NCBI GenBank assembly: GCA_002269645.1
Contig: NIVC01003359.1
Span: 38,497 to 102,496, forward strand
Reading direction: 5' to 3'
Length of the DNA: 64,000 bases
Source: Macrostomum lignano
Lineage: Eukaryota
The position numbers and the translations under genes were made by a program. The notes beneath the pieces were generated by a model. It saw nothing but the letters and a program-made list of their open reading frames with translations, did not search any database and was not told where the DNA came from. Positions within the stretch are counted from its first letter, which is position 1, and each line of letters begins with the position of its first letter. Below are positions 1-64,000 of this stretch, in pieces.

Positions 1-392
1 CGCTCACAGAGTATCTTGTATGTCATTACCATCGATGGTCATGCTAGCTACTACTCTCTGTAGTAGTAGAAGATACTCCTCATCAATTAAATGTTACACC
101 TTAAAATCAATCAAATCTCGAATACTTAATGGGAGTATCTACCGCAGCTGGGCAGTTTGACTTTGAATATCATTATTTAGTGTAAAAAAAACAACAAACT
201 CAAATTAGCGTTTTTTGTTGGTTATTGAAAAAGAAAATTTTATTGAATCTTTTTGAGTTGCATTTTGTAGAGCGTGTAGTTTGCGCAGAATTGCATTAGC
301 TATCTATAGACGTACGGTAGCAACTGCGTAGGCTATGAAGTTATGAATAGCTGTAATACTTTTTACTGTAACCAATAATTAGAGCGTCGAAG

Positions 393-780
393 ATGGTGCC
401 AAGGTTCCTCACTGACGATCAGAAATGGCTGCAGTTGAACATCGAGACATTGAGACAGTCTTTGGCCAACAGAGTTGAGCCAAGCACCTTATTCACCAGA
501 TATGGCACCGTGTGATTCCTGGCTCTTTCCCAAGGTGAAGCAGGTCCTCAAAGGATCCAGATTTGAAGACTTGGATGCCATCAAGGAGAGTGTGACAGGG
601 GTACTGAGGGGCATCATGAAGGAGGGCTTCCAGGGCTGCATCAGGAGCCGGAACCAGCGATTGAGGCGATGTGTTGAAAGTGGCGGCAATTACTTTGAAG
701 GCTGCAGTTGACTGAATTTGCATTTTTTTGTTCTGAAAGTTTTTGTAGCTAAATTCTCGTTACTTTTTGGCCACACCTCG
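393..780 (+). mobile_element. Internally deleted mariner (Tc1/mariner) transposon remnant with one terminal inverted repeat end
   Basis: 475-711 encodes YSPDMAPCDSWLFPKVK..LKGSRF..R..RCVESGGNYFEG, the mariner transposase C-terminus (YSPDLAP motif). 393-475 encodes VPRFLTDDQK (WVPHEL-like) in another frame. The 3' end TTACTTTTTGGCCACACCTCG resembles a mariner TIR; no matching left TIR seen. Confidence 0.85.
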
Positions 781-1799
781 CAGTAAAGGCTATTCGGTAC
801 GTAAACAAGCAGTTTATTATGTAACTTCGTATATCTTGTGGCAGACTAACCCAAAAAATTCTACTCTAATTCATGGACAACAAAGTTAAAATGATCCGCT
901 ACATTTAGCAATTCGTCCGAAATGTATAGCTTTTTGCAGTCAGTTTGAGCCTAGGGGCTGCTGACTCGATCCAGAGTGGCAGAACTCAAGACAACTGCTG
1001 CCCCGAGTCTATGGCCCAAAATTTTGACTGGTGAACAAAGACCTTAATCTTTGGAGCATTGAATCGACCTCGCATGTCTGCTAAAGGCTTACCATCGCTC
1101 TGTAACCTACAAATCAGCAAAAAACATTAGCGAGCTGGGAAGATGAAGATAGCAACGCTAGCAACGAAACGGCTTCAGACGAGCAGGGGACGAACCAAGA
1201 ACATGGACAAAGATCAGTGATGAGATGCACAGCCTAGTCATCGAACCGGTCGGTATCGCGAAATGGACAAATATTAACGTCAAGACAGTAATGTCAATTG
1301 CTTGCATTGCTTTGCGATAATAAGAATGAAATCAAGATCCGAATAGAGGAAAATGTACTAAGTCAGTGCTCCAAAGATTAAGTCCCTGCTCACCTGTCAA
1401 AATTTTAGCCATTGGACTATAGATTTCACAAGGATTCGTTGTTGCGTAGTGTTACCTAAGTTTTACCATAGACAAAAGCGTTGAGAAAAAATCTGTCTAG
1501 AAAATTCCGATTAAGAAGAGCTAAGGAAGTTCGCGCTTGTCGGCACTCTCCGGTAGCATTTTTTAAACTGAATCAACCTTGGTAAAATCATTTACCAACT
1601 TTTTCAGCAAAAAACACGAGCCTTAAGTGAACCCAATTGCACCATTAGCAACATTTTTACTTTAGTTGTCAAGCTGCAAAAATGCCCTAAAGCGAGAAAA
1701 TCACAAGTTTACATGTACATGTATAAAATATCAGCACTTGGTCCCGCGTTACTGCTCATCCGCTTGCATAGCATGCTACTTTACCATTGTCCGAGTGTA

Positions 1800-2630
1800 T
1801 CAGTAGTACCTAGCGCTTGGCGTATCCGCCCTTCGGAAGAAAAATGGCCGACAAGCATACGGCCAGTTGGCCGGCCCGTCCAGTGACGTTTCGACGCCAG
1901 ACGGTCGAGAGGCCCACCGGCCGAATTCGTAGCGGGCCGCCACCAGTTCATCAGTCGGCGGCATTGGACTGACAGCTTCCCGCTGCTCAAAGTCTGCCGG
2001 CTCGAGTTCGTAGCGCTCGAATCTTGAGCAGCTCTCATTCCAGCAGCAACCGTTGCCGGTGCAATCCGGTGTTGATAGCCGCGGAGTCTGCGGTGGCGAA
2101 GGCAGTTGCACAGTTCGAGCAGAATGAATTGCGGGTGGCTGCAGTGGTTGATAGTCGCGCAGCTTGCGCTCCAGGTAAGCGCGAACTCCAGCGTTTCGCT
2201 CGTCGTCCAGCTCCAACGCAGTCGGAAGGCGTGCTGCTCTTGTCGAAGTCAGCTTTGCATCCACCCTGAAGCCGTTGTCGTCGCTCCAATAGGGACTGAA
2301 CTTCCTGCCGACACTTCCGACACCTACCAGACGGGGGTCTTCTATGCGCTCGTCAGCTCGGAAGTGTCGGTCGCTGTCCCACCTCGAATCAGTCGGGTAG
2401 CGAGCGGCCGTCCTGGGAGCGGCGTCGTCAGACCAGTAGTCTCGCTGATCCTCGCTGTATAGAGCGCGCCGACGACCAACAGAATCGTCGTAGTCGTCGT
2501 AGTCGTCCATCTCCATGTGCCACTTCAAAGTTTCTACAGCAGCTTCGTGCCTGGCGATAGAAGCGGCAAGACTGCGCCTCATCTTTCGATCGTCTGCCGT
2601 CGAGTCGTCGGTGTCGCGAAAAACATTCAT
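1800..2630 (-). CDS. Hypothetical 276-aa low-complexity protein, apparently single exon
   Basis: ATG-to-stop ORF in a GC/CpG-rich island with AT-richer flanks; no recognisable domain. Confidence 0.45.
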   Translation of the reverse strand: MNVFRDTDDSTADDRKMRRSLAASIARHEAAVETLKWHMEMDDYDDYDDSVGRRRALYSEDQRDYWSDDAAPRTAARYPTDSRWDSDRHFRADERIEDPRLVGVGSVGRKFSPYWSDDNGFRVDAKLTSTRAARLPTALELDDERNAGVRAYLERKLRDYQPLQPPAIHSARTVQLPSPPQTPRLSTPDCTGNGCCWNESCSRFERYELEPADFEQREAVSPMPPTDELVAARYEFGRWASRPSGVETSLDGPANWPYACRPFFFRRADTPSARYY

Positions 2631-4289
2631 TGCTGGCTCTGTGAAACGCGATTTGAGCTCATTTTTAGTAAATAGTAAAGTAAAACACTGGTAAGTGACG
2701 TACTGAAGTAGTTTGGATTGAATTAGTTTGGATTTTTATGACTCAACTTACCATCATACTCTACTGCTGCAGGAAGCACTTACTGTGATTAACAACACAG
2801 CTTGCTTTTTCAAAGACTTGTAAATTGCTTCAACACTGGCTGCGCTTGCTCTTATGGCATTTCTTTCTGTTTTCTTTCCGAAGGGTCTCTCTTCTTTTGG
2901 CGAAAGTTTACAAGCCCTCCCCCTCAGTGACATTCGCGGGGTTAGGCTAAGCGAGCAAGTACTCCTGCTCGTGATAACGAAAGAGAGAGAAAGGACAGAA
3001 TCTACAAAACTAACGAGTGGCTGTTATGTGGTAGAAGAAAACAAGTTCTGCTTGCTGTGCGAGGACCGAGGAGCCTTAATCGGTGCCTCTGACATGTACG
3101 CCTGAGAATGCATACAAGCTGAGACCATGTGCATGTGATACTGTGCGCATAGGTGAGGTAACTGCACATGTTATGCTCTTGATATGTTGACAAATGCATG
3201 CGTTAGGGCCAAGGACCGCTGTAGTTGATAAAAGGCAACCAAGCAGATAATTCTGATCTTTACAATATGATTTCAATGAGAGAGGTTGCTGCTGTATGGA
3301 ATCATTCTTTGTGCCGATGTCTATGACCGAATTATCAAGCTTGCTTGCCTTTTTCGTCTATGTCTATGTCTATCCTCTACGGGCAAGACTAAAGCAACTG
3401 CTGCCAAATGCTGCTCAAGTGCTCAACTTGCCTGGCAGCCCTGCAGCTGATGAGGCCCCTGCAGCCATGTCAATTTTGAGGCCCCTGCAGCCATGTCAAT
3501 TTTGAGCCTGCATGTGTTCTTACCACTAGTTGACTTAGCAAAATGGCAATGACTTGACAGAAGATGCAATGAGAACTGCCAACAAGCACTGGCGGGTGAC
3601 GTTGGGAGCAGAATAGGCGTTTTAGATGTATTCATTTTTGCAATTGCATTAGCTGAATTTGCTCACTCTAAACTGATGGATCTGTATATTTTCCGCTTTC
3701 TATACAAGCTACCTCTACCTCTTTAAAAGGCATGGATCGAGCTAGCTGAATTGTGCTTTTATCTTTTTTCATTGCACTGCTGCACTCGCCGTTTTCTGTG
3801 CCTACAGCTTCAGTGATTTATTTACCATTCAGTTATGAAAGAAAATTGATTCCTGTATCGCTGATTGGTAATTGTTTGCTTTGAATCCCGGCAAATTAAA
3901 ATCCCCAAGTACGACGGGAAAGGCCGTGCTTAGAAATTTGGAATGTGCAGCTTTACCTTTTAATCGATGCATAGATGTATCATCTCACTGCAAATATGCA
4001 GGCTTTATTGAACTTGAAAACATGGAAGTTGATTTCTGGGTGCGACTAGTTGCATCAAATTATTGTTGCAATCGTTTTTTTGTAATTCAACCAGTCAATG
4101 TATTTACAATCGCTTGAATGTAAGTTGAAAGAGGTACATGTATTGCCTAGCTAGCGCGCTCAGCAATATAGAGCACAGTCAAATAGATGCTATTTTTGAC
4201 ATCAGCACAGTTATATACACATCCATACAGCTGGTGACTTGCCTAATTGGTCTAACGATAAGCGCCGGTGATAGAGAAATGAAGGAAAT

Positions 4290-5590
4290 AAGAGTACAAT
4301 CGATAACATGATTAATCATTGCCGTACTAAAGAATTAAATTCTTATAACGTCTTTTTAGTTAAACCTAAATAGTTCTGACAGTTAATAATATGTTTTTAT
4401 ATTATCCTAGATTTCGTTGTCATTTAGATTTGTTTTGTTATTTTGTGTCGAAAATAAAAGCGTTGTTTTTTAAGTTTTACTCTTTGCGGATCTAATACAT
4501 GATATATATCTGTTTCGAAAGTCATAGTTAGACTGGAATGCTTCTCTACTGGAGGGACGGCTTGTGCTGATTCCAGTAAGTAAGTCGTATACCTGAATAA
4601 TAAATTATAGAAACGAAACAAATTGATTTCATTGTAGATTAAATTTTAATTAAGCTAAATTAATTATATGTTAGGTTGTAGGACATCCATTCCACCATAA
4701 AATAGTTGATTTTGTGTATTAATAATATTATAGAAATTTTATAGAGTTAATCTTCAAATTAGATTATCAACACTGACTAATTCCAGAGGATTGTCTTCTT
4801 TATTCAGAGATGATCAAGGATGAAAGTATTGATGAGATATCCATTTTAAAGGTAAGAATTTTGAATAATAATGATTGAATTTAAGTCAGAATTTTATTTT
4901 TTAGAAATGGGACAAATTTTAACGAAAAATATTTTGAATATATGTTTATCTAGGGAATCGCTGGATTAGTGCTGTGTTTTCTCATACTTTTTGTTTTCTT
5001 ACAAAAGTATAAAAGACATGTGAGTTTTATTGTTTTAGATATGCTTCTATTATTTTATTCACAAATATGGATCAATGATTTACTTTTACTAAATGCTTAC
5101 TAATAAGATTATTTGAAGGGGTCATTTTTTCAAATTAATAATGTACATATTAATTTTAAATTAAGTAATTGAATCTTGTAAAATAATATAATGATTGCTT
5201 AAAATTGAAAACTTATTTAATGCTTGTAATTTTATATCTAGAATGTCTTTCAAATTTTTGTATTTCAGATCTGGTTCTTACTCTTTTGCTCCATAATCTA
5301 CCATTCAGTTTTTCTAGCTAACTGTATTGTTATTTTAGCTAACTCTTATCATTTTGATTTAAGCAAAAAGCAATTTCTTGTATCATGCTCTTCTCTTCAT
5401 TTCTGCATTATCCTTACATTGTACAAGGTTCAAAAGTGCAAAATGTTCTTTTTTCTAATCCAAAGGGACATTAAACTGACTTATTTCTTGATGCAGATTT
5501 GGGCACCCAAATATCAAATCACTCAACTGCATGATAGAGAAAGCTTCAATGTATAATTTGATTGATACAAACTAAAATATAGTTTACACC
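4290..5590. other. AT-rich island with small exon-like segments
   Basis: Visibly far more AT-rich than its flanks. Strong donors (CCA|GTAAGT about 4576, AAG|GTAAGA 4852, CAT|GTGAGT about 5019). One segment reads GIAGLVLCFLILFVFLQKYKRH. Confidence 0.4.
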
Positions 5591-6730
5591 CAGGTTGAAA
5601 CTATCGTCAATTTCTCACACAAAACTTGATACCCTGAAATTGTGGGGCAGAGTTGGAAAACCTGCTTCAAAAGCACGCGCATCCATTCGTGTTTACTCTG
5701 AGCATTTGTCTTGGCTGCAATTGTGCAGGTGAGACAGAAAGAGGGCTCATAGTTAGCATGGTGTTGTAGCCAGGGCGAGACAAAATTCATGCCCCTCAAA
5801 TCCTGCCATTTGTTGGCCACCCGAATGGAATGCGCAACAATGATTCACTGGCGCAGGGTATAACAGGGAATGCTGAGCCTAAGAAAAACACACATACACA
5901 CACAGACGCCTCTGCCCCACTATTTTTAGGCTCGCCGTCAGCCTCAGCAGTCAGCTGCAGAAGCGGTGCCAGCCGCCAACGATACCAGTGCAAGTGAGCA
6001 GGAAGATTCTTCAACTGAATCCCAGGACAGAGCTTCGCTGCCTACACTGGCTTGCGTTGGTGCGTCAAATTGCCTGCTTAACTTTAGCGAGCTCTAATTT
6101 CCTCTTACAAATATATTTGTTTATCTGTGCCAGTTTGGCCTTAACTAGCTAATTTGAATTCTTCCAAGCGTAGAAATTGGTTCGAAGTCATTCGAGTCTT
6201 CAACAGGACTTTCGATTCAACTGGTCCCCGTTGCACTGCTGGCCTGTTCATTGGCGCTTAGCTTTAGCCGCTGCACTATTTATGGGGTAAAATGAGACGC
6301 AGCAAGTAGCCAAGACTTTTCTCTGACTGTTAAGTCACCCGGATTCTTTCTGGCCTAAGCTCAGTTTCTAGCCAAATTTGACCTAAAATGGAATGTGGAA
6401 GTGACGAAATTTCTGGACAGCCTTTTTCCTTTTTAGCTAAATTTATTTTTCTTACCACCAAAATTTTTAGCTTGGGCATTTTCGCAGTATGCACCAATAA
6501 TTATTCATAATGGCCATAAAAGTTATTTGTATACCTCTTGGGGCTTGCCGGTTGACATAGTTTAGGATTTGCCGAATAAAACGCCAGCTCTGAAACGAAG
6601 TAATGAGCTCTTTAATTTAAATAAATGACCGTAACTGCCTACTTGTAATAGTATATTAGAGACAATTTACCAGCTTTTATTCCGATCTATTGGAATTCAT
6701 TTCAGACCAGCAGCAACAAGTCGAACCTGC

Positions 6731-9700
6731 GATGGCCGCGCCGTCAACCTGCAGCAACGGTGGCGACGTCATGGACGACCAGAAACGCTATTTGACCTTC
6801 AGCGACATAGCCAGTGGCATCGACCCGGAGGCCACGCCAAATCAAGCTAAATCGGTTGTACGCTCAGAGACCATCGAATTCGAGTCCAGCCTAGATTTGG
6901 ACAGATATCCGGGCTTAAGCGGCGTCGGGTCAGGCAGTAAAAGTGGCATGCTGCTCAAGGACGCCATCATGCGTCGTAGGCGCGAATCCGGAGCTAAAGT
7001 TCTCCGTCAGGAGGAAATTTCCTTCCTAGGTATCGTCCGCCGACGCGTTGAGCACACCTACCGGTCGAGCTTCCAACTACCGGACACGTCAATTGTAGCT
7101 GTGACTCATCGCGAGGTGTATCACAGCACCGATCCGGAAGTGGAGGTAATCGTTACTCTGGCACAAGCTGCTCCATCTGGTGGGCTCAAAACCAAGATCG
7201 GCGATGACATTAGTGTGTCTGAGTTAGCTAGAGAAAACCGTTGGGCCAGCTTGATGCTCTCTAGCGATGGTTACTATGACGACCAGCTGTGCATGATGCT
7301 GCTCGGTTGTCACCGGTCGGGCCCAGCGCACCAAGAGGAGACAGTTGTAGAGCCGAATTCATCAGCCGCCGCTGAGGCTCAAGCCGACCCAAATGTTGTT
7401 GACACAACTCTTGCCTCGGAGATTAGCCTGCCGCATCCATTCGAGTACCAATCGATGTACGATGGAGACAAAGCCAGAAACGTTGATGAAGACGCGAAGT
7501 GGTTGATCCGGTCGATAGAGAAGCATTGGTGAGGCGAATCCTAGCTGACATTGATGCTTCGTACCGCTGCGGCTCCTGTGATTCTATTCGGCCAGACAAT
7601 CGCCCAAGCGCAGTTGAAATCGGCGAGTTTTCTGTTGGCAGAGTTGGTGACCGAGCCCGGGTCATGTCAGCCTCAATGGATCACCTGGCTGTCACTGAGA
7701 CTCGATCTCGACGCCGGATGCTCGCTTTGTCAGAGCGGTCCCAGGTGGCTGAGTCAGACTCAAATTTGGCGGCAAAGGTGGCTGCCGAAAAAACTTCCGC
7801 AAACACTTGCCAGTTGTCTAACGCTTCGAGCTCCAGTCTTGGCTACGATTCCCACTCTTCTGTTTACAGCTCAGTAAGCCGGGTCTCCCGGAAACTTTCC
7901 ATGTCTGATCGCGTCTATCTTGAGGTTCTCAGCGACGAGAGCCAATTAGTTAGCGACGGTGAAGAGAATGGCGACGATAGGAATCGATTAATCGATGCCA
8001 GACGCAAGAGTTCTCACTGCCTCCGACGTCTACATTCTCTGCTCTGGTTGATGAGCCTCATCATCAGAATCGAGAAAAGATTCAAGAGCAGCAGAACAAT
8101 CACAGCAGCAACAGCAGAAGCAGCTTCAGCGCTTATCTCGGGCAGAGGTGCTCAGCATGGACAGTTTCGAAACGGCTAGTGAAAAAACCACTGAACATAC
8201 AAAGGACACCGTGGACACGAGTGTAGACCAAGCGTTTACAGCGTCAGTTTATGCTCGCCGACCATCCTTGTCACTTCCCGACTCTGGCGAACTTGCTCCT
8301 GCTGCTGCGCCAGCTATTGAACAAGTTGATGGTCCCGCTAACAAGGACTATGGCGCTATAGTCCGCCAGCGAGCCAAGAAATTTGAGAGTGCTGCACCGA
8401 GGTACGGTTCGAGGACAGCTGAAGAGCGTCGCTCATATCAGGAACTGCAGGACACCGGCGCGGTGGCGCAGACAGCCCAGGTTCACAAGGCGTACATCAA
8501 GCAGCATGAGATGCAGCCGGCTCCTGGGCAGTTTTGCCTTGATGTTGAATCTGATTCTCAGGAAAGATTTGTTTACCAACGAAACCAAGATTTGGAGAGT
8601 AAAGAAAGAGTTGACGAGATTACTCACAGTAGTAGAAGTGATCTATCAGCCATCGAACATGAGGCTATGATGATTAAAAGCAGCCTGAAATCGGCTCAAA
8701 CATATCGCAGCCGTCCAAACATAATACCATCTACCCTTGCTGGTCCGACTGCCGCTAACGAAAGTGCAGCGTCTGTCAGCAAAGGTGAACACCGAGCACA
8801 GGACGATTTGACACAGATTCTATCCGCTAACATTGGCGATAGCTTTGCAGCAAAGGAATTGTCTTCTGTCGAAAATGCATCTTCCGTTAAGAGAGAGCAG
8901 CTTGAACCTAGCATGACTCCAAAGACGCCTGAGCCTAGCAAACAGGAGAATTTGGCGCCATTAGCATTAGAGGATACTGAAATTAGTGAAGAAAAAAGTT
9001 CCGCGGCTAAAGGCAGCACTCAAGCAACTAATATTCATCACATGATACCTACAAAGAAACCTATTTTATCGTCTCCTGTAAATAAAAAGTCCGCCTCTAC
9101 TACTTCAGTTGCCGACCATCGGGGCCAAGAGGATCTGATTCAAATTCAACACACGTCAGGTACTGCCAGTGGGATTGAAATTTCAATCGTAGAAAACTCA
9201 GAAGCGACAGAAGAGACTCAGTTTAGTCCCAGCTTGTCTGAATCTGTGCTTGTTTGTCCAGCCGCTCCCAACGAAAGCATTTCTTTATCAGCAGCAACTG
9301 CAAGTCAGGAGCTAAGGGGTCAAGAAGATCTTACTTTGCATATTCCGTCAACCGTCTGCGTAGAAAATGAGATGGATAAAATTAGAAAATCAGATGAGCT
9401 AAAACTGCTCAGCCCCAGCTTGCCAACATCTGTTCGGGTTCGACCAACGGACCCAAAGTTCAAGGGCCAGGAAAATTTTATTGCGGGTACTCAGGTTTTA
9501 AATGCCACACTAAAGGATGAAAACGAAGCTGACGAAGGCCAGTTTGGTTGCAGCTCAACATTTCCGGTTAAAGCTGTATCAAAAATTGGCTCTACATCTA
9601 CATTCGCAGTCACTAAGCACCGGGGACAAGAGGATCGGATGCTTCGGATACCAGCGGCTGAAATTAGTGCTGAAGCATGCAAAGAGTCGGGCGGCAATGA

Positions 9701-12700
9701 TGAGCAGTTTAACCCTCCTGACTTGCTATCATCGATCCGCACAAACACTGCCGAGCAGCCTAGTGCCAGTAGTTCAAGTTCGTCCTCTCAGACAGACAGC
9801 GATTCCGAAACGGATGAAGAGGCGAGCGCCTACGGTGAAATTCCACGACAGGTAGCGCTCGGTCAGTCACTAATTTCGACGCCTCTCACTACGATTTCCG
9901 AGGAGCTGCCGTTGTCAAATCAGCCCAAAACTCTACAGCCTTCGGAGTCTATTGCTATTGTTGGACGTCATTCTGATTTGTCAAAAGAGCCAACAGTTCT
10001 TATTAGCCGTCTGCTCCGCTAGTCAGGCTAGAAGACATGGAGCTGGCCTGCTCAAGTGTTGGCTCGCAGTCAGACGCCGGCTCCGGTACCGAATACGTGG
10101 AAGATGAAAGTTTTTCGAAGGCATCTAGTGCCACTTTTCAATTGGGACGCGGTTCAAGCGTTAGTACCCCGAAAAAAGTCAAAGCAGCAATTTAACGAAG
10201 ACAAGTGATGCTGATACAGCTCCTGCGAGCAAGTCATTAGGGAAAGAAACTCAGAAAAAACCTAACAAGTCTCGTAGCTTTTGTGGTAGAAATCGAATCA
10301 AGAAAACTACACCTAGCAACAAGCCGGAGGAAGCTAGGGCTGCTGAGCATTTACAGAAGTCTGTTACTTCACAACCAGCATCGAAAGAGCAAAAGCCCAG
10401 GGCATCCGCTGACGACTCGCTGCAATGCTTGGAAGAAGCTTTTCAATGACGCTTCTGCAACACTTCAAGCAGGCCGCTTTGTAACCAGTCATTCCACTAG
10501 CAACAAGACAGTTGCTGCGGGCACTGAGCAGAAATCGGTTCCAGTCCCTAAATCAAGCCAATTAAATTCAGCTGCTGCAGCCACTAAGACAACTGATGAT
10601 AGCCTTCAACAAACACAAAAAGAGGAGTCCAAATCTTGCGGTTCGCCATCATCTACCGGCAAGTCTCGAAGCTTTAGTAACAGAAGTCGCGTTAAGAAAA
10701 GCACACCTGGCAACAATTCAGATGTTAAGAGCACTGAACAGGTGCAAAAGTTAGTTTCGGTGCCCGGATCTAATGAGTTAAAAGCAAGCGCCACACCCTC
10801 CATTGAGGAGTCTTGCAATTCAACAAAGTCTCAGGAAGACCAGAATCTAGCCGCTGAGAGGCCGAGCAAAAAGGCGATCAAGTCCTCCTTTAGATCTAAG
10901 AAGACAACAGGCTCAGTATCACCGACATCGCCACTAGTTGAAGATGATGGTAAGAAGGCTGATCAGCAAAAGCCCGAACATCAAATGAACTCTATTGTAC
11001 CGATCGAAGACAACATTGAAGCATTAAGTTTTTCGCAATTCGCCAGTCTTATGCTTCAATCGCACAGTGATATCGCGATCGAAAGCAGCAATAGCTTGCA
11101 GCTGCAGTGTCAGCAGCCGTCTCTGCATAGATCTCCCTGCAACAGCGCCTGTGCTATGAATGACAGTCTAAAACAGCCGGAGTTAATAGCGTTTGCTACG
11201 TCCACCTCGGCACTTAAGCAGAACATCAGGAACAGTAATGTTGGATCAGTCAACTGCACAGCAGATATTGCTTCCGTCGAGGCGCTATCTTTTGCACCAA
11301 AAAGACCACTGCGGCTTTGTAGTCACATGGAGCCAAGTGTGCTACCAATTGCTACCCCATCGCCAGCAGCTGCCGCAGCTACCAGTCCCACGCCCCAGCC
11401 TCGACGCTTTAAATTCAGCCGGCGAAGGCAGTCACAAAAGAAGCTTAGCAAAACATCATCGCCGTCGTCGTCGCCGCCTGTTGAACGCTCGTCGACTTTA
11501 CCAATGCCATCTCCATTCTCACCGAAGTCACCATCGTCAACGCTGTCTTCGTCATGGCCGGTAACACAGGATGACTCGAAACCCGACAGTAATCAGCAAC
11601 AGACGCCAGTCTATTCGCGCCAGGAGACGGGCGAATTTTATTTGCGAACTTCCGACGGCGAAGAGAATACAGGCGTCGAAGACGACACTAGGTCTTCAGC
11701 CGTTGGCGCAGCCGTCACGCCTCTGTCATCACTCACTCCTGCTAGTTCGCCATCGCCAACGCCGTCGCCTTCGCTTCCGTCGCCGACGGGCTTCGCTGGC
11801 ATTGTCAACAATCCTCTGTCGGCTTCGTCAGATGGTGAGCTACAATTTGAGGGCTATATTAAATTAGAACCGAACCTATGTAACCGCTCCTATTTTGTTT
11901 CATTAGAATCGGAAGAAAATGACATGGCATCCATCGGTGACAGCGAACTGCCAGGTGCTCATCCGTTGAGGCAAGCTCCGACAAGCCGATAGAGCGTCAG
12001 GGTGCGGCGGCTACGGTAACACCAGCAGCGGCGGCCTCCAAGTCGCTGCCGCAGCCGCTGCCAGCCGATCCGTTCGGTGCCGGCGCTATCGACTTCCTGC
12101 TAGCCTGTTTGAATCGGCGCGAACTGCCGAACCAGCCAGTGGTCGCGACCCGATCAAATCCGTATCTCAGTGTGACACCTGCCGCCGCCGCTGGTCCGAC
12201 AGGCGTCAATCCAGCTGCCTCTGCGTCAATGGACGAGCTCAACCGTCGGGCTTATCTGTCCAAGGGCATCGTCGACGTCAAACAGCAGCCGCGTCATCGA
12301 CGCCGGATTCGTCGACGCCGACACCGGCTTGGCGGCGGCTCCTACTACCGGCACAGCTCGTCCGCACTGTCTCTGCTGCGCGAACCGTCCTACCTGGCGC
12401 TGGCTCTGTCCATCCGACGCCGGCACGAAACGCCGTCCCCTAAACGATCAAGAAGCTACGTACGTTACAATACCGAGGATACGGACGAGGGCGAAGCTGA
12501 CGACGGCGAGGATGTGAATGAGTCGGACGATTACGAAGAGGAGTACAGCTACTATCAGCAGCAGTCCTATTACTACGGACAGACGGAGGCAGATCGGCGT
12601 GCCCAGGTAGCTCGGCAGCTTCATAAGCAGCGTCGGGCTCGCTCAATGCCGATTCCCGGACCGGAGGAGGTCGGCGGCGAAGTTGACGGTGAGGAAGCGG

Positions 12701-12819
12701 CCGGGGCGACGCTGTGGCCGTACGGCCGGCGTCGTAGACGACAGCGGCGTCAACGTCGCAAAGGTCGACGCGCGGTGTTCCTGTCGGCGGCCAATCTGGT
12801 GTATGAGACCAGCCTGTAG
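6731..12819 (+). CDS. Large (about 2000 aa) mostly disordered Ser/Glu/Lys-rich protein, one long exon broken by about 7 frameshifts
   Basis: Consecutive ORFs 6690-7532, 7499-8179, 8148-10022, 10283-11992 and 12109-12819, plus unlisted bridging frames, join by single-base shifts. Internal repeats (RGQED-like x5; KSRSF..R.KK.TP x2) lie in different frames. Ends ...NLVYETSL*. Confidence 0.7.
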
Positions 12820-13082
12820 GGGGGTACTGCGGTTTTGAATTCAAATCCAATATTTCCGAGTAAACTTTTGGTGTGCAAATTTTGTTAGGCTTTATAGTGT
12901 AAACATTCTTGTTTAAGCTTCTCAGTCACTCCGCATGTGAGATTTTCGAGTCGGTGTCTCTCTATAAGTGAGATTTTGCTGTCGCTGTCTCTTGAGGCGG
13001 TAGATTTTTACTGTAGTGCTACATGCATCTGTCTACTTTTGTGTTAAATTTTAAGCCACAATTTTCATGAATTTCTCATGAA

Positions 13083-13410
13083 GAAATCCCGTGGGGAATC
13101 CCTGCTATGATGTAAATTGGTGAAATCCGTGGCCGGGGAATCCCTGCTATGCTGTACATTGGGGAAATCCATGGGGAATCCCCGCTACAATGTACATTGT
13201 TGAAATCCGTGGCCGGGGAATCCCTGCCAGTGCTGTACATTGGGGAAATCCGTGGGGAATCCCCGCTACAATGTAAATTGTTGAAATCTGTGGCCGGGGA
13301 ATCCCTGCCATGCTGTACATTGGGGAAATCCGTGGGGAATCCCCTACAATGTAAATTGTTGAAATCTATGGCCGGGGAATCCCTGCCATGATGTACATTG
13401 GGAAACCCTT
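13083..13410. repeat. Tandem repeat, about 80-bp dimeric unit (GAAATCCGTGG(CC)GGGGAATCCC...)
   Basis: About 4 periods directly visible. Confidence 0.9.
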
Positions 13411-14039
13411 AGGTAATACCTGCTTTCATTGTAATGTTTCTGATAAGGAAGTTAATAGATATTATGTGATTACATATTATTGTAGCTTGTACTAAAAGGC
13501 CTATTGGCAATGCGTCATTAAGTTATGCTAATATAAGTAGTTCATAGATCTTTTCTGGTACGAGCGTACAATAATATTTTCAATTCGTTTCTAACATTCC
13601 GTGCGATCTCGCAATTTTACTAATAGTAGTATATAGCTACACAGATGCTACAGACCAATGCTTAAACGGTGCAGCGCACAATTTCAATGCTGTGATTCGA
13701 ATATCAGTGTTTTTCGGTCTTTTGCCATTAGTTTTTTCCGTATTACTAATATTTTACGCGCGACGATGTACAGCTGCGTATCTTTACATGTATCTCGATT
13801 TGACGTATTTAAGCTTTATTTACAAAGTCATTTCGATGTAGAATTGTTTTATTCCTTGGTCACTGGACAACCACACATTGTATTTCTGTATAATACAGCT
13901 ATGCACTTTTGCATGCCGCCATTGATTTCGAATTTCGCTCCTCCAATGCCCTGATTTCTGTTGTTTAATCGAGGCAGTCTATTTATAGAGTTGATCACAA
14001 TTGACATTGATCTATAGCCTTATTCTATAGCCTATATAG

Positions 14040-14410
14040 ATCTATTCTTAGATCTATAGCCTTATTGGGTGAGATTTTGGTATCTATAGCCCTATTGGGG
14101 TGAGATTTTGGTATCTATAGCCCTATTGGGGTGAGATTTTGAGATTTATAGCTTTATTGTGGTGACATTGTGATATCTATAGCCTCACTGGGGTGAGATT
14201 TTGATATCTATAGCCTTATTGGGGTGAGATTTTGAGATTTAAGCTTTATTGTGGTGACATTGTGATATCTATAGCCTCACTGGGGTGAGATTTTAAAATC
14301 TATACCCTGAGATTTTGAGATCGATAACCTGAGATTTCGAGATCGATAACCTGAGATTTTGAGATCGATAACCTGAGGTTTCGAGATCTATACCCTGAGA
14401 TTTTGAGATT
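14040..14410. repeat. Tandem repeat, about 30-bp unit (TCTATAGCCCTATTGGGGTGAGATTTTG) grading into a unit of about 20 bp
   Basis: Direct inspection. Confidence 0.85.
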
Positions 14411-15594
14411 GATCATCTCCACCGGCTTTGAATTCGAGTTTTCACGTCAAATTAACGTTGAAAGATTTCGATTTAAATGATTTTTAAATAATACCACACG
14501 GTCAATAAAGCGTTTTTCTCCAATAACTTAGCTTGTACAAGCACGCACTGTAGCAACAGCTGACTAATGGTGTGATTGATCATTGCTTTAATCTCGGCAA
14601 ACTAATTCCTATGTATAGTTATACATCTATATTTATATATAAATTTACTTCAAATTTCAGTCAAATGCATTCCCTATATTCAGGAGTATTAATATACGCC
14701 ACAGAAGTTGATTTTTTAGACTTTAATATCCGTAATGTTGTTTGAACAAGTGTTCCGGTTTTATTATTATTTCATTAGCTGAAAAGTAATTTTAATTGGG
14801 TCGGTCCTTGCAGCGGCAGAAACTATTGATAATTCAACTGAAATATGAATTTTATAAATAATACGGAACTTTAACTACTACATGGGAAATGCAGGGTGTC
14901 AAAATTAGAATTGACGTGTCATGACGTCCGCTATGACACTAAAGATACCCGGTATATAAGTTATTATGAGTGATAAGCTATAGCTATAATATGTAAAGCC
15001 TGCTTAAACGTGCAGTTCAGTCATTTCTGATTTCTCTCTATCATCGATAAATTGTCTGCTCTTATCAGCAACCACGAGAAGAGACAGAGAGTTGATGAAG
15101 AGAGATGGGGAGGCCATTAATCAGTTAGTCCAATATAAGCGATCTGTGTGCTGTGCTTTAACCTCCCCCCCCTTTAGCCCGCACGGTCGATTTGGATAAA
15201 GCCTAGTAGATGTACTGTATGTAAATGCGGTGCCCAGGATCAGAGCATGCAGCCTCTCTCTCCCCTGCTCCTAAGCCTCCCATCTCGCTGACATCAGCTA
15301 TATAGATTTACTAATTGCGACCTCTTCTCTGACCACATGCGAGTATTGGATCCCTACAGCACTGCAGAGCTGCGCTGAGGCGGACTGTCTATCTCAATCT
15401 TAGCTATGTTTAGTCAATTATAATCGGTGATGGAGTTATAATACCTGATTTAATTAGCGTTTTATTAAAGCTAGACAATGTCCGATATCGTCTCTAGAAA
15501 TTCAAACAGTCGTTTCTGTATTATTGTTCTCATCAATCTTTACAGTAACCCTTTTTGCCATAAAATCAATCCTGTCTCTGCCTTTCGGGTCACC

Positions 15595-16215
15595 CTGTCA
15601 TTTCCGATCCTTCCGCTGTCACTCTCCATCCTTCCGCTGTCACTCTTCCATCCTTCCGCTGTCACTCTTCCATCCTTCCGCTGTCACTCTTTCATCCTTC
15701 CGCTGTCACTCTTCCATCCTTCCGATGTCACTCTTCCATCCTTCCGCTGTCATTTCCCGATCCTTCCGCTGTCACTCTTCCATCCTTCCGATGTCACTCT
15801 TCCATCCTTCCGCTGTCACTCTTCCATCCTTCCGCTGTCACTCTTCCATCCTTCCGCTGTCACTCTTCCATCCTTCCGGTGTCACTCTTCCATCCTTCCG
15901 CTGTCACTCTTCCATCCTTCCGATGTCACTCTTCCATCCTTCCGCTGTCACTCTTCCATCCTTCCGCTGTCACTCTTCCTTCCGCTGTCACTCTTCCATC
16001 CTTCCGCTGTCACTCTTCCATCCTTCCGCTGTCACTCTTCCATCCTTCCGCTGTCATTTCCCGATCCTTCCGCTGTCACTCTTCCATCCTTCCGCTGTCA
16101 CTCTTCCATCCTTCCGCTGTCATTTCCCTGTCCTTCCGCTGTCATTTCCGTGTCCTTCCGCTGTCATTTCCCTATCCTTCCGCTGTCAGTTCCCTATCAT
16201 TCCGCTGTCAGTGGC
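15595..16215. repeat. 22-bp minisatellite CTTCCGCTGTCACTCTTCCATC
   Basis: About 28 copies, pyrimidine-rich on +; source of spurious ORFs 15478-16266. Confidence 0.95.
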
Positions 16216-16952
16216 CTATCCCTCCAGAATAATTCAATGATAATTCCGGTATCCTTCCGAGTTTAATTAATCAACTTATCCCAGGTCATTAACTTCTGCA
16301 CCTCCCCCCCCCAGAAAAGGTCGGGCAGAACTTTAATTTTAACCAAACATCAGCAGCGCTGGGGCGAAGGGTTCCATAGAAAGGAAGGGGGAGAGAGAGA
16401 GAGAGAGAGAGAGAGCCCCAATTGATAAGAGTAGAAGAACATGCTTCTCGGATCAATGGCCTGAGAATCGAGGCCAGGACTAGCAGGACGCTGCGCAGAG
16501 CGGGCTGGGGCCGCATCATGGCAAATCAGAATCGAGGCGCACATAAGCCTGAGGGCTGGGAGAGGCAGGCAGAGAGACACAGAGGTTACTGGGGATCTGG
16601 CGTGTGTTTGGTAGCCTTGAGTTTGAGCTGGAAGGATGAAGGCGGAGGCCTAGCACGCGGATGATCGTTCCTTTTTCCTCCAGCCTTGCTCTCTCTGCCC
16701 CCCCCCCAGCTCCGCTCTCTCGTCGTGGATTTTGCGAGGAATCGCGCGAATCATACAGATAGAGAGAGAAAGAGGTCACAATATTGGCCTGGCCCTATAG
16801 CCTATAGCTTAACTCCAGGCTACCAATCTCTATATAGCGTTCCCGTTGCTAAAGCCCACTATTGCTCAGGCGACTGAGCTAACCAGTGCTATATTGTGCT
16901 TGGAAATTCAGACAGACTCCCTGCACCCGGGTGATTACTCCCGCCCGGAGCG

Positions 16953-17395
16953 ATGGAGCCGCAGATTCGCATCCAGCTGGAGCCGCCGGCTGAGGAGAGC
17001 GGCAAGGTGACGATCATTTCGCCGCCCGACATCGCCGGAGCCGCGCCGCCGGCAGTCGCTGGCGACACCGTCCAAGTTCGCCGCCAACTGTCGCCCAATT
17101 CGTCTACGTCGTCTCGATCCCGACGCTCCCGCTCGCTGCCCTCGTGCACGAGGAGCCATCAGCGGGTGGATCGACTGCCGCAGGCGGCTGCGGCGGTGGC
17201 AGTGGCAGCGGAGTCGGGGTCGCCGATAGCGACGCCGCCGCTTCGCCCTGTAGTCGGCGCAAGCTGTCGGACTCGGTGCGTCGCCTCGCCATCGACACGA
17301 TGCCGGCGCCGGTGGACCCCAACGCTAGGCAGCGGCGTCGGTCGTTTGACGCTTCGGCTCTGCAAAATTTGAGCTCCATTCAAGAGACCGAATAA
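16953..17395 (+). CDS. Hypothetical protein of about 147 aa with one frameshift near 17142
   Basis: MEPQIRIQLEPP...SRSL continues as VHEEPSAGG...RRRSFDASALQNLSSIQETE* in the -1 frame; GC-rich island. Confidence 0.55.
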
Positions 17396-17907
17396 TGGGA
17401 TTTTTATCCTCCTACAATTAGTCTGCGTGCGAACTTACTACTAACTTTTTGTGTAAGAATGAGGCTCTTAGCATCTTCATATGTCTGGGTTCTCTGGAAG
17501 GGAATCAGCATCTTTAAAAGGTTGTCAGGCTTCTTTTAGAGGGTCTCGGCATCGTTTGAAGAGTGTCAGCGACTAGAAAAGATTGAGCAAATTTTTAAAA
17601 TGTCTCCAGTGTCAGTGTTTTTTTGAAGGCTGTCAGCATATCTACAGGGTGCCGGGGATTTCTATAAGGCTGTCGGAATCTCGGTAAAAGGCTTTAGCAT
17701 CTTTATTGGGTGTCAGGGTTTTGTACTGGTAGAATGCACCAGACTAGCATCTCTAGAATGGTGTCAGAACATTTGGAAATGTTTTTGCGCATCTATAAGC
17801 TCTCTGGAGGGATGTCCGCATCTCAGCTTCTCTAGAAGGTGTTAGCACTTTTAGGATTATCAGCATCTCTATGATGTGTCAGGCTTCTCTAAAATTCTGT
17901 CAGCATA

Positions 17908-18218
17908 GAAGGGTGTCAGCATCAATAGAAGGGTGTCGGCATCAATAGAAGGGTGTCAGTATCAATAGAAGGGTGTCAGTATCAATAGAAGGGTGTCAGT
18001 ATCAATAGAAGGGTGTCAGTATCAATAGAAGGGTGTCAGTATCAATAGAAGTGTGTCAGTATCAATAGAAGGGTGTCAGCCTATCTATAAGTGTCAGCTT
18101 ATCTAGAAGTGTGTCAGCATCTATAGAAGTGTGTCAGCATCTATAGAAGTGTGTCAGCATCTATAGAAGGGTGTCAGCCTATCTATAAGAGTGTCAGCTT
18201 ATCTAGAAGTGTGTCAGT
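17908..18218. repeat. 20-bp minisatellite AGAAGGGTGTCAGTATCAAT
   Basis: Direct inspection; degenerate copies extend upstream. Confidence 0.9.
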
Positions 18219-18848
18219 AATCTGAGTTCTCCAAGGGAAAACTCAGACATCACTGGTTCTTCAGTGATGGCCTCTGAGTTTTAAAATAAAATTCTTATCT
18301 AGCCAGATGTCAGTCGGAAAACCCATTTGATTATATTTATCAACCATAGCTTCACGGACAGCTATAATACACTTGAATCTGTCTATGGCGATACCTCATT
18401 CAGCGCTGTGCAAAAGTCAAATCTTTTTGCTTAGTTTTAAATCCCTCTCTGGGCCACGCGCCTCTATCCAGCAATGTAAAGCAGATTCCAAGCATTATTG
18501 AGTCAATCCTGTTTTATCATTTATCTGCCGTGATATTTATTTGCATTAATAAACCAGATGAAACTCGCTCATCCATAGTAGATACGAGCACCCGTGACAA
18601 CGTTTGTCACTTTGCTTGTGCTGCTTGTCAAATCTGTCACTGCACGACAGCTCGCGATTCATTTTTAGCAAGTTCTCTGCCGCCGGTATTTTATCTTCCC
18701 CCTGATCCCCTGACTAGACTGCCCTCCAGATTTTTGTTCACTTTTGTGACGTGCTGCACCGAGGCCCTTTCTGTGCACCTGCTGACCGGCTTCTCCGCCT
18801 CTGAGTTTATTCACTCTCCTGCACTTCTCTGCTTCCTCTCGCTCCCTC

Positions 18849-19006
18849 NNNNNNNNNNNNNNNNNNNNNNNNNNNNNNNNNNNNNNNNNNNNNNNNNNNN
18901 NNNNNNNNNNNNNNNNNNNNNNNNNNNNNNNNNNNNNNNNNNNNNNNNNNNNNNNNNNNNNNNNNNNNNNNNNNNNNNNNNNNNNNNNNNNNNNNNNNNN
19001 NNNNNN
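18849..19006. other. Assembly gap (158 N)
   Basis: Run of N. Confidence 1.
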
Positions 19007-19153
19007 AAAAATCTTGGCCATCAGGTTGTGCGCTACATAGCCAGGGACCGGCGGCAACAGCGAGCTTTGAATCCTCCTAATTGATTTCTGAATGTCCATC
19101 ATATCTTGTTTTATACGAACTGAGACTATAAGTTATACTGCATGTACTCATGT

Positions 19154-19335
19154 CAGCAACATTTAAAAGTCGCCACTCTATGCGCCGTAGTGAGCAGTTT
19201 CTCTTGGACTATTCTGAAAAAAATACGAGAAAACTGAGTTGCGTCACTCGCAAAGATTGAGAGACTTCACCTGCACTCTCAAAAGTGGCGACCACAGACG
19301 GAATCTTCTGTGATGGCGACTTTTTGATGTTTCTG
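19154..19335. mobile_element. Putative MITE with imperfect inverted ends of about 22 bp
   Basis: CAGCAACATTTAAAAGTCGCCA ... TGGCGACTTTTTGATGTTTCTG; TSD not resolved. Confidence 0.4.
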
Positions 19336-19990
19336 AGTACACCTCTCACTATATTGGTTTTACGTTTCGACTATACGTTTTTTATTGATTAAATAGAAGA
19401 CAGGTAGGTAGATTCAAAATCAATATTTTCTTGAGTTATCAAACGGGATCATTATTTTTATGTCATATTCAAATCGAACAAGGTTCCCCTAGAAACATTT
19501 CAACATTCGAGCTGCCTTTAACGTTAATGCTGGCCGGGGGTTGCCCCAGGACCCCGGGTCCTGCACGTAAGAACTACAGTATGAGACTGGTATGGCCTTT
19601 ATCCCAGCCAGCGATGCTCACACCTGCCTCCCCTGGCGGGCTGATAGCTCAAGAGACTCTGTCTCCTGATTTTCACCTTGCAAGGCGCACTTCGAAGGGT
19701 ACTCGTCCCGTGGGTGTTAAGGCAGGCCCCCTTGGGCCCTGCCGAGCTGATTCGTTGGCGCCGGGTCCTGGTGTGACCATAAACGCACCCTCTAATGTCC
19801 CAGTGTAACTCCGTGCTGATGGACGCTTGGCCAGGGAGTAGTCTGGTCGCTAACGGTTCCCCTTGCGCTTTTGGGTCCCCCCGCAGGGTGGTATTTTGCT
19901 TTTTGGGGGCCTGCCGCTTGGTTTGGGGTTGCGGCCTTGCGGCTCTTTGCCTGTGTTCTGCAGGAAGTCCCACCTTTTTACTTCCAGCCA

Positions 19991-21509
19991 ATGGCTTCTA
20001 ACCGAAGTAACAAACCGGCTGTGGATGACACAGTGCCTCCGGCCTCGGCTGGGGCCGTGGACTCCTCGGCCATACCACCTGCTACCATCGGGGACGCCTC
20101 GGCGAGACCCGTGGAGCCAACTCTGAGCGGTGCCTCCGAGAAGACACCTGCTACTCCAGCTGCTAAGAAACGCAGCACCACCTCTGGAGCTGCCCGCCGT
20201 CGACTTAACAAGGCGAGGCGGGCCAAGGAGGGCGGAAGCCAAACCGGTGCCAGGGGCCAACGGCCCGCGGCAGCGGAAGCTTCCCAGTCTGGGCGGTGGC
20301 GGAAGAGGGCCTCGAGCCCACGGAAGCCCCTGCCCAGGATAGGGAGGCCGATGCAGCCGGGAGGGTGGACAGCCCACCTGAAGAAAGCTCCACTGACCCC
20401 CGGGCCTCCTACGCTGATGCGGCAAAGAGGCAACCGGCGGTTGTCATCCTGGGAAAGGACGCGCGCCTGTCTCCCGATCAGCTGAAGCAGGTGAGAAGTG
20501 CCGTTGATGGCCTCCTGTGGAAGCAAACTCTGAAGGGCACGCCTCTGAACATTCATTCGAATGCGACGAGGGACTCGTGCCTTCTCATTTGGCCCAGTGA
20601 TGCTGACTCGGGTCGGCGGCTCCTTGAGCTGCTGCCCGAGCAGAGCTGGGACCTCAACCTAGCCTTCTGCAGAGAGGACGAGCGCCCCCGGACCAAGAGG
20701 CATCGAATCTGGGTCCCGGCCAGGAGCGTTGTTACCTCTGCTGACGAGCTCCGGAAAGGACTGCTAGCAGTCAACCGGGAGCTTCCCGCCGCGGGCCTAG
20801 TGGTGCATGACACCCTTAAGCGCACCGACGGCACTGGCTTCACAGCCATCCTGGGGCTGTCGGACGCCTGGATGAGGCGTTATCCACACGGCAGCTTCAT
20901 CAACGTCGGCCTTTGGAAGCTGCGCATCCGCTCCTACGAGGCCGACCCTCCCCGTGGCAGTGAGCAGGGCGGGCGGGATGCGGAGGCGGCCGGGGCCGAG
21001 GCGCAAGCCTCTGCTCAGACTGCCAAAGCAAACCGCCCTGCCCGGCAGCACGGCCGCGCGGGCAAAGCTGAGCGCGCTGCTGAGGGCGGAGGCGACCGAC
21101 GCCCGGCGCGTAGCACCAAGCGGCGCGGCCTGTACCAGCGTGCAGCTGAGGCAGTCCGTACCGCCAAAATCTCCAGCTGAGGCGAGAGGTCGCCGGGACG
21201 CCTAGGCGCACCAGTTCGTCCAGGGAGGGTGGGGACGTCCCAGCTGGGCCCAACCCCTCGGGGCAGGGCCGACTGGAGACGGACCCGCCTGCCCAGGCGG
21301 CTGGCTGCTCCAGGGCATTGGGCCAATCTGAGGCGGAGGACCCCATGGATGGTGGGCAAAGGGCGGCGAACGCTGCCTACTGCCTTCCGGCCAATCGGGG
21401 GCCTTTTGCTGAAGAAGAGCCCATGGACACCGGCGACCCCGACCCGAAGCCGGTGAGCGCCGAGGAGGAGGAGGAACTCCTGGCGGCTGCAACATCCGAT
21501 CTGCAATGA
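19991..21509 (+). CDS. LINE ORF1 (gag-like nucleic-acid-binding protein), two frameshifts
   Basis: MASNRSNK.. (19991) joins the frame of 20296-21180 near 20290 and the frame of 21318-21509 near 21160. Acidic EEEEELL tail; the stop overlaps the ORF2 ATG. Confidence 0.7.
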
Positions 21510-24500
21510 TGCCAACGACTACCTGGTGTCTGCAGATCAACACCCAGCACTGCGTGGCGGCGTCGGTCAACCTGATGCGCACGGCAGAGCAACAGCTTCC
21601 GGGCCTGGTCTTCGTACAGGAGCCCTGGATGACTAAAGGTAAGCCAAATAATGTGCCATCTGGCTACCACTGTTTTTGCATGGCGGGCTCTCAGCCTCGC
21701 CCAAGATCTCTGGTCTTTGCTGCAAAAGCTTTTGAGGCATGGATGAGACCTGATCTCTCGACTGGGGACATCTGTGTTGTTCAAATCAATAACCTCATTC
21801 CCAATAAACCTGTGCTGGTAGCTTCTGCCTATTTCCCGGGCGATGCCCCAGTTGTCTGCGACGCGTTAGTCAACCTTACTGACTATGCTGCGTCCCATCG
21901 GTTCGAGCTGCTCATTGCAGGGGATGTGAACGCACACCACCTGCATTGGGGCAGCAAGAACATCAATAGCAGAGGCGAGGAGCTGCTGGCCTATGTCAGC
22001 AGCACTAACCTCAACTTCTGTAACGTGGGCAATGCACCAACGTTCAATAATGGGCGGTGGGCCGAAGTCATCGACACCACCATCGCCTCACCCGGACTGC
22101 TTTCCGCAGTTACGGGCTGGCGAGTGTGGGACGAGGACTCGCTCTCGGACCACCGCTTTATCCGCTTTTGCATTGGGCCGACCAAGCAAAAGCCTAAGGT
22201 CACTTGGAGTCGGAACGTCAGGAACACCGATTGGGCCGCCTTTGGCTCGAAGCTGAGCCGCGGCCTTCGGGATCTTGACCCCCCCAGTGACCTCTCTGAC
22301 TGCCAGGTGGTGGACGATCTCGCCTCCTCCCTGGGCGGGGCGATCACCACTGCCTTTGAAGCAGCCTGCCCCTAAAGGCCTATAAAGGCAAAAAATCTGC
22401 TCCCTGGTGGAACCCAGAGCTCGGGGCCCTTCGGCGCCGAGCCAGGACCCTCCAAAGGCGAGCGCTCAAAACCAAAGACCCATCTGACAGAGAGGCCTAT
22501 ACCCGTGCGATCCACGAGTTTAAGGGCCAAGTCAGAAGGGCCAAGACGGCCAAGTGGCGCCAATATTGCGAAGGGCTTGAGGGCTCTCGCCCCGTAGCCC
22601 GCGTGGTTAAGGCACTCACTAATGACCGTTTTTCTAAACTCTCTGTTGTGAAGAGACCTGACGGCTCGGTCACAGAGAGTTCGGAAGAGACTCTAGAGCT
22701 CATGCTCAACAGTTTTTTCCCTAAATCTCCGACTCAGCAGGGCCCGCCCGACCACACAGTGGGAGGGCAAGGCCTAGCAAAGTCTATGATCACCAAAGAC
22801 CGCATTATTAGAGCGGCAAGGTCCTTTAACCCGTTCAAGGCGCCTGGGCCCGACGGCATCTACCCAGCGTTCTTGCACGAGGCGGTGAAAAACCACCGCT
22901 TCCTGGACCTGCTCTGTCGTCTCCTTCGAGCTTGTATGGAGCTGGGCTATGTACCAGTTGCATGGAGAGAGGCCCGGGTGGTCTTTATCCCCAAGCCTGG
23001 AAAGAGCGACTACCAATCGGTGAAGGCCTTCAGGCCTATCAGCCTCACTTCTTTCTGCCTCAAGCTCCTCGAGAGACTGGTGCTTTGGCGCCTACTTTCG
23101 GTCGAGCTGAAGCGCTTCCCACTCTCGCAGAACCAGCACGCCTTCCGCGCGGGCAGGTCAACCGAGAGTGCTCTCCATGTCATTGTTGACTTCCTGGAGA
23201 GGGCCGTTCTTGGCAGCGGCTTTGCCCTCTCGCTTTTCCTGGACATTGAGGGGGCCTTCGACAACGTCATCTTCGAGGCCTTTTGCAGAGCCCTGGAATC
23301 CAGGGCCACGCACCCTCACCTTGTCCGGTGGATCATGTTCATGATCCGAAACCGCACTGTTGTGGCCCACCTGAGCGGCAGCTCTCTTTCGGTGCCTGTC
23401 CTGAAAGGGGGCCCCCAGGGCGGCGTTCTCACCCCCGTTCTCTGGAACATGGTCATGGATGAGTTGCTTTGCAGTGATCTCCACGACCCCATTCTCAAGG
23501 TGGGCTATGCCGATGATGTGACCGCGATATGCGCGGGCCCCTCGGTTGATACCATCAGAGACCTTCTGCAGGGCTTTCTGGGACGAGCGGAGCGTTGGGC
23601 AGACCAATGTGGCCTTAGACTCTCAGAGTCGAAAACCACAGCAGTCATGTTTACCAACAAACTGCTCTGGACCATTAAGCCCCTCACCCTCTATGGAAAG
23701 AATATTTCCATGGAGAAGCAGGTCCGCTGCCTGGGCCTCACTCTGGACCACAGGCTTAACTGGACTCCGCACATTCAAACTAAAGCCAAAAAAGCCCTGG
23801 CTGTACTGGCTCAGATCAGGCGCGCCGTGGGCACCACCTGGGGGCTCACCCCCAGGAAGCTGTGGTGGATTTACACTGCCATCATCCGCCCCTCGATCAG
23901 TTACGCCAGCCTCGTGTGGGCTAGCGGCCTGAGCGTCAAGAGCAACCTCGACGCTCTCTACAAAATCCAGGGCAGAGCCTGCCGCATGACTATGGGCGCT
24001 CCACCCTCTACTCCTTTTGAAGGCATGAATGCCTTCCTCTGCGCCCCTCCTTTGGATATTTATATCAAAGGAGAGGCGGCGAAGAGCACCCGGCGTCTTC
24101 TGGATGCTGGGGTGGCCTTCAAGAAAGTGCGGGCCTTTAAGAAGCGGTCGCTTATCCCGCACTCTGACCTCTGCCTCAAGGCTCTCGAGGAGTGTGGCGG
24201 GCTCAACATCCTCACGGACTCGATCCCAGCCACCCTTCTCCTGAGCCAAAGGTATAAGGTCACCATTCAGCCTCGACACGAGGCGAGTGACAGCTGGAGC
24301 GACTCTGAAGTCCACTGTTACACTGACGGCTCTATGAGGCATGGTCTTTCAGGCTTCGGAGCTTGCGTCTTCTTCAAGGGAGAAGTGGTGTGGAGCTACT
24401 CCCAGCACACTGGGCTCAACTCCAGTGTTTTTCAGAGCGAGGTGCTTGCCATCAGCTCCTGCGCGGCAGAGCTGCGCCGAAGGCAGCTTAGCGGCCGGAA

Positions 24501-25209
24501 ATTTATTTTTCACTCTGACAGCCAAGCAGCCCTTCGGGCCCTCTGCCGCAGCACCGCCAGCTCCAGGTCCGTCCTGGACTGCAACACCCAGCTCAACGGG
24601 CTTGCGCTAGGCAACCAGGTGGAGCTCAGATGGATCCCGGGCCACGCCGGCTTCCTCGGCAACGAGCGCGCTGACCTGCTGGCCAAGGCTGGCTCCGCCG
24701 GCGCGCTATTGGGGCCGGGCCCGGGTGCCCCCATCCCCGCCTCGGTGATCAATTCCCGCGTTAAGCGCTGGGCTGACTCCGAGCATCTCCGCAGGTGGCA
24801 CGACACCCGGAATTGTAGGCAATCCCGTGCTGCCGTCCCCTGTCCCTCTCCTCTCCTGCGTAGAGCCCTCCTCAGGCTCAACCGCAGAGACCTCAGAGCA
24901 GTTAGCATGGCCCTCTCCGGGCATGGCTGCTTCTCTCGCCACCGCTTCCTTCAGGGCCAAGTACCCGAGGAGCGGTGCCCCTTCTGCCGCTCAGGCAGTG
25001 AAAACGCCGAGCATTTTATCTGCCACTGCCCGGTTTTCACCAGGGCCAGGCTTACTCACCTCGGGCCAAACCCGGTTCTCTCCGACGTTTGCAGGCCCGA
25101 GAGCATCCCACTGCTCGCCCGGTACCTCAGGGACACCGGACGAGCTGATTTCTTCCCCACCGTCGGTGAGGAGGACCGCGCTGCAGGCGAGACCGACGGG
25201 TCCCCCTGA
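21506..25209 (+). CDS. LINE ORF2: apurinic-like endonuclease, reverse transcriptase, RNase H, CCHC finger; one frameshift near 22372
   Basis: APE: LQIN, VQEPW, GDVNAHH..WGS, SDHRFI. RT: KAPGPDGI, RPISL, FLDIEGAFD, PQGGVL.P, YADD. RNase H: YTDGS, EVLAI, SDSQAAL, WIPGH, GNERADLLAK. C-terminal CPFC..EHFICHC. Confidence 0.95.
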
Positions 25210-25691
25210 GCGACACCACTTCAACGGAAGTCGTTGGTCGCCAGGGGCTAGCGGAATGGGCGGTCTCCTCCGCCTCCTCGCTGCATCCGCCGGACGCCCC
25301 CTGCAGCTAAGTCAAGTCAAGTTATGATGCTGTCCCTCTATTCGCCTCTTGCTGTAATAGTCATTTCGCAGTTGCTAATATTTTTACGTTGAATTACATT
25401 TTCATAGCTTTTTGACGTACGAGTATAAATTTGGTGCAGCCAAAGAGCCTCAAAGCGTCAGGACTTATTCGGAAGCTTGAGCATCTCTCTAAACCTGGAG
25501 GCCGTGCTTCATCACTAGTGGCATCACTGGCTGCCATGATCACATGATTTTCACTAGTTGCATTCATATTCCTGGAAGGTGGTCTTCTATATTCTAGATG
25601 TAGCTATACGTTTCTCGTATAGGATGACACTGCCCAACGACTATTGATAGTAGCCAAAATAGAATATGTCTAAATTTGCTGGCAATATTGA

Positions 25692-25960
25692 GGGGCGGAG
25701 CAGCTTCAACGGTAAGCGCATCTGGCCCTCGCGTCAAACCTCCTGGTTCGAATCCGTGCGCAGGCCACAGTTACTTTGGGTCTTGTAAGCGAAAATTGAA
25801 CGGGAGATTGTCGTGCGATTCACTCCCATGACGGCGAACCAACACGGCACAGCGAGTGTGCATGCCTGACGGTTAGAAAGTGAAGACCGCTGTGCATGAG
25901 TGCGTGCCTGTGTACATGCACATGCGCACCTGTATGTGCTCAGGAGTCAGCGGAATGGGA
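25692..25960 (+). mobile_element. tRNA-derived SINE (copy A)
   Basis: A-box-like AGCTTCAACGG and B box GGTTCGAATCC (25745-25755), no full cloverleaf; the 3' body is homologous to 45379-45650. Confidence 0.65.
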
Positions 25961-25979
25961 ACGCCCTGTTTACCAAAGC

Positions 25980-26213
25980 CAGAAGGTCGGCAAACTTTTT
26001 ACCGCCAGGGCCAGATGGAGAACCCAGCGCATGACTGCGGGTCAGAGGAGGGGAGAGAGGAGAGGGGAGATGAAATAAGAGAAGAGAGAGGAGGAAAGGG
26101 AGAGGAGAAGGGACACTAAGAAGAGACACAAACTTTGAGCGGGACGGATTACTATTGTGAAGTTTTAAAGGACCCTAGGGCATGTGGTTTGCCCTCGAGT
26201 TTGCCGACCCCTG
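25980..26213. mobile_element. hAT-type MITE
   Basis: TIR CAG(AA/G)GGTCGGCAAACT ... AGTTTGCCGACCCCTG; 8-bp TSD ACCAAAGC/ACTAAAGC (1 mismatch). Confidence 0.75.
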
Positions 26214-26710
26214 ACTAAAGCAATGTACTTGCTTTCGGATTTGCCCCCGCAGTTAAGTTTTTTTTTATAAGCGGGGCTCGTTATTCCACGAAGCTATCAG
26301 CTGACCCATTTTCTTCATTTCTCTCCATTGTTATTCGTACATAATTTCAACAATAGTCGAGTCACGTGCTCTCGTTCGGGTAGGGTAATGCCTATTGGTA
26401 ATGCGAGTTCTACAGACCCTAGTTATAGTTCGTAGTTTGATTTAGATAGAGAAGAAAGTTTAATACATTTTTGAATGTACATTTACTAAATTTGTTTATA
26501 TATCATACCAATACGTGGGTGGACTGTCTGACCTTGAAAAGAATTTCGTACGTACCCGTTGTTAGCCAACCAGTTAGCTGCTAGATACAGAGCTACAAAC
26601 AGGGGGTAATGTACGACATATTCACACCCCATTAAGCGTTATACAGAAATCTATTTTAGTACTACCTACTAATTTGTTCTGAGTTTTATACATACATTGA
26701 AGCAAAATGG

Positions 26711-27130
26711 ATGTCACAAGTTTTTCTATCTAGTCATCATTCGGAAAGCACAACTCTATCTGCAAGCTCTGCCGTTGCGTCCAAGATCATCGGAATATTC
26801 ATGGCATTAAACTCGGCTGGCTTAACAGAGACGACAATCGTAGACGAAGGAATCGATGACAGCGCATCGTCTTCGTTGACTTCATCAACAGATTTGGGAC
26901 ACGGCAGCGAAGTCGACGACAGGGTCGGGAGCGGCGGCGCAGACCAGTGCGCCGTCACGAATCCTGCCAGCGTCCTGCCCGACGAGGAAGTGAGCTGGAT
27001 GCTGTCCAACGACAGCGGCTTCGACCAGCCGCCGGAGGGTCAGACTAAGAAAAGTCTGGCTCGGCAGATTCTGCACTACATGGTCAAGAGCCGACGTAGG
27101 CATCGGCAGTCTTCGAGACCGACGGCGTGA
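26711..27130 (+). CDS. Hypothetical 139-aa Ser/Asp-rich protein
   Basis: ATG-to-stop ORF, GC-rich relative to flanks; no domain recognised. Confidence 0.45.
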   Translation: MSQVFLSSHHSESTTLSASSAVASKIIGIFMALNSAGLTETTIVDEGIDDSASSSLTSSTDLGHGSEVDDRVGSGGADQCAVTNPASVLPDEEVSWMLSNDSGFDQPPEGQTKKSLARQILHYMVKSRRRHRQSSRPTA

Positions 27131-27965
27131 CACCAAAACGGAGAACTGATCTGCTGCGTTCCTAGAAATGGGACATCTGGTGCGATCTCCGAACTTCGAT
27201 TACCTTTGAACCTTGGAAACCCTCAAACCCTCAATGTTTATTCATTATTCGTAGGAGTGTACTTTAATCACGTGTTGTCTTTCTCTACCAACCATTTAGG
27301 TCTGGCTTTAAAAATCTCGTTCAGTCTTTAGAATAAACCTTTTGGTCATACCGTTTGAGTAATTCATTAACTCTCTGTACAAACTGTACATTCAGGCCAG
27401 CTGTACATACAAGTACGCTATACCAGGCGTCCGTCATTATGGTCTTGAAAGCGTATTTTGGGTGTTGTTTTCGTCGCTTTTTTGACCAGCCGCTGTACAA
27501 ATTTACCCCGACTTAGTCAGCTGACATTTTGCAATATGCCTGTTCCTGTTCATTTTACCGTCAACATATGGGCTTATATTTCATTTCAATTGAGTATTCT
27601 ATAAGTTAATATTTTCCCTCAACCTACCTGCGACTCGTCCCTATTAAGTACGAAACTGTTGTCAATGCTTATCAGTTTGCATTCAAAATTCATTCGGGTC
27701 TCGTAATTCTGAGTGCAAATAAGTGTATATAGCATAATGCGTATCACGCTACTGAATTCATTTAAACGCTGTAGTTACTCGTACATGGAGGACTTCATTT
27801 GACTATAATAAACTCTAATAAATAAGCTTTTCAGTTTGAATTTGTTTTAATTTCATGCGGAAGATACATGTAATGCAAAAACGTAAACGTTTGTTTATTT
27901 ACAATCAATCATTTTTAAAACGCAATGGATGATAACAGGATGTGGACAGTTGTATGGATATTTCA

Positions 27966-28344
27966 ATGAATCGCCGAAAAAGATCTTGGCCTATTCAGTT
28001 CAATATGTTTCTTCTCAGCTTTTTGAGTAACCAGCCTCTGGCAGCTGGACGGCCGCTTCATCTGGGTCCAGCGCAGCTTGAGTCGCAACTGCAGCTGGCC
28101 GTTGAGCAGCTGCCAGACTCCGTGCAGCTCTGGAAACGCCGGCCTCTGGAAACACGTCGCCAGAATCGCGACGTCTTTGGCTTCGCGGCTGGGCCCGACG
28201 CCGCCAATGCTACAGAGCTCGAGTCGATGCCACGCCGTGTTCAGTGAGCTGCCGATGCTCCGAGACACCACGGCGGAGAGGCTTTGCGGCAGATGGGACA
28301 GCACTGAGTTGCTCATGTTCGCTGCTTTCTACAATAGTTTTTGA
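27966..28344 (+). CDS. Possible small secreted peptide precursor (frame uncertain)
   Basis: GC-rich island; MFLLSFL...AAG|RPL..., KRR/RR sites; overlapping frames suggest a frameshift. Confidence 0.3.
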
Positions 28345-28744
28345 CTAACAATTTTGCCTTTTGCTTGCTACACTGGCTTTAAGATATAGCTGCAGCTTGC
28401 ATAGATATGCAGTAATATGCAGTATCTGCGCAAGGGTATGTTCTATCCAACACGTGATAGCACGTGACAGTGCTAGCTATACAGCAACAACAATACTTTG
28501 CGCTTGAATTCTCATTCTATTGTACTTGATTCGTTGAGTAAGTGAGGTAGTTTCGAGTACTTGACATGTACTTCCTATACTAGTAGCAATCTAAATTTAA
28601 ATTCGTTTAAAACGTAAGAGTGACGTTTCAGCCAAGGACTACCCTCAAGTAGAAGAATACTTACAAACAAAAAATATATTCCTAGTGGAAATGGAACAGT
28701 GAAATTAACAAGATACTATGAAAGCTATGATATAAACTGGCAAG

Positions 28745-28988
28745 CAGTGGCGGCGGCGCAGGCGGGGGCAGAGGGGGCTGCTGCCCCCGGGTGACCACCT
28801 CCTACCCCCCTCCGTGGCGTGACCGACCATAATTTTTAGTGCGAAATCGTTATATGCGTTTTAGTGAGATTTTAGCGTAATAAAATGCGCTGCTCTGATT
28901 CTAAAAATTCGCTGGGGGGGGGGTAACCATGACACCCAACCACCGCCCCCCCCCCCCCCCCCAGATCAGAGGTGCTGCGCCGCCACTG
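28745..28988. mobile_element. hAT-type MITE (244 bp)
   Basis: TIR CAGTGGCGGCG ... CGCCGCCACTG; 8-bp TSD CTGGCAAG/CTGGCAAA. Confidence 0.8.
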
Positions 28989-29384
28989 CTGGCAAATCTT
29001 CTAATAGATCCTTTTATGTAACAACTCTAATCTGTCCAGAGCCAGTCTTTAGTTTTATGCAACACAATTAATGCTTAAGCCATTCTGCCAAAGCTGCAAG
29101 AGTCTGCAGTGTGTTTGCCAGTCAAAGCCTAATCTAACAGATTTCGCTTTTAACTGCAGGTCGACAACTAGTATTTGATCTAGTTTTAAGCTTCTTATGT
29201 CTTAATTATAAGGGAGGTTTTATTCGCCTGAGAATTTTAGACAAGATATAAAGAGCCAAGTTAAGGCAGAATTTCAGAGTACAAGCTGCTCTTTGCGGCA
29301 AACAGTTTGAAAGCTTTACGAGGTAAGGCAAATACGCTCGTACATAGCTGTAAAAACACAGCTACAAAAATTTTTATTAGCAAT

Positions 29385-32300
29385 TCGCCTATAGATTTCA
29401 GCCGGAGCCATAGACAGTATCAGATTAGCAATGTGTCTATAGATTTCAGCCGGAGCCATAGACAGTATCAGATTAGCAATGTGTCTATAGATTTCAGCCG
29501 GAGCCATAGACAATATCAGATTAGCAATATGTCTATAGATTTCAGCCGGAGCCATAGACAGTATCAGATTAGCAATGTGTCTATAGATTTCAGCCGGAGC
29601 CATAGACAAAATCAGATTAGCAATGTGTCTATAGATTTCAGCCGGAGCCATAGACAATATCAGATTAGCAATGTCTATAGATTTCAGCCGGAGCCATAGA
29701 CAGTATCAGATTAGCAATGTGTCTATAGATTTCAGCCGGAGCCATAGACAGTATCAGATTAGCAATATGTCTATAGATTTCAGCCGGAGCCATAGACAAT
29801 ATCAGTTTAGCAATATGTCTATAGATTTAAGCCGGAGCCATAGACAATATCAGTTTAGCAATATGTCTATAGATTTCAGCCGGAGCCATAGACAATATCA
29901 GATTAGCAATGTGTCTATAGATTTCAGCCGGAGCCATAGACAATATCAGTTTAGCAATGTCTATAGATTTCAGCCGGAGCCATAGACAGTATCAGATTAG
30001 CTATGTGTCTATAGATTTCAGCCGGAGCCATAGACAGTATCAGTTTAGCAATGTGTCTATAGATTTCAGCCGGAGCCATAGACAATCAGATTAGCAATAT
30101 GTCCATAGATTTCAGCCGGAGCCATAGACAATATCAGTTTAGCAATATGTCTATAGATTTAAGTTGGAACCATAGACAGTATCAGTTTAGCAATATGTCT
30201 ATAGATTTCAGCCGGAGCCATAGACAATATCAGATTAGCAATATGTCTATAGATTTCAGCCGGAGCCATAGACAGTATCAGTTTAGCAATGTGTCTATAG
30301 ATTTCAGCCGGAGCCATAGACAATATCAGATTAGCAATGTGTCTATAGATTTGAGCCGGAGCCATAGACAATATCAGATTAGCAATGTGTCTATAGATTT
30401 CAGCCGGAGCCATAGATAGTATCAGATTAGCAATATGTCTATAGATTTCAGCCGGAGCCATAGACAATATCAGATTAGCAATATGTCTATAGATTTGAGC
30501 CGGAGCCATAGACAATATCAGATTAGCAATATGTCTATGGATTTAAGCCGTAGCCATAGACAATATCAGATTAGCAATATGTCTATAGATTTCAGCCGGA
30601 GCCATAGACAATATCAGATTAGCAATATGTCTATAGATTTCAGCCGGAGCCATAGACAGTATCAGTTTAGCAATGTGTCTATAGATTTCAGCCGGAGCCA
30701 TAGACAATATCAGATTAGCAATGTGTCTATAGATTTGAGCCGGAGCCATAGACAATATCAGATTAGCAATGTGTCTATAGATTTCAGCCGGAGCCATAGA
30801 TAGTATCAGATTAGCAATATGTCTATAGATTTCAGCCGGAGCCATAGACAATATCAGATTAGCAATATGTCTATAGATTTGAGCCGGAGCCATAGACAAT
30901 ATCAGATTAGCAATATGTCTATGGATTTAAGCCGTAGCCATAGACAATATCAGATTAGCAATATGTCTATAGATTTCAGCCGGAGCCATAGACAGTATCA
31001 GTTTAGCAATGTGTCTATAGATTTCAGCCGGAGCCATAGACAATATCAGATTAGCAATGTGTCTATAGATTTGAGCCGGAGCCATAGACAATATCAGATT
31101 AGCAATGTGTCTATAGATTTCAGCCGGAGCCATAGATAGTATCAGATTAGCAATATGTCTATAGATTTCAGCCGGAGCCATAGACAATATCAGTTTAGCA
31201 ATATGTCTATAGATTTCAGCCGGAGCCATAGATAGTATCAGGTTAGCAATACGTCTATGGATTTAAGCCGGAGCCATAGACAATATCAGTTTAGCAATAC
31301 GTCTATAGATTTAAGTTGGAACCATAGGCAGTATCAGTTTAGCAATATGTCTAGATTTAAGCCGGAGCCATAGACAATATCAGATTAGCAATATGTCTAT
31401 ATATTTGAGCCGGAGCCATAGACAATATCAGATTAGCAATATGTCTATATATTTGAGCCGGAGCCATAGACAATATCAGATTAGCAAATGTCTATATATT
31501 TCAGCCGGAGCCATAGACAATATCAGATTAGCAATATGTCTATAGATTTCAGCCGGAGCCATAGACAATATCAGATTAGCAATGTGTCTATAGATTTCAG
31601 CCGGAGCCATAGACAGTATCAGATTAGCAATGTGTCTATATATTTCAGCCGGAGCCATAGACAATATCAGATTAGCAATGTGTCTATATATTTCAGCCGG
31701 AGCCATAGACAGTATCAGATTAGCAATGTGTCTATATATTTCAGCCGGAGCCATAGACAGTATCAGATTAGCAATGTGTCTATAGATTTCAGCCGGAGCC
31801 ATAGACAATATCAGATTAGCAATGTGTCTATAGATTTCAGCCGGAGCCATAGACAATATCAGATTAGCAATGTGTCTATATATTTGAGCCGGAGCCATAG
31901 ACAATATCAGATTAGCAATGTGTCTATAGATTTCAGCCGGAGCCATAGACAGTATCAGATTAGCAATGTGTCTATAGATTTGAGCCGGAGCCATAGACAA
32001 TATCAGATTAGCAAATGTCTATAGATTTGAGCCGGAGCCATAGACAGTATCAGATTAGCAATGTGTCTATAGATTTCAGCCGGAGCCATAGACAATATCA
32101 GATTAGCAAATGTCTATATATTTCAGCCGGAGCCATAGACAGTATCAGATTAGCAATGTGTCTATAGATTTGAGCCGGAGCCATAGACAATATCAGATTA
32201 GCAATATGTCCATAGATTTCAGCCGGAGCCATAGATAGTATCAGATTAGCAATATGTCTATAGATTTCAGCCGGAGCCATAGACAATATCAGTTTAGCAA

Positions 32301-33320
32301 TATGTCTATAGATTTCAGCCGGAGCCATAGATAGTATCAGGTTAGCAATACGTCTATGGATTTAAGCCGGAGCCATAGACAATATCAGTTTAGCAATACG
32401 TCTATAGATTTAAGTTGGAACCATAGGCAGTATCAGTTTAGCAATATGTCTAGATTTAAGCCGGAGCCATAGACAATATCAGATTAGCAATATGTCTATA
32501 TATTTGAGCCGGAGCCATAGACAATATCAGATTAGCAATATGTCTATATATTTGAGCCGGAGCCATAGACAATATCAGATTAGCAAATGTCTATATATTT
32601 CAGCCGGAGCCATAGACAGTATCAGATTAGCAATGTGTCTATATATTTCAGCCGGAGCCATAGACAGTATCAGATTAGCAATGTGTCTATAGATTTCAGC
32701 CGGAGCCATAGACAATATCAGATTAGCAATGTGTCTATAGATTTCAGCCGGAGCCATAGACAATATCAGATTAGCAATGTGTCTATATATTTGAGCCGGA
32801 GCCATAGACAATATCAGATTAGCAATGTGTCTATAGATTTCAGCCGGAGCCATAGACAGTATCAGATTAGCAATGTGTCTATAGATTTGAGCCGGAGCCA
32901 TAGACAATATCAGATTAGCAATGTGTCTATATATTTGAGCCGGAGCCATAGACAATATCAGATTAGCAATGTGTCTATAGATTTCAGCCGGAGCCATAGA
33001 CAGTATCAGATTAGCAATGTGTCTATAGATTTGAGCCGGAGCCATAGACAATATCAGATTAGCAAATGTCTATAGATTTGAGCCGGAGCCATAGACAGTA
33101 TCAGATTAGCAATGTGTCTATAGATTTCAGCCGGAGCCATAGACAATATCAGATTAGCAAATGTCTATAGATTTCAGCCAGAGCCATAGACAGTATCAGA
33201 TTAGCAAATGTCTATATATTTCAGCCAGAGCCATAGACAGTATCAGATTAGCAATATGTCGATTTCAGCCGGAGCCATAGACAATATCAAATTACAATTC
33301 GCCTGTAGATTTCAGCAGAG
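29385..33320. repeat. 48-bp satellite GTCTATAGATTTCAGCCGGAGCCATAGACAGTATCAGATTAGCAATGT, about 80 copies, with higher-order structure
   Basis: Head-to-tail identical-length units with no spacers. Confidence 0.97.
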
Positions 33321-33971
33321 CATATTCAAGAATTTCCTACGAAATCTACTCTGCAATTACAGTGTAGGTGCATAGAACTAGCTTGTATTTCCCAGGTGAT
33401 TCTTGAAACACTGGCTCTCCTTATGACCCGGTGTAAAAAAATGAAAGTTGCTAACTAGCTTCCCGCAAGCATCTGTCTTGGGAGTTTTTTTGCAACAGAC
33501 TCCGCACCCACAGCCACTGCAGCTTTCATTCATGCGAATCACTCTAGCTTGGTAGAAAAGAAATGCATGGAGCCTTCTCTCCAGCAATAGCTATACGCCT
33601 CCTTTTCCTAAAATGGAGTGAGTGAAACTGAGTGGGCTTCAAGCAGCTGCATCGCTTGCAGGGGCTTTTCAAACAAGTCGCTATATGGAGAAGTTTGCGA
33701 CGCCTCTGCACTCCTCCTGCGCCATGCAATGAGTGAATGAGTTTCGCTTTAACCCCTTCGTTCTTTCATTGCTGCATAGTACAGTCTCAATGATGCAAGC
33801 AACGATGTGCCTTGTATGTTAGTAACACATTAGCTTTCATGTTCTGCAAGAAAGTATCCGTATTTTCTACATCCTTGGATAGAATTTTAAACAGTTATTT
33901 GTCTTGACAACAAAATATACAGCTACCAGCGTAGGATATAATGCTTTTAGTTTGTGAGCTGAGTTTTTTTA

Positions 33972-35318
33972 GTAGGGATCTGAGTGTTTGAGTAGGAATC
34001 TGAGTGCTTGAGTGGGGATCTGAGTGCTTGAGTGGGGATCTGAGTGTTTGAGTAGGGATCTGAGTGCTTGAGTAGGGATCTGAGTGTTTGAGTAGGGATC
34101 TGAGTGTTTGAGTAGGGATCTGAGTGCTTGAGTAGGGATCTGAGTGCTTGAGTGGGGATCTGAATGTTTGAGTAGGGATCTGAGTGTTTGAGTAGGGATC
34201 TGAGTGCTTGAGTAGGGATCTGAGTGTTTGACTAGGGATCTGAGTGTTTGACTAGGGATCTGAGTGTTTGAGTAGGGATCTGAGTGTTTGAGTAGGGATC
34301 TGAGTGTTTGAGTAGGGATCTGAGTGTTTGAGTAGTGATCTGAGTGCTTGAGTAGGGATCTGAGTGTTTGAGTAGTGATCTGAGTGTTTGAGTAGGGATC
34401 TGAGTGCTTGAGTAGGGATCTGAGTGTTTGAGTGGGGATCTGAATGTTTGAGTAGGGATCTGAGTGTTTGAGTAGGGATCTGAGTGCTTGAGTAGGGATC
34501 TGAGTGTTTGACTAGGGATCTGAGTGTTTGACTAGGGATCTGAGTGTTTGAGTAGGGGAGTCTGAGTAGATCTGTTTGAGTAGGGATCTGAGTGTTTGAG
34601 TAGGGATCTGAGTGCTTGAGTGGGGATCTGAGTGAGTGATCTGAGTGTTTGAGTAGGGATCTGAGTGTTTGAGTAGGGATCTGAGTGTTTGAGTGATCTT
34701 GAGTAGGGATCTGAGTGTTTGAGTAGGGATCTGAGTGTTTGAGTAGGGATCTTGAGTAGGGATCTGAGTGCTTGAGTAGGGATCTGAGTGCTTGAGTAGG
34801 GATCTGATGTTTGAGTAGGGATCTGAGTGTTTGAGTAGGGATCTGAGTGCTTGAGTAGGGATCTGAGTGTTTGACTAGGGATCTGAGTGTTTGAGTAGGG
34901 ATCTGAGTGTTTGAGTAGGGATCTGAGTGTTTGAGTAGTGATCTGAGTGCTTGAGTAGGGATCTGAGTGTTTGAGTAGTGATCTGAGTGTTTGAGTAGGG
35001 ATCTGAGTGTTTGAGTAGGGATCTGAGTGTTTGAGTAGGGATCTGAGTGTTTGAGTAGGAATCTGAGTGTTTGAGTAGTGATTCGAGTGTTTGAGTAGGG
35101 ACTTGAGTGCTACTCAAGTCCAAGGAGTGTTTGAGTTCAAGGAGTGTTTGAGTAGTGATCCGAGTGTTTGAGTAAGGATCTGAGTGCTTGAGTAAGGATC
35201 TGAGTGCTTGAATAATGATTCGAGTGTTTGAGTAGGAATCTGAGTGTTTGAGTAGGGATCTGAGTGTTTGAGTAGGAATCTGAGTGTTTGAGTAGGGATC
35301 CGAGTGTTTGAGTAGGGA
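33972..35318. repeat. 20-bp satellite GAGTAGGGATCTGAGTGTTT
   Basis: About 65 copies by length; direct inspection. Confidence 0.97.
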
Positions 35319-36787
35319 ATATGGATGTTTCGGAAAAGTTCATATTTATTCAGCCCAAATGGTTTTCTTTACATTAAGTAAAAGCCGACTCACCTTTCAC
35401 CCCGCTCCGCCCTTTCGTGCAATGTACATCTGCTCGTACACTGGGCGCCCCCACCCCCCACGCGTCAATTTCTCTTCGCTTTATCTAAATAAATAAAGTC
35501 AAACCAGCCAGCGACCCGACCCAGAAGGCCTTTTTTGCTTTTTCTCAACAAACTCTAAAGAGAAAATCAATTGAGTCGTGTCAATTCAATTACAATGGAA
35601 AAATCAGCACTCGCAGATCGTGCAGGCTTCGCCGGAGGCCCGCTGCAAAACATTAACTAACAAAGAAAGTTTTCAGTTTTTTAACCTCTAAATTCCCTAT
35701 AGCTTGCCGTCTGACCTTCCTAATTCCAAAGGAAGCAAGCATGTGCTTTGCCCAAAGTGCACTCACAAGTGTGGCAAGAAAAGAAGCGCTATTGGAGAGC
35801 GGCAACGCTCGAAATACAGTTGTGTTTTTAAACGGATTTTGCAAAGATCTGCTACTTTTTTGCACACCTCTGAATGGAGGGGTTCCGCCATAGACAATTC
35901 TTTTTGTTTAATCTGCGTGCAGAATTGTCAATCTTGCACACTCAATCTTGCAGAATTGGTTTTGTCTATGGTTTAACCACACTGTCTATGAGTAAAATGG
36001 AATCAAATGAGAATGATATTCATGTACACTGACTCATGCGTCTATGGCAAAAAACATGCAGCGAAAACCGGCAGCCTCCGGCGAGCCATCGGGCTGCTTC
36101 CCCGTCAAGTTCAAGTGATTGTTGGTGCGGCTTCAGCAAATCCACTACGGTGAAGTCACGCTTCCGCGATGGAAAACAGAAACAAAAGGCTTTCGGAGCG
36201 CGTAAAAAGCGCTAAAACTGTTTGAGCACTTCCCGAACCCGTGCCGGTCCATTGTCAGCATCCGGGGCTTGACAATGCAATAGGAAGTGGGCATGCAGGT
36301 TGACAGGTAAGAAATTTTCTGCCAAGACATTTCTCCTAGCAACCAATTTGTTTCCCATCGGCTCAGTGCGGGTAACTCAAGTGCGCAAGGATTCACTTGT
36401 AAATGGGGATTGGGAAAGTGAACGCTGTGGGGCAGTGACATGCGAGTAGCGTCATAATCTGATACTCCGTGCTCGCCATCCAGCATTTGAGATTATCAGA
36501 ACCCGGGTTTAAACTGCGATCAAACAGCTGCCCCCCCCAAATGCATTAGTAAACTGTCAGCTCATTTTTGAAACAATCGATCAATGTTTCAGGATGCCGG
36601 AGTGTCTGGCAGAGGCCTTGTTTGACTAGCCCGCACGCCAAGCTGGCGCGCCTTCTCTTTGCACAGATGTCGCCCGGTTTCTGCCAGCTGCTTCACCGCG
36701 GACCCTGAGATTTTGAGGCGCGAGTTTGATGAGACCTTCGGGAAGTATTGGCTGGATTAAACCCGCGGCTGCGGCTGAAGCTAATGT

Positions 36788-37460
36788 AGTGTGGGGAAGG
36801 TTGTGACATAGAGTGTGGGGAAGGTTGTGACATAGAGTGTGGGGAAGGTTGTGACATAGAGTGTGGGGAAGGTTGTGACATAGAGTGTGGGGAAGGTTGT
36901 GACATAGAGTGTGGGGAAGGTTGTGACATAGAGTGTGGGGAAGGTTGTGACATAGAGTGTGGGGAAGGTTGTGACATAGAGTGTGGGGAAGGTTGTGACA
37001 TAGAGTGTGGGGAAGGTTGTGACATAGAGTGTGGGGAAGGTTGTGACATAGAGTGTGGGGAAGGTTGTGACATAGAGTGTGTGGAAGGTGTGTACATAGA
37101 GTGTGGGGAATGGTTGTGACATAGAGTGTGGGGAATGTTGTGACATAGAGTGTGGGAAGGTGTGACATAGAGTGTGGGAAGGTGTGCATAGAGTGTGGAA
37201 GGTGTGCATGGTGTGGTTAATGTACAGATGTGGAATATACTAGAGTGTGTAATTTGTACATAGAGTGGGAGGTTGTGACATGATGTGGCAAGGTTGTGAC
37301 TATGACGGGTTAAGTTGTGAGATAGAGTGGAAGGTTGTGGAGTGTGGCTCTCATTTGGACATATGGTGGGGAGGGTGTGACATATAGAGTGTCGGGAGGG
37401 TGTGACATGGGTGGGAGGGATGTGACTAGATGTGGGAGGTTGTGACATAGAGTGTGGGAT
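36788..37460. repeat. 24-bp minisatellite GTGTGGGGAAGGTTGTGACATAGA, degenerating to the right
   Basis: Direct inspection. Confidence 0.95.
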
Positions 37461-37549
37461 TGTGTGTAGCATAGAGTATGGGGATGGTGGGCATGGTGGA
37501 TCGGGACTGTGGACTCCCGCTGATGATCTGGGATCGAGATCGGGAGGGA

Positions 37550-38801
37550 TGTTCTGATCGGGATCTGGATCGGGATCTGGGATCGGGATCTGGGATCGGG
37601 ATCTGGGATCGGGATCTGGGATAGGGATCTGGGATCGGGATCTGGGATCGGGATCTGGGATCGGGATCTGGGATCGGGATTTGGGATCGGGATCTGGGAT
37701 CGGGATCTGGGATCGGGATCTGGGATCGGGATCTTCGGGATCGGGATCTGGGATCGGGACCTCTCTCGGGATCTGGGATCGGGATCTGGGATCGGGATCT
37801 GGGATGGGATCCTGGGATCGGGATCTGGGATCGGGATCTGGGATCGGGATCTGGGATCGGGATCTGGGATCGGGATCTGGGATCGGGATCTGGATCTGGG
37901 ATCTGGGATCGGGCCTCTGGATCGGATCGGGATCGGGATCGGGATCGGGATCGGGATCGGGAGGGGATCGGGATCTGGGATCGGGATCTGGGATCGGGAT
38001 CTGGGATCGGGATCTGGGATCGGGATCTGGGATCGGGATCTGGGATCGGGATCTGGGATCGGGATCTGGGATCGGGATCTGGGATCGGGATCTGGGATCG
38101 GGATCTGGGATCGGGATCTGGGATCGGGATCTGGGATCGGGATCTGGGATCGGGATCTGGGATCGGGATCTGGGATCGGGATCTGGGATCGGGATCTGGG
38201 ATCGGGATCTGGGATCGGGATCTGGGATCGGGATCTGGGATCGGGATCTGGGATCGGGATCTGGGATCGGGATCTGGGATCGGGATCTGGGATCGGGATC
38301 TGGGATCGGGATCTGGGATCGGGATCTGGGATCGGGATCTGGGATCGGGATCTGGGATCGGGATCTGGGATCGGGATCTGGGATCGGGATCTGGGATCGG
38401 GATCTGGGATCGGGATCTGGGATCGGGATCTGGGATCGGGATCTGGGATCGGGATCTGGGATCGGGATCTGGGATCGGGATCTGGGATCGGGATCTGGGA
38501 TCGGGATCTGGGATCGGGATCTGGGATCGGGATCTGGGATCGGGATCTGGGATCGGGATCTGGGATCGGGATCTGGGATCGGGATCTGGGATCGGGATCT
38601 GGGATCGGGATCTGGGATCGGGATCTGGGATCGGGATCTGGGATCGGGATCTGGGATCGGGATCTGGGATCGGGATCTGGGATCGGGATCTGGGATCGGG
38701 ATCTGGGATCGGGATCTGGGATCGGGATCTGGGATCGGGATCTGGGATCGGGATCTGGGATCGGGATCTGGGATCGGGATCTGGGATCGGGATCTGGGAT
38801 C
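37550..38801. repeat. 13-bp satellite GGGATCTGGGATC, highly homogeneous
   Basis: About 95 copies by length; source of spurious 374-756 aa ORFs. Confidence 0.97.
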
Positions 38802-39661
38802 CTGACCCTGAGCGTTGACGTCACCAGAAAGAGTGAAAAAAGAGGGAGTTTTTTCCTCTTTTCTGCCCCTGCGCCTCGGGGTGGAGGGTTGCAAAAAACC
38901 GGTACAGCCCTCGCCTCGGGTCCCGTGCGCGCAGAAAAAGGCGCCTTGAAAACCGAGTCGCACTCCATCTTTGCGGGCCTCATCCCGCTACTGAATATTG
39001 CATTTCCAGAAGCAGTCGAGTGGGAGGCCGGTGGTTCGTGAAAAACAAAACTCACGACGCGCATCCGGGATCTCGCAGCAGAGCAGCGCCAATTGTCCCC
39101 CACCCAGCAGTTTTCTTTTCATTCTTCCGGCTTGTCGCCCCCAGCCCACCCCCTCGGATCCCCACCTCGGGCGTATCGACGAGGCAGGCATTGTTTTTCA
39201 ATAATTTATCCCCGAGACCGGGAGCATTCCTCCGGCTGGCTGAGAAGGAAGCTGGGTGCTCAACTTGGGGTGGCAGCACGGCGGCAGCATGAGACGGAAT
39301 TCACACCCCATCAGCTTCTCAGCCAGCTCTTGAAATCCGCCTACAGGTATGAATCAGGGGGGGAGGGCAGCCATGGCGGTGTTGACAGCGGCAATGCGTG
39401 AATACCTGCAAAAGTGATGATGCCCAGAGGCTGCCCCATAAATAATTTATCGATCGCCTGGCAGTTTTATGGAGAAGAGTTTCAGATTCATTTCGGCGGC
39501 TCGGCTGAAACTGATTGCGACTTCAGACAGACAAACAGTATTTGAGAATTCCACCTGTGGGGCCGCTTGGCTGGCTTTTATGTCTACCGAATTTGCTGCA
39601 TCTTTAATTCTCACCAAATCTCCTGCAGTCCTAGCTACGATCCCGATACTCCCTGACGCTG

Positions 39662-41041
39662 TAGATCCCATACAGATCCCATACAGATCCCATACAGATC
39701 CCATTCAGATCCCATGCAGATCCCATACAGATCCCATACAGAATCCCACACAGATCCCATACAGATCCCATAAAGTCCCATACAGTCCCATGCAGATCCC
39801 ATACAGATCCCATACAGTCCCATGCAGATCCCATGCAGATCCCATACAGTCCCATGCAGATCCCATGCAGATCCCATACAGATCCCATACAGATCCCATA
39901 CAGTCCCATGCAGATCCCATGCAGATCCCATACAGATCCCATACAGATCCCATACAGTCCCATGCAGATCCCATACAGATCCCGTGCAGATCCCATACAG
40001 ATCCCGTACAGTCCCATGCAGATCCCATACAGATCCCATACAGATATCATACAGTCCCATGCAGATCCCATGCAGATCCCATACAGATCCCATACAGATA
40101 TCATACAGTCCCATACAGATCCCATGCAGATCCCATACAGATCCCATACAGTCCCATGCAGATCCCATACAGATCCCATGCAGATCCCATACAGATCCCG
40201 TGCAGATCCCATACAGATCCCGTGCAGATCCCATACAGATCCGGGTACAGTCCCATTCAGATCCCATACAGATCCCATACAGATATCATACAGATCCCAT
40301 ACAGATCCCATGCAGATCCCATACAGATCCCATACAGATCCCATTCAGATCCCATGCAGATCCCATACAGATCCCATACAGTCCCATGCAGATCCCATAC
40401 AGATCCCGTACAAAAACCCACACAGATCCCATACAGATCCCATAAAGTCCCATACAGATCCCACATGCAGATCCCATACAGATCCCATACAGATCCCATA
40501 CAGATCCCATACAGATCCCATACAGTACCATGCAGATCCCATACAGTCCCATGCAGATCCCATACAGATCCCATACAGTCCCATGCAGATCCCATGCAGA
40601 TCCCATACAGTCCCATGCAGATCCCATGCAGATCCCATGCAGATCCCATACAGATCCCATACAGATCCCATACAGATCCCATACAGATCCCATACAGATA
40701 TCATACAGATCCCATACAGATATCATACAGATCCCATACAGATCCCATACAGATCACATACAGATATCATACAGATCCCATACAGATATCATACAGATCC
40801 CATACAGTCCCATGCAGATCCCATGCAGATCCCATACAGTCCCATGCAGATCCCATACAGATCCCATACAGTCCCATGCAGATCCCATGCAGATCCCATA
40901 CAGTCCCATACAGATCCCATACAGATCCCATACAGATCCCATGCAGATCCCATACAGATCCCATACAGATCCCATACAGATCCCGTACAGTCCCATGCAG
41001 ATCCCATACAGATCCCATACAGATCCCATACAGATCCCATG
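39662..41041. repeat. 10-11-bp satellite CAGATCCCATA / CAGTCCCATG
   Basis: Direct inspection; the reverse complement contains GGGATCTG. Confidence 0.97.
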
Positions 41042-41162
41042 CTTTGAATTGCAGTTCAGTCTGTATGATAATAATCAAGTGGTGTATGTGGATTATAATT
41101 GACACTGCAGTCTTAACGCTTACTTGATTCCCTTCCATGTAGATTGAAATCATTCACAAAAA

Positions 41163-41274
41163 ATGCTAGCAAAAGTTATGTGCGTGTCCATTGTTTTCAC
41201 ACTACTGTTGCTGCTGCATGGAGGGCAGTGGGCCTTGCTGTGCTGCAAGGCGGTACCAGCAGGATAGAGCAGTA
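41163..41274 (+). CDS. Secreted double-knottin-like peptide, exon 1 (signal peptide; needs removal of one base near 41220-41225)
   Basis: MLAKVMCVSIVFTLLLLLHG[fs]GSGPCCAARRYQQDRAV followed by GTA|GTGAGT, a phase-0 donor at 41275. Confidence 0.5.
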
Positions 41275-41575
41275 GTGAGTCAGGTCCGCATGCTGCCGAT
41301 GCCTCATCAATGGTTTCCATCCTAGCGCTCCGCCTATTCAGTGAATGCGGGCTGTCAGAGTTCTCAGCTTCACTCCTCACCCAAAAGCTTCCGGTGCAGT
41401 TTTATCTCAAAATTTCAATTTAAATTTGCTGAAAAAAATCTTTTTGTTCTGACACGTTATTTTAGAACCGTTTCTTAGAAACAAGATTTATAAAGTGCGA
41501 GAAGGCATAGCACGATTTGCTAGTCGTTAAGAAATAAAGTAAGAAATTAAGGCTATATTTCTATAAAACTTTCAG

Positions 41576-41651
41576 TGCGAAAAGGACGGCGGAATCTGCT
41601 TCACGCAGGACGCCTGCTGCGAGGACTTTACCTGCGAGAAGGCTAGCCAGG
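41576..41651 (+). CDS. Secreted double-knottin-like peptide, exon 2 (CEKDGGICFTQDACCEDFTCEKASQ)
   Basis: Acceptor CTTTCAG| (phase 0), donor AGG|GTGAGT (phase 1); C-x6-C-x5-CC-x4-C pattern. Confidence 0.7.
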
Positions 41652-41694
41652 GTGAGTGCGTCTTGGAGCTTTTGGCCGAGATGTCTATGGCTGA

Positions 41695-41860
41695 GATGTC
41701 TATGGCTGAGATGTCTATGGCTGAGATGTCTATGGCTGAGATGTCTATGGCTGAGATGTCTATGGCTGAGATGTCTATGGCCGAGATGAATATACATGGC
41801 CGAGGTGTCTATGGTTGAGGTGTCTACATGTATATGTGGCCGAGGTGTCTATGGCCGAGA
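41695..41860. repeat. 15-bp intronic minisatellite GAGATGTCTATGGCT
   Basis: Direct inspection. Confidence 0.9.
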
Positions 41861-44514
41861 GATTTCTATACATGACCGGGATATCTATAAATGGCCGAGG
41901 TGTCTATCGTGAATGTGAATGGGAAATGATCAATTCGGTATGCCATGATTTAGGCAAATTAAGAGGGAAATTACGAATGCTGCAAAAGCCGCTCCAATTT
42001 GGTTGATTAGGGAGCGAAAGCGAAAATGTCTAAAAAAACGATTACCAATCGGCCTTCAATCAAATGCATCAATTAGCTTAGCATATTCACGCGCCGGCTT
42101 GCTGTTGTGAGCAATGAGCAGTTTGCTGGTCACGCGGCACAGTAATGAACCAATCCTAAATGTGGTCCGAGCAGGTCAATCATAAATCAACTGTAGGTAG
42201 CCGCTGATAGACAAGAGAAAATCCGTTTGTGGGTCTTCGCCCCGAGGCTGAGGCTGAGAGACCGGCGTAGTGAATTGCCAGTAAGGGCAGGACAAGCTTT
42301 AGAGCATAAAGTGCAGACTGTTTTGTATTGCAGATAATTGAAATGTGCATGCCTGGCGCATTGTTGAGCCACTTAATTATGTTGAGCCACTGTTCGCCAA
42401 CACTGGATTTGGTGTATATTGATTGATTGTTGTGCATGTATTTGCATAACGAACAGTGTCAATAATTTTAATCCAGTCAGGGGTGACAACAGCAAACTAT
42501 AAGATTCTTTATTAGTTGCGAAGGAAATGAAACTGAACGAGATTTATGTCAGTTGGCGCGTGACAAACGGAGGCCGATTGAAAACCCAGCCTTCTCTTCT
42601 GTGAGTCCATTGCTGAGTGTGTGTGTGTGTGTGTGTGCGTGTGCGATTTCTGCTGCCGAAATGCAACAAATGAGACTCAAAACCAGCTCAAAGAGCCAGA
42701 AAAAGTAAATCCTCCTTTGGCTAAAGAAGCTCTTTGGTCCGCTGACTGCAATCGGTAATTGAATTTCTTTGGGATTTGGGGGATGCAAAAATCTACAAAA
42801 GTGGCAGCTATACTGCTGATCGTCAACTTTTGACGAGCTTGGCTCATTATTTTTAGTATATTGGATTCTGGAGGCACTTTGACGGCTTGGTCCTCGATTG
42901 TACTGCTGTTCTGCTTTTGTTTACTTACATTTGGGACACGTCTGTGACGGATTTGGGATGCCTTGAATGGTCCAATGACAATCGAGCCACATCTCAGGCG
43001 TTGCTGTGACGGCCTAAGGTTGTGTTAGCTACAGTATAAAAGTGCTTCAGAAGCGATACGAAAAGTAGCAGACAACTGGGAGACATGATCGACCGCTGAC
43101 CAAATTGATTGACCTGGATGTCAATCAATTCCAATCATTTGCGCCTCGCCACTCTGAAAATGACAAGAAATAAGTTTTTGTCACGCTGCACACGGCTGCC
43201 GTCCGTTCATCCACTCCCTGGTGAGGCCCACCATCGACTTTTCCAACCGAAAAAAGGCCCGGCCCTCTTCCGTGAATTTTTTATTTCGCTTAATTATCTC
43301 TCAGCCTATGTCTCTTCAGCCTTCTACTATGTCAGTTTTAATTGCTCATTCAATTTTGACTGTCCCACGGACTCAAGCTAGAAGCCGTTAAGAAGTAGCT
43401 CAGGACGACACTGAGGAGTTTTCCTTGATTGCTCCCCGCTGCAGGGACCTCAGGCAGGGTTGCGTTGAGCACTAGAAATGGCTGCACGACTCGTTCAACG
43501 GTTTGAATAATTTGTATCCTAGGCGGAGTTTCTAAGCAAACAAGCGCCTATAAATGCCTTGTATTTCCTTTTCATTAATAATTGAAGAGTTTGAAAACTG
43601 CAGTCGCGGCTCAGACGGCTGAATTGCAGTCAACAAGGAACTACGGGAGTCGCAAAATTCAGGAAACTTCTACAAAGTTGCATTCTATAGAGCTGCTGTT
43701 TTTCATCGATATGAGACCATTGCCGATAGAACCAAGGACCACCAGAAGTTACCGTTGTTGGCACTTCTATTGTTGATACTTAGTAAGAACCTGTGGAGGA
43801 ATACTCTCGTATAATAAGCGTTCCTGCATCACAAATTTTAGCAAATTTCCTGGTTTTCAAAGTTCAGCTGGGGCTTATGTTATACGAGACAAAAATGACG
43901 GTGTGTTAAAAATGGAGTGTATTAGGTTTTGAAGTACAGAGATTTAATCTGAAATCTATTGCAGGACAAGAAACATACTTTACGATTTTGTCCAACCACA
44001 AATTGGATATAGCTTGATTTTTAATAGCTTTTAATGGCACTTTCGTCGAGGTATAATACTACACATAGCTGATACATCCGCTCGTAAACCGTAGGACAAT
44101 GGGGAAAAGAATGCAGATAGACATTTACGCTACTGTTAGTAGTTTGTTTTAACCCTGTAAAATATCAGAGCTAGGTAAGTTAAAGTATTGTCAGGATTTT
44201 TAAAAAATAGGAAGCGTTGGGACCCAAAGAAAAGGTATTTCAGTTGTGTTGAATGTTTTTAGCTAACACAAAATAGGAATATAATTGGGGCACTAGGAGT
44301 TCCACTATCCCATAACTGTATTGTATGTAAACAATTTTTCTTGCATAAATCTTTCGCGACCCGCATCCTCCATGGCAGAATCCCATTTAACATTGTCGGA
44401 GAAACTGGCCTTTCACTGAAACTGGATAAACTCATGAATCAACCAAAGACAAAACGCATTTGCCCTGCGTGCATTTGCTATTCTGGAAGTTCAGGTGATA
44501 CAAATGGTCATCAG

Positions 44515-44873
44515 GGGTAAACAGTGAAAACTCCTCCCTCAATGTCGCAGCCACCTACGGCCGCTGCACGTCCAACAAGGCACAGCTGGGAAGCGAGGGC
44601 GGCGTCGGCATCGGCGAAATTGTTGGCGACCTCGGAGGCGCCGACGGAGGCAGCGGCGGCCGGGGCAGCAGCGAACGCGTCGGCTGCGACTCGGACGCGG
44701 ACTGCCCGGCCGGTCAGTGCTGCTCGGTGGAGCCCTCCAAGTCCGGCTACCGCGGCCTGGGCGGCAGGCAGGCGTGCCGGCCGGCCGGACCGTCGGGCTG
44801 CAGCGGGCAGAGCGCGGAGAACCTGTTCCAGCAGTACTACAGCGGCCTGTTCCGCAAGCGTCATCAGCCCTGA
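44515..44873 (+). CDS. Secreted double-knottin-like peptide, exon 3 (sixth Cys of domain 1, Gly-rich linker, second Cys domain)
   Basis: A phase-1 acceptor CATCAG|GG gives GVNSENSSLNVAATYGRC...GCDSDADCPAGQCCSVEPSKSGYRGLGGRQACRPAGPSGC...GLFRKRHQP*; high GC3. This frame is not in the ORF track. Confidence 0.65.
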
Positions 44874-45378
44874 ATTAGCAGTTGCAGTCAAGTTGCAATT
44901 GCGATGCTAAACTACTGACAGTAAGCTATGCAGTAGAACTCGGCTATTTTGTTTTGTCACGCTTTGAAGTAGCTCGATTTCGGTTAAACAGATGAATAGA
45001 TTAGACATTTCACCAGCTATTAGAGTGAGAGTAATTCCTGCGAGCTGTTCCCACAGTTATTAATTACCTGTGGCCTGTCAGATTCGATCAACTGCTGCAC
45101 GATAAATTGAAGTTAATGTTAGGAAAAGATATATTTCAACACCTCTATGTGCAACAAAAATATACGGGAACAAATTAATAATTTACAACTCATTTTGTTT
45201 TTATTCTGCACAATTTGGATTGCTCTGCTTTGATTTGCTGTTGCATCGTACTTTCAGTAGAGTGCGGCGAATCTTGTATTAGCATTTTGTACTGAGCCGA
45301 ATCCATTATTTTTCTGTTGGTGGTGCATTGTGGAGATCTGTCGAGGTCAACATGCAGAATTAAAAGGATTCTAATTCC

Positions 45379-45650
45379 TAGTGGTCTAGCGCGGCGTTCT
45401 CATGTGCCAGCGGCCCGGGCTCGATTCCAAGTCCAGTCACATTAATTTGAGGCTAAACTGGAATCTCGGCTTGGCTCTGCTCGTGCAATTAACGGCCTTG
45501 AGGGCCAACCCCCAAGGCACAGTGAAGTGTACATGCCTAACGATAAATAAAGTCAGGGCCGCTGTACACTCCTGTGTGAGTGTGTGCCTGTGCGTGTGAC
45601 TGCGTACGTATCCGCGCGCTTGTGTGCTGCTCAGGGGAGTCGGCGGAATT
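45379..45650 (+). mobile_element. tRNA-derived SINE (copy B)
   Basis: A-box-like TAGTGGTCTAG and B-box-like GGGCTCGATTCC; the body shares GGCACAG..GTG..CATGCCT.ACG.T...AAAGT...CCGCTGT..A and TGTGCT..CAGG.GTC.GCGGAAT with copy A. Confidence 0.6.
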
Positions 45651-48024
45651 TACAGCCCCTGCCTCCAACTATGGGTTTTTCTTGTCAAGTTGAAAATGGT
45701 CAATTCAGAGTTACCAAAAGACCAAGTTAAGTGCATTATAATCATTTCAAGTAGTAGCAGACTCTGAATTTTCTTTTTTGTCCAGTTGCTCTGCAATGTT
45801 GAGAAGCGCTCTGATTGGCTAACTTGCATTTGACTTGGCGATATTTTGGCAGATAAACTGAATTTTATGCACTTGAGATGGCTATGTTAAACGTGAGTTG
45901 AATATTGTGCTACTCAAATCTATTCAAACATTGTATCGTGGCATACTCGTACAAGCTGCATGGGAGTTAAGCAAGTCATGCGTCATTCCTCTGCCTAAAG
46001 AGTTTGGCAAATAGCCGTGGGGCGAGGGCAGGGAGGCCGCCCCCTGTAGCCGTGACACTGGAGCTCTTCAATCGAAGTGATGCCCTTCAATTGAATGGGA
46101 ACTCTTGCTTAACTTTTGTACATTAGCTCGTACAATATATACTATCTGCTATCATAATTATAATACTAGAATATACAAATACGTAAAGGTACCCGTATGG
46201 TTAACAAATTTTTTATAGTTCCAACAGAAGCCCAATTGGCTCACAGTTTAATAAAACGAGTTTTCTGTACATTTTATCAAGAAATTTTCGGCCTAGCAGT
46301 ACCGTAGCGTTTCATATGCAGTTGTTTCATGGACAGCAGAAGTACAGTAGTAGGACGCTAACATAGCTCGATATTCTTAAAAATATTCTGGAGTTCAGTA
46401 AGGAACGACTGGCCTGGGGTTGGGGCCACCGACACCAGCTGCTGCTGCTAATGCTTGAGAGCAGCAGAGGCTACAGTCTATGGTCTGAACCCCGGAATTT
46501 TCGTGCTGCAGCCACGAGTGAATTGTTAGATAACTTGTTCGTTAAACCACCAGTACATTTAGTGGGGGCGGGGGGTTCACAAACGCGAAATTTCACAACC
46601 GCTAAATGCCACTTAAAGTAGGTTGTGAAAGTAGGTGACATTTTATCGGTTGTAAAGTTTCGTGGTTGTGAAGTTTGCGTTTAGGAAAGTGAGTGCAAAA
46701 AATTAGCGGGTTGTGAAATGCACCAGCGATACGACAAATATACATTCCTTTACCGGCCTTCAGATCATTTCTATGAAAACCGAGTCTAAGCGTCGATCTT
46801 TCTACTTCATTCTGAAAAATCTCTAAAAAGTCATGCACTGCAACTCTCGTATTGACTGATTGGCAATTGCGCCACAGCCGGTCATCGTTTAGCAGCATTG
46901 GCCTATACTATACCCCCGCTAGTTTCGGCATGCATGCAGAGTTGGCATTGAATGAATGCACTATTATTACTGCAGTTTTAACATTCGTCATTCTTCGCCA
47001 GTGCTAATTTTAGACTCTCTGGTCTTGCGTATAGAATCGCCCTGCTGGGTGTACACTTTGGAACTAAAGCCGCCCAGCTAGTGGGAAGAGATTCTCGTGC
47101 CACACCCAGACTGTGTACATTTGCGCGGCGAGTGGCGACACGTGGGGGGCCTATTGAACCTTCCAGCGTGGAGAAGTGAATCTTATACTGCTCATAGCGT
47201 CTGACCGTAGCCTATACGTATGAGTTTGCATGACTCATATCATTCTTTTAAAAAAAACATGCACTTTTAGAAGACAAACGCTGACGGTCCAAAATTGAAT
47301 ATTTAGCTAATCTGAAAAAAACGTTTTAATAACAGATGAAATTGCATCCAAACTCAAAAAAGATATTTGTATTCAGTATGCCCGTTTATTGCTCAGTCCC
47401 TTTGATGCGCTGAGTGAGTGACAAGAGTGCAAGGCTAATAAATAACTATACAACATCAATAATTATTCATTTAACACAGATAAACCATAATCGCTTGCAA
47501 TAATAACATTTTATTATACAAGATTCACTAAAAGAACACGCATAGCAGTTTGCATACTGCAGTGCAATGCAGCGAAAGCAAAAACAATCGGATCTCTGAG
47601 ATCAGAGCCAAGCTAGGCAAATACAAAATCTGCGTATCCTTTATTGTGAAAAATCTAGAAACCTTTCGCATCTGCTCAAGGCACGAACCTGCATATAATA
47701 GTATATTTGCGAAATTAAATCTTTTAAAATTGTCCTCAATGAAAAAGTAAAAGCTCAAAGTAGGCAGGTAACAGCGGCCAGCATAAATGTTACACAATAA
47801 ATTTACATATATAAGAAAACTGAATAGTTGACATGGAAACTTGTTCTCAAAATCGAGATTGTTACGCAATTTCTTTGAAATCTACTGTCACTGAGAGGTG
47901 TCACGTGCTGTTCAATCGGGATAATTCCATTTTTAATCCGTAAATTGTTTACAGTTAAAAACAGCAAAAAAACAAAAAAGACATTTAGTTCGAAAAGTGC
48001 AGCTTTCTCCGGTCAAAGTAAATG

Positions 48025-48753
48025 TTAAGTGTCTGGAGTTTCCATGTTTCGCACAATCCACTGCTTGCAGGCTGCGGCTATAGAAGTGAAGTCTTCGAGA
48101 ACGATCGCCAACCTTTGATTGTCTGCTTGAAGAGCTGCAATTTCCTGCTCCTTTACCAAAGTATTCATCTTCCGACTTGCTCTGGACTTTCTCGAAGCTG
48201 CGTTGTTCTTAATGCGCTTTTCGTTTTTCACTTCAGCCTGACCTTCCAAAGCTTTCTGCGTGAACACCTTCTTGCAGGAAGGACCGTCGAGATCCCGCTG
48301 GCACGCTTCTCTCGACTTCTTTTGGCAGGCTGTTTCTGGTGTTCCGTTTGATACTGCAAGGCCAGGAAGCTTAAGTGGTCTTTCTTGAGTGCCTGCATGG
48401 CAACCATGACAGCAAATAATATCAGAATGACTGATGCCTTGGCTGTTTAGTTCCTCCATCACGTCTTCTACAAATGAGGAGTCCTGGATATCTCTGGGCA
48501 GAAATCCGCTGTCAGTGGACAAAACGGAAATTTGTGGTTCGAGTTTCGGCTTCACTGTCACTAATTGAAGTGGAGTAGAGGCAGAGTCGAGATCAATACT
48601 TTCATCTGTGATTTTTCTCTGAGCATAAGATATCGGCTCCGAATCTCTCTTGCAATGCGATGTTTCGTAGCAGCTTGATCCACCACCCCGATTTCTCTTT
48701 ACTGACAGCGCAGTCTTTTGTGGATCAGATACGTCGACATGCTTGCGCGCCAT
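48025..48753 (-). CDS. Intronless bZIP transcription factor (C/EBP- or PAR-like basic region)
   Basis: KRIKNNAASRKSRASRK has the invariant N-x7-R, followed by the heptad zipper IAALQADNQRLAIVLEDF near the C-terminus. Confidence 0.8.
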   Translation of the reverse strand: MARKHVDVSDPQKTALSVKRNRGGGSSCYETSHCKRDSEPISYAQRKITDESIDLDSASTPLQLVTVKPKLEPQISVLSTDSGFLPRDIQDSSFVEDVMEELNSQGISHSDIICCHGCHAGTQERPLKLPGLAVSNGTPETACQKKSREACQRDLDGPSCKKVFTQKALEGQAEVKNEKRIKNNAASRKSRASRKMNTLVKEQEIAALQADNQRLAIVLEDFTSIAAACKQWIVRNMETPDT

Positions 48754-50441
48754 GATCTTAGGTATAGTTTCAAATTACCACAATTTTTGAAGTTATGATA
48801 TTAAACTGGATCAGCTAATGATAACGGTCTCTGGTACACGTAGACGTAGACACATCACACTCACACTGAAACTGGTGGTCTCTGGTAGTATCGAAATTCT
48901 TGTAATTGATGTCTTCCCGCAAAATTTAAATGGCAGAAAAAAAAGATTTTTGAAGCATGTGAATCTAATGCAACCATTGTGAGTTTAGTTTTACATTTTG
49001 AAAACAGTGTATGGTAAAAAAATTCTTAAAAATACTTTGAGTATCTTACTTTAACTCTAAAAGATTAAAGCGGACTCTAAAATGTATCATTTGTTACTTT
49101 GTGCAGTCGTATTCATTCCGTTACACTTTAAAAATTATTGGACAAATTATCTTTAAATGGATTTAACTAGCCAATGTACACAATCCTTGAACAGAATCAG
49201 TGATTAAGAGAATCTGAGAACTCGTTCATGTAGAATCATTAAGTATAAGCTGAAGTTCGGGCATGATGTGATATAAAAAAACGCATTTCTTGGAAAGCAG
49301 AAATCCAGATCAGTCGTTAACTCCAGCTTTAGGCCTGAAAAAATAGTTAGTAACTACTACCACCAGGCAGCCCAGGCTAGCCTATACTATAACATTAAAC
49401 AGTACTTATTAGAGCATGACTAGACTAGGTAGGTCTACTTTGAGTTAAGCACATTGTTGTGTTCATTTGTTTTAAAAACAGTCTAGCAAATTTCATTATT
49501 TTTAAGAGAGAAACATACGATTTTTCACATTGTTTATTGCTATTGTAACAAAAAGTAGGCCTAGGACCTTTCATTATTCAATAGCAGTTTTAGGGGGGAG
49601 ATGCACAGGCACATGCCCCTATCAAGTTTGATTTTTTAATTTTCCTTTGGATAATAGGGCCTACACATTGCATGTACATGTACCATAATATAAATCATAT
49701 ATGTCATATACTTTTAGTAGGCCTAATTAGTAACTAGACATTTTGTCAAAAGCCTTTTCATCAAAAAGTAATTTTGTAATTTTGTCAAAAACTAGGCCTA
49801 TAAAGAGATATGTGCATAATTTCTAATTCTGCTCTGCACTACCACTAGTAGGCCTAGGTATTCATGTAAGCCTACTTTATATATAATATATCATCAAGCA
49901 TGCAAAACAAAAAATTTGACCAAGAAAAGTGCACAAAACAATAGATTTTTTTGCTAGAAGGGCATGGATATTGTTGAATTTAAATGTAGCAATAGAAATA
50001 CTAGTGCCTGGTGTCATTATAAATTTATTAAAGCTCATTCACATTCAGGGCTTTGATTTACTTGACTAAGCTGTAGCCTGCAAGTTGCTCCATACATACA
50101 TCTGGATATAGCAAGGAGGTGTTGCTATCTATTTCATTAAGCCCTGGCAACCATAGGCAACTAGTGCTGCAGTCTTTCAGGTAGATCTAGTGGTGCCAAT
50201 ATTTACAATGTGGTCCCCTTTCTAAAGAGTCTAAGAAATAGATAGTTTTGCTTATCTATTAGCCTTTTAGGTAATGGATAAGTTGCCCTTAGGGCTTTAG
50301 TACCTCACAATATTTTATATTTTGAATGAAGACTTGCACCAATAGCAATATACATTCAATTTTTTACTTTTTGCAAAAAACATTTATTTGTTTTTTGGGA
50401 TGAATTCTACTAGGCCTAGAGGTCAAATGAGCAGAAAATTT

Positions 50442-50827
50442 TAGTCGGGCGTGAAATTTCATGAAATTTTCAAAGTCGGGCGTGATTGTGATTGTGATCG
50501 TAAATTTATATTTGCATACACATATTTTGAGCTCGTAAGTTACAAGTGTTGAAAATAACAAAACAAGAAAAGAAATATTTATAAATTGATAATAGCTACT
50601 CAGTAATGCTGTCAAGTCAACAAATTTAAAATTTATTACTCTTTTACACATTTGTATTCACATATTTTGGTAAACCAAGTAGAAAAGTTATACTTCTAAT
50701 AAAAATGTAATAAAGCAGAAATTCATGACTGGGATCATGAACGGGTTTCAAGGAAATCACGATCGTGAAAAAAATGGTCGTGAATTCATGAAATCGTGAT
50801 CACAATCGTGATCACGTCCGACCCCTA
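50442..50827. mobile_element. Putative MITE with GTCGG(G/A)CGTGA(T) inverted ends and subterminal ATCGTGA repeats
   Basis: TAGTCGGGCGTGA / AAGTCGGGCGTGAT on the left, ATCACGTCCGACCCCTA on the right; TSD not resolved. Confidence 0.35.
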
Positions 50828-51918
50828 AATTCTACCCTGGTATGCATCTTTCTAATCAATTTTTATTTGTATTTATCACTATCATATAATTCAAGCTTGT
50901 TCTTTGTTGGCTACAAAAGTTTTGTGCATTTTATTCTTATTTTTAATCTTGACTTAGCTAGCCATCTAGCATAAATTTAAATATTAGCATATATTAAATA
51001 TTAATATTATTAAAAGGATATTGTTAAGATTGAGTAAGCTTTCCATTTAAATATTTTTAAATTGTTAAAATTATATTTATTATTATATCTTAAACTTAAT
51101 AAACCTTTATTTCTAATAGATGATATATGCCTATTAATAATTGTAAGTAAGAGTAGTATATAATTTATAAAAATTAGGACTATTATTAATTTGATTATTA
51201 AATAAAAACAATTAAATAAAATGTTTAACCCTTTAATAAAGTCTTAGGGTCTCATGGGCCCATGATAGGCCATTTTTTAAATCCTTTTTGTACCTTTTAT
51301 AAATTCTAAAAAATGTTTTTAACTAATTAAAATGATCTTTTAAAGAAAAGTTAAGTTAGGCCCTATAATAATTTTTCCTAAAAAATTACTGATTTTAAAA
51401 TAAATTTAATTAGAACTAACTATAAAATATTTTATTTTCATGTTGACCTCTAATATTGTTGTAATTACTAAGCTTTTATTATATTTTATAACTATCTTTA
51501 AGAAAATTAGAATCCCCTTAAATGGGAAATGAGATTCACCACTTTAATAGCAAATTTGAGATTATTGGAAATTTAGCAATTTAAAATTATTTTAGATTAT
51601 TAGAGTATTAGAAATTGTGACTATTAGAAATAAAGCTGTCCCTTACTAAATATATGGCTAATTATTTAAATAAATTTATTATAGAATAAGCTAATTATAT
51701 TTTTAAAGTGAACTATATCCTGACCTAACTTTTCTTGAAAGATAAATTTTATAAGAAAAATACTATTTAAAATAAATATTACCTCACAGTACCTTGTTAT
51801 TTTCTTAGAATTTTTAGGGGAGTGGAAAGTAAGGAAAGATTGCCATGTATTTCTTATAGAGCCTTTTCTGTTATTGTGGCTTAACCTTTTGAGGGTTAAA
51901 CTATAAGAACAGGTTAAA

Positions 51919-52159
51919 CCATGCGACTTACTTTTTGACAAAAAATGCGACTTACTTGTGAAAGAAACCCTAGAGCAAGATTAATACAATTTTGGGTAAA
52001 CGGCAGGGGTAACTATGCTGGCTTATTAAGGCTAAGTGCCTCGTCAGCTAATTAGTATAGTACCACGTCTGTTCTTTGGGGTGGGCATTTTCGCTACTTC
52101 GTCTACCACAATTTACGGTGGCCGGATCGGCCAGGTCGGCCAGCAGTTGCGCATGTATG
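51919..52159 (-). mobile_element. Truncated inverted copy of the hAT MITE at 54394-54681
   Basis: Ends in GTTGCGCATGTATG and aligns in reverse complement to the other copy; the second TIR is missing. Confidence 0.8.
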
Positions 52160-52269
52160 CCCACAGCACAGCCCTTGTGCAATAATAATGATATTATAAG
52201 GAAGGTCTCATTCATCTGAAATTGTTTCTAACGATTTTTAAGGCTGCCACTGTTTGCAACAAGCTGCCA

Positions 52270-52671
52270 ATGCAGCAGCGCATCATCTATTGGCGCAGTC
52301 TCCGGTGTTGCCATGGCAACAGTGCCGACGCCCAATCAAGCTTGACAAGAAACCGCCATGAGCTGCGACTGGTGTCCAAGGAAAGCCTAATGTGGCACCC
52401 TGGCCATATACACAAAGGTCGGAAGCGCATCAACCAGAAGCTGGCCGCGGTCGATGCATTTGTTGAAGTACACGACGCTCGCATCCCAATAACTGGTCGG
52501 GCTCGCCTGTTTGAGGACAGCCGGGCTGCCAGGCCGCACGCCCTTGTGCTGAACAAGGCCGACTTGGTGGCGCCCAGCGCTCGAGCGTCCTGGAAGCGGT
52601 TTATGGAGGAGCGCGAGGGTCCCAGCAGTCGTGTGTTTCACTGCAGCCTGCGCACTTCGTCAGCTGAACTG
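52270..52671 (+). CDS. MTG1: Mitochondrial ribosome-associated GTPase 1, exon 1
   Basis: WHPGHIHKG (WFPGHM motif), EVHDARIP.TGR, VLNKADL (G4); donor CTG|GTTGGT. Confidence 0.92.
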
Positions 52672-52789
52672 GTTGGTGCAGCATTCTGTAGTGCATTGCT
52701 ATATGAATGCGTTTATTTTTGTGCCTTTGTCAATTTTTATTACCGATAAAAACTAAACTCGCCATCATTTAGGCCTGCGACGATTGTAG

Positions 52790-53590
52790 CCTGTTATCGT
52801 GTTTTGACCGTGCTTTGTGACGTTTTTTATGTCCAGTCAGCAGGTGACTGTTTTGTGGCCGTGTTTTGTGACTGTTCACTGTGACTGTGCTTTGTGACTG
52901 CTAACTGTATCCGTGTTTTGTGTCTGTTCATTGTGACCGTGTGTTGTAAATGTTCACTGTGACCGTGTTTTGTGACTGCTAATTGTATCCGTGTTTTGTT
53001 ACTGTTCACTGTGACCGTGTTTTGTGACTGCTAATTGTATCCGTGTTTTGTTACTGTTCACTGTGACCGTGTTTTGTGACTGCTAATTGTATCCGTGTTT
53101 TGTGACTGTTAATCGTGACCGTGCTTTGTGACTGCTAATTGTATCTGTGTTCCTGGGTTTTTTTAGGCCATACGGTAGCCACTGGCTACCCAAAAAAGCC
53201 ATTGGCAACTGGATTTTAGGCATCAGAGGCCAATCTGGCAACTTCATTTTCCCCGTGCCAGTTGCCAATTTCAAAAATTGTTTTTGTAAGTGTAAAAAAG
53301 CGCCATATGAATTGATATGATATGATAGAATTGTTAGTTTGTTATTGTTATTGTTAGTATAATATGTACATGTTACTCAAAATTTAGTGTCTTGGAAATA
53401 TTTATCCTCAAGAATTTGGCTAGTTGCCAATGGGCAACCAAAAATAGCCATTGGCAACTGGATTTCCAACCTTTAAAAAACCCAGTCTGTGTTTTGTGAC
53501 TGTTAATCGTAAGCGTGCTTTGTGACTGTTCATTGTGACCGTGTTTTGTGACTGTTTATTGTGATTTGTGACTCATGTTTTGTGACCGTT
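52790..53590. repeat. Intronic TG-rich minisatellite (TGTGACCGTGTTTTGTGACTG-type) interrupted by a MITE
   Basis: Direct inspection. Confidence 0.85.
53152..53485. mobile_element. hAT-type MITE (334 bp) in MTG1 intron 1
   Basis: TIR (C)CTGGGTTTTTT ... AAAAAACCCAG; perfect 8-bp TSD TCTGTGTT; internal AGCCATTGGCAACTGGATT x2. Confidence 0.8.
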
Positions 53591-53931
53591 TCCGCTTTAT
53601 ATGGGACACCCAACCAAAGAGAGTGAAAATTGTGGTAAATATTATCTTCACAAAGAAGCGGATGAAGGAATCCAATAGTTTGAGCTTGGCTTGTGTTGTG
53701 TATCCCTAATGATAAATATTAGATTTTAACTAATGAATCTTGATCGGGTTCCATCGAAAGTATTTAGTTGGTTAATAAATTATAGAAAAAACTTCACGAA
53801 CATTAGTACTTAGAATACATTAATACATAATAAATTTATTTTATAAGCCCTGAAAAGGGCCGTTTTAGTTATGATAAGGATTCACTATTCTGCCAGCTTT
53901 AGTCTCCTTCCCTACACCCCTACCTTCACAG

Positions 53932-54147
53932 GGCCGCACCCTGACCAGCCTGATGTCCGGCCTGCTTCAATTGGCCTCGCAGTTCAGGCCAGACAAGCGC
54001 GAATTCAACATCATGATTGCCGGCGTGCCAAATGTTGGCAAGAGTTCCCTAATTAATGCACTGCGCACCTATCACTCCGGCAAGAAGGCCGCCGCCAGGG
54101 TTGGCAAACTGGCCGGCGTGACTCGGGTTGTTGGAGAACGGATACTG
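53932..54147 (+). CDS. MTG1: MTG1 exon 2
   Basis: [18 protein letters not shown] (G1), VGKLAGVTR (G2); CACAG| acceptor and |GTGCGT donor, both phase 0. Confidence 0.93.
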
Positions 54148-54204
54148 GTGCGTTGCTATGGTGGGCTTCATTGAGCAGGCAGGAAATCCCGCCTGTAGTG
54201 TGGT

Positions 54205-55000
54205 ATGTAGGATGGGAGTCTCACACTTGGGAGGGTATGTAGGATGGGAGTCTCACACTTGGGAGGGTATGTAGGATTGGAGTCTCACACTTGGGAGGGT
54301 ATGTAGGATGGGAGTCTCACACTTGGGAGGGTATGTAGGATGGGAGTCTCACACTTGGGAGGGTATGTAGGATTGGAGTCTCACACTTGGGAGCATACAT
54401 GCGCAACAGTCGGCCGATCCGGCCGACCGATTTGGCGGCCAACCAAGGAAGTCGCAAAAATGCCAACCCGAAAAAACACAGAGTAGTAGTACTAAGTAGC
54501 TGACGAGGCATTTTGGCTTTATAAGACAGTCATAGTTACTCCTGCCGTTTACCCAAAGTTGCGTTAATTTTGCTTTCGGGTTTTTTTACATGTAAGTCGC
54601 ATTTTTGGCCAAAAACTACGTCGCATTTTTGTTAAAACTAAGTCGCATGGCCGACCGAAATTTGGAGGTTGCGCATGTATGCTTGGGAGGGTATGTAGGA
54701 TGGGAGTCTCACACTTGGGAGGGTATGTAGGATGGGAGTCTCACACTTGGGAGGGTATGTAGGATGGGAGTCTCACACTTGGGAGGGTATGTAGGATGGG
54801 AGTCTCACACTTGGGAGGGTATGTAGGATTGGAGTCTCACACTTGGGAGGGTATGTAGGATGGGAGTCTCACACTTGGGAGGGTATGTAGGATGGGAGTC
54901 TCACACTTGGGAGGGTATGTAGGATGGGAGTCTCACACTTGGGAGGGTATGTAGGATGGGAGTCTTACACTTGGGATGGTATGTAGGATTGGAATCTCAC
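54205..55000. repeat. 32-bp intronic minisatellite GGGAGGGTATGTAGGATGGGAGTCTCACACTT interrupted by a MITE
   Basis: Direct inspection. Confidence 0.93.
54394..54681 (+). mobile_element. hAT-type MITE (288 bp) in MTG1 intron 2
   Basis: Perfect 14-bp TIR CATACATGCGCAAC ... GTTGCGCATGTATG; perfect 8-bp TSD CTTGGGAG; removal restores the satellite unit. Confidence 0.9.
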
Positions 55001-55123
55001 CCTTAATATAGATAATACAGTGAAAGTCGGCATTGTAAGTCTCAATATCCAGTCTCGAATTGAAAGCATCCTTCTGCATTAGCCTAATTAGTACAAAATA
55101 TCTAACAATTTTTAATAACGCAG

Positions 55124-55364
55124 GTGTGCCAGGACCCCCCTGTATACGTACTGGACTCGCCAGGCATCCTTGATCCCGAGTTCAAAGACGACATTGGCAA
55201 CATGCTGAAATTGGGCGCCTGCGGCTGCATGGATCTCAACCAGATCGACTCGCAGGTTATCGCCGACTACCTGTTGCACCTGCTCAACGTTCGAGGCGAG
55301 AGAAGCTATGTTAAGCTGTACGATCTGGAGGGCCCGGTCACCGATGTGCGGGACCTGCTGGCAG
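55124..55364 (+). CDS. MTG1: MTG1 exon 3
   Basis: VYVLDSPGIL (G3, DTPG-like), LKLGACG, IADYLL..LN; phase 0 acceptor and phase 1 donor. Confidence 0.92.
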
Positions 55365-55404
55365 GTTGGTTGGCGCTTATTTAATTGCTTTGATCGCAGG
55401 GTGA

Positions 55405-55890
55405 GAGATATCTGCATAGGTGAGATTTCCATACTGATTGCTATCTGCATAGATGAGATTTCCATACTGATTGCTATCTGCATAGGTGAGATTTCCATAC
55501 TGATTGCTATCTGCATAGGTGAGATTTCCATACTGATTGCTATCTGCATAGGTGAGATTTCCATACTGATTGCTATCTGCATAGGTGAGATTTCCATACT
55601 GATTGCTATCTGCATAGGTGAGATTTCCATACTGATTGCTATCTGCATAGGTGAGATTTCCATACTGATTGCTATCTGCATAGGTGAGATTTCCATACTG
55701 ATTGCTATCTGCATAGGTGAGATTTCCATACTGATTGCTATCTGCATAGGTGAGATTTCCATACTGATTGCTATCTGCATAGGTGAGATTTCCATACTGA
55801 TTGCTATCTGCATAGGTGAGATTTCCATACTGATTGCTATCTGCATAGGTGAGATTTCCATACTGATTGCTATCTGCATAGGTGAGATTC
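55405..55890. repeat. 33-bp intronic minisatellite TATCTGCATAGGTGAGATTTCCATACTGATTGC
   Basis: About 14-15 near-identical copies. Confidence 0.95.
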
Positions 55891-56008
55891 CCAGTCAGGT
55901 TAATATTAATTTTAACGGATTGTGGTGAGATTCAAGTAGTGAGATTTCCAGTTCGCAGCTGCAGTTCCGGCCTCCAATATAGACAGAGTCATCAATCCCA
56001 AACCCCAG

Positions 56009-56232
56009 GCATCTGCCGGAAGCACCGCCTGGTGCAGGCGCACCGCAACTTTCACACCGGCCAGCTGGTGCACGGGCCCAACCTGGTAGCCGGAGCGCAG
56101 GCCCTGCTGCGCCACTTCAACCAGGGCCTGCTTGGCCGGCTGGTGCTCGACCAGCTGCCGTCCGACCTGCCGGCCGATCCGCCATTGCCATTCGCCTATT
56201 CCAAGGGCGCAGCGGCCAAGTTGCACCATTGA
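56009..56232 (+). CDS. MTG1: MTG1 exon 4 (terminal)
   Basis: PNLVAGAQALLRHFNQGLLGRLVLD matches the RbgA/MTG1 C-terminal F..G.LG...LD motif; phase-compatible CCCCAG| acceptor. Confidence 0.88.
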
Positions 56233-56469
56233 TTGCTTGGATTTAAAAGACGCTTAAAGATGCATTTTATTCATTTTAGCTAGCCTTTGTATGCGATCTG
56301 ATAATCTTATAAGTGAGAAAAGCCGCTTGTAGAATAGCACTTTAATAAACAGTAATAAGTAATAAACACTCCGAGTGATTAGAGATGGTCTCTTTTGGCA
56401 TCCATTCTCGTCTGTAGCTTGTTACTCTTTTTTCTAATTTTTGCTCGTTAGCAATCTCACATGTTTTGT

Positions 56470-58107
56470 AATAGGTGCTGCATTGGGTGCTGCTATCATA
56501 GGTGCTGCATTGGGTGTTGCTATCATAGGTGCTGCATTGGGTGTTGCTATCATAGGTGCTGCATTGGGTGCTGCTATCATAGGTGCTGCATTGGGTGTTG
56601 CTATCATAGGTGCTGCATTGGGTGCTGCTATCATAGGTGCTGCATTGGGTGTTGCTATCATAGGTGCTGCATTGGGTGCTGCTATCATAGGTGCTGCATT
56701 GGGTGTTGCTATCATAGGTGCTGCATTGGGTGCTGCTATCATAGGTGCTGCATTGGGTGTTGCTATCATAGGTGCTGCATTGGGTGCTGCTATCATAGGT
56801 GCTGCATTGGGTGTTGCTATCATAGGTGCTGCATTGGGTGCTGCTATCATAGGTGCTGCATTGGGTGCTGCTATCATAGGTGCTGCATTGGGTGTAGCTA
56901 TCATAGGTGTGCATTGGGTGTTGCTATCATAGGTGTGCATTGGGTGTTGCTATCATAGGTGTGCATTGGGTGTTGCTATCATAGGTGCTGCATTGGGTGC
57001 TGCTATCATAGGTGCTGCATTGGGTGTTGCTATCATAGGTGCTGCATTGGGTGCTGCTATCATAGGTGCTGCATTGGGTGTTGCTATCATAGGTGCTGCA
57101 TTGGGTGCTGCTATCATAGGTGCTGCATTGGGTGCTGCTATCATAGGTGCTGCATTGGGTGTTGCTATCATAGGTGTGCATTGGGTGCTGCTATCATAGG
57201 TGCTGCATTGGGTGCTGCATTGGGTGCTGCTATCATAGGTGCTGCATTGGGTGTTGCTATCATAGGTGTGCATTGGGTGCTGCTATCATAGGTGCTGCTA
57301 TCATAGGTGCTGCTATCATAGGTGCTGCTATCATAGGTGCTGCATTGGGTGCTGCTATCATAGGTGCTGCATTGGGTGCTGCTATCATAGGTGCTGCATT
57401 GGGTGCTGCTATCATAGGTGCTGCATTGGGTGCTGCTATCATAGGTGCTGCATTGGGTGCTGCTATCATAGGTGTGCATTGGGTGCTGCTATCATAGGTG
57501 TGCATTGGGTGCTGCTATCATAGGTGCTGCTATCATAGGTGCTGCTATCATAGGTGCTGCTATCATAGGTGCTGCATTGGGTGCTGCTATCATAGGTGCT
57601 GCTATCATAGGTGCTGCATTGGGTGCTGCTATCATAGGTGCTGCATTGGGTGCTGCTATCATAGGTGCTGCATTGGGTGCTGCTATCATAGGTGCTGCAT
57701 TGGGTGCTGCTATCATAGGTGCTGCATTGGGTGCTGCTATCATAGGTGCTGCATTGGGTGCTGCTATCATAGGTGTGCATTGGGTGCTGCTATCATAGGT
57801 GTGCATTGGGTGCTGCTATCATAGGTGCTGCTATCATAGGTGCTGCTATCATAGGTGCTGCTATCATAGGTGCTGCATTGGGTGCTGCTATCATAGGTGT
57901 GCATTGGGTGCTGCTATCATAGGTGCTGCATTGGGTGCTGCTATCATAGGTGCTGCATTGGGTGCTGCTATCATAGGTGCTGCATTGGGTGCTGCTATCA
58001 TAGGTGCTGCATTGGGTGCTGCTATCATAGGTGTGCATTGGGTGCTGCTATCATAGGTGTGCATTGGGTGCTGCTATCATAGGTGTGCATTGGGTGCTGC
58101 TATCATA
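56470..58107. repeat. 27-bp satellite ATAGGTGCTGCATTGGGTGCTGCTATC with truncated variants
   Basis: Direct inspection; source of spurious CC-rich ORFs. Confidence 0.97.
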
Positions 58108-58294
58108 TTTCATGTCCTAAAACATTACCTATACAGTACTAACTGCCATAATATGCATGCACTTAGCCATTCGAAAGGTGAGGCAAACTGGTTTTAGCTC
58201 AGATCGGTAGAGAAGACTAGAAGAGAAGCAAGCAAAACAAACAAAGCAGTAGAGCAGAAGCAGCAGAGCCGGCACCAGCTGTCTTCATTGAGCC

Positions 58295-58621
58295 ATGGCC
58301 GACACCAGCGCCAACCGGGAGGAGAGCCTTCGCTGTCTGGGCATCGCCAAGACCGCGCTGGCTTCTGGTGACGCGGAAAAAGCAGAGCGGCTGCTGCGCA
58401 AAGCCTGCCGTTTAGACGCTGTCGACGGCTGTCCGGAGGCCAAGCGTCTGTTGGAACAGTTGCTTAGCAACAGCGGCTCGCACGGTGGACAGGGAGGGCG
58501 ACAGTCGAATGCGCAGGACGACGATGGAGGTGCCCGAAGGCGCCGGACCAGCAGCGGCAGCGGCCATCCTGAGCGGCAGTTTACTGAGGAGCAGGCCAGC
58601 GGGGTGGCGCGGATCCGCAAG
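58295..58621 (+). CDS. DNAJB12: DnaJ subfamily B member 12/14-like ER membrane co-chaperone, exon 1
   Basis: NREESLRCLGIAK..L..G..EKA.R.L.KA.RL N-terminus and FTEEQ..V.RIRK, as in DNAJB12/14; donor AAG|GTGATT. Confidence 0.88.
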
Positions 58622-58659
58622 GTGATTTGAGACATTTATTGAGCAGAGCCTCCGGGCCT

Positions 58660-59270
58660 GGAGAAATGTCTGCGATGCTTGGGAAATGTCTGTCATGCTT
58701 AAGGAAATGTCTGTCATGCTTGAGAAATGTCTGTCATGCTTGAGAAATGTCTGTCATGCTTGAGAAATGTCTTCCATAATTGAAAAATGTATGTGTTGCT
58801 TGAGAAATGTCTGTCATGCTTGAGAAATGTCTCTCGTGCTTGAGAAATGTCTCTCGTGCTTGAGAAATGTCTCTCGTGCTTGATAAATGTCTCCCATAAT
58901 TGAGAAATGTCTCCCATACTTGAGAAATGTCTCCCATACTTGAGAAATGTCTTCCATAATTAAAAATGTATGTGTTGCTTGAGAAATGTCTGTCATGCTT
59001 GAGAAATGTCTGTCATGCTTGAGAAATGTCTGTCATGCTTGAGAAATGTCTCTCGTGCTTGAGAAATGTCTCCCATAATTGAGGAATGTTTGTCATGCTT
59101 GGGAAATGTCTGTCATGCTTGAGAAATGTCTGTCATGCTGGAGAAATGTCTGTCATGCTTGAGAAATGTCTGCCATGCTTGAGAAATGTCTGTCATGCTG
59201 GAGAAATGTCTGTCATGCTTGAGAAATGTCTGCCATGCTTGAGAAGTGTCTCCCATGCTTGACAAATGTG
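58660..59270. repeat. 20-bp intronic minisatellite TGAGAAATGTCTGTCATGCT
   Basis: Direct inspection. Confidence 0.93.
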
Positions 59271-59355
59271 CTCGAGAACTTGCGGTAGTTGTAGAGTACA
59301 AACGTACTCCCTAATTTACTATGTACTGAATAATGTTTCCTGCATGCCCTGCCAG

Positions 59356-59879
59356 GCCAAAGACTACTACGAGATCCTGGGCGTTGCCAAGGACGCCACA
59401 GATGACGATCTGAAGCGATCGTATCGAAAGCTGGCGCTGAAGTTTCACCCGGATAAGAATAAGGCGCCCGGCGCCCAGGAAGCATTTAAGGCAATTGGAA
59501 ACGCCTATAGCGTCCTGGCCGACCCCGCCAAGCGGCAGCGCTACGATATGTACGGCTCAGAAGAGGAGCAGCAGGCAACGCGTCGTCATAGCAACGGCAG
59601 AGGCTACTATTACGACGATTATTCGCGCGGATTCGAGGCCGACGTGTCGCCAGAAGAAATTTTCAACATGTTCTTCGGCGGCGGCTTTCCGACCTACGAG
59701 ATGCGGCAGCGGCGGGCCCGGCGGCATCAACGGCACGACGGCGGCCAGGCTGGCGAAGCGGCCGGTCGCAATGTTTATTCAATGCTGCTGCAGTTTGCAC
59801 CCATCTTCCTGCTCATGCTCATGTCCGTGCTGTCCGGCCTCATGCACCGCGACCCCTGGTACAGCCTGTCCGCTAACAA
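59356..59879 (+). CDS. DNAJB12: DNAJB12/14 exon 2 (J domain, G/F region, transmembrane helix)
   Basis: KDYYEILGV...[67 protein letters not shown]; |GTAAGT donor. Confidence 0.95.
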
Positions 59880-59904
59880 GTAAGTCTTCTGCTTTGCTGC
59901 TTTC

Positions 59905-60460
59905 AGGTTGCCTTCCCCCCGATCCTTCAGGGCGTCCTCCCCTGATCCTTCAGGTGTCCTCCCCTGATCCTTCAGGTGTCCTCCCTGATCCTTCAGGGCG
60001 TCCTCCCCCTGATCCTTCAGGGTGTCCTCCCCTGATCCTTTAGGGTGTCCTCCCCCTGATCCTTCAGGGCGTCCTCCCCCTGATCCTTCAGGGCGTCCTC
60101 CACCTGATCCTTCAGGGTGTCCTCCCCTGATCCTTCAGGGTGTCCTCCCCGATCCTTCAGGGCGTCCTCCCCTGATCCTTCAGGGTATCCTCCCCTGATC
60201 CTTCAGGGTGTCCTCCCCTGATCCTTCAGGGTGTCCTCCCCCAATCCTTCAGGGTGTCCTCCCCTGATCCTTCAGGGTGCCCTTTCCCGATCCTTCAGGG
60301 TGTCCTCCCCTGATCCTTCCGGTTGCCCTCCCGGCCTCCCCCGATCCTTCAGGTTGCCTACCCCCGATCCTTCAGGTTGCCTACCCCCGATCCTTCAGGT
60401 TGCCTTCCCCCGATCCTTCAGGCTGCCCTCCCTCCGATCCTTCAGGCTTCCCTGCCCCAG
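59905..60460. repeat. Intronic minisatellite of about 24 bp, CCTGATCCTTCAGGGTGTCCTCCC
   Basis: Direct inspection. Confidence 0.92.
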
Positions 60461-60522
60461 ATCCCTTAGTGTAAGCATGAGCAGGGATTTAACTCTTGAG
60501 CTCGCACCTGTCAATCCCGCAG

Positions 60523-60686
60523 CGCCTACTCGGACGTGCGGCACACTCGGCACAGCAAGGTGCCTTACTATGTGAAGCCGAATTTTCGCTCGGAATTCAC
60601 TGGCAATCTGGGCCAACTGGAGGCCGAGATCGAAGACGACTTTTTTCACACATTGCGAGTCAAGTGCTACAGGGAGCGCAGCTACA
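60523..60686 (+). CDS. DNAJB12: DNAJB12/14 exon 3 (DUF1977 luminal domain)
   Basis: VPYYVKPNF...LE..IEDDF..LR..CYRE; phase 2 acceptor and phase 1 donor. Not in the ORF track. Confidence 0.9.
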
Positions 60687-60766
60687 GTAAGTCCTCTTAG
60701 CCTTTGTTCTGCCTTTTTGTTGATGACTATTGCAAAAACTATCGTTTGTGTCTTTTCTGCTTCCAG

Positions 60767-60876
60767 AGGAGTCCATGCAATTCCGGGCAAAATATTACCA
60801 CGACAAGGAAGCTTATGCTATCGCGTCCAAGCTGACTACTCCGCACTGCGATATGCTGAACCGGTACGGCGGCTGA
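60767..60876 (+). CDS. DNAJB12: DNAJB12/14 exon 4 (terminal)
   Basis: KESMQFRAKYYHDKEAY..A.KL.TPHCDML..; TTCCAG| acceptor and TGA stop. Confidence 0.88.
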
Positions 60877-60974
60877 CTGTCTTTGGGCCGCCCGCCCTTC
60901 TCTCTGAGCTCTGCCCTCTCCCGAGCACGAATTTTGTACCGCTATTATAGTGCAATGCGCGCCTATCTGCTGCC

Positions 60975-61610
<636 letters not shown>

Positions 61611-62364
61611 ATGCCTGTGCCTACCAGTTAAATCTCTATCTGTCTCAGTGTCTCCTCATTTCAAGCCTGCATCTGCCTATCTGTCTGTCTGTCTGTATGG
61701 CCTGTCTGCCTGTCAGTTGCACGCTTTTTTCCGATCTGTGATGTTTCTATGTGGAAATAGAATCAGTGCGGGTACAATGCAACTTGCACATGAGCTGCAA
61801 TTCAACATGTACAGGTGCGTCTGCGCTGCACTCGTATTTTACCTAATATTTGCTATTCTGGCCCAGCCCAAAGTTCAGATCCACATTTTTAAACTGAACC
61901 CTAGAAAACCGAAGATCCGAGCGTAGTATGTCCTGCCAAATGCTTTTAAATTTATGAATTACTAATTTAGTCCCGTCCTCCGTCAGAGCCTGATCTTGGA
62001 TTTAATTCTAGTCGCTATTAAATCCTGCATGTCGGTTTATCATCCATAGATTTTTAGCCATAGATTATTTGAAAGAACGATGTAACTGGGCAACTCCACT
62101 AGGACCTAGAGCAAATGATTTGCGTTTTTGCTGCCTAGTGATTATGGTTATTCTCTTGTGCATTGCTTGCTAAATGTATTGTAGTCGAGAATATATCTGC
62201 GAGAACTCTCAGTTGTCTCGTCGTGTAGAGACGAGTAAAGACTTTGCTCATAAATTATGAATGCAAAAAATGTCAATGGTGAGCTCTGCTTCAGCTTTAG
62301 TCATTTTTCTTGTACTTGTATAAGTCCCAGCCGCAATTCATTTGCTGGTGTGAACCTTTAGATC

Positions 62365-62720
62365 TTTGACAAGTGTCTGCTTTGAGAAGTGTCTGCTTTG
62401 ACAATTGTCTGCTTTGAGAGCGTCCGCTTTGAGAAGTGTCTGCTTGAGAAGCGTCCGCTTGAGAAGTGTCTGCTTTGAGAATGTCCGCTTTGAGAAGTGT
62501 CTGCTTTGAGAAGTGTCCGCTTTGAGAAGTGTCTGCTTTGACAAGTGGTTGCTTTGATAATTGTCTGCTTTGACAATTGTCTGCTTTGGGAAGTAGTTGC
62601 TTTGATAATTGTCTGCCTTGACGATTGTCTGCTTTGACAAGTGGTTGCTTTGAGAAGTGTCCGCTTTGAGAAGTGTCTGCTTTGACAATTGTCTGCTTTG
62701 AGAAGTGTCCACTTTGAGGA
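62365..62720. repeat. 16-bp minisatellite GTCTGCTTTGAGAAGT
   Basis: Direct inspection. Confidence 0.9.
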
Positions 62721-63137
62721 CGCAGTACTAGATTGACGACGTGTACTGTACGCCATACTGGCCTACTATAAGTAGAGTCTCACGACCTACTCCTAAGTCT
62801 ATCCTCGGATTGTACATTGCCTGCTTTTCAGCCATGCAGGTAGTCATGACAACGAAGCGATTGTACGGCGTGGATAGCATGCGAGTATAGGGCTGCTTCT
62901 AAACTGCAGTGTACACTGAAAAGAATTCCTTTCAGCAACAAATAGGTGATAGATAGCACTGGACTGCTCACAGTGTACGCAGAGCCTGTGCGTACACCTC
63001 TGCCCCCTGTGAGCACTGCTCTAAGCTGCTGGGCGAGAGAGCGGCAAGCTGAACAGGTGAGCTGCTACTTTAGCTCCGGAGCCGCACTCTTGGCACTCCA
63101 TGCGCAGAGAGCAGTGAGCTCAGCCAAACTGACTGTC

Positions 63138-63770
63138 ATGCAGCGCCGCTCCAAGTCCGTCTCCAAGGCTGCGGCCGCAGCCCATAGCGAGCGGACTTCT
63201 CGCTGGAGGCCTGCCGCCGGTGCCTGTCAGAGATCGTCTCCTACCTGGCTGCCTTCGTTTGCGGCGCCTGATGGCGCTGCGGATGCTGGCGCCGCTGGCC
63301 GACTGTCGCGCAGTTTCAGCCAGCTCAACTGGATGATGAGCTCGCACGGCACCAAGTGGAAGCCGGAGCTGAAAGGCCGACTTGCGGACTGTCGAGCAGG
63401 AGATGCTGGACTCCGGCCTGGTGACCAGCCTGGTGGACCTGCTGCTGACGCTGCTCCTTGAGAGGCGCTTACGACGATCTGGCAGTTCGAGTCCTGCTCT
63501 GCCTGCTCAACTGCACAGACAGGTCGCTGGAGTTTTGCCTGCAATTCGCCAAAAGCCAGGACAAATTCTTTCGCTCATATTTCCCGACCTGCTCAACGCG
63601 CAGGACGGAGGCCAGATGCTGGAGTTGAACACGGCCTCCCTGGTCGAGTGCGCTCTCGGAATCGGCTACAACATGTACTTTAAGAATGACTCGGAGCTGT
63701 ACCGAAGGCTGGCTGAGTTCCCCAGCATGGTAGACAGCGCCAAGCCCTACCTGGTCAGCCCTGTCACCAG
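63138..63770 (+). CDS. Probable first coding exon of an unidentified gene running off the window (one extra base near 63372)
   Basis: MQRRSKSVS...KWKPELK[fs]ADLRTVEQEMLDSGLVTSLVDLLL...ELNTASLVECALGIGYNMYF...SPVT; GC-rich; candidate donors at about 63771/63777. Confidence 0.6.
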
Positions 63771-64000
63771 GTGTCGGTGAGCACCGCTCAGACCTTTTAG
63801 TTGCTCTTTTGTGTTCATTCTCTTTCATTTTCATTCCTCTCACCTGCTGTCGGTTTATTCCTAACCTTTCCTTCATGCCCTCTATCTCCTTCCTCCCCTC
63901 TCCCTTCCTTCCTACTGCGAGTAGTACGATCAGGCGCACTGAACCCAAACCGCGCGCCCCGCAGGCTACCGCTTTATTTTATCGCTTTCGCGGTTGGCGA

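Follow-up and report, generated by a model that had tools for sequence, protein, structure and literature searches.

A three-exon gene of the flatworm Macrostomum lignano for a secreted, two-domain, cysteine-rich protein and its possible kinship with the arthropod ITG-like/prohormone-3 precursor

Insect neurons are rich in the ITG-like/prohormone-3 (space blanket) protein, for which our literature search found no described receptor or function. Its precursor has, directly after the signal peptide, the N-terminal motif WGGLFNRFSPEML, a first cysteine-rich domain of the form C-x4-C-x5-CC-x4-C-x9-C, a middle four-cysteine module (C-x5-C-x5-C-x11-C), a last domain (C-x5-C-x6-CC-x13-C-x8-C) and a C-terminal peptide of KR followed by I/L-T/S-G. 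In knottins the disulfides join C1 to C4, C2 to C5 and C3 to C6, the third threading a ring, and double-knot toxins of the DkTx and Hi1a type, which are produced in venom, consist of two homologous ICK domains with a short linker between them. The prokineticin-type domain has ten cysteines (five disulfides), and the mature N-terminus of prokineticins is AVIT. Tick ixodegrin-2A and prokineticin-domain peptides have the framework C-X5-C-X4-CC-X9-13-C-X9-C (PMC2410133).

The DNA that we compared with these systems, hereafter the window, is a stretch of 64,000 nucleotides. A first-pass annotation had proposed that it contains a hidden three-exon gene for a secreted peptide from a probable flatworm. 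The source is indeed a flatworm, M. lignano, and a gene of three exons does encode a secreted, cysteine-rich peptide of two domains; it was not hidden, being already in GenBank (PAA60748.1) and UniProt (A0A1I8GRP7). At window positions 41576-44873 lie the second and third exons of the annotated gene Mlig016503 (BOX15_Mlig016503g1), whose product (171 aa, labelled ‘hypothetical protein’ in GenBank) was the sole close database match and was 100% identical across both exons. Its annotation was built on RNA-seq data and assembled transcriptomes (PMC5730564). The window and the Mlig_3_7 reference contig represent the same locus and have the same neighbours, with a bZIP gene 3.15 kb downstream of Mlig016503; they are colinear from 37525 onwards at 99.74% identity, and between 38000 and 53050 they differ only by three homopolymer indels. 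A full-text literature search returned no paper mentioning the gene ID of Mlig016503, and the gene IDs of the four paralog groups, its own included, did not occur in the supplements of three M. lignano papers (PMC5816591, PMC7336406 and PMC5977470), in which expression data were sought. Genome annotation gains little from our analysis; the GenBank model is more accurate than that of the first pass.

Exon 2 (41576-41651, forward strand, 76 nt, entered in phase 0 and left in phase 1) had been placed exactly. Its splice sites are tttcag|TGC (acceptor) and G|gtgagt (donor), its boundaries are the same in the paralogs, and it encodes C1-C5 of domain 1 as CEKDGGICFTQDACCEDFTCEKASQ, identical to annotated residues 40-64 of PAA60748.1, plus the first base of Ala65. 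Intron 2 (41652-44550, forward strand, 2899 nt) contains a 15-mer minisatellite at 41673-41859. Exon 3 (44551-44873, forward strand, 323 nt including the stop codon) matched residues 65-171 at 100% identity by tblastn, and its GC content is ~70%, compared with roughly 45% in the flanks. The first-pass model had the right end for this exon, with the TGA at 44871-44873, and the wrong start: the acceptor is 44550|44551 (ctcctccctcaatgtcgcag|CC), 36 nt downstream of the proposed 44514|44515, and the 36 nt at 44515-44550 that had been counted as coding fall within intron 2. The downstream acceptor is supported by the transcript-based annotation, by a C5-C6 loop of 10-11 residues in all four paralog groups and by an equivalent acceptor position in three paralog loci. 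Since the 12 residues GVNSENSSLNVA are thus intronic, domain 1 has the spacing C-x6-C-x5-CC-x4-C-x10-C, and the last loop is not the C-x22-C first read. Exon 3 completes domain 1 (C6 at 44565-44567) and continues into a Gly/Ser/acidic linker and domain 2, which extends from C110 (44685-44687) to C148 (44799-44801); the Gly-rich linker and the C-x5-C-x4-CC-x17-C-x7-C domain in the last exon had been recognized correctly. The conserved tail, S152-R166, begins at 44811, and the protein ends in ...GLFRKRHQP, RKRHQP being followed by the stop.

In the reference contig, annotated exon 1 (117 nt, coding for MAHTRRLALTAAASAILLIACCCTADAFIGIIGGKGRGA, donor GCG|gtgagt) is located ~4.3 kb upstream of exon 2; it encodes the signal peptide together with the conserved mature N-terminus FIGIIGG. 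We infer that the signal peptide is cleavable, with a predicted cut at ...TADA|FIG; at this predicted site, small residues at -1 and -3 and then an aromatic residue were found in all four paralog groups. The predicted mature protein would have ~144 aa and 12 cysteines, beginning with a short, conserved N-terminus (F/Y-x-G-I/T-x-G/S-G). Two tandem knottin-like domains had been proposed. With the correct acceptor, domain 1 does have canonical ICK spacing, its loop lengths being in the usual ICK range, but the two domains differ in type and are not tandem copies: domain 2 is also C-C-CC-C-C, but its fourth loop spans 15-19 residues in the family. The linker between them (39 residues) is Gly-rich, fast-evolving and presumably flexible. 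The C-terminal tail, E-x-LF-x-QYYS-x-hydrophobic-x, is probably helical, and if sequence rules, the only guide here, are followed, its basic residues (RKR, R or KR) would be trimmed by a proprotein convertase and a carboxypeptidase.

AF2 was run with and without the six-sequence alignment, and overall confidence was low both ways (pLDDT 54-58 for the whole model and ~65-80 for the domains). Two small modules of beta-hairpins were modelled, and a helix at the C-terminus (residues 153-162). Structure prediction, proposed by the first pass as a check, returned the two modules, but at low confidence and with no significant fold match: Foldseek against the PDB, with the low-confidence model as query, gave a best E of 0.24. 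The listed matches, none of them significant, were mostly ICK peptides (the best at E 0.3-2 with target TM-scores of 0.56-0.64), plus Dkk/Draxin cysteine-rich domains. PDB sequence and profile searches with the family as a whole and with each of the two domains identified nothing significant, the domain 1 profile having 0 matches. Likewise, the proposed HMMER check against knottin, prokineticin and Dickkopf models produced no significant match. In the Pfam search, run with the protein of the window, with each of its two domains and with three paralogs, nothing scored above cut-off: Toxin_12 had an E of 1.6, Atracotoxin 4.9, Conotoxin_I2 0.03-0.12 and Dickkopf_N 0.16-0.8 (10-13 bits versus a cut-off of 25), and Prokineticin had no match at E up to 10. 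A likeness of the C-terminal tail to the N-terminus of endothelial NOS (E 0.27-1.1) was treated as chance.

Mlig016503 and its paralogs form four groups in M. lignano (Mlig016503, Mlig015013, Mlig022787 and Mlig030832), all with three exons, a phase-0 intron just before C1 and another, in phase 1, that follows the fifth residue past C5. Along the chain, the family has an ICK-like domain joined by a variable linker to a second domain with six cysteines, and then a conserved LFxQYYS tail followed by basic residues. The paralogs resemble Mlig016503 in exon number, intron phases, signal peptide, F/Y-x-G mature N-terminus, domain 1 spacing, the CxxDxDCPxxxCC start of domain 2 and the tail with its basic residues. 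They are 40-48% identical to it and differ in linker length and composition, in the last loops of domain 2 (C-x2-C to C-x8-C) and in the residues past the basic site, the C-termini in the family being RKRHQP, RKRFG, R and KRSGKDGDN. Outside the cysteines, identity between the groups was 0.48 in domain 1, 0.45 in the tail, 0.25 in domain 2 and 0.16 in the linker. The paralogs are labelled ‘hypothetical proteins’ in GenBank and ‘Ixodegrin protein’, ‘ITG-like peptide’ or ‘Secreted protein’ in UniProt, and our search of the literature on Macrostomum returned no account of the family. As far as literature searches show, this small flatworm family with its fixed three-exon structure is undescribed.

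A likeness of domain 2 to the N-terminal half of prokineticin, also noted in the first pass, held up in the spacing of the first six prokineticin-type cysteines. Compared with the published tick framework, domain 2 (C-x5-C-x4-CC-x15-19-C-x2-8-C in the family) has the first three spacings identical, whereas the fourth loop is 15-19 rather than 9-13 residues and the last 2-8 rather than 9. A CxxDxDCxxGxCC-type start is common to domain 2 and the ixodegrin-2A-like/prokineticin-type peptides. Domain 2 has six cysteines, compared with ten in the prokineticin/AVIT/colipase fold, and a longer C4-C5 loop. The predicted mature N-terminus of the flatworm protein is FIGIIGG as opposed to AVIT; domain 2 has no AVIT N-terminus of its own because the domain is internal.

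The closest architectural relative of the flatworm protein is the arthropod ITG-like/prohormone-3 precursor, which is neuropeptide-like. Proteins of both families are secreted, ~150-230 aa in length, and have the same order of domain types. The first domain of the flatworm family is C-x6-C-x5-CC-x4-C-x10/11-C, and the last domain of both families fits C-x5-C-x4/6-CC-x13-17-C-x7/8-C, followed by a basic processing site. An hhalign comparison of the two families gave a probability of 36% (E 3.8e-4), with domain 1 aligned in register. In addition, the ITG-like genes of Tenebrio, Apis and Lepeophtheirus are interrupted in phase 1 within the sixth codon past C5, after its first base, by an intron, and the same place and phase were found in 4/4 M. 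lignano paralog groups. By our estimate, introns would agree in position and phase by chance in a 31-codon domain in ~1-3% of cases. This shared intron between C5 and C6 suggests distant homology. On balance, we lean towards Mlig016503 encoding a 171-aa secreted two-domain precursor that is a distant relative of the ITG-like/prohormone-3 precursor and acts extracellularly, not in venom. Such a protein would enter the secretory pathway and serve as an extracellular ligand or hormone-like factor stabilised by disulfides. That the four paralog groups are true spiralian homologues of the arthropod precursor is a serious possibility that we place somewhat short of even.

It is also conceivable, and in our judgement rather unlikely, that the family is Macrostomum-specific, its resemblance to the ITG-like precursor being convergent and the intron match coincidental; the proteins might then serve in lineage-specific secretions of reproductive, adhesive or epidermal glands. 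Small cysteine frameworks recur, and an exhaustive phmmer search of 1.84 billion representatives with PAA60748.1 as the single query identified only M. lignano paralogs and no arthropod protein. The similarity to ITG-like proteins outside the cysteines was not above that of cysteine-preserving shuffles, 7-13% of which equalled the ITG-like HMM scores of the flatworm proteins. The linker and domain 2 evolve fast, and the ITG hallmarks are missing: the flatworm proteins have neither the N-terminal motif, nor the middle four-cysteine module, nor the C-terminal KR + I/L-T/S-G peptide, and the LFxQYYS tail is their own. Convergence would, however, leave to coincidence an intron position and phase that have been kept from copepod to beetle and bee and in the four flatworm groups, along with the common order of domain types and the in-register alignment of domain 1. 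The flatworm proteins recall the N-terminal ITG motif only in the LFN of their C-terminal tail. A circular permutation relating the N-terminal LFNRFS of ITG-like proteins to the flatworm C-terminal LFNQYYS was considered and rejected, as 22-33% of shuffles scored equally.

The 5' part of the gene in the window differs from the reference. Where annotated exon 1 and the unique sequence upstream of it would be expected (37216-37524, forward strand), there is degenerate satellite-like sequence, in which only colinear 8-11-mers of the Mlig_3_7 unique sequence remain. The corresponding 475-bp segment of the reference locus (9661-10135 in locus coordinates, with exon 1 at 10001-10117) was matched nowhere in the window by BLAST or tblastn, and a search for the annotated exon 1 elsewhere in the window by tblastn and sensitive blastn found no match. 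The rest of intron 1 (37525-41575, forward strand), colinear with the reference contig as noted above, has satellites of a 13-mer (38000-38801) and an 11-mer (39663-41040). One explanation is that the haplotype or copy represented by the window has truly lost its promoter and exon 1 through satellite expansion or rearrangement, leaving a 5'-truncated and probably non-functional allele. There is no run of Ns at 37216-37524, the segment is flanked by two satellite arrays prone to rearrangement and the M. lignano genome has many duplicated regions (PMC5730564). We nevertheless consider a true loss unlikely: homopolymer indels aside, the remaining locus is nearly identical to the reference, a sign of one underlying sequence assembled or polished differently. 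Furthermore, the replaced segment, with its colinear fragments of unique sequence in satellite-like noise, resembles a corrupted consensus, and the full-length protein of 171 aa is present in a second source as well (UniProt A0A1I8GRP7). What removes the promoter and first exon of Mlig016503 from the window is described as a local assembly defect (or structural variant).

A toxin-like role had also been suggested for the protein, and we found nothing in its support. As a bivalent toxin or defensive peptide like the spider double-knot toxins, it would be secreted by glands for prey capture or defence, its two knots binding two ion-channel sites. Domain 1 has the classic ICK spacing, and there are, as in DkTx and Hi1a, two cysteine-rich modules per chain. 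Among the weak Foldseek matches were a double-knot toxin, funnel-web delta-toxins, psalmotoxin and tachystatin B, the single knots reaching target TM-scores of 0.5-0.64; yet every fold match was at E 0.24 or worse from a low-confidence model, the double-knot matches (6cuc and 2n8f) had an rmsd of 11.7-14.7 A, and no toxin Pfam model was significant. The flatworm protein also departs from these toxins in its second module, which is of a different type with different spacing, in its long, disordered, Gly-rich and unconserved linker and in its C-terminal tail, the best-conserved non-cysteine part besides domain 1, which has no counterpart in knot toxins. M. lignano is not known to have a venom apparatus, and our search turned up no sign of expression in venom or glands. 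ITG-like proteins are abundant in the venom of one spider (PMC7407881), which would be compatible with a toxin; we judge such a role improbable.

The first-pass model had placed exon 1 at 41163-41274 (forward strand), within annotated intron 1 and outside the annotated gene, and its use is not supported. The signal-like ORF there (41163-41267, 34 aa, stop TAG) has the top hydrophobic-core score among the 855 ATG-ORFs in the window. It is out of frame with the GTGAGT at 41275, and the model requires either a frameshift or the ATG at 41218, which gives no signal peptide. The removal of one base in GGAGGGC that had been invoked is unsupported: the Mlig_3_7 contig is identical across 41041-41700, and nothing thus supports a sequencing error. 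Alternative in-phase donors (41252|41253, GTACCA; 41249|41250, GC) were rejected, having weak consensus, no annotation and a product without the conserved N-terminus. At the DNA level the proposed exon had no similarity to the true exon 1 of the reference locus or of one paralog locus, a comparison without power because true paralogous exons 1 do not align either. That transcription of the window copy starts near 41150 and splices this ORF to exon 2 as an alternative first exon, through the donor at 41252|41253 (GCG|gtaccag), which is phase-compatible without editing, or from a true sequence one base shorter, is very improbable: the ORF lies on the correct strand and precedes exon 2 by ~300 nt, with a perfect GTGAGT behind it and the annotated exon 1 missing from the window, but it is not in the transcript-based annotation, its strong donor is out of frame with a stop at 41265, GTACCA is poor (verified family donors are GTGAG-type in 5/6 cases and GTAAGA in the sixth), its product lacks the F/Y-x-G-I-x-G-G N-terminus, and it has no counterpart in the paralog locus compared.

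To return to the kinship that we favor, our comparison adds an intron-position link between the flatworm family and the arthropod ITG-like/prohormone-3 precursor. If the homology is true, an orphan neuropeptide-like protein would be older than the split between flatworms and arthropods. Its ancient, conserved part would then consist of the knot domain that the intron splits and the second cysteine domain, and would not be the short ‘ITG’ peptide from which the family takes its name. Should the link hold, a flatworm that is genetically tractable would become available as a second system in which to study the orphan ITG-like protein, and the focus would move to its cysteine-rich core.

The window sequence was eukaryotic in character, with long satellite arrays, a LINE-like element and scattered GC-rich exons, and a protein search with a provisional join of the exons returned a sole match, the 171-aa "hypothetical protein" BOX15_Mlig016503g1 (PAA60748.1) of Macrostomum lignano. 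The genomic locus of Mlig016503 was found on contig NIVC01002116.1 of assembly Mlig_3_7 (the reference locus, L001), and window positions 37525-53099 were colinear with it at 99.74% identity; the only differences between the two within 38000-53050 were three indels of a single base, all in G or C homopolymers. The neighbors also agreed, as both sequences have, 3.15 kb downstream and on the opposite strand, a single-exon gene for a 242-aa bZIP_2 protein (48025-48753, reverse strand), whose annotation in the reference contig is at the matching position. Together, the colinearity and the agreeing neighbors indicated that the window and L001 are one locus, represented in a different assembly or copy. 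The scaffold gap at 18849-19006, 158 bases of N, indicated that the window is from a scaffolded assembly. The guess in the first-pass annotation that the DNA came from a flatworm was therefore right, and its description of the gene as hidden was superseded, since Mlig016503 had already been annotated. The GenBank annotation of M. lignano was derived from RNA-seq and transcriptome assemblies (PMC5730564, which names the RNA-seq sets SRP082513 and SRR2682326).

The three-exon gene proposed from the sequence was borne out in its existence, its second exon, its 3' end and both of its six-cysteine patterns, but not in its first exon or the acceptor of its third. Exon 2 (41576-41651, forward strand; acceptor tttcag|TGC, donor G|gtgagt) comprises 25 codons plus one base and has exactly the coordinates originally assigned to it. 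A 15-mer minisatellite (TGGCTGAGATGTCTA, 41673-41859) starts approximately 20 nt past its donor, within intron 2. The stop codon of exon 3, at 44871-44873, was also as proposed, but the proposed acceptor at 44514|44515, which is preceded by a purine-rich stretch, was not: the annotated protein runs from ...KASQ straight into ATYGRC, implying an acceptor at 44550|44551 (ctcctccctcaatgtcgcag|CC). As the two acceptors are 36 nt apart, both are phase-compatible and they are inseparable by sequence alone. The annotation, the paralog loops and the paralog acceptors agree on 44550|44551 as the true site, with the loop between the fifth and sixth cysteines (C5-C6) of the first domain having 10-11 residues, without insertion, in all paralogs, and an acceptor present at the homologous position in three paralog loci. 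With this acceptor the spacing of domain 1 is C-x6-C-x5-CC-x4-C-x10-C, which removes the earlier reservation about a 22-residue loop.

Annotated exon 1 encodes MAHTRRLALTAAASAILLIACCCTADAFIGIIGGKGRGA, ends in GCG|gtgagt and is located at L001 10001-10117, directly 5' of a 13-mer satellite and ~4.3 kb upstream of exon 2. The first exons of the paralogs are equivalent, each encoding a signal peptide and then a conserved F/Y-x-G-I/T-x-G/S-G, and joining in phase 0 immediately before the first cysteine. A 475-bp unique L001 segment that includes exon 1 (9661-10135) had no match anywhere in the window. In its place, where the reference has the promoter and exon 1, window positions 37216-37524 contain satellite-like sequence that has kept only colinear 8-11-mers of the original, with no N gap. 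The region may reflect a corrupted consensus or, alternatively, an allele that is truly truncated; we lean towards the former, given that elsewhere the locus is near-identical except for homopolymer errors.

The first exon had instead been placed at 41163-41274, which falls within annotated intron 1. The ORF from the ATG at 41163 (MLAKVMCVSIVFTLLLLLHGGQWALLCCKAVPAG followed by a stop; 34 aa, 41163-41267, forward strand), ~300 nt upstream of exon 2, is signal-peptide-like and, on a simple score for a hydrophobic core, ranked first among the 855 ATG-initiated ORFs of the window with 25 codons or more, which sets it apart from routine chance ORFs. Its stop codon precedes the GTGAGT donor at 41275, which is in a different frame, and starting from the in-frame ATG at 41218 yields no signal peptide. 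The suggested removal of one base to obtain a signal peptide found no support, L001 being identical across the whole region. A product using 41163-41274 would also miss the conserved N-terminus of the family, and no counterpart of this segment was found in the paralog locus L002. Use of this segment as the first exon of Mlig016503 is very improbable; the 41163 ORF may be coincidental, or it may be a first exon that has decayed or serves as an alternative.

Intron 1 contains the 13-mer satellite (TCTGGGATCGGGA, 38000-38801), with ~62 perfect copies (100% match), and an 11-mer satellite (AGATCCCATAC, 39663-41040) of ~127 copies; these satellites yield spurious ORFs of up to ~750 aa on either strand. 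Upstream of the gene, tandem arrays with periods of ~48 bp and ~20 bp, plus a "gtgtgacatagagtgtgggga" repeat (29376-35330 and 36500-37500), are common to the reference contig at 86-96% identity. A LINE-like retroelement (20296-25209, forward strand) forms a block of 58-64% GC, with one ORF for an endonuclease/exonuclease/phosphatase domain (21506-22375, forward) and another for reverse transcriptase and RNase H (22603-25209, forward). A run of long forward-strand ORFs (280, 226, 624, 569 and 236 aa; 6690-12819) could represent a repeat element or a gene, as yet uncharacterised; Pfam searches with three of these ORFs (280, 624 and 569 aa) found no match.

Searched exhaustively with phmmer, 1.84 billion cluster representatives yielded only four relatives of the Mlig016503 protein at E up to 0.001, all from M. 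lignano, and a profile search added Mlig015013. The proteins formed four paralog groups (Mlig016503, 030832, 022787 and 015013), to all of which the three-exon layout and intron phases are common. The mean pairwise identity between groups at non-cysteine positions was 0.48 for domain 1, 0.45 for the C-terminal tail and 0.38 for the mature N-terminus, compared to 0.25 for domain 2 and 0.16 for the linker. Every group has small residues at -1 and -3, from which a signal-peptide cleavage site just ahead of F or Y is predicted; the mature Mlig016503 protein would then begin at F28. In every case the tail, E-x-LF-x-QYYS-x-x-x, leads directly into basic residues (RKR, R or KR), which would mark C-terminal trimming, with ...YYSGLF as the predicted C-terminus of the trimmed Mlig016503 protein. 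The tail (44811-44870) also resembles, through the motif LFxQYYSxxKRSG, part of the N-terminal region of endothelial nitric oxide synthase (PDB 4cul_A), a likeness that at E 0.27-1.1 was taken as chance.

The comparison with knottin, prokineticin and Dickkopf_N models that had been proposed yielded nothing significant in Pfam for the window protein, its separate domains or its paralogs, the best scores being Conotoxin_I2 (E 0.03), Dickkopf_N (E 0.16) and Toxin_12 (E 1.6). Sequence and profile searches of the PDB were likewise without significant matches. Two AF2 models, both of low overall confidence (pLDDT 57.7 and 53.7), had two small beta-hairpin modules and a helix at ~153-162, and no Foldseek match in the PDB had E < 0.24. 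The Foldseek list, none of it significant, was mostly ICK peptides, along with cysteine-rich domains of Draxin and Dkk4, which is compatible with knot-like folds without testing them. The suggested resemblance of domain 2 to prokineticins survived in its spacing, which is that of the first three loops in the published framework of tick "ixodegrin-2A / prokineticin-domain" peptides (PMC2410133), but the Prokineticin Pfam model matched none of the window protein, domains or paralogs.

In UniProt, some paralogs carry the names "ITG-like peptide" and "Ixodegrin protein". A search with the ITG-like precursor of Tenebrio molitor (sequence from the supplement of PMC9552230) gave 221 matches, its arthropod relatives being called prohormone-3, ITG-like peptide or "space blanket"; of the 120 matches listed, all those with a named species were from arthropods. 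The first domain of the ITG-like precursor is ICK-spaced (C-x4-C-x5-CC-x4-C-x9-C), like flatworm domain 1, and its last domain (C-x5-C-x6-CC-x13-C-x8-C), followed by a KR site, is similar to the flatworm layout. However, the flatworm proteins lack three of its other features: an N-terminal WGGLFNRFSPEML motif, a four-cysteine module in the middle and a C-terminal ITG peptide. Profile-profile comparison aligned domain 1 in register (probability 36%, E 3.8e-4). The ITG HMM scores of the flatworm proteins were equalled by 7-13% of shuffles with cysteines fixed, indicating that the sequence similarity stays within the cysteine framework.

Intron position provided a test independent of sequence similarity. 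The exon that encodes domain 1 in Tenebrio, in Apis and in the copepod Lepeophtheirus stops one base into the sixth codon after C5, and the phase-1 intron that follows, in the C5-C6 loop, has the same position and phase in all four flatworm paralog groups. The Tenebrio and Lepeophtheirus genes have an extra phase-0 intron between the N-terminal motif and the first cysteine domain. We estimate a chance coincidence of both position and phase in a 31-codon domain at ~1-3%, and consider the shared intron moderate evidence for common descent of at least the domain-1 module. Homology of the flatworm family with ITG-like/prohormone-3 is, in our assessment, close to an even prospect.

ITG-like/spab is expressed broadly in insect neurons, and the peptide has been seen in brains by mass spectrometry (PMC5927767, PMC10194420); an ITG-like protein is also abundant in the venom of one spider (PMC7407881). 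The original interpretation was supported in part, for a secreted, two-domain, cysteine-rich flatworm peptide, but its toxin reading was unsupported, and a toxin or defensive role is a rival explanation, as is a lineage-specific gland product. In our preferred reading, the flatworm protein would be secreted and stabilised by disulfides, serving as a ligand or hormone-like factor. Of the new points, the link to ITG-like/prohormone-3 at the level of the intron is the most useful.
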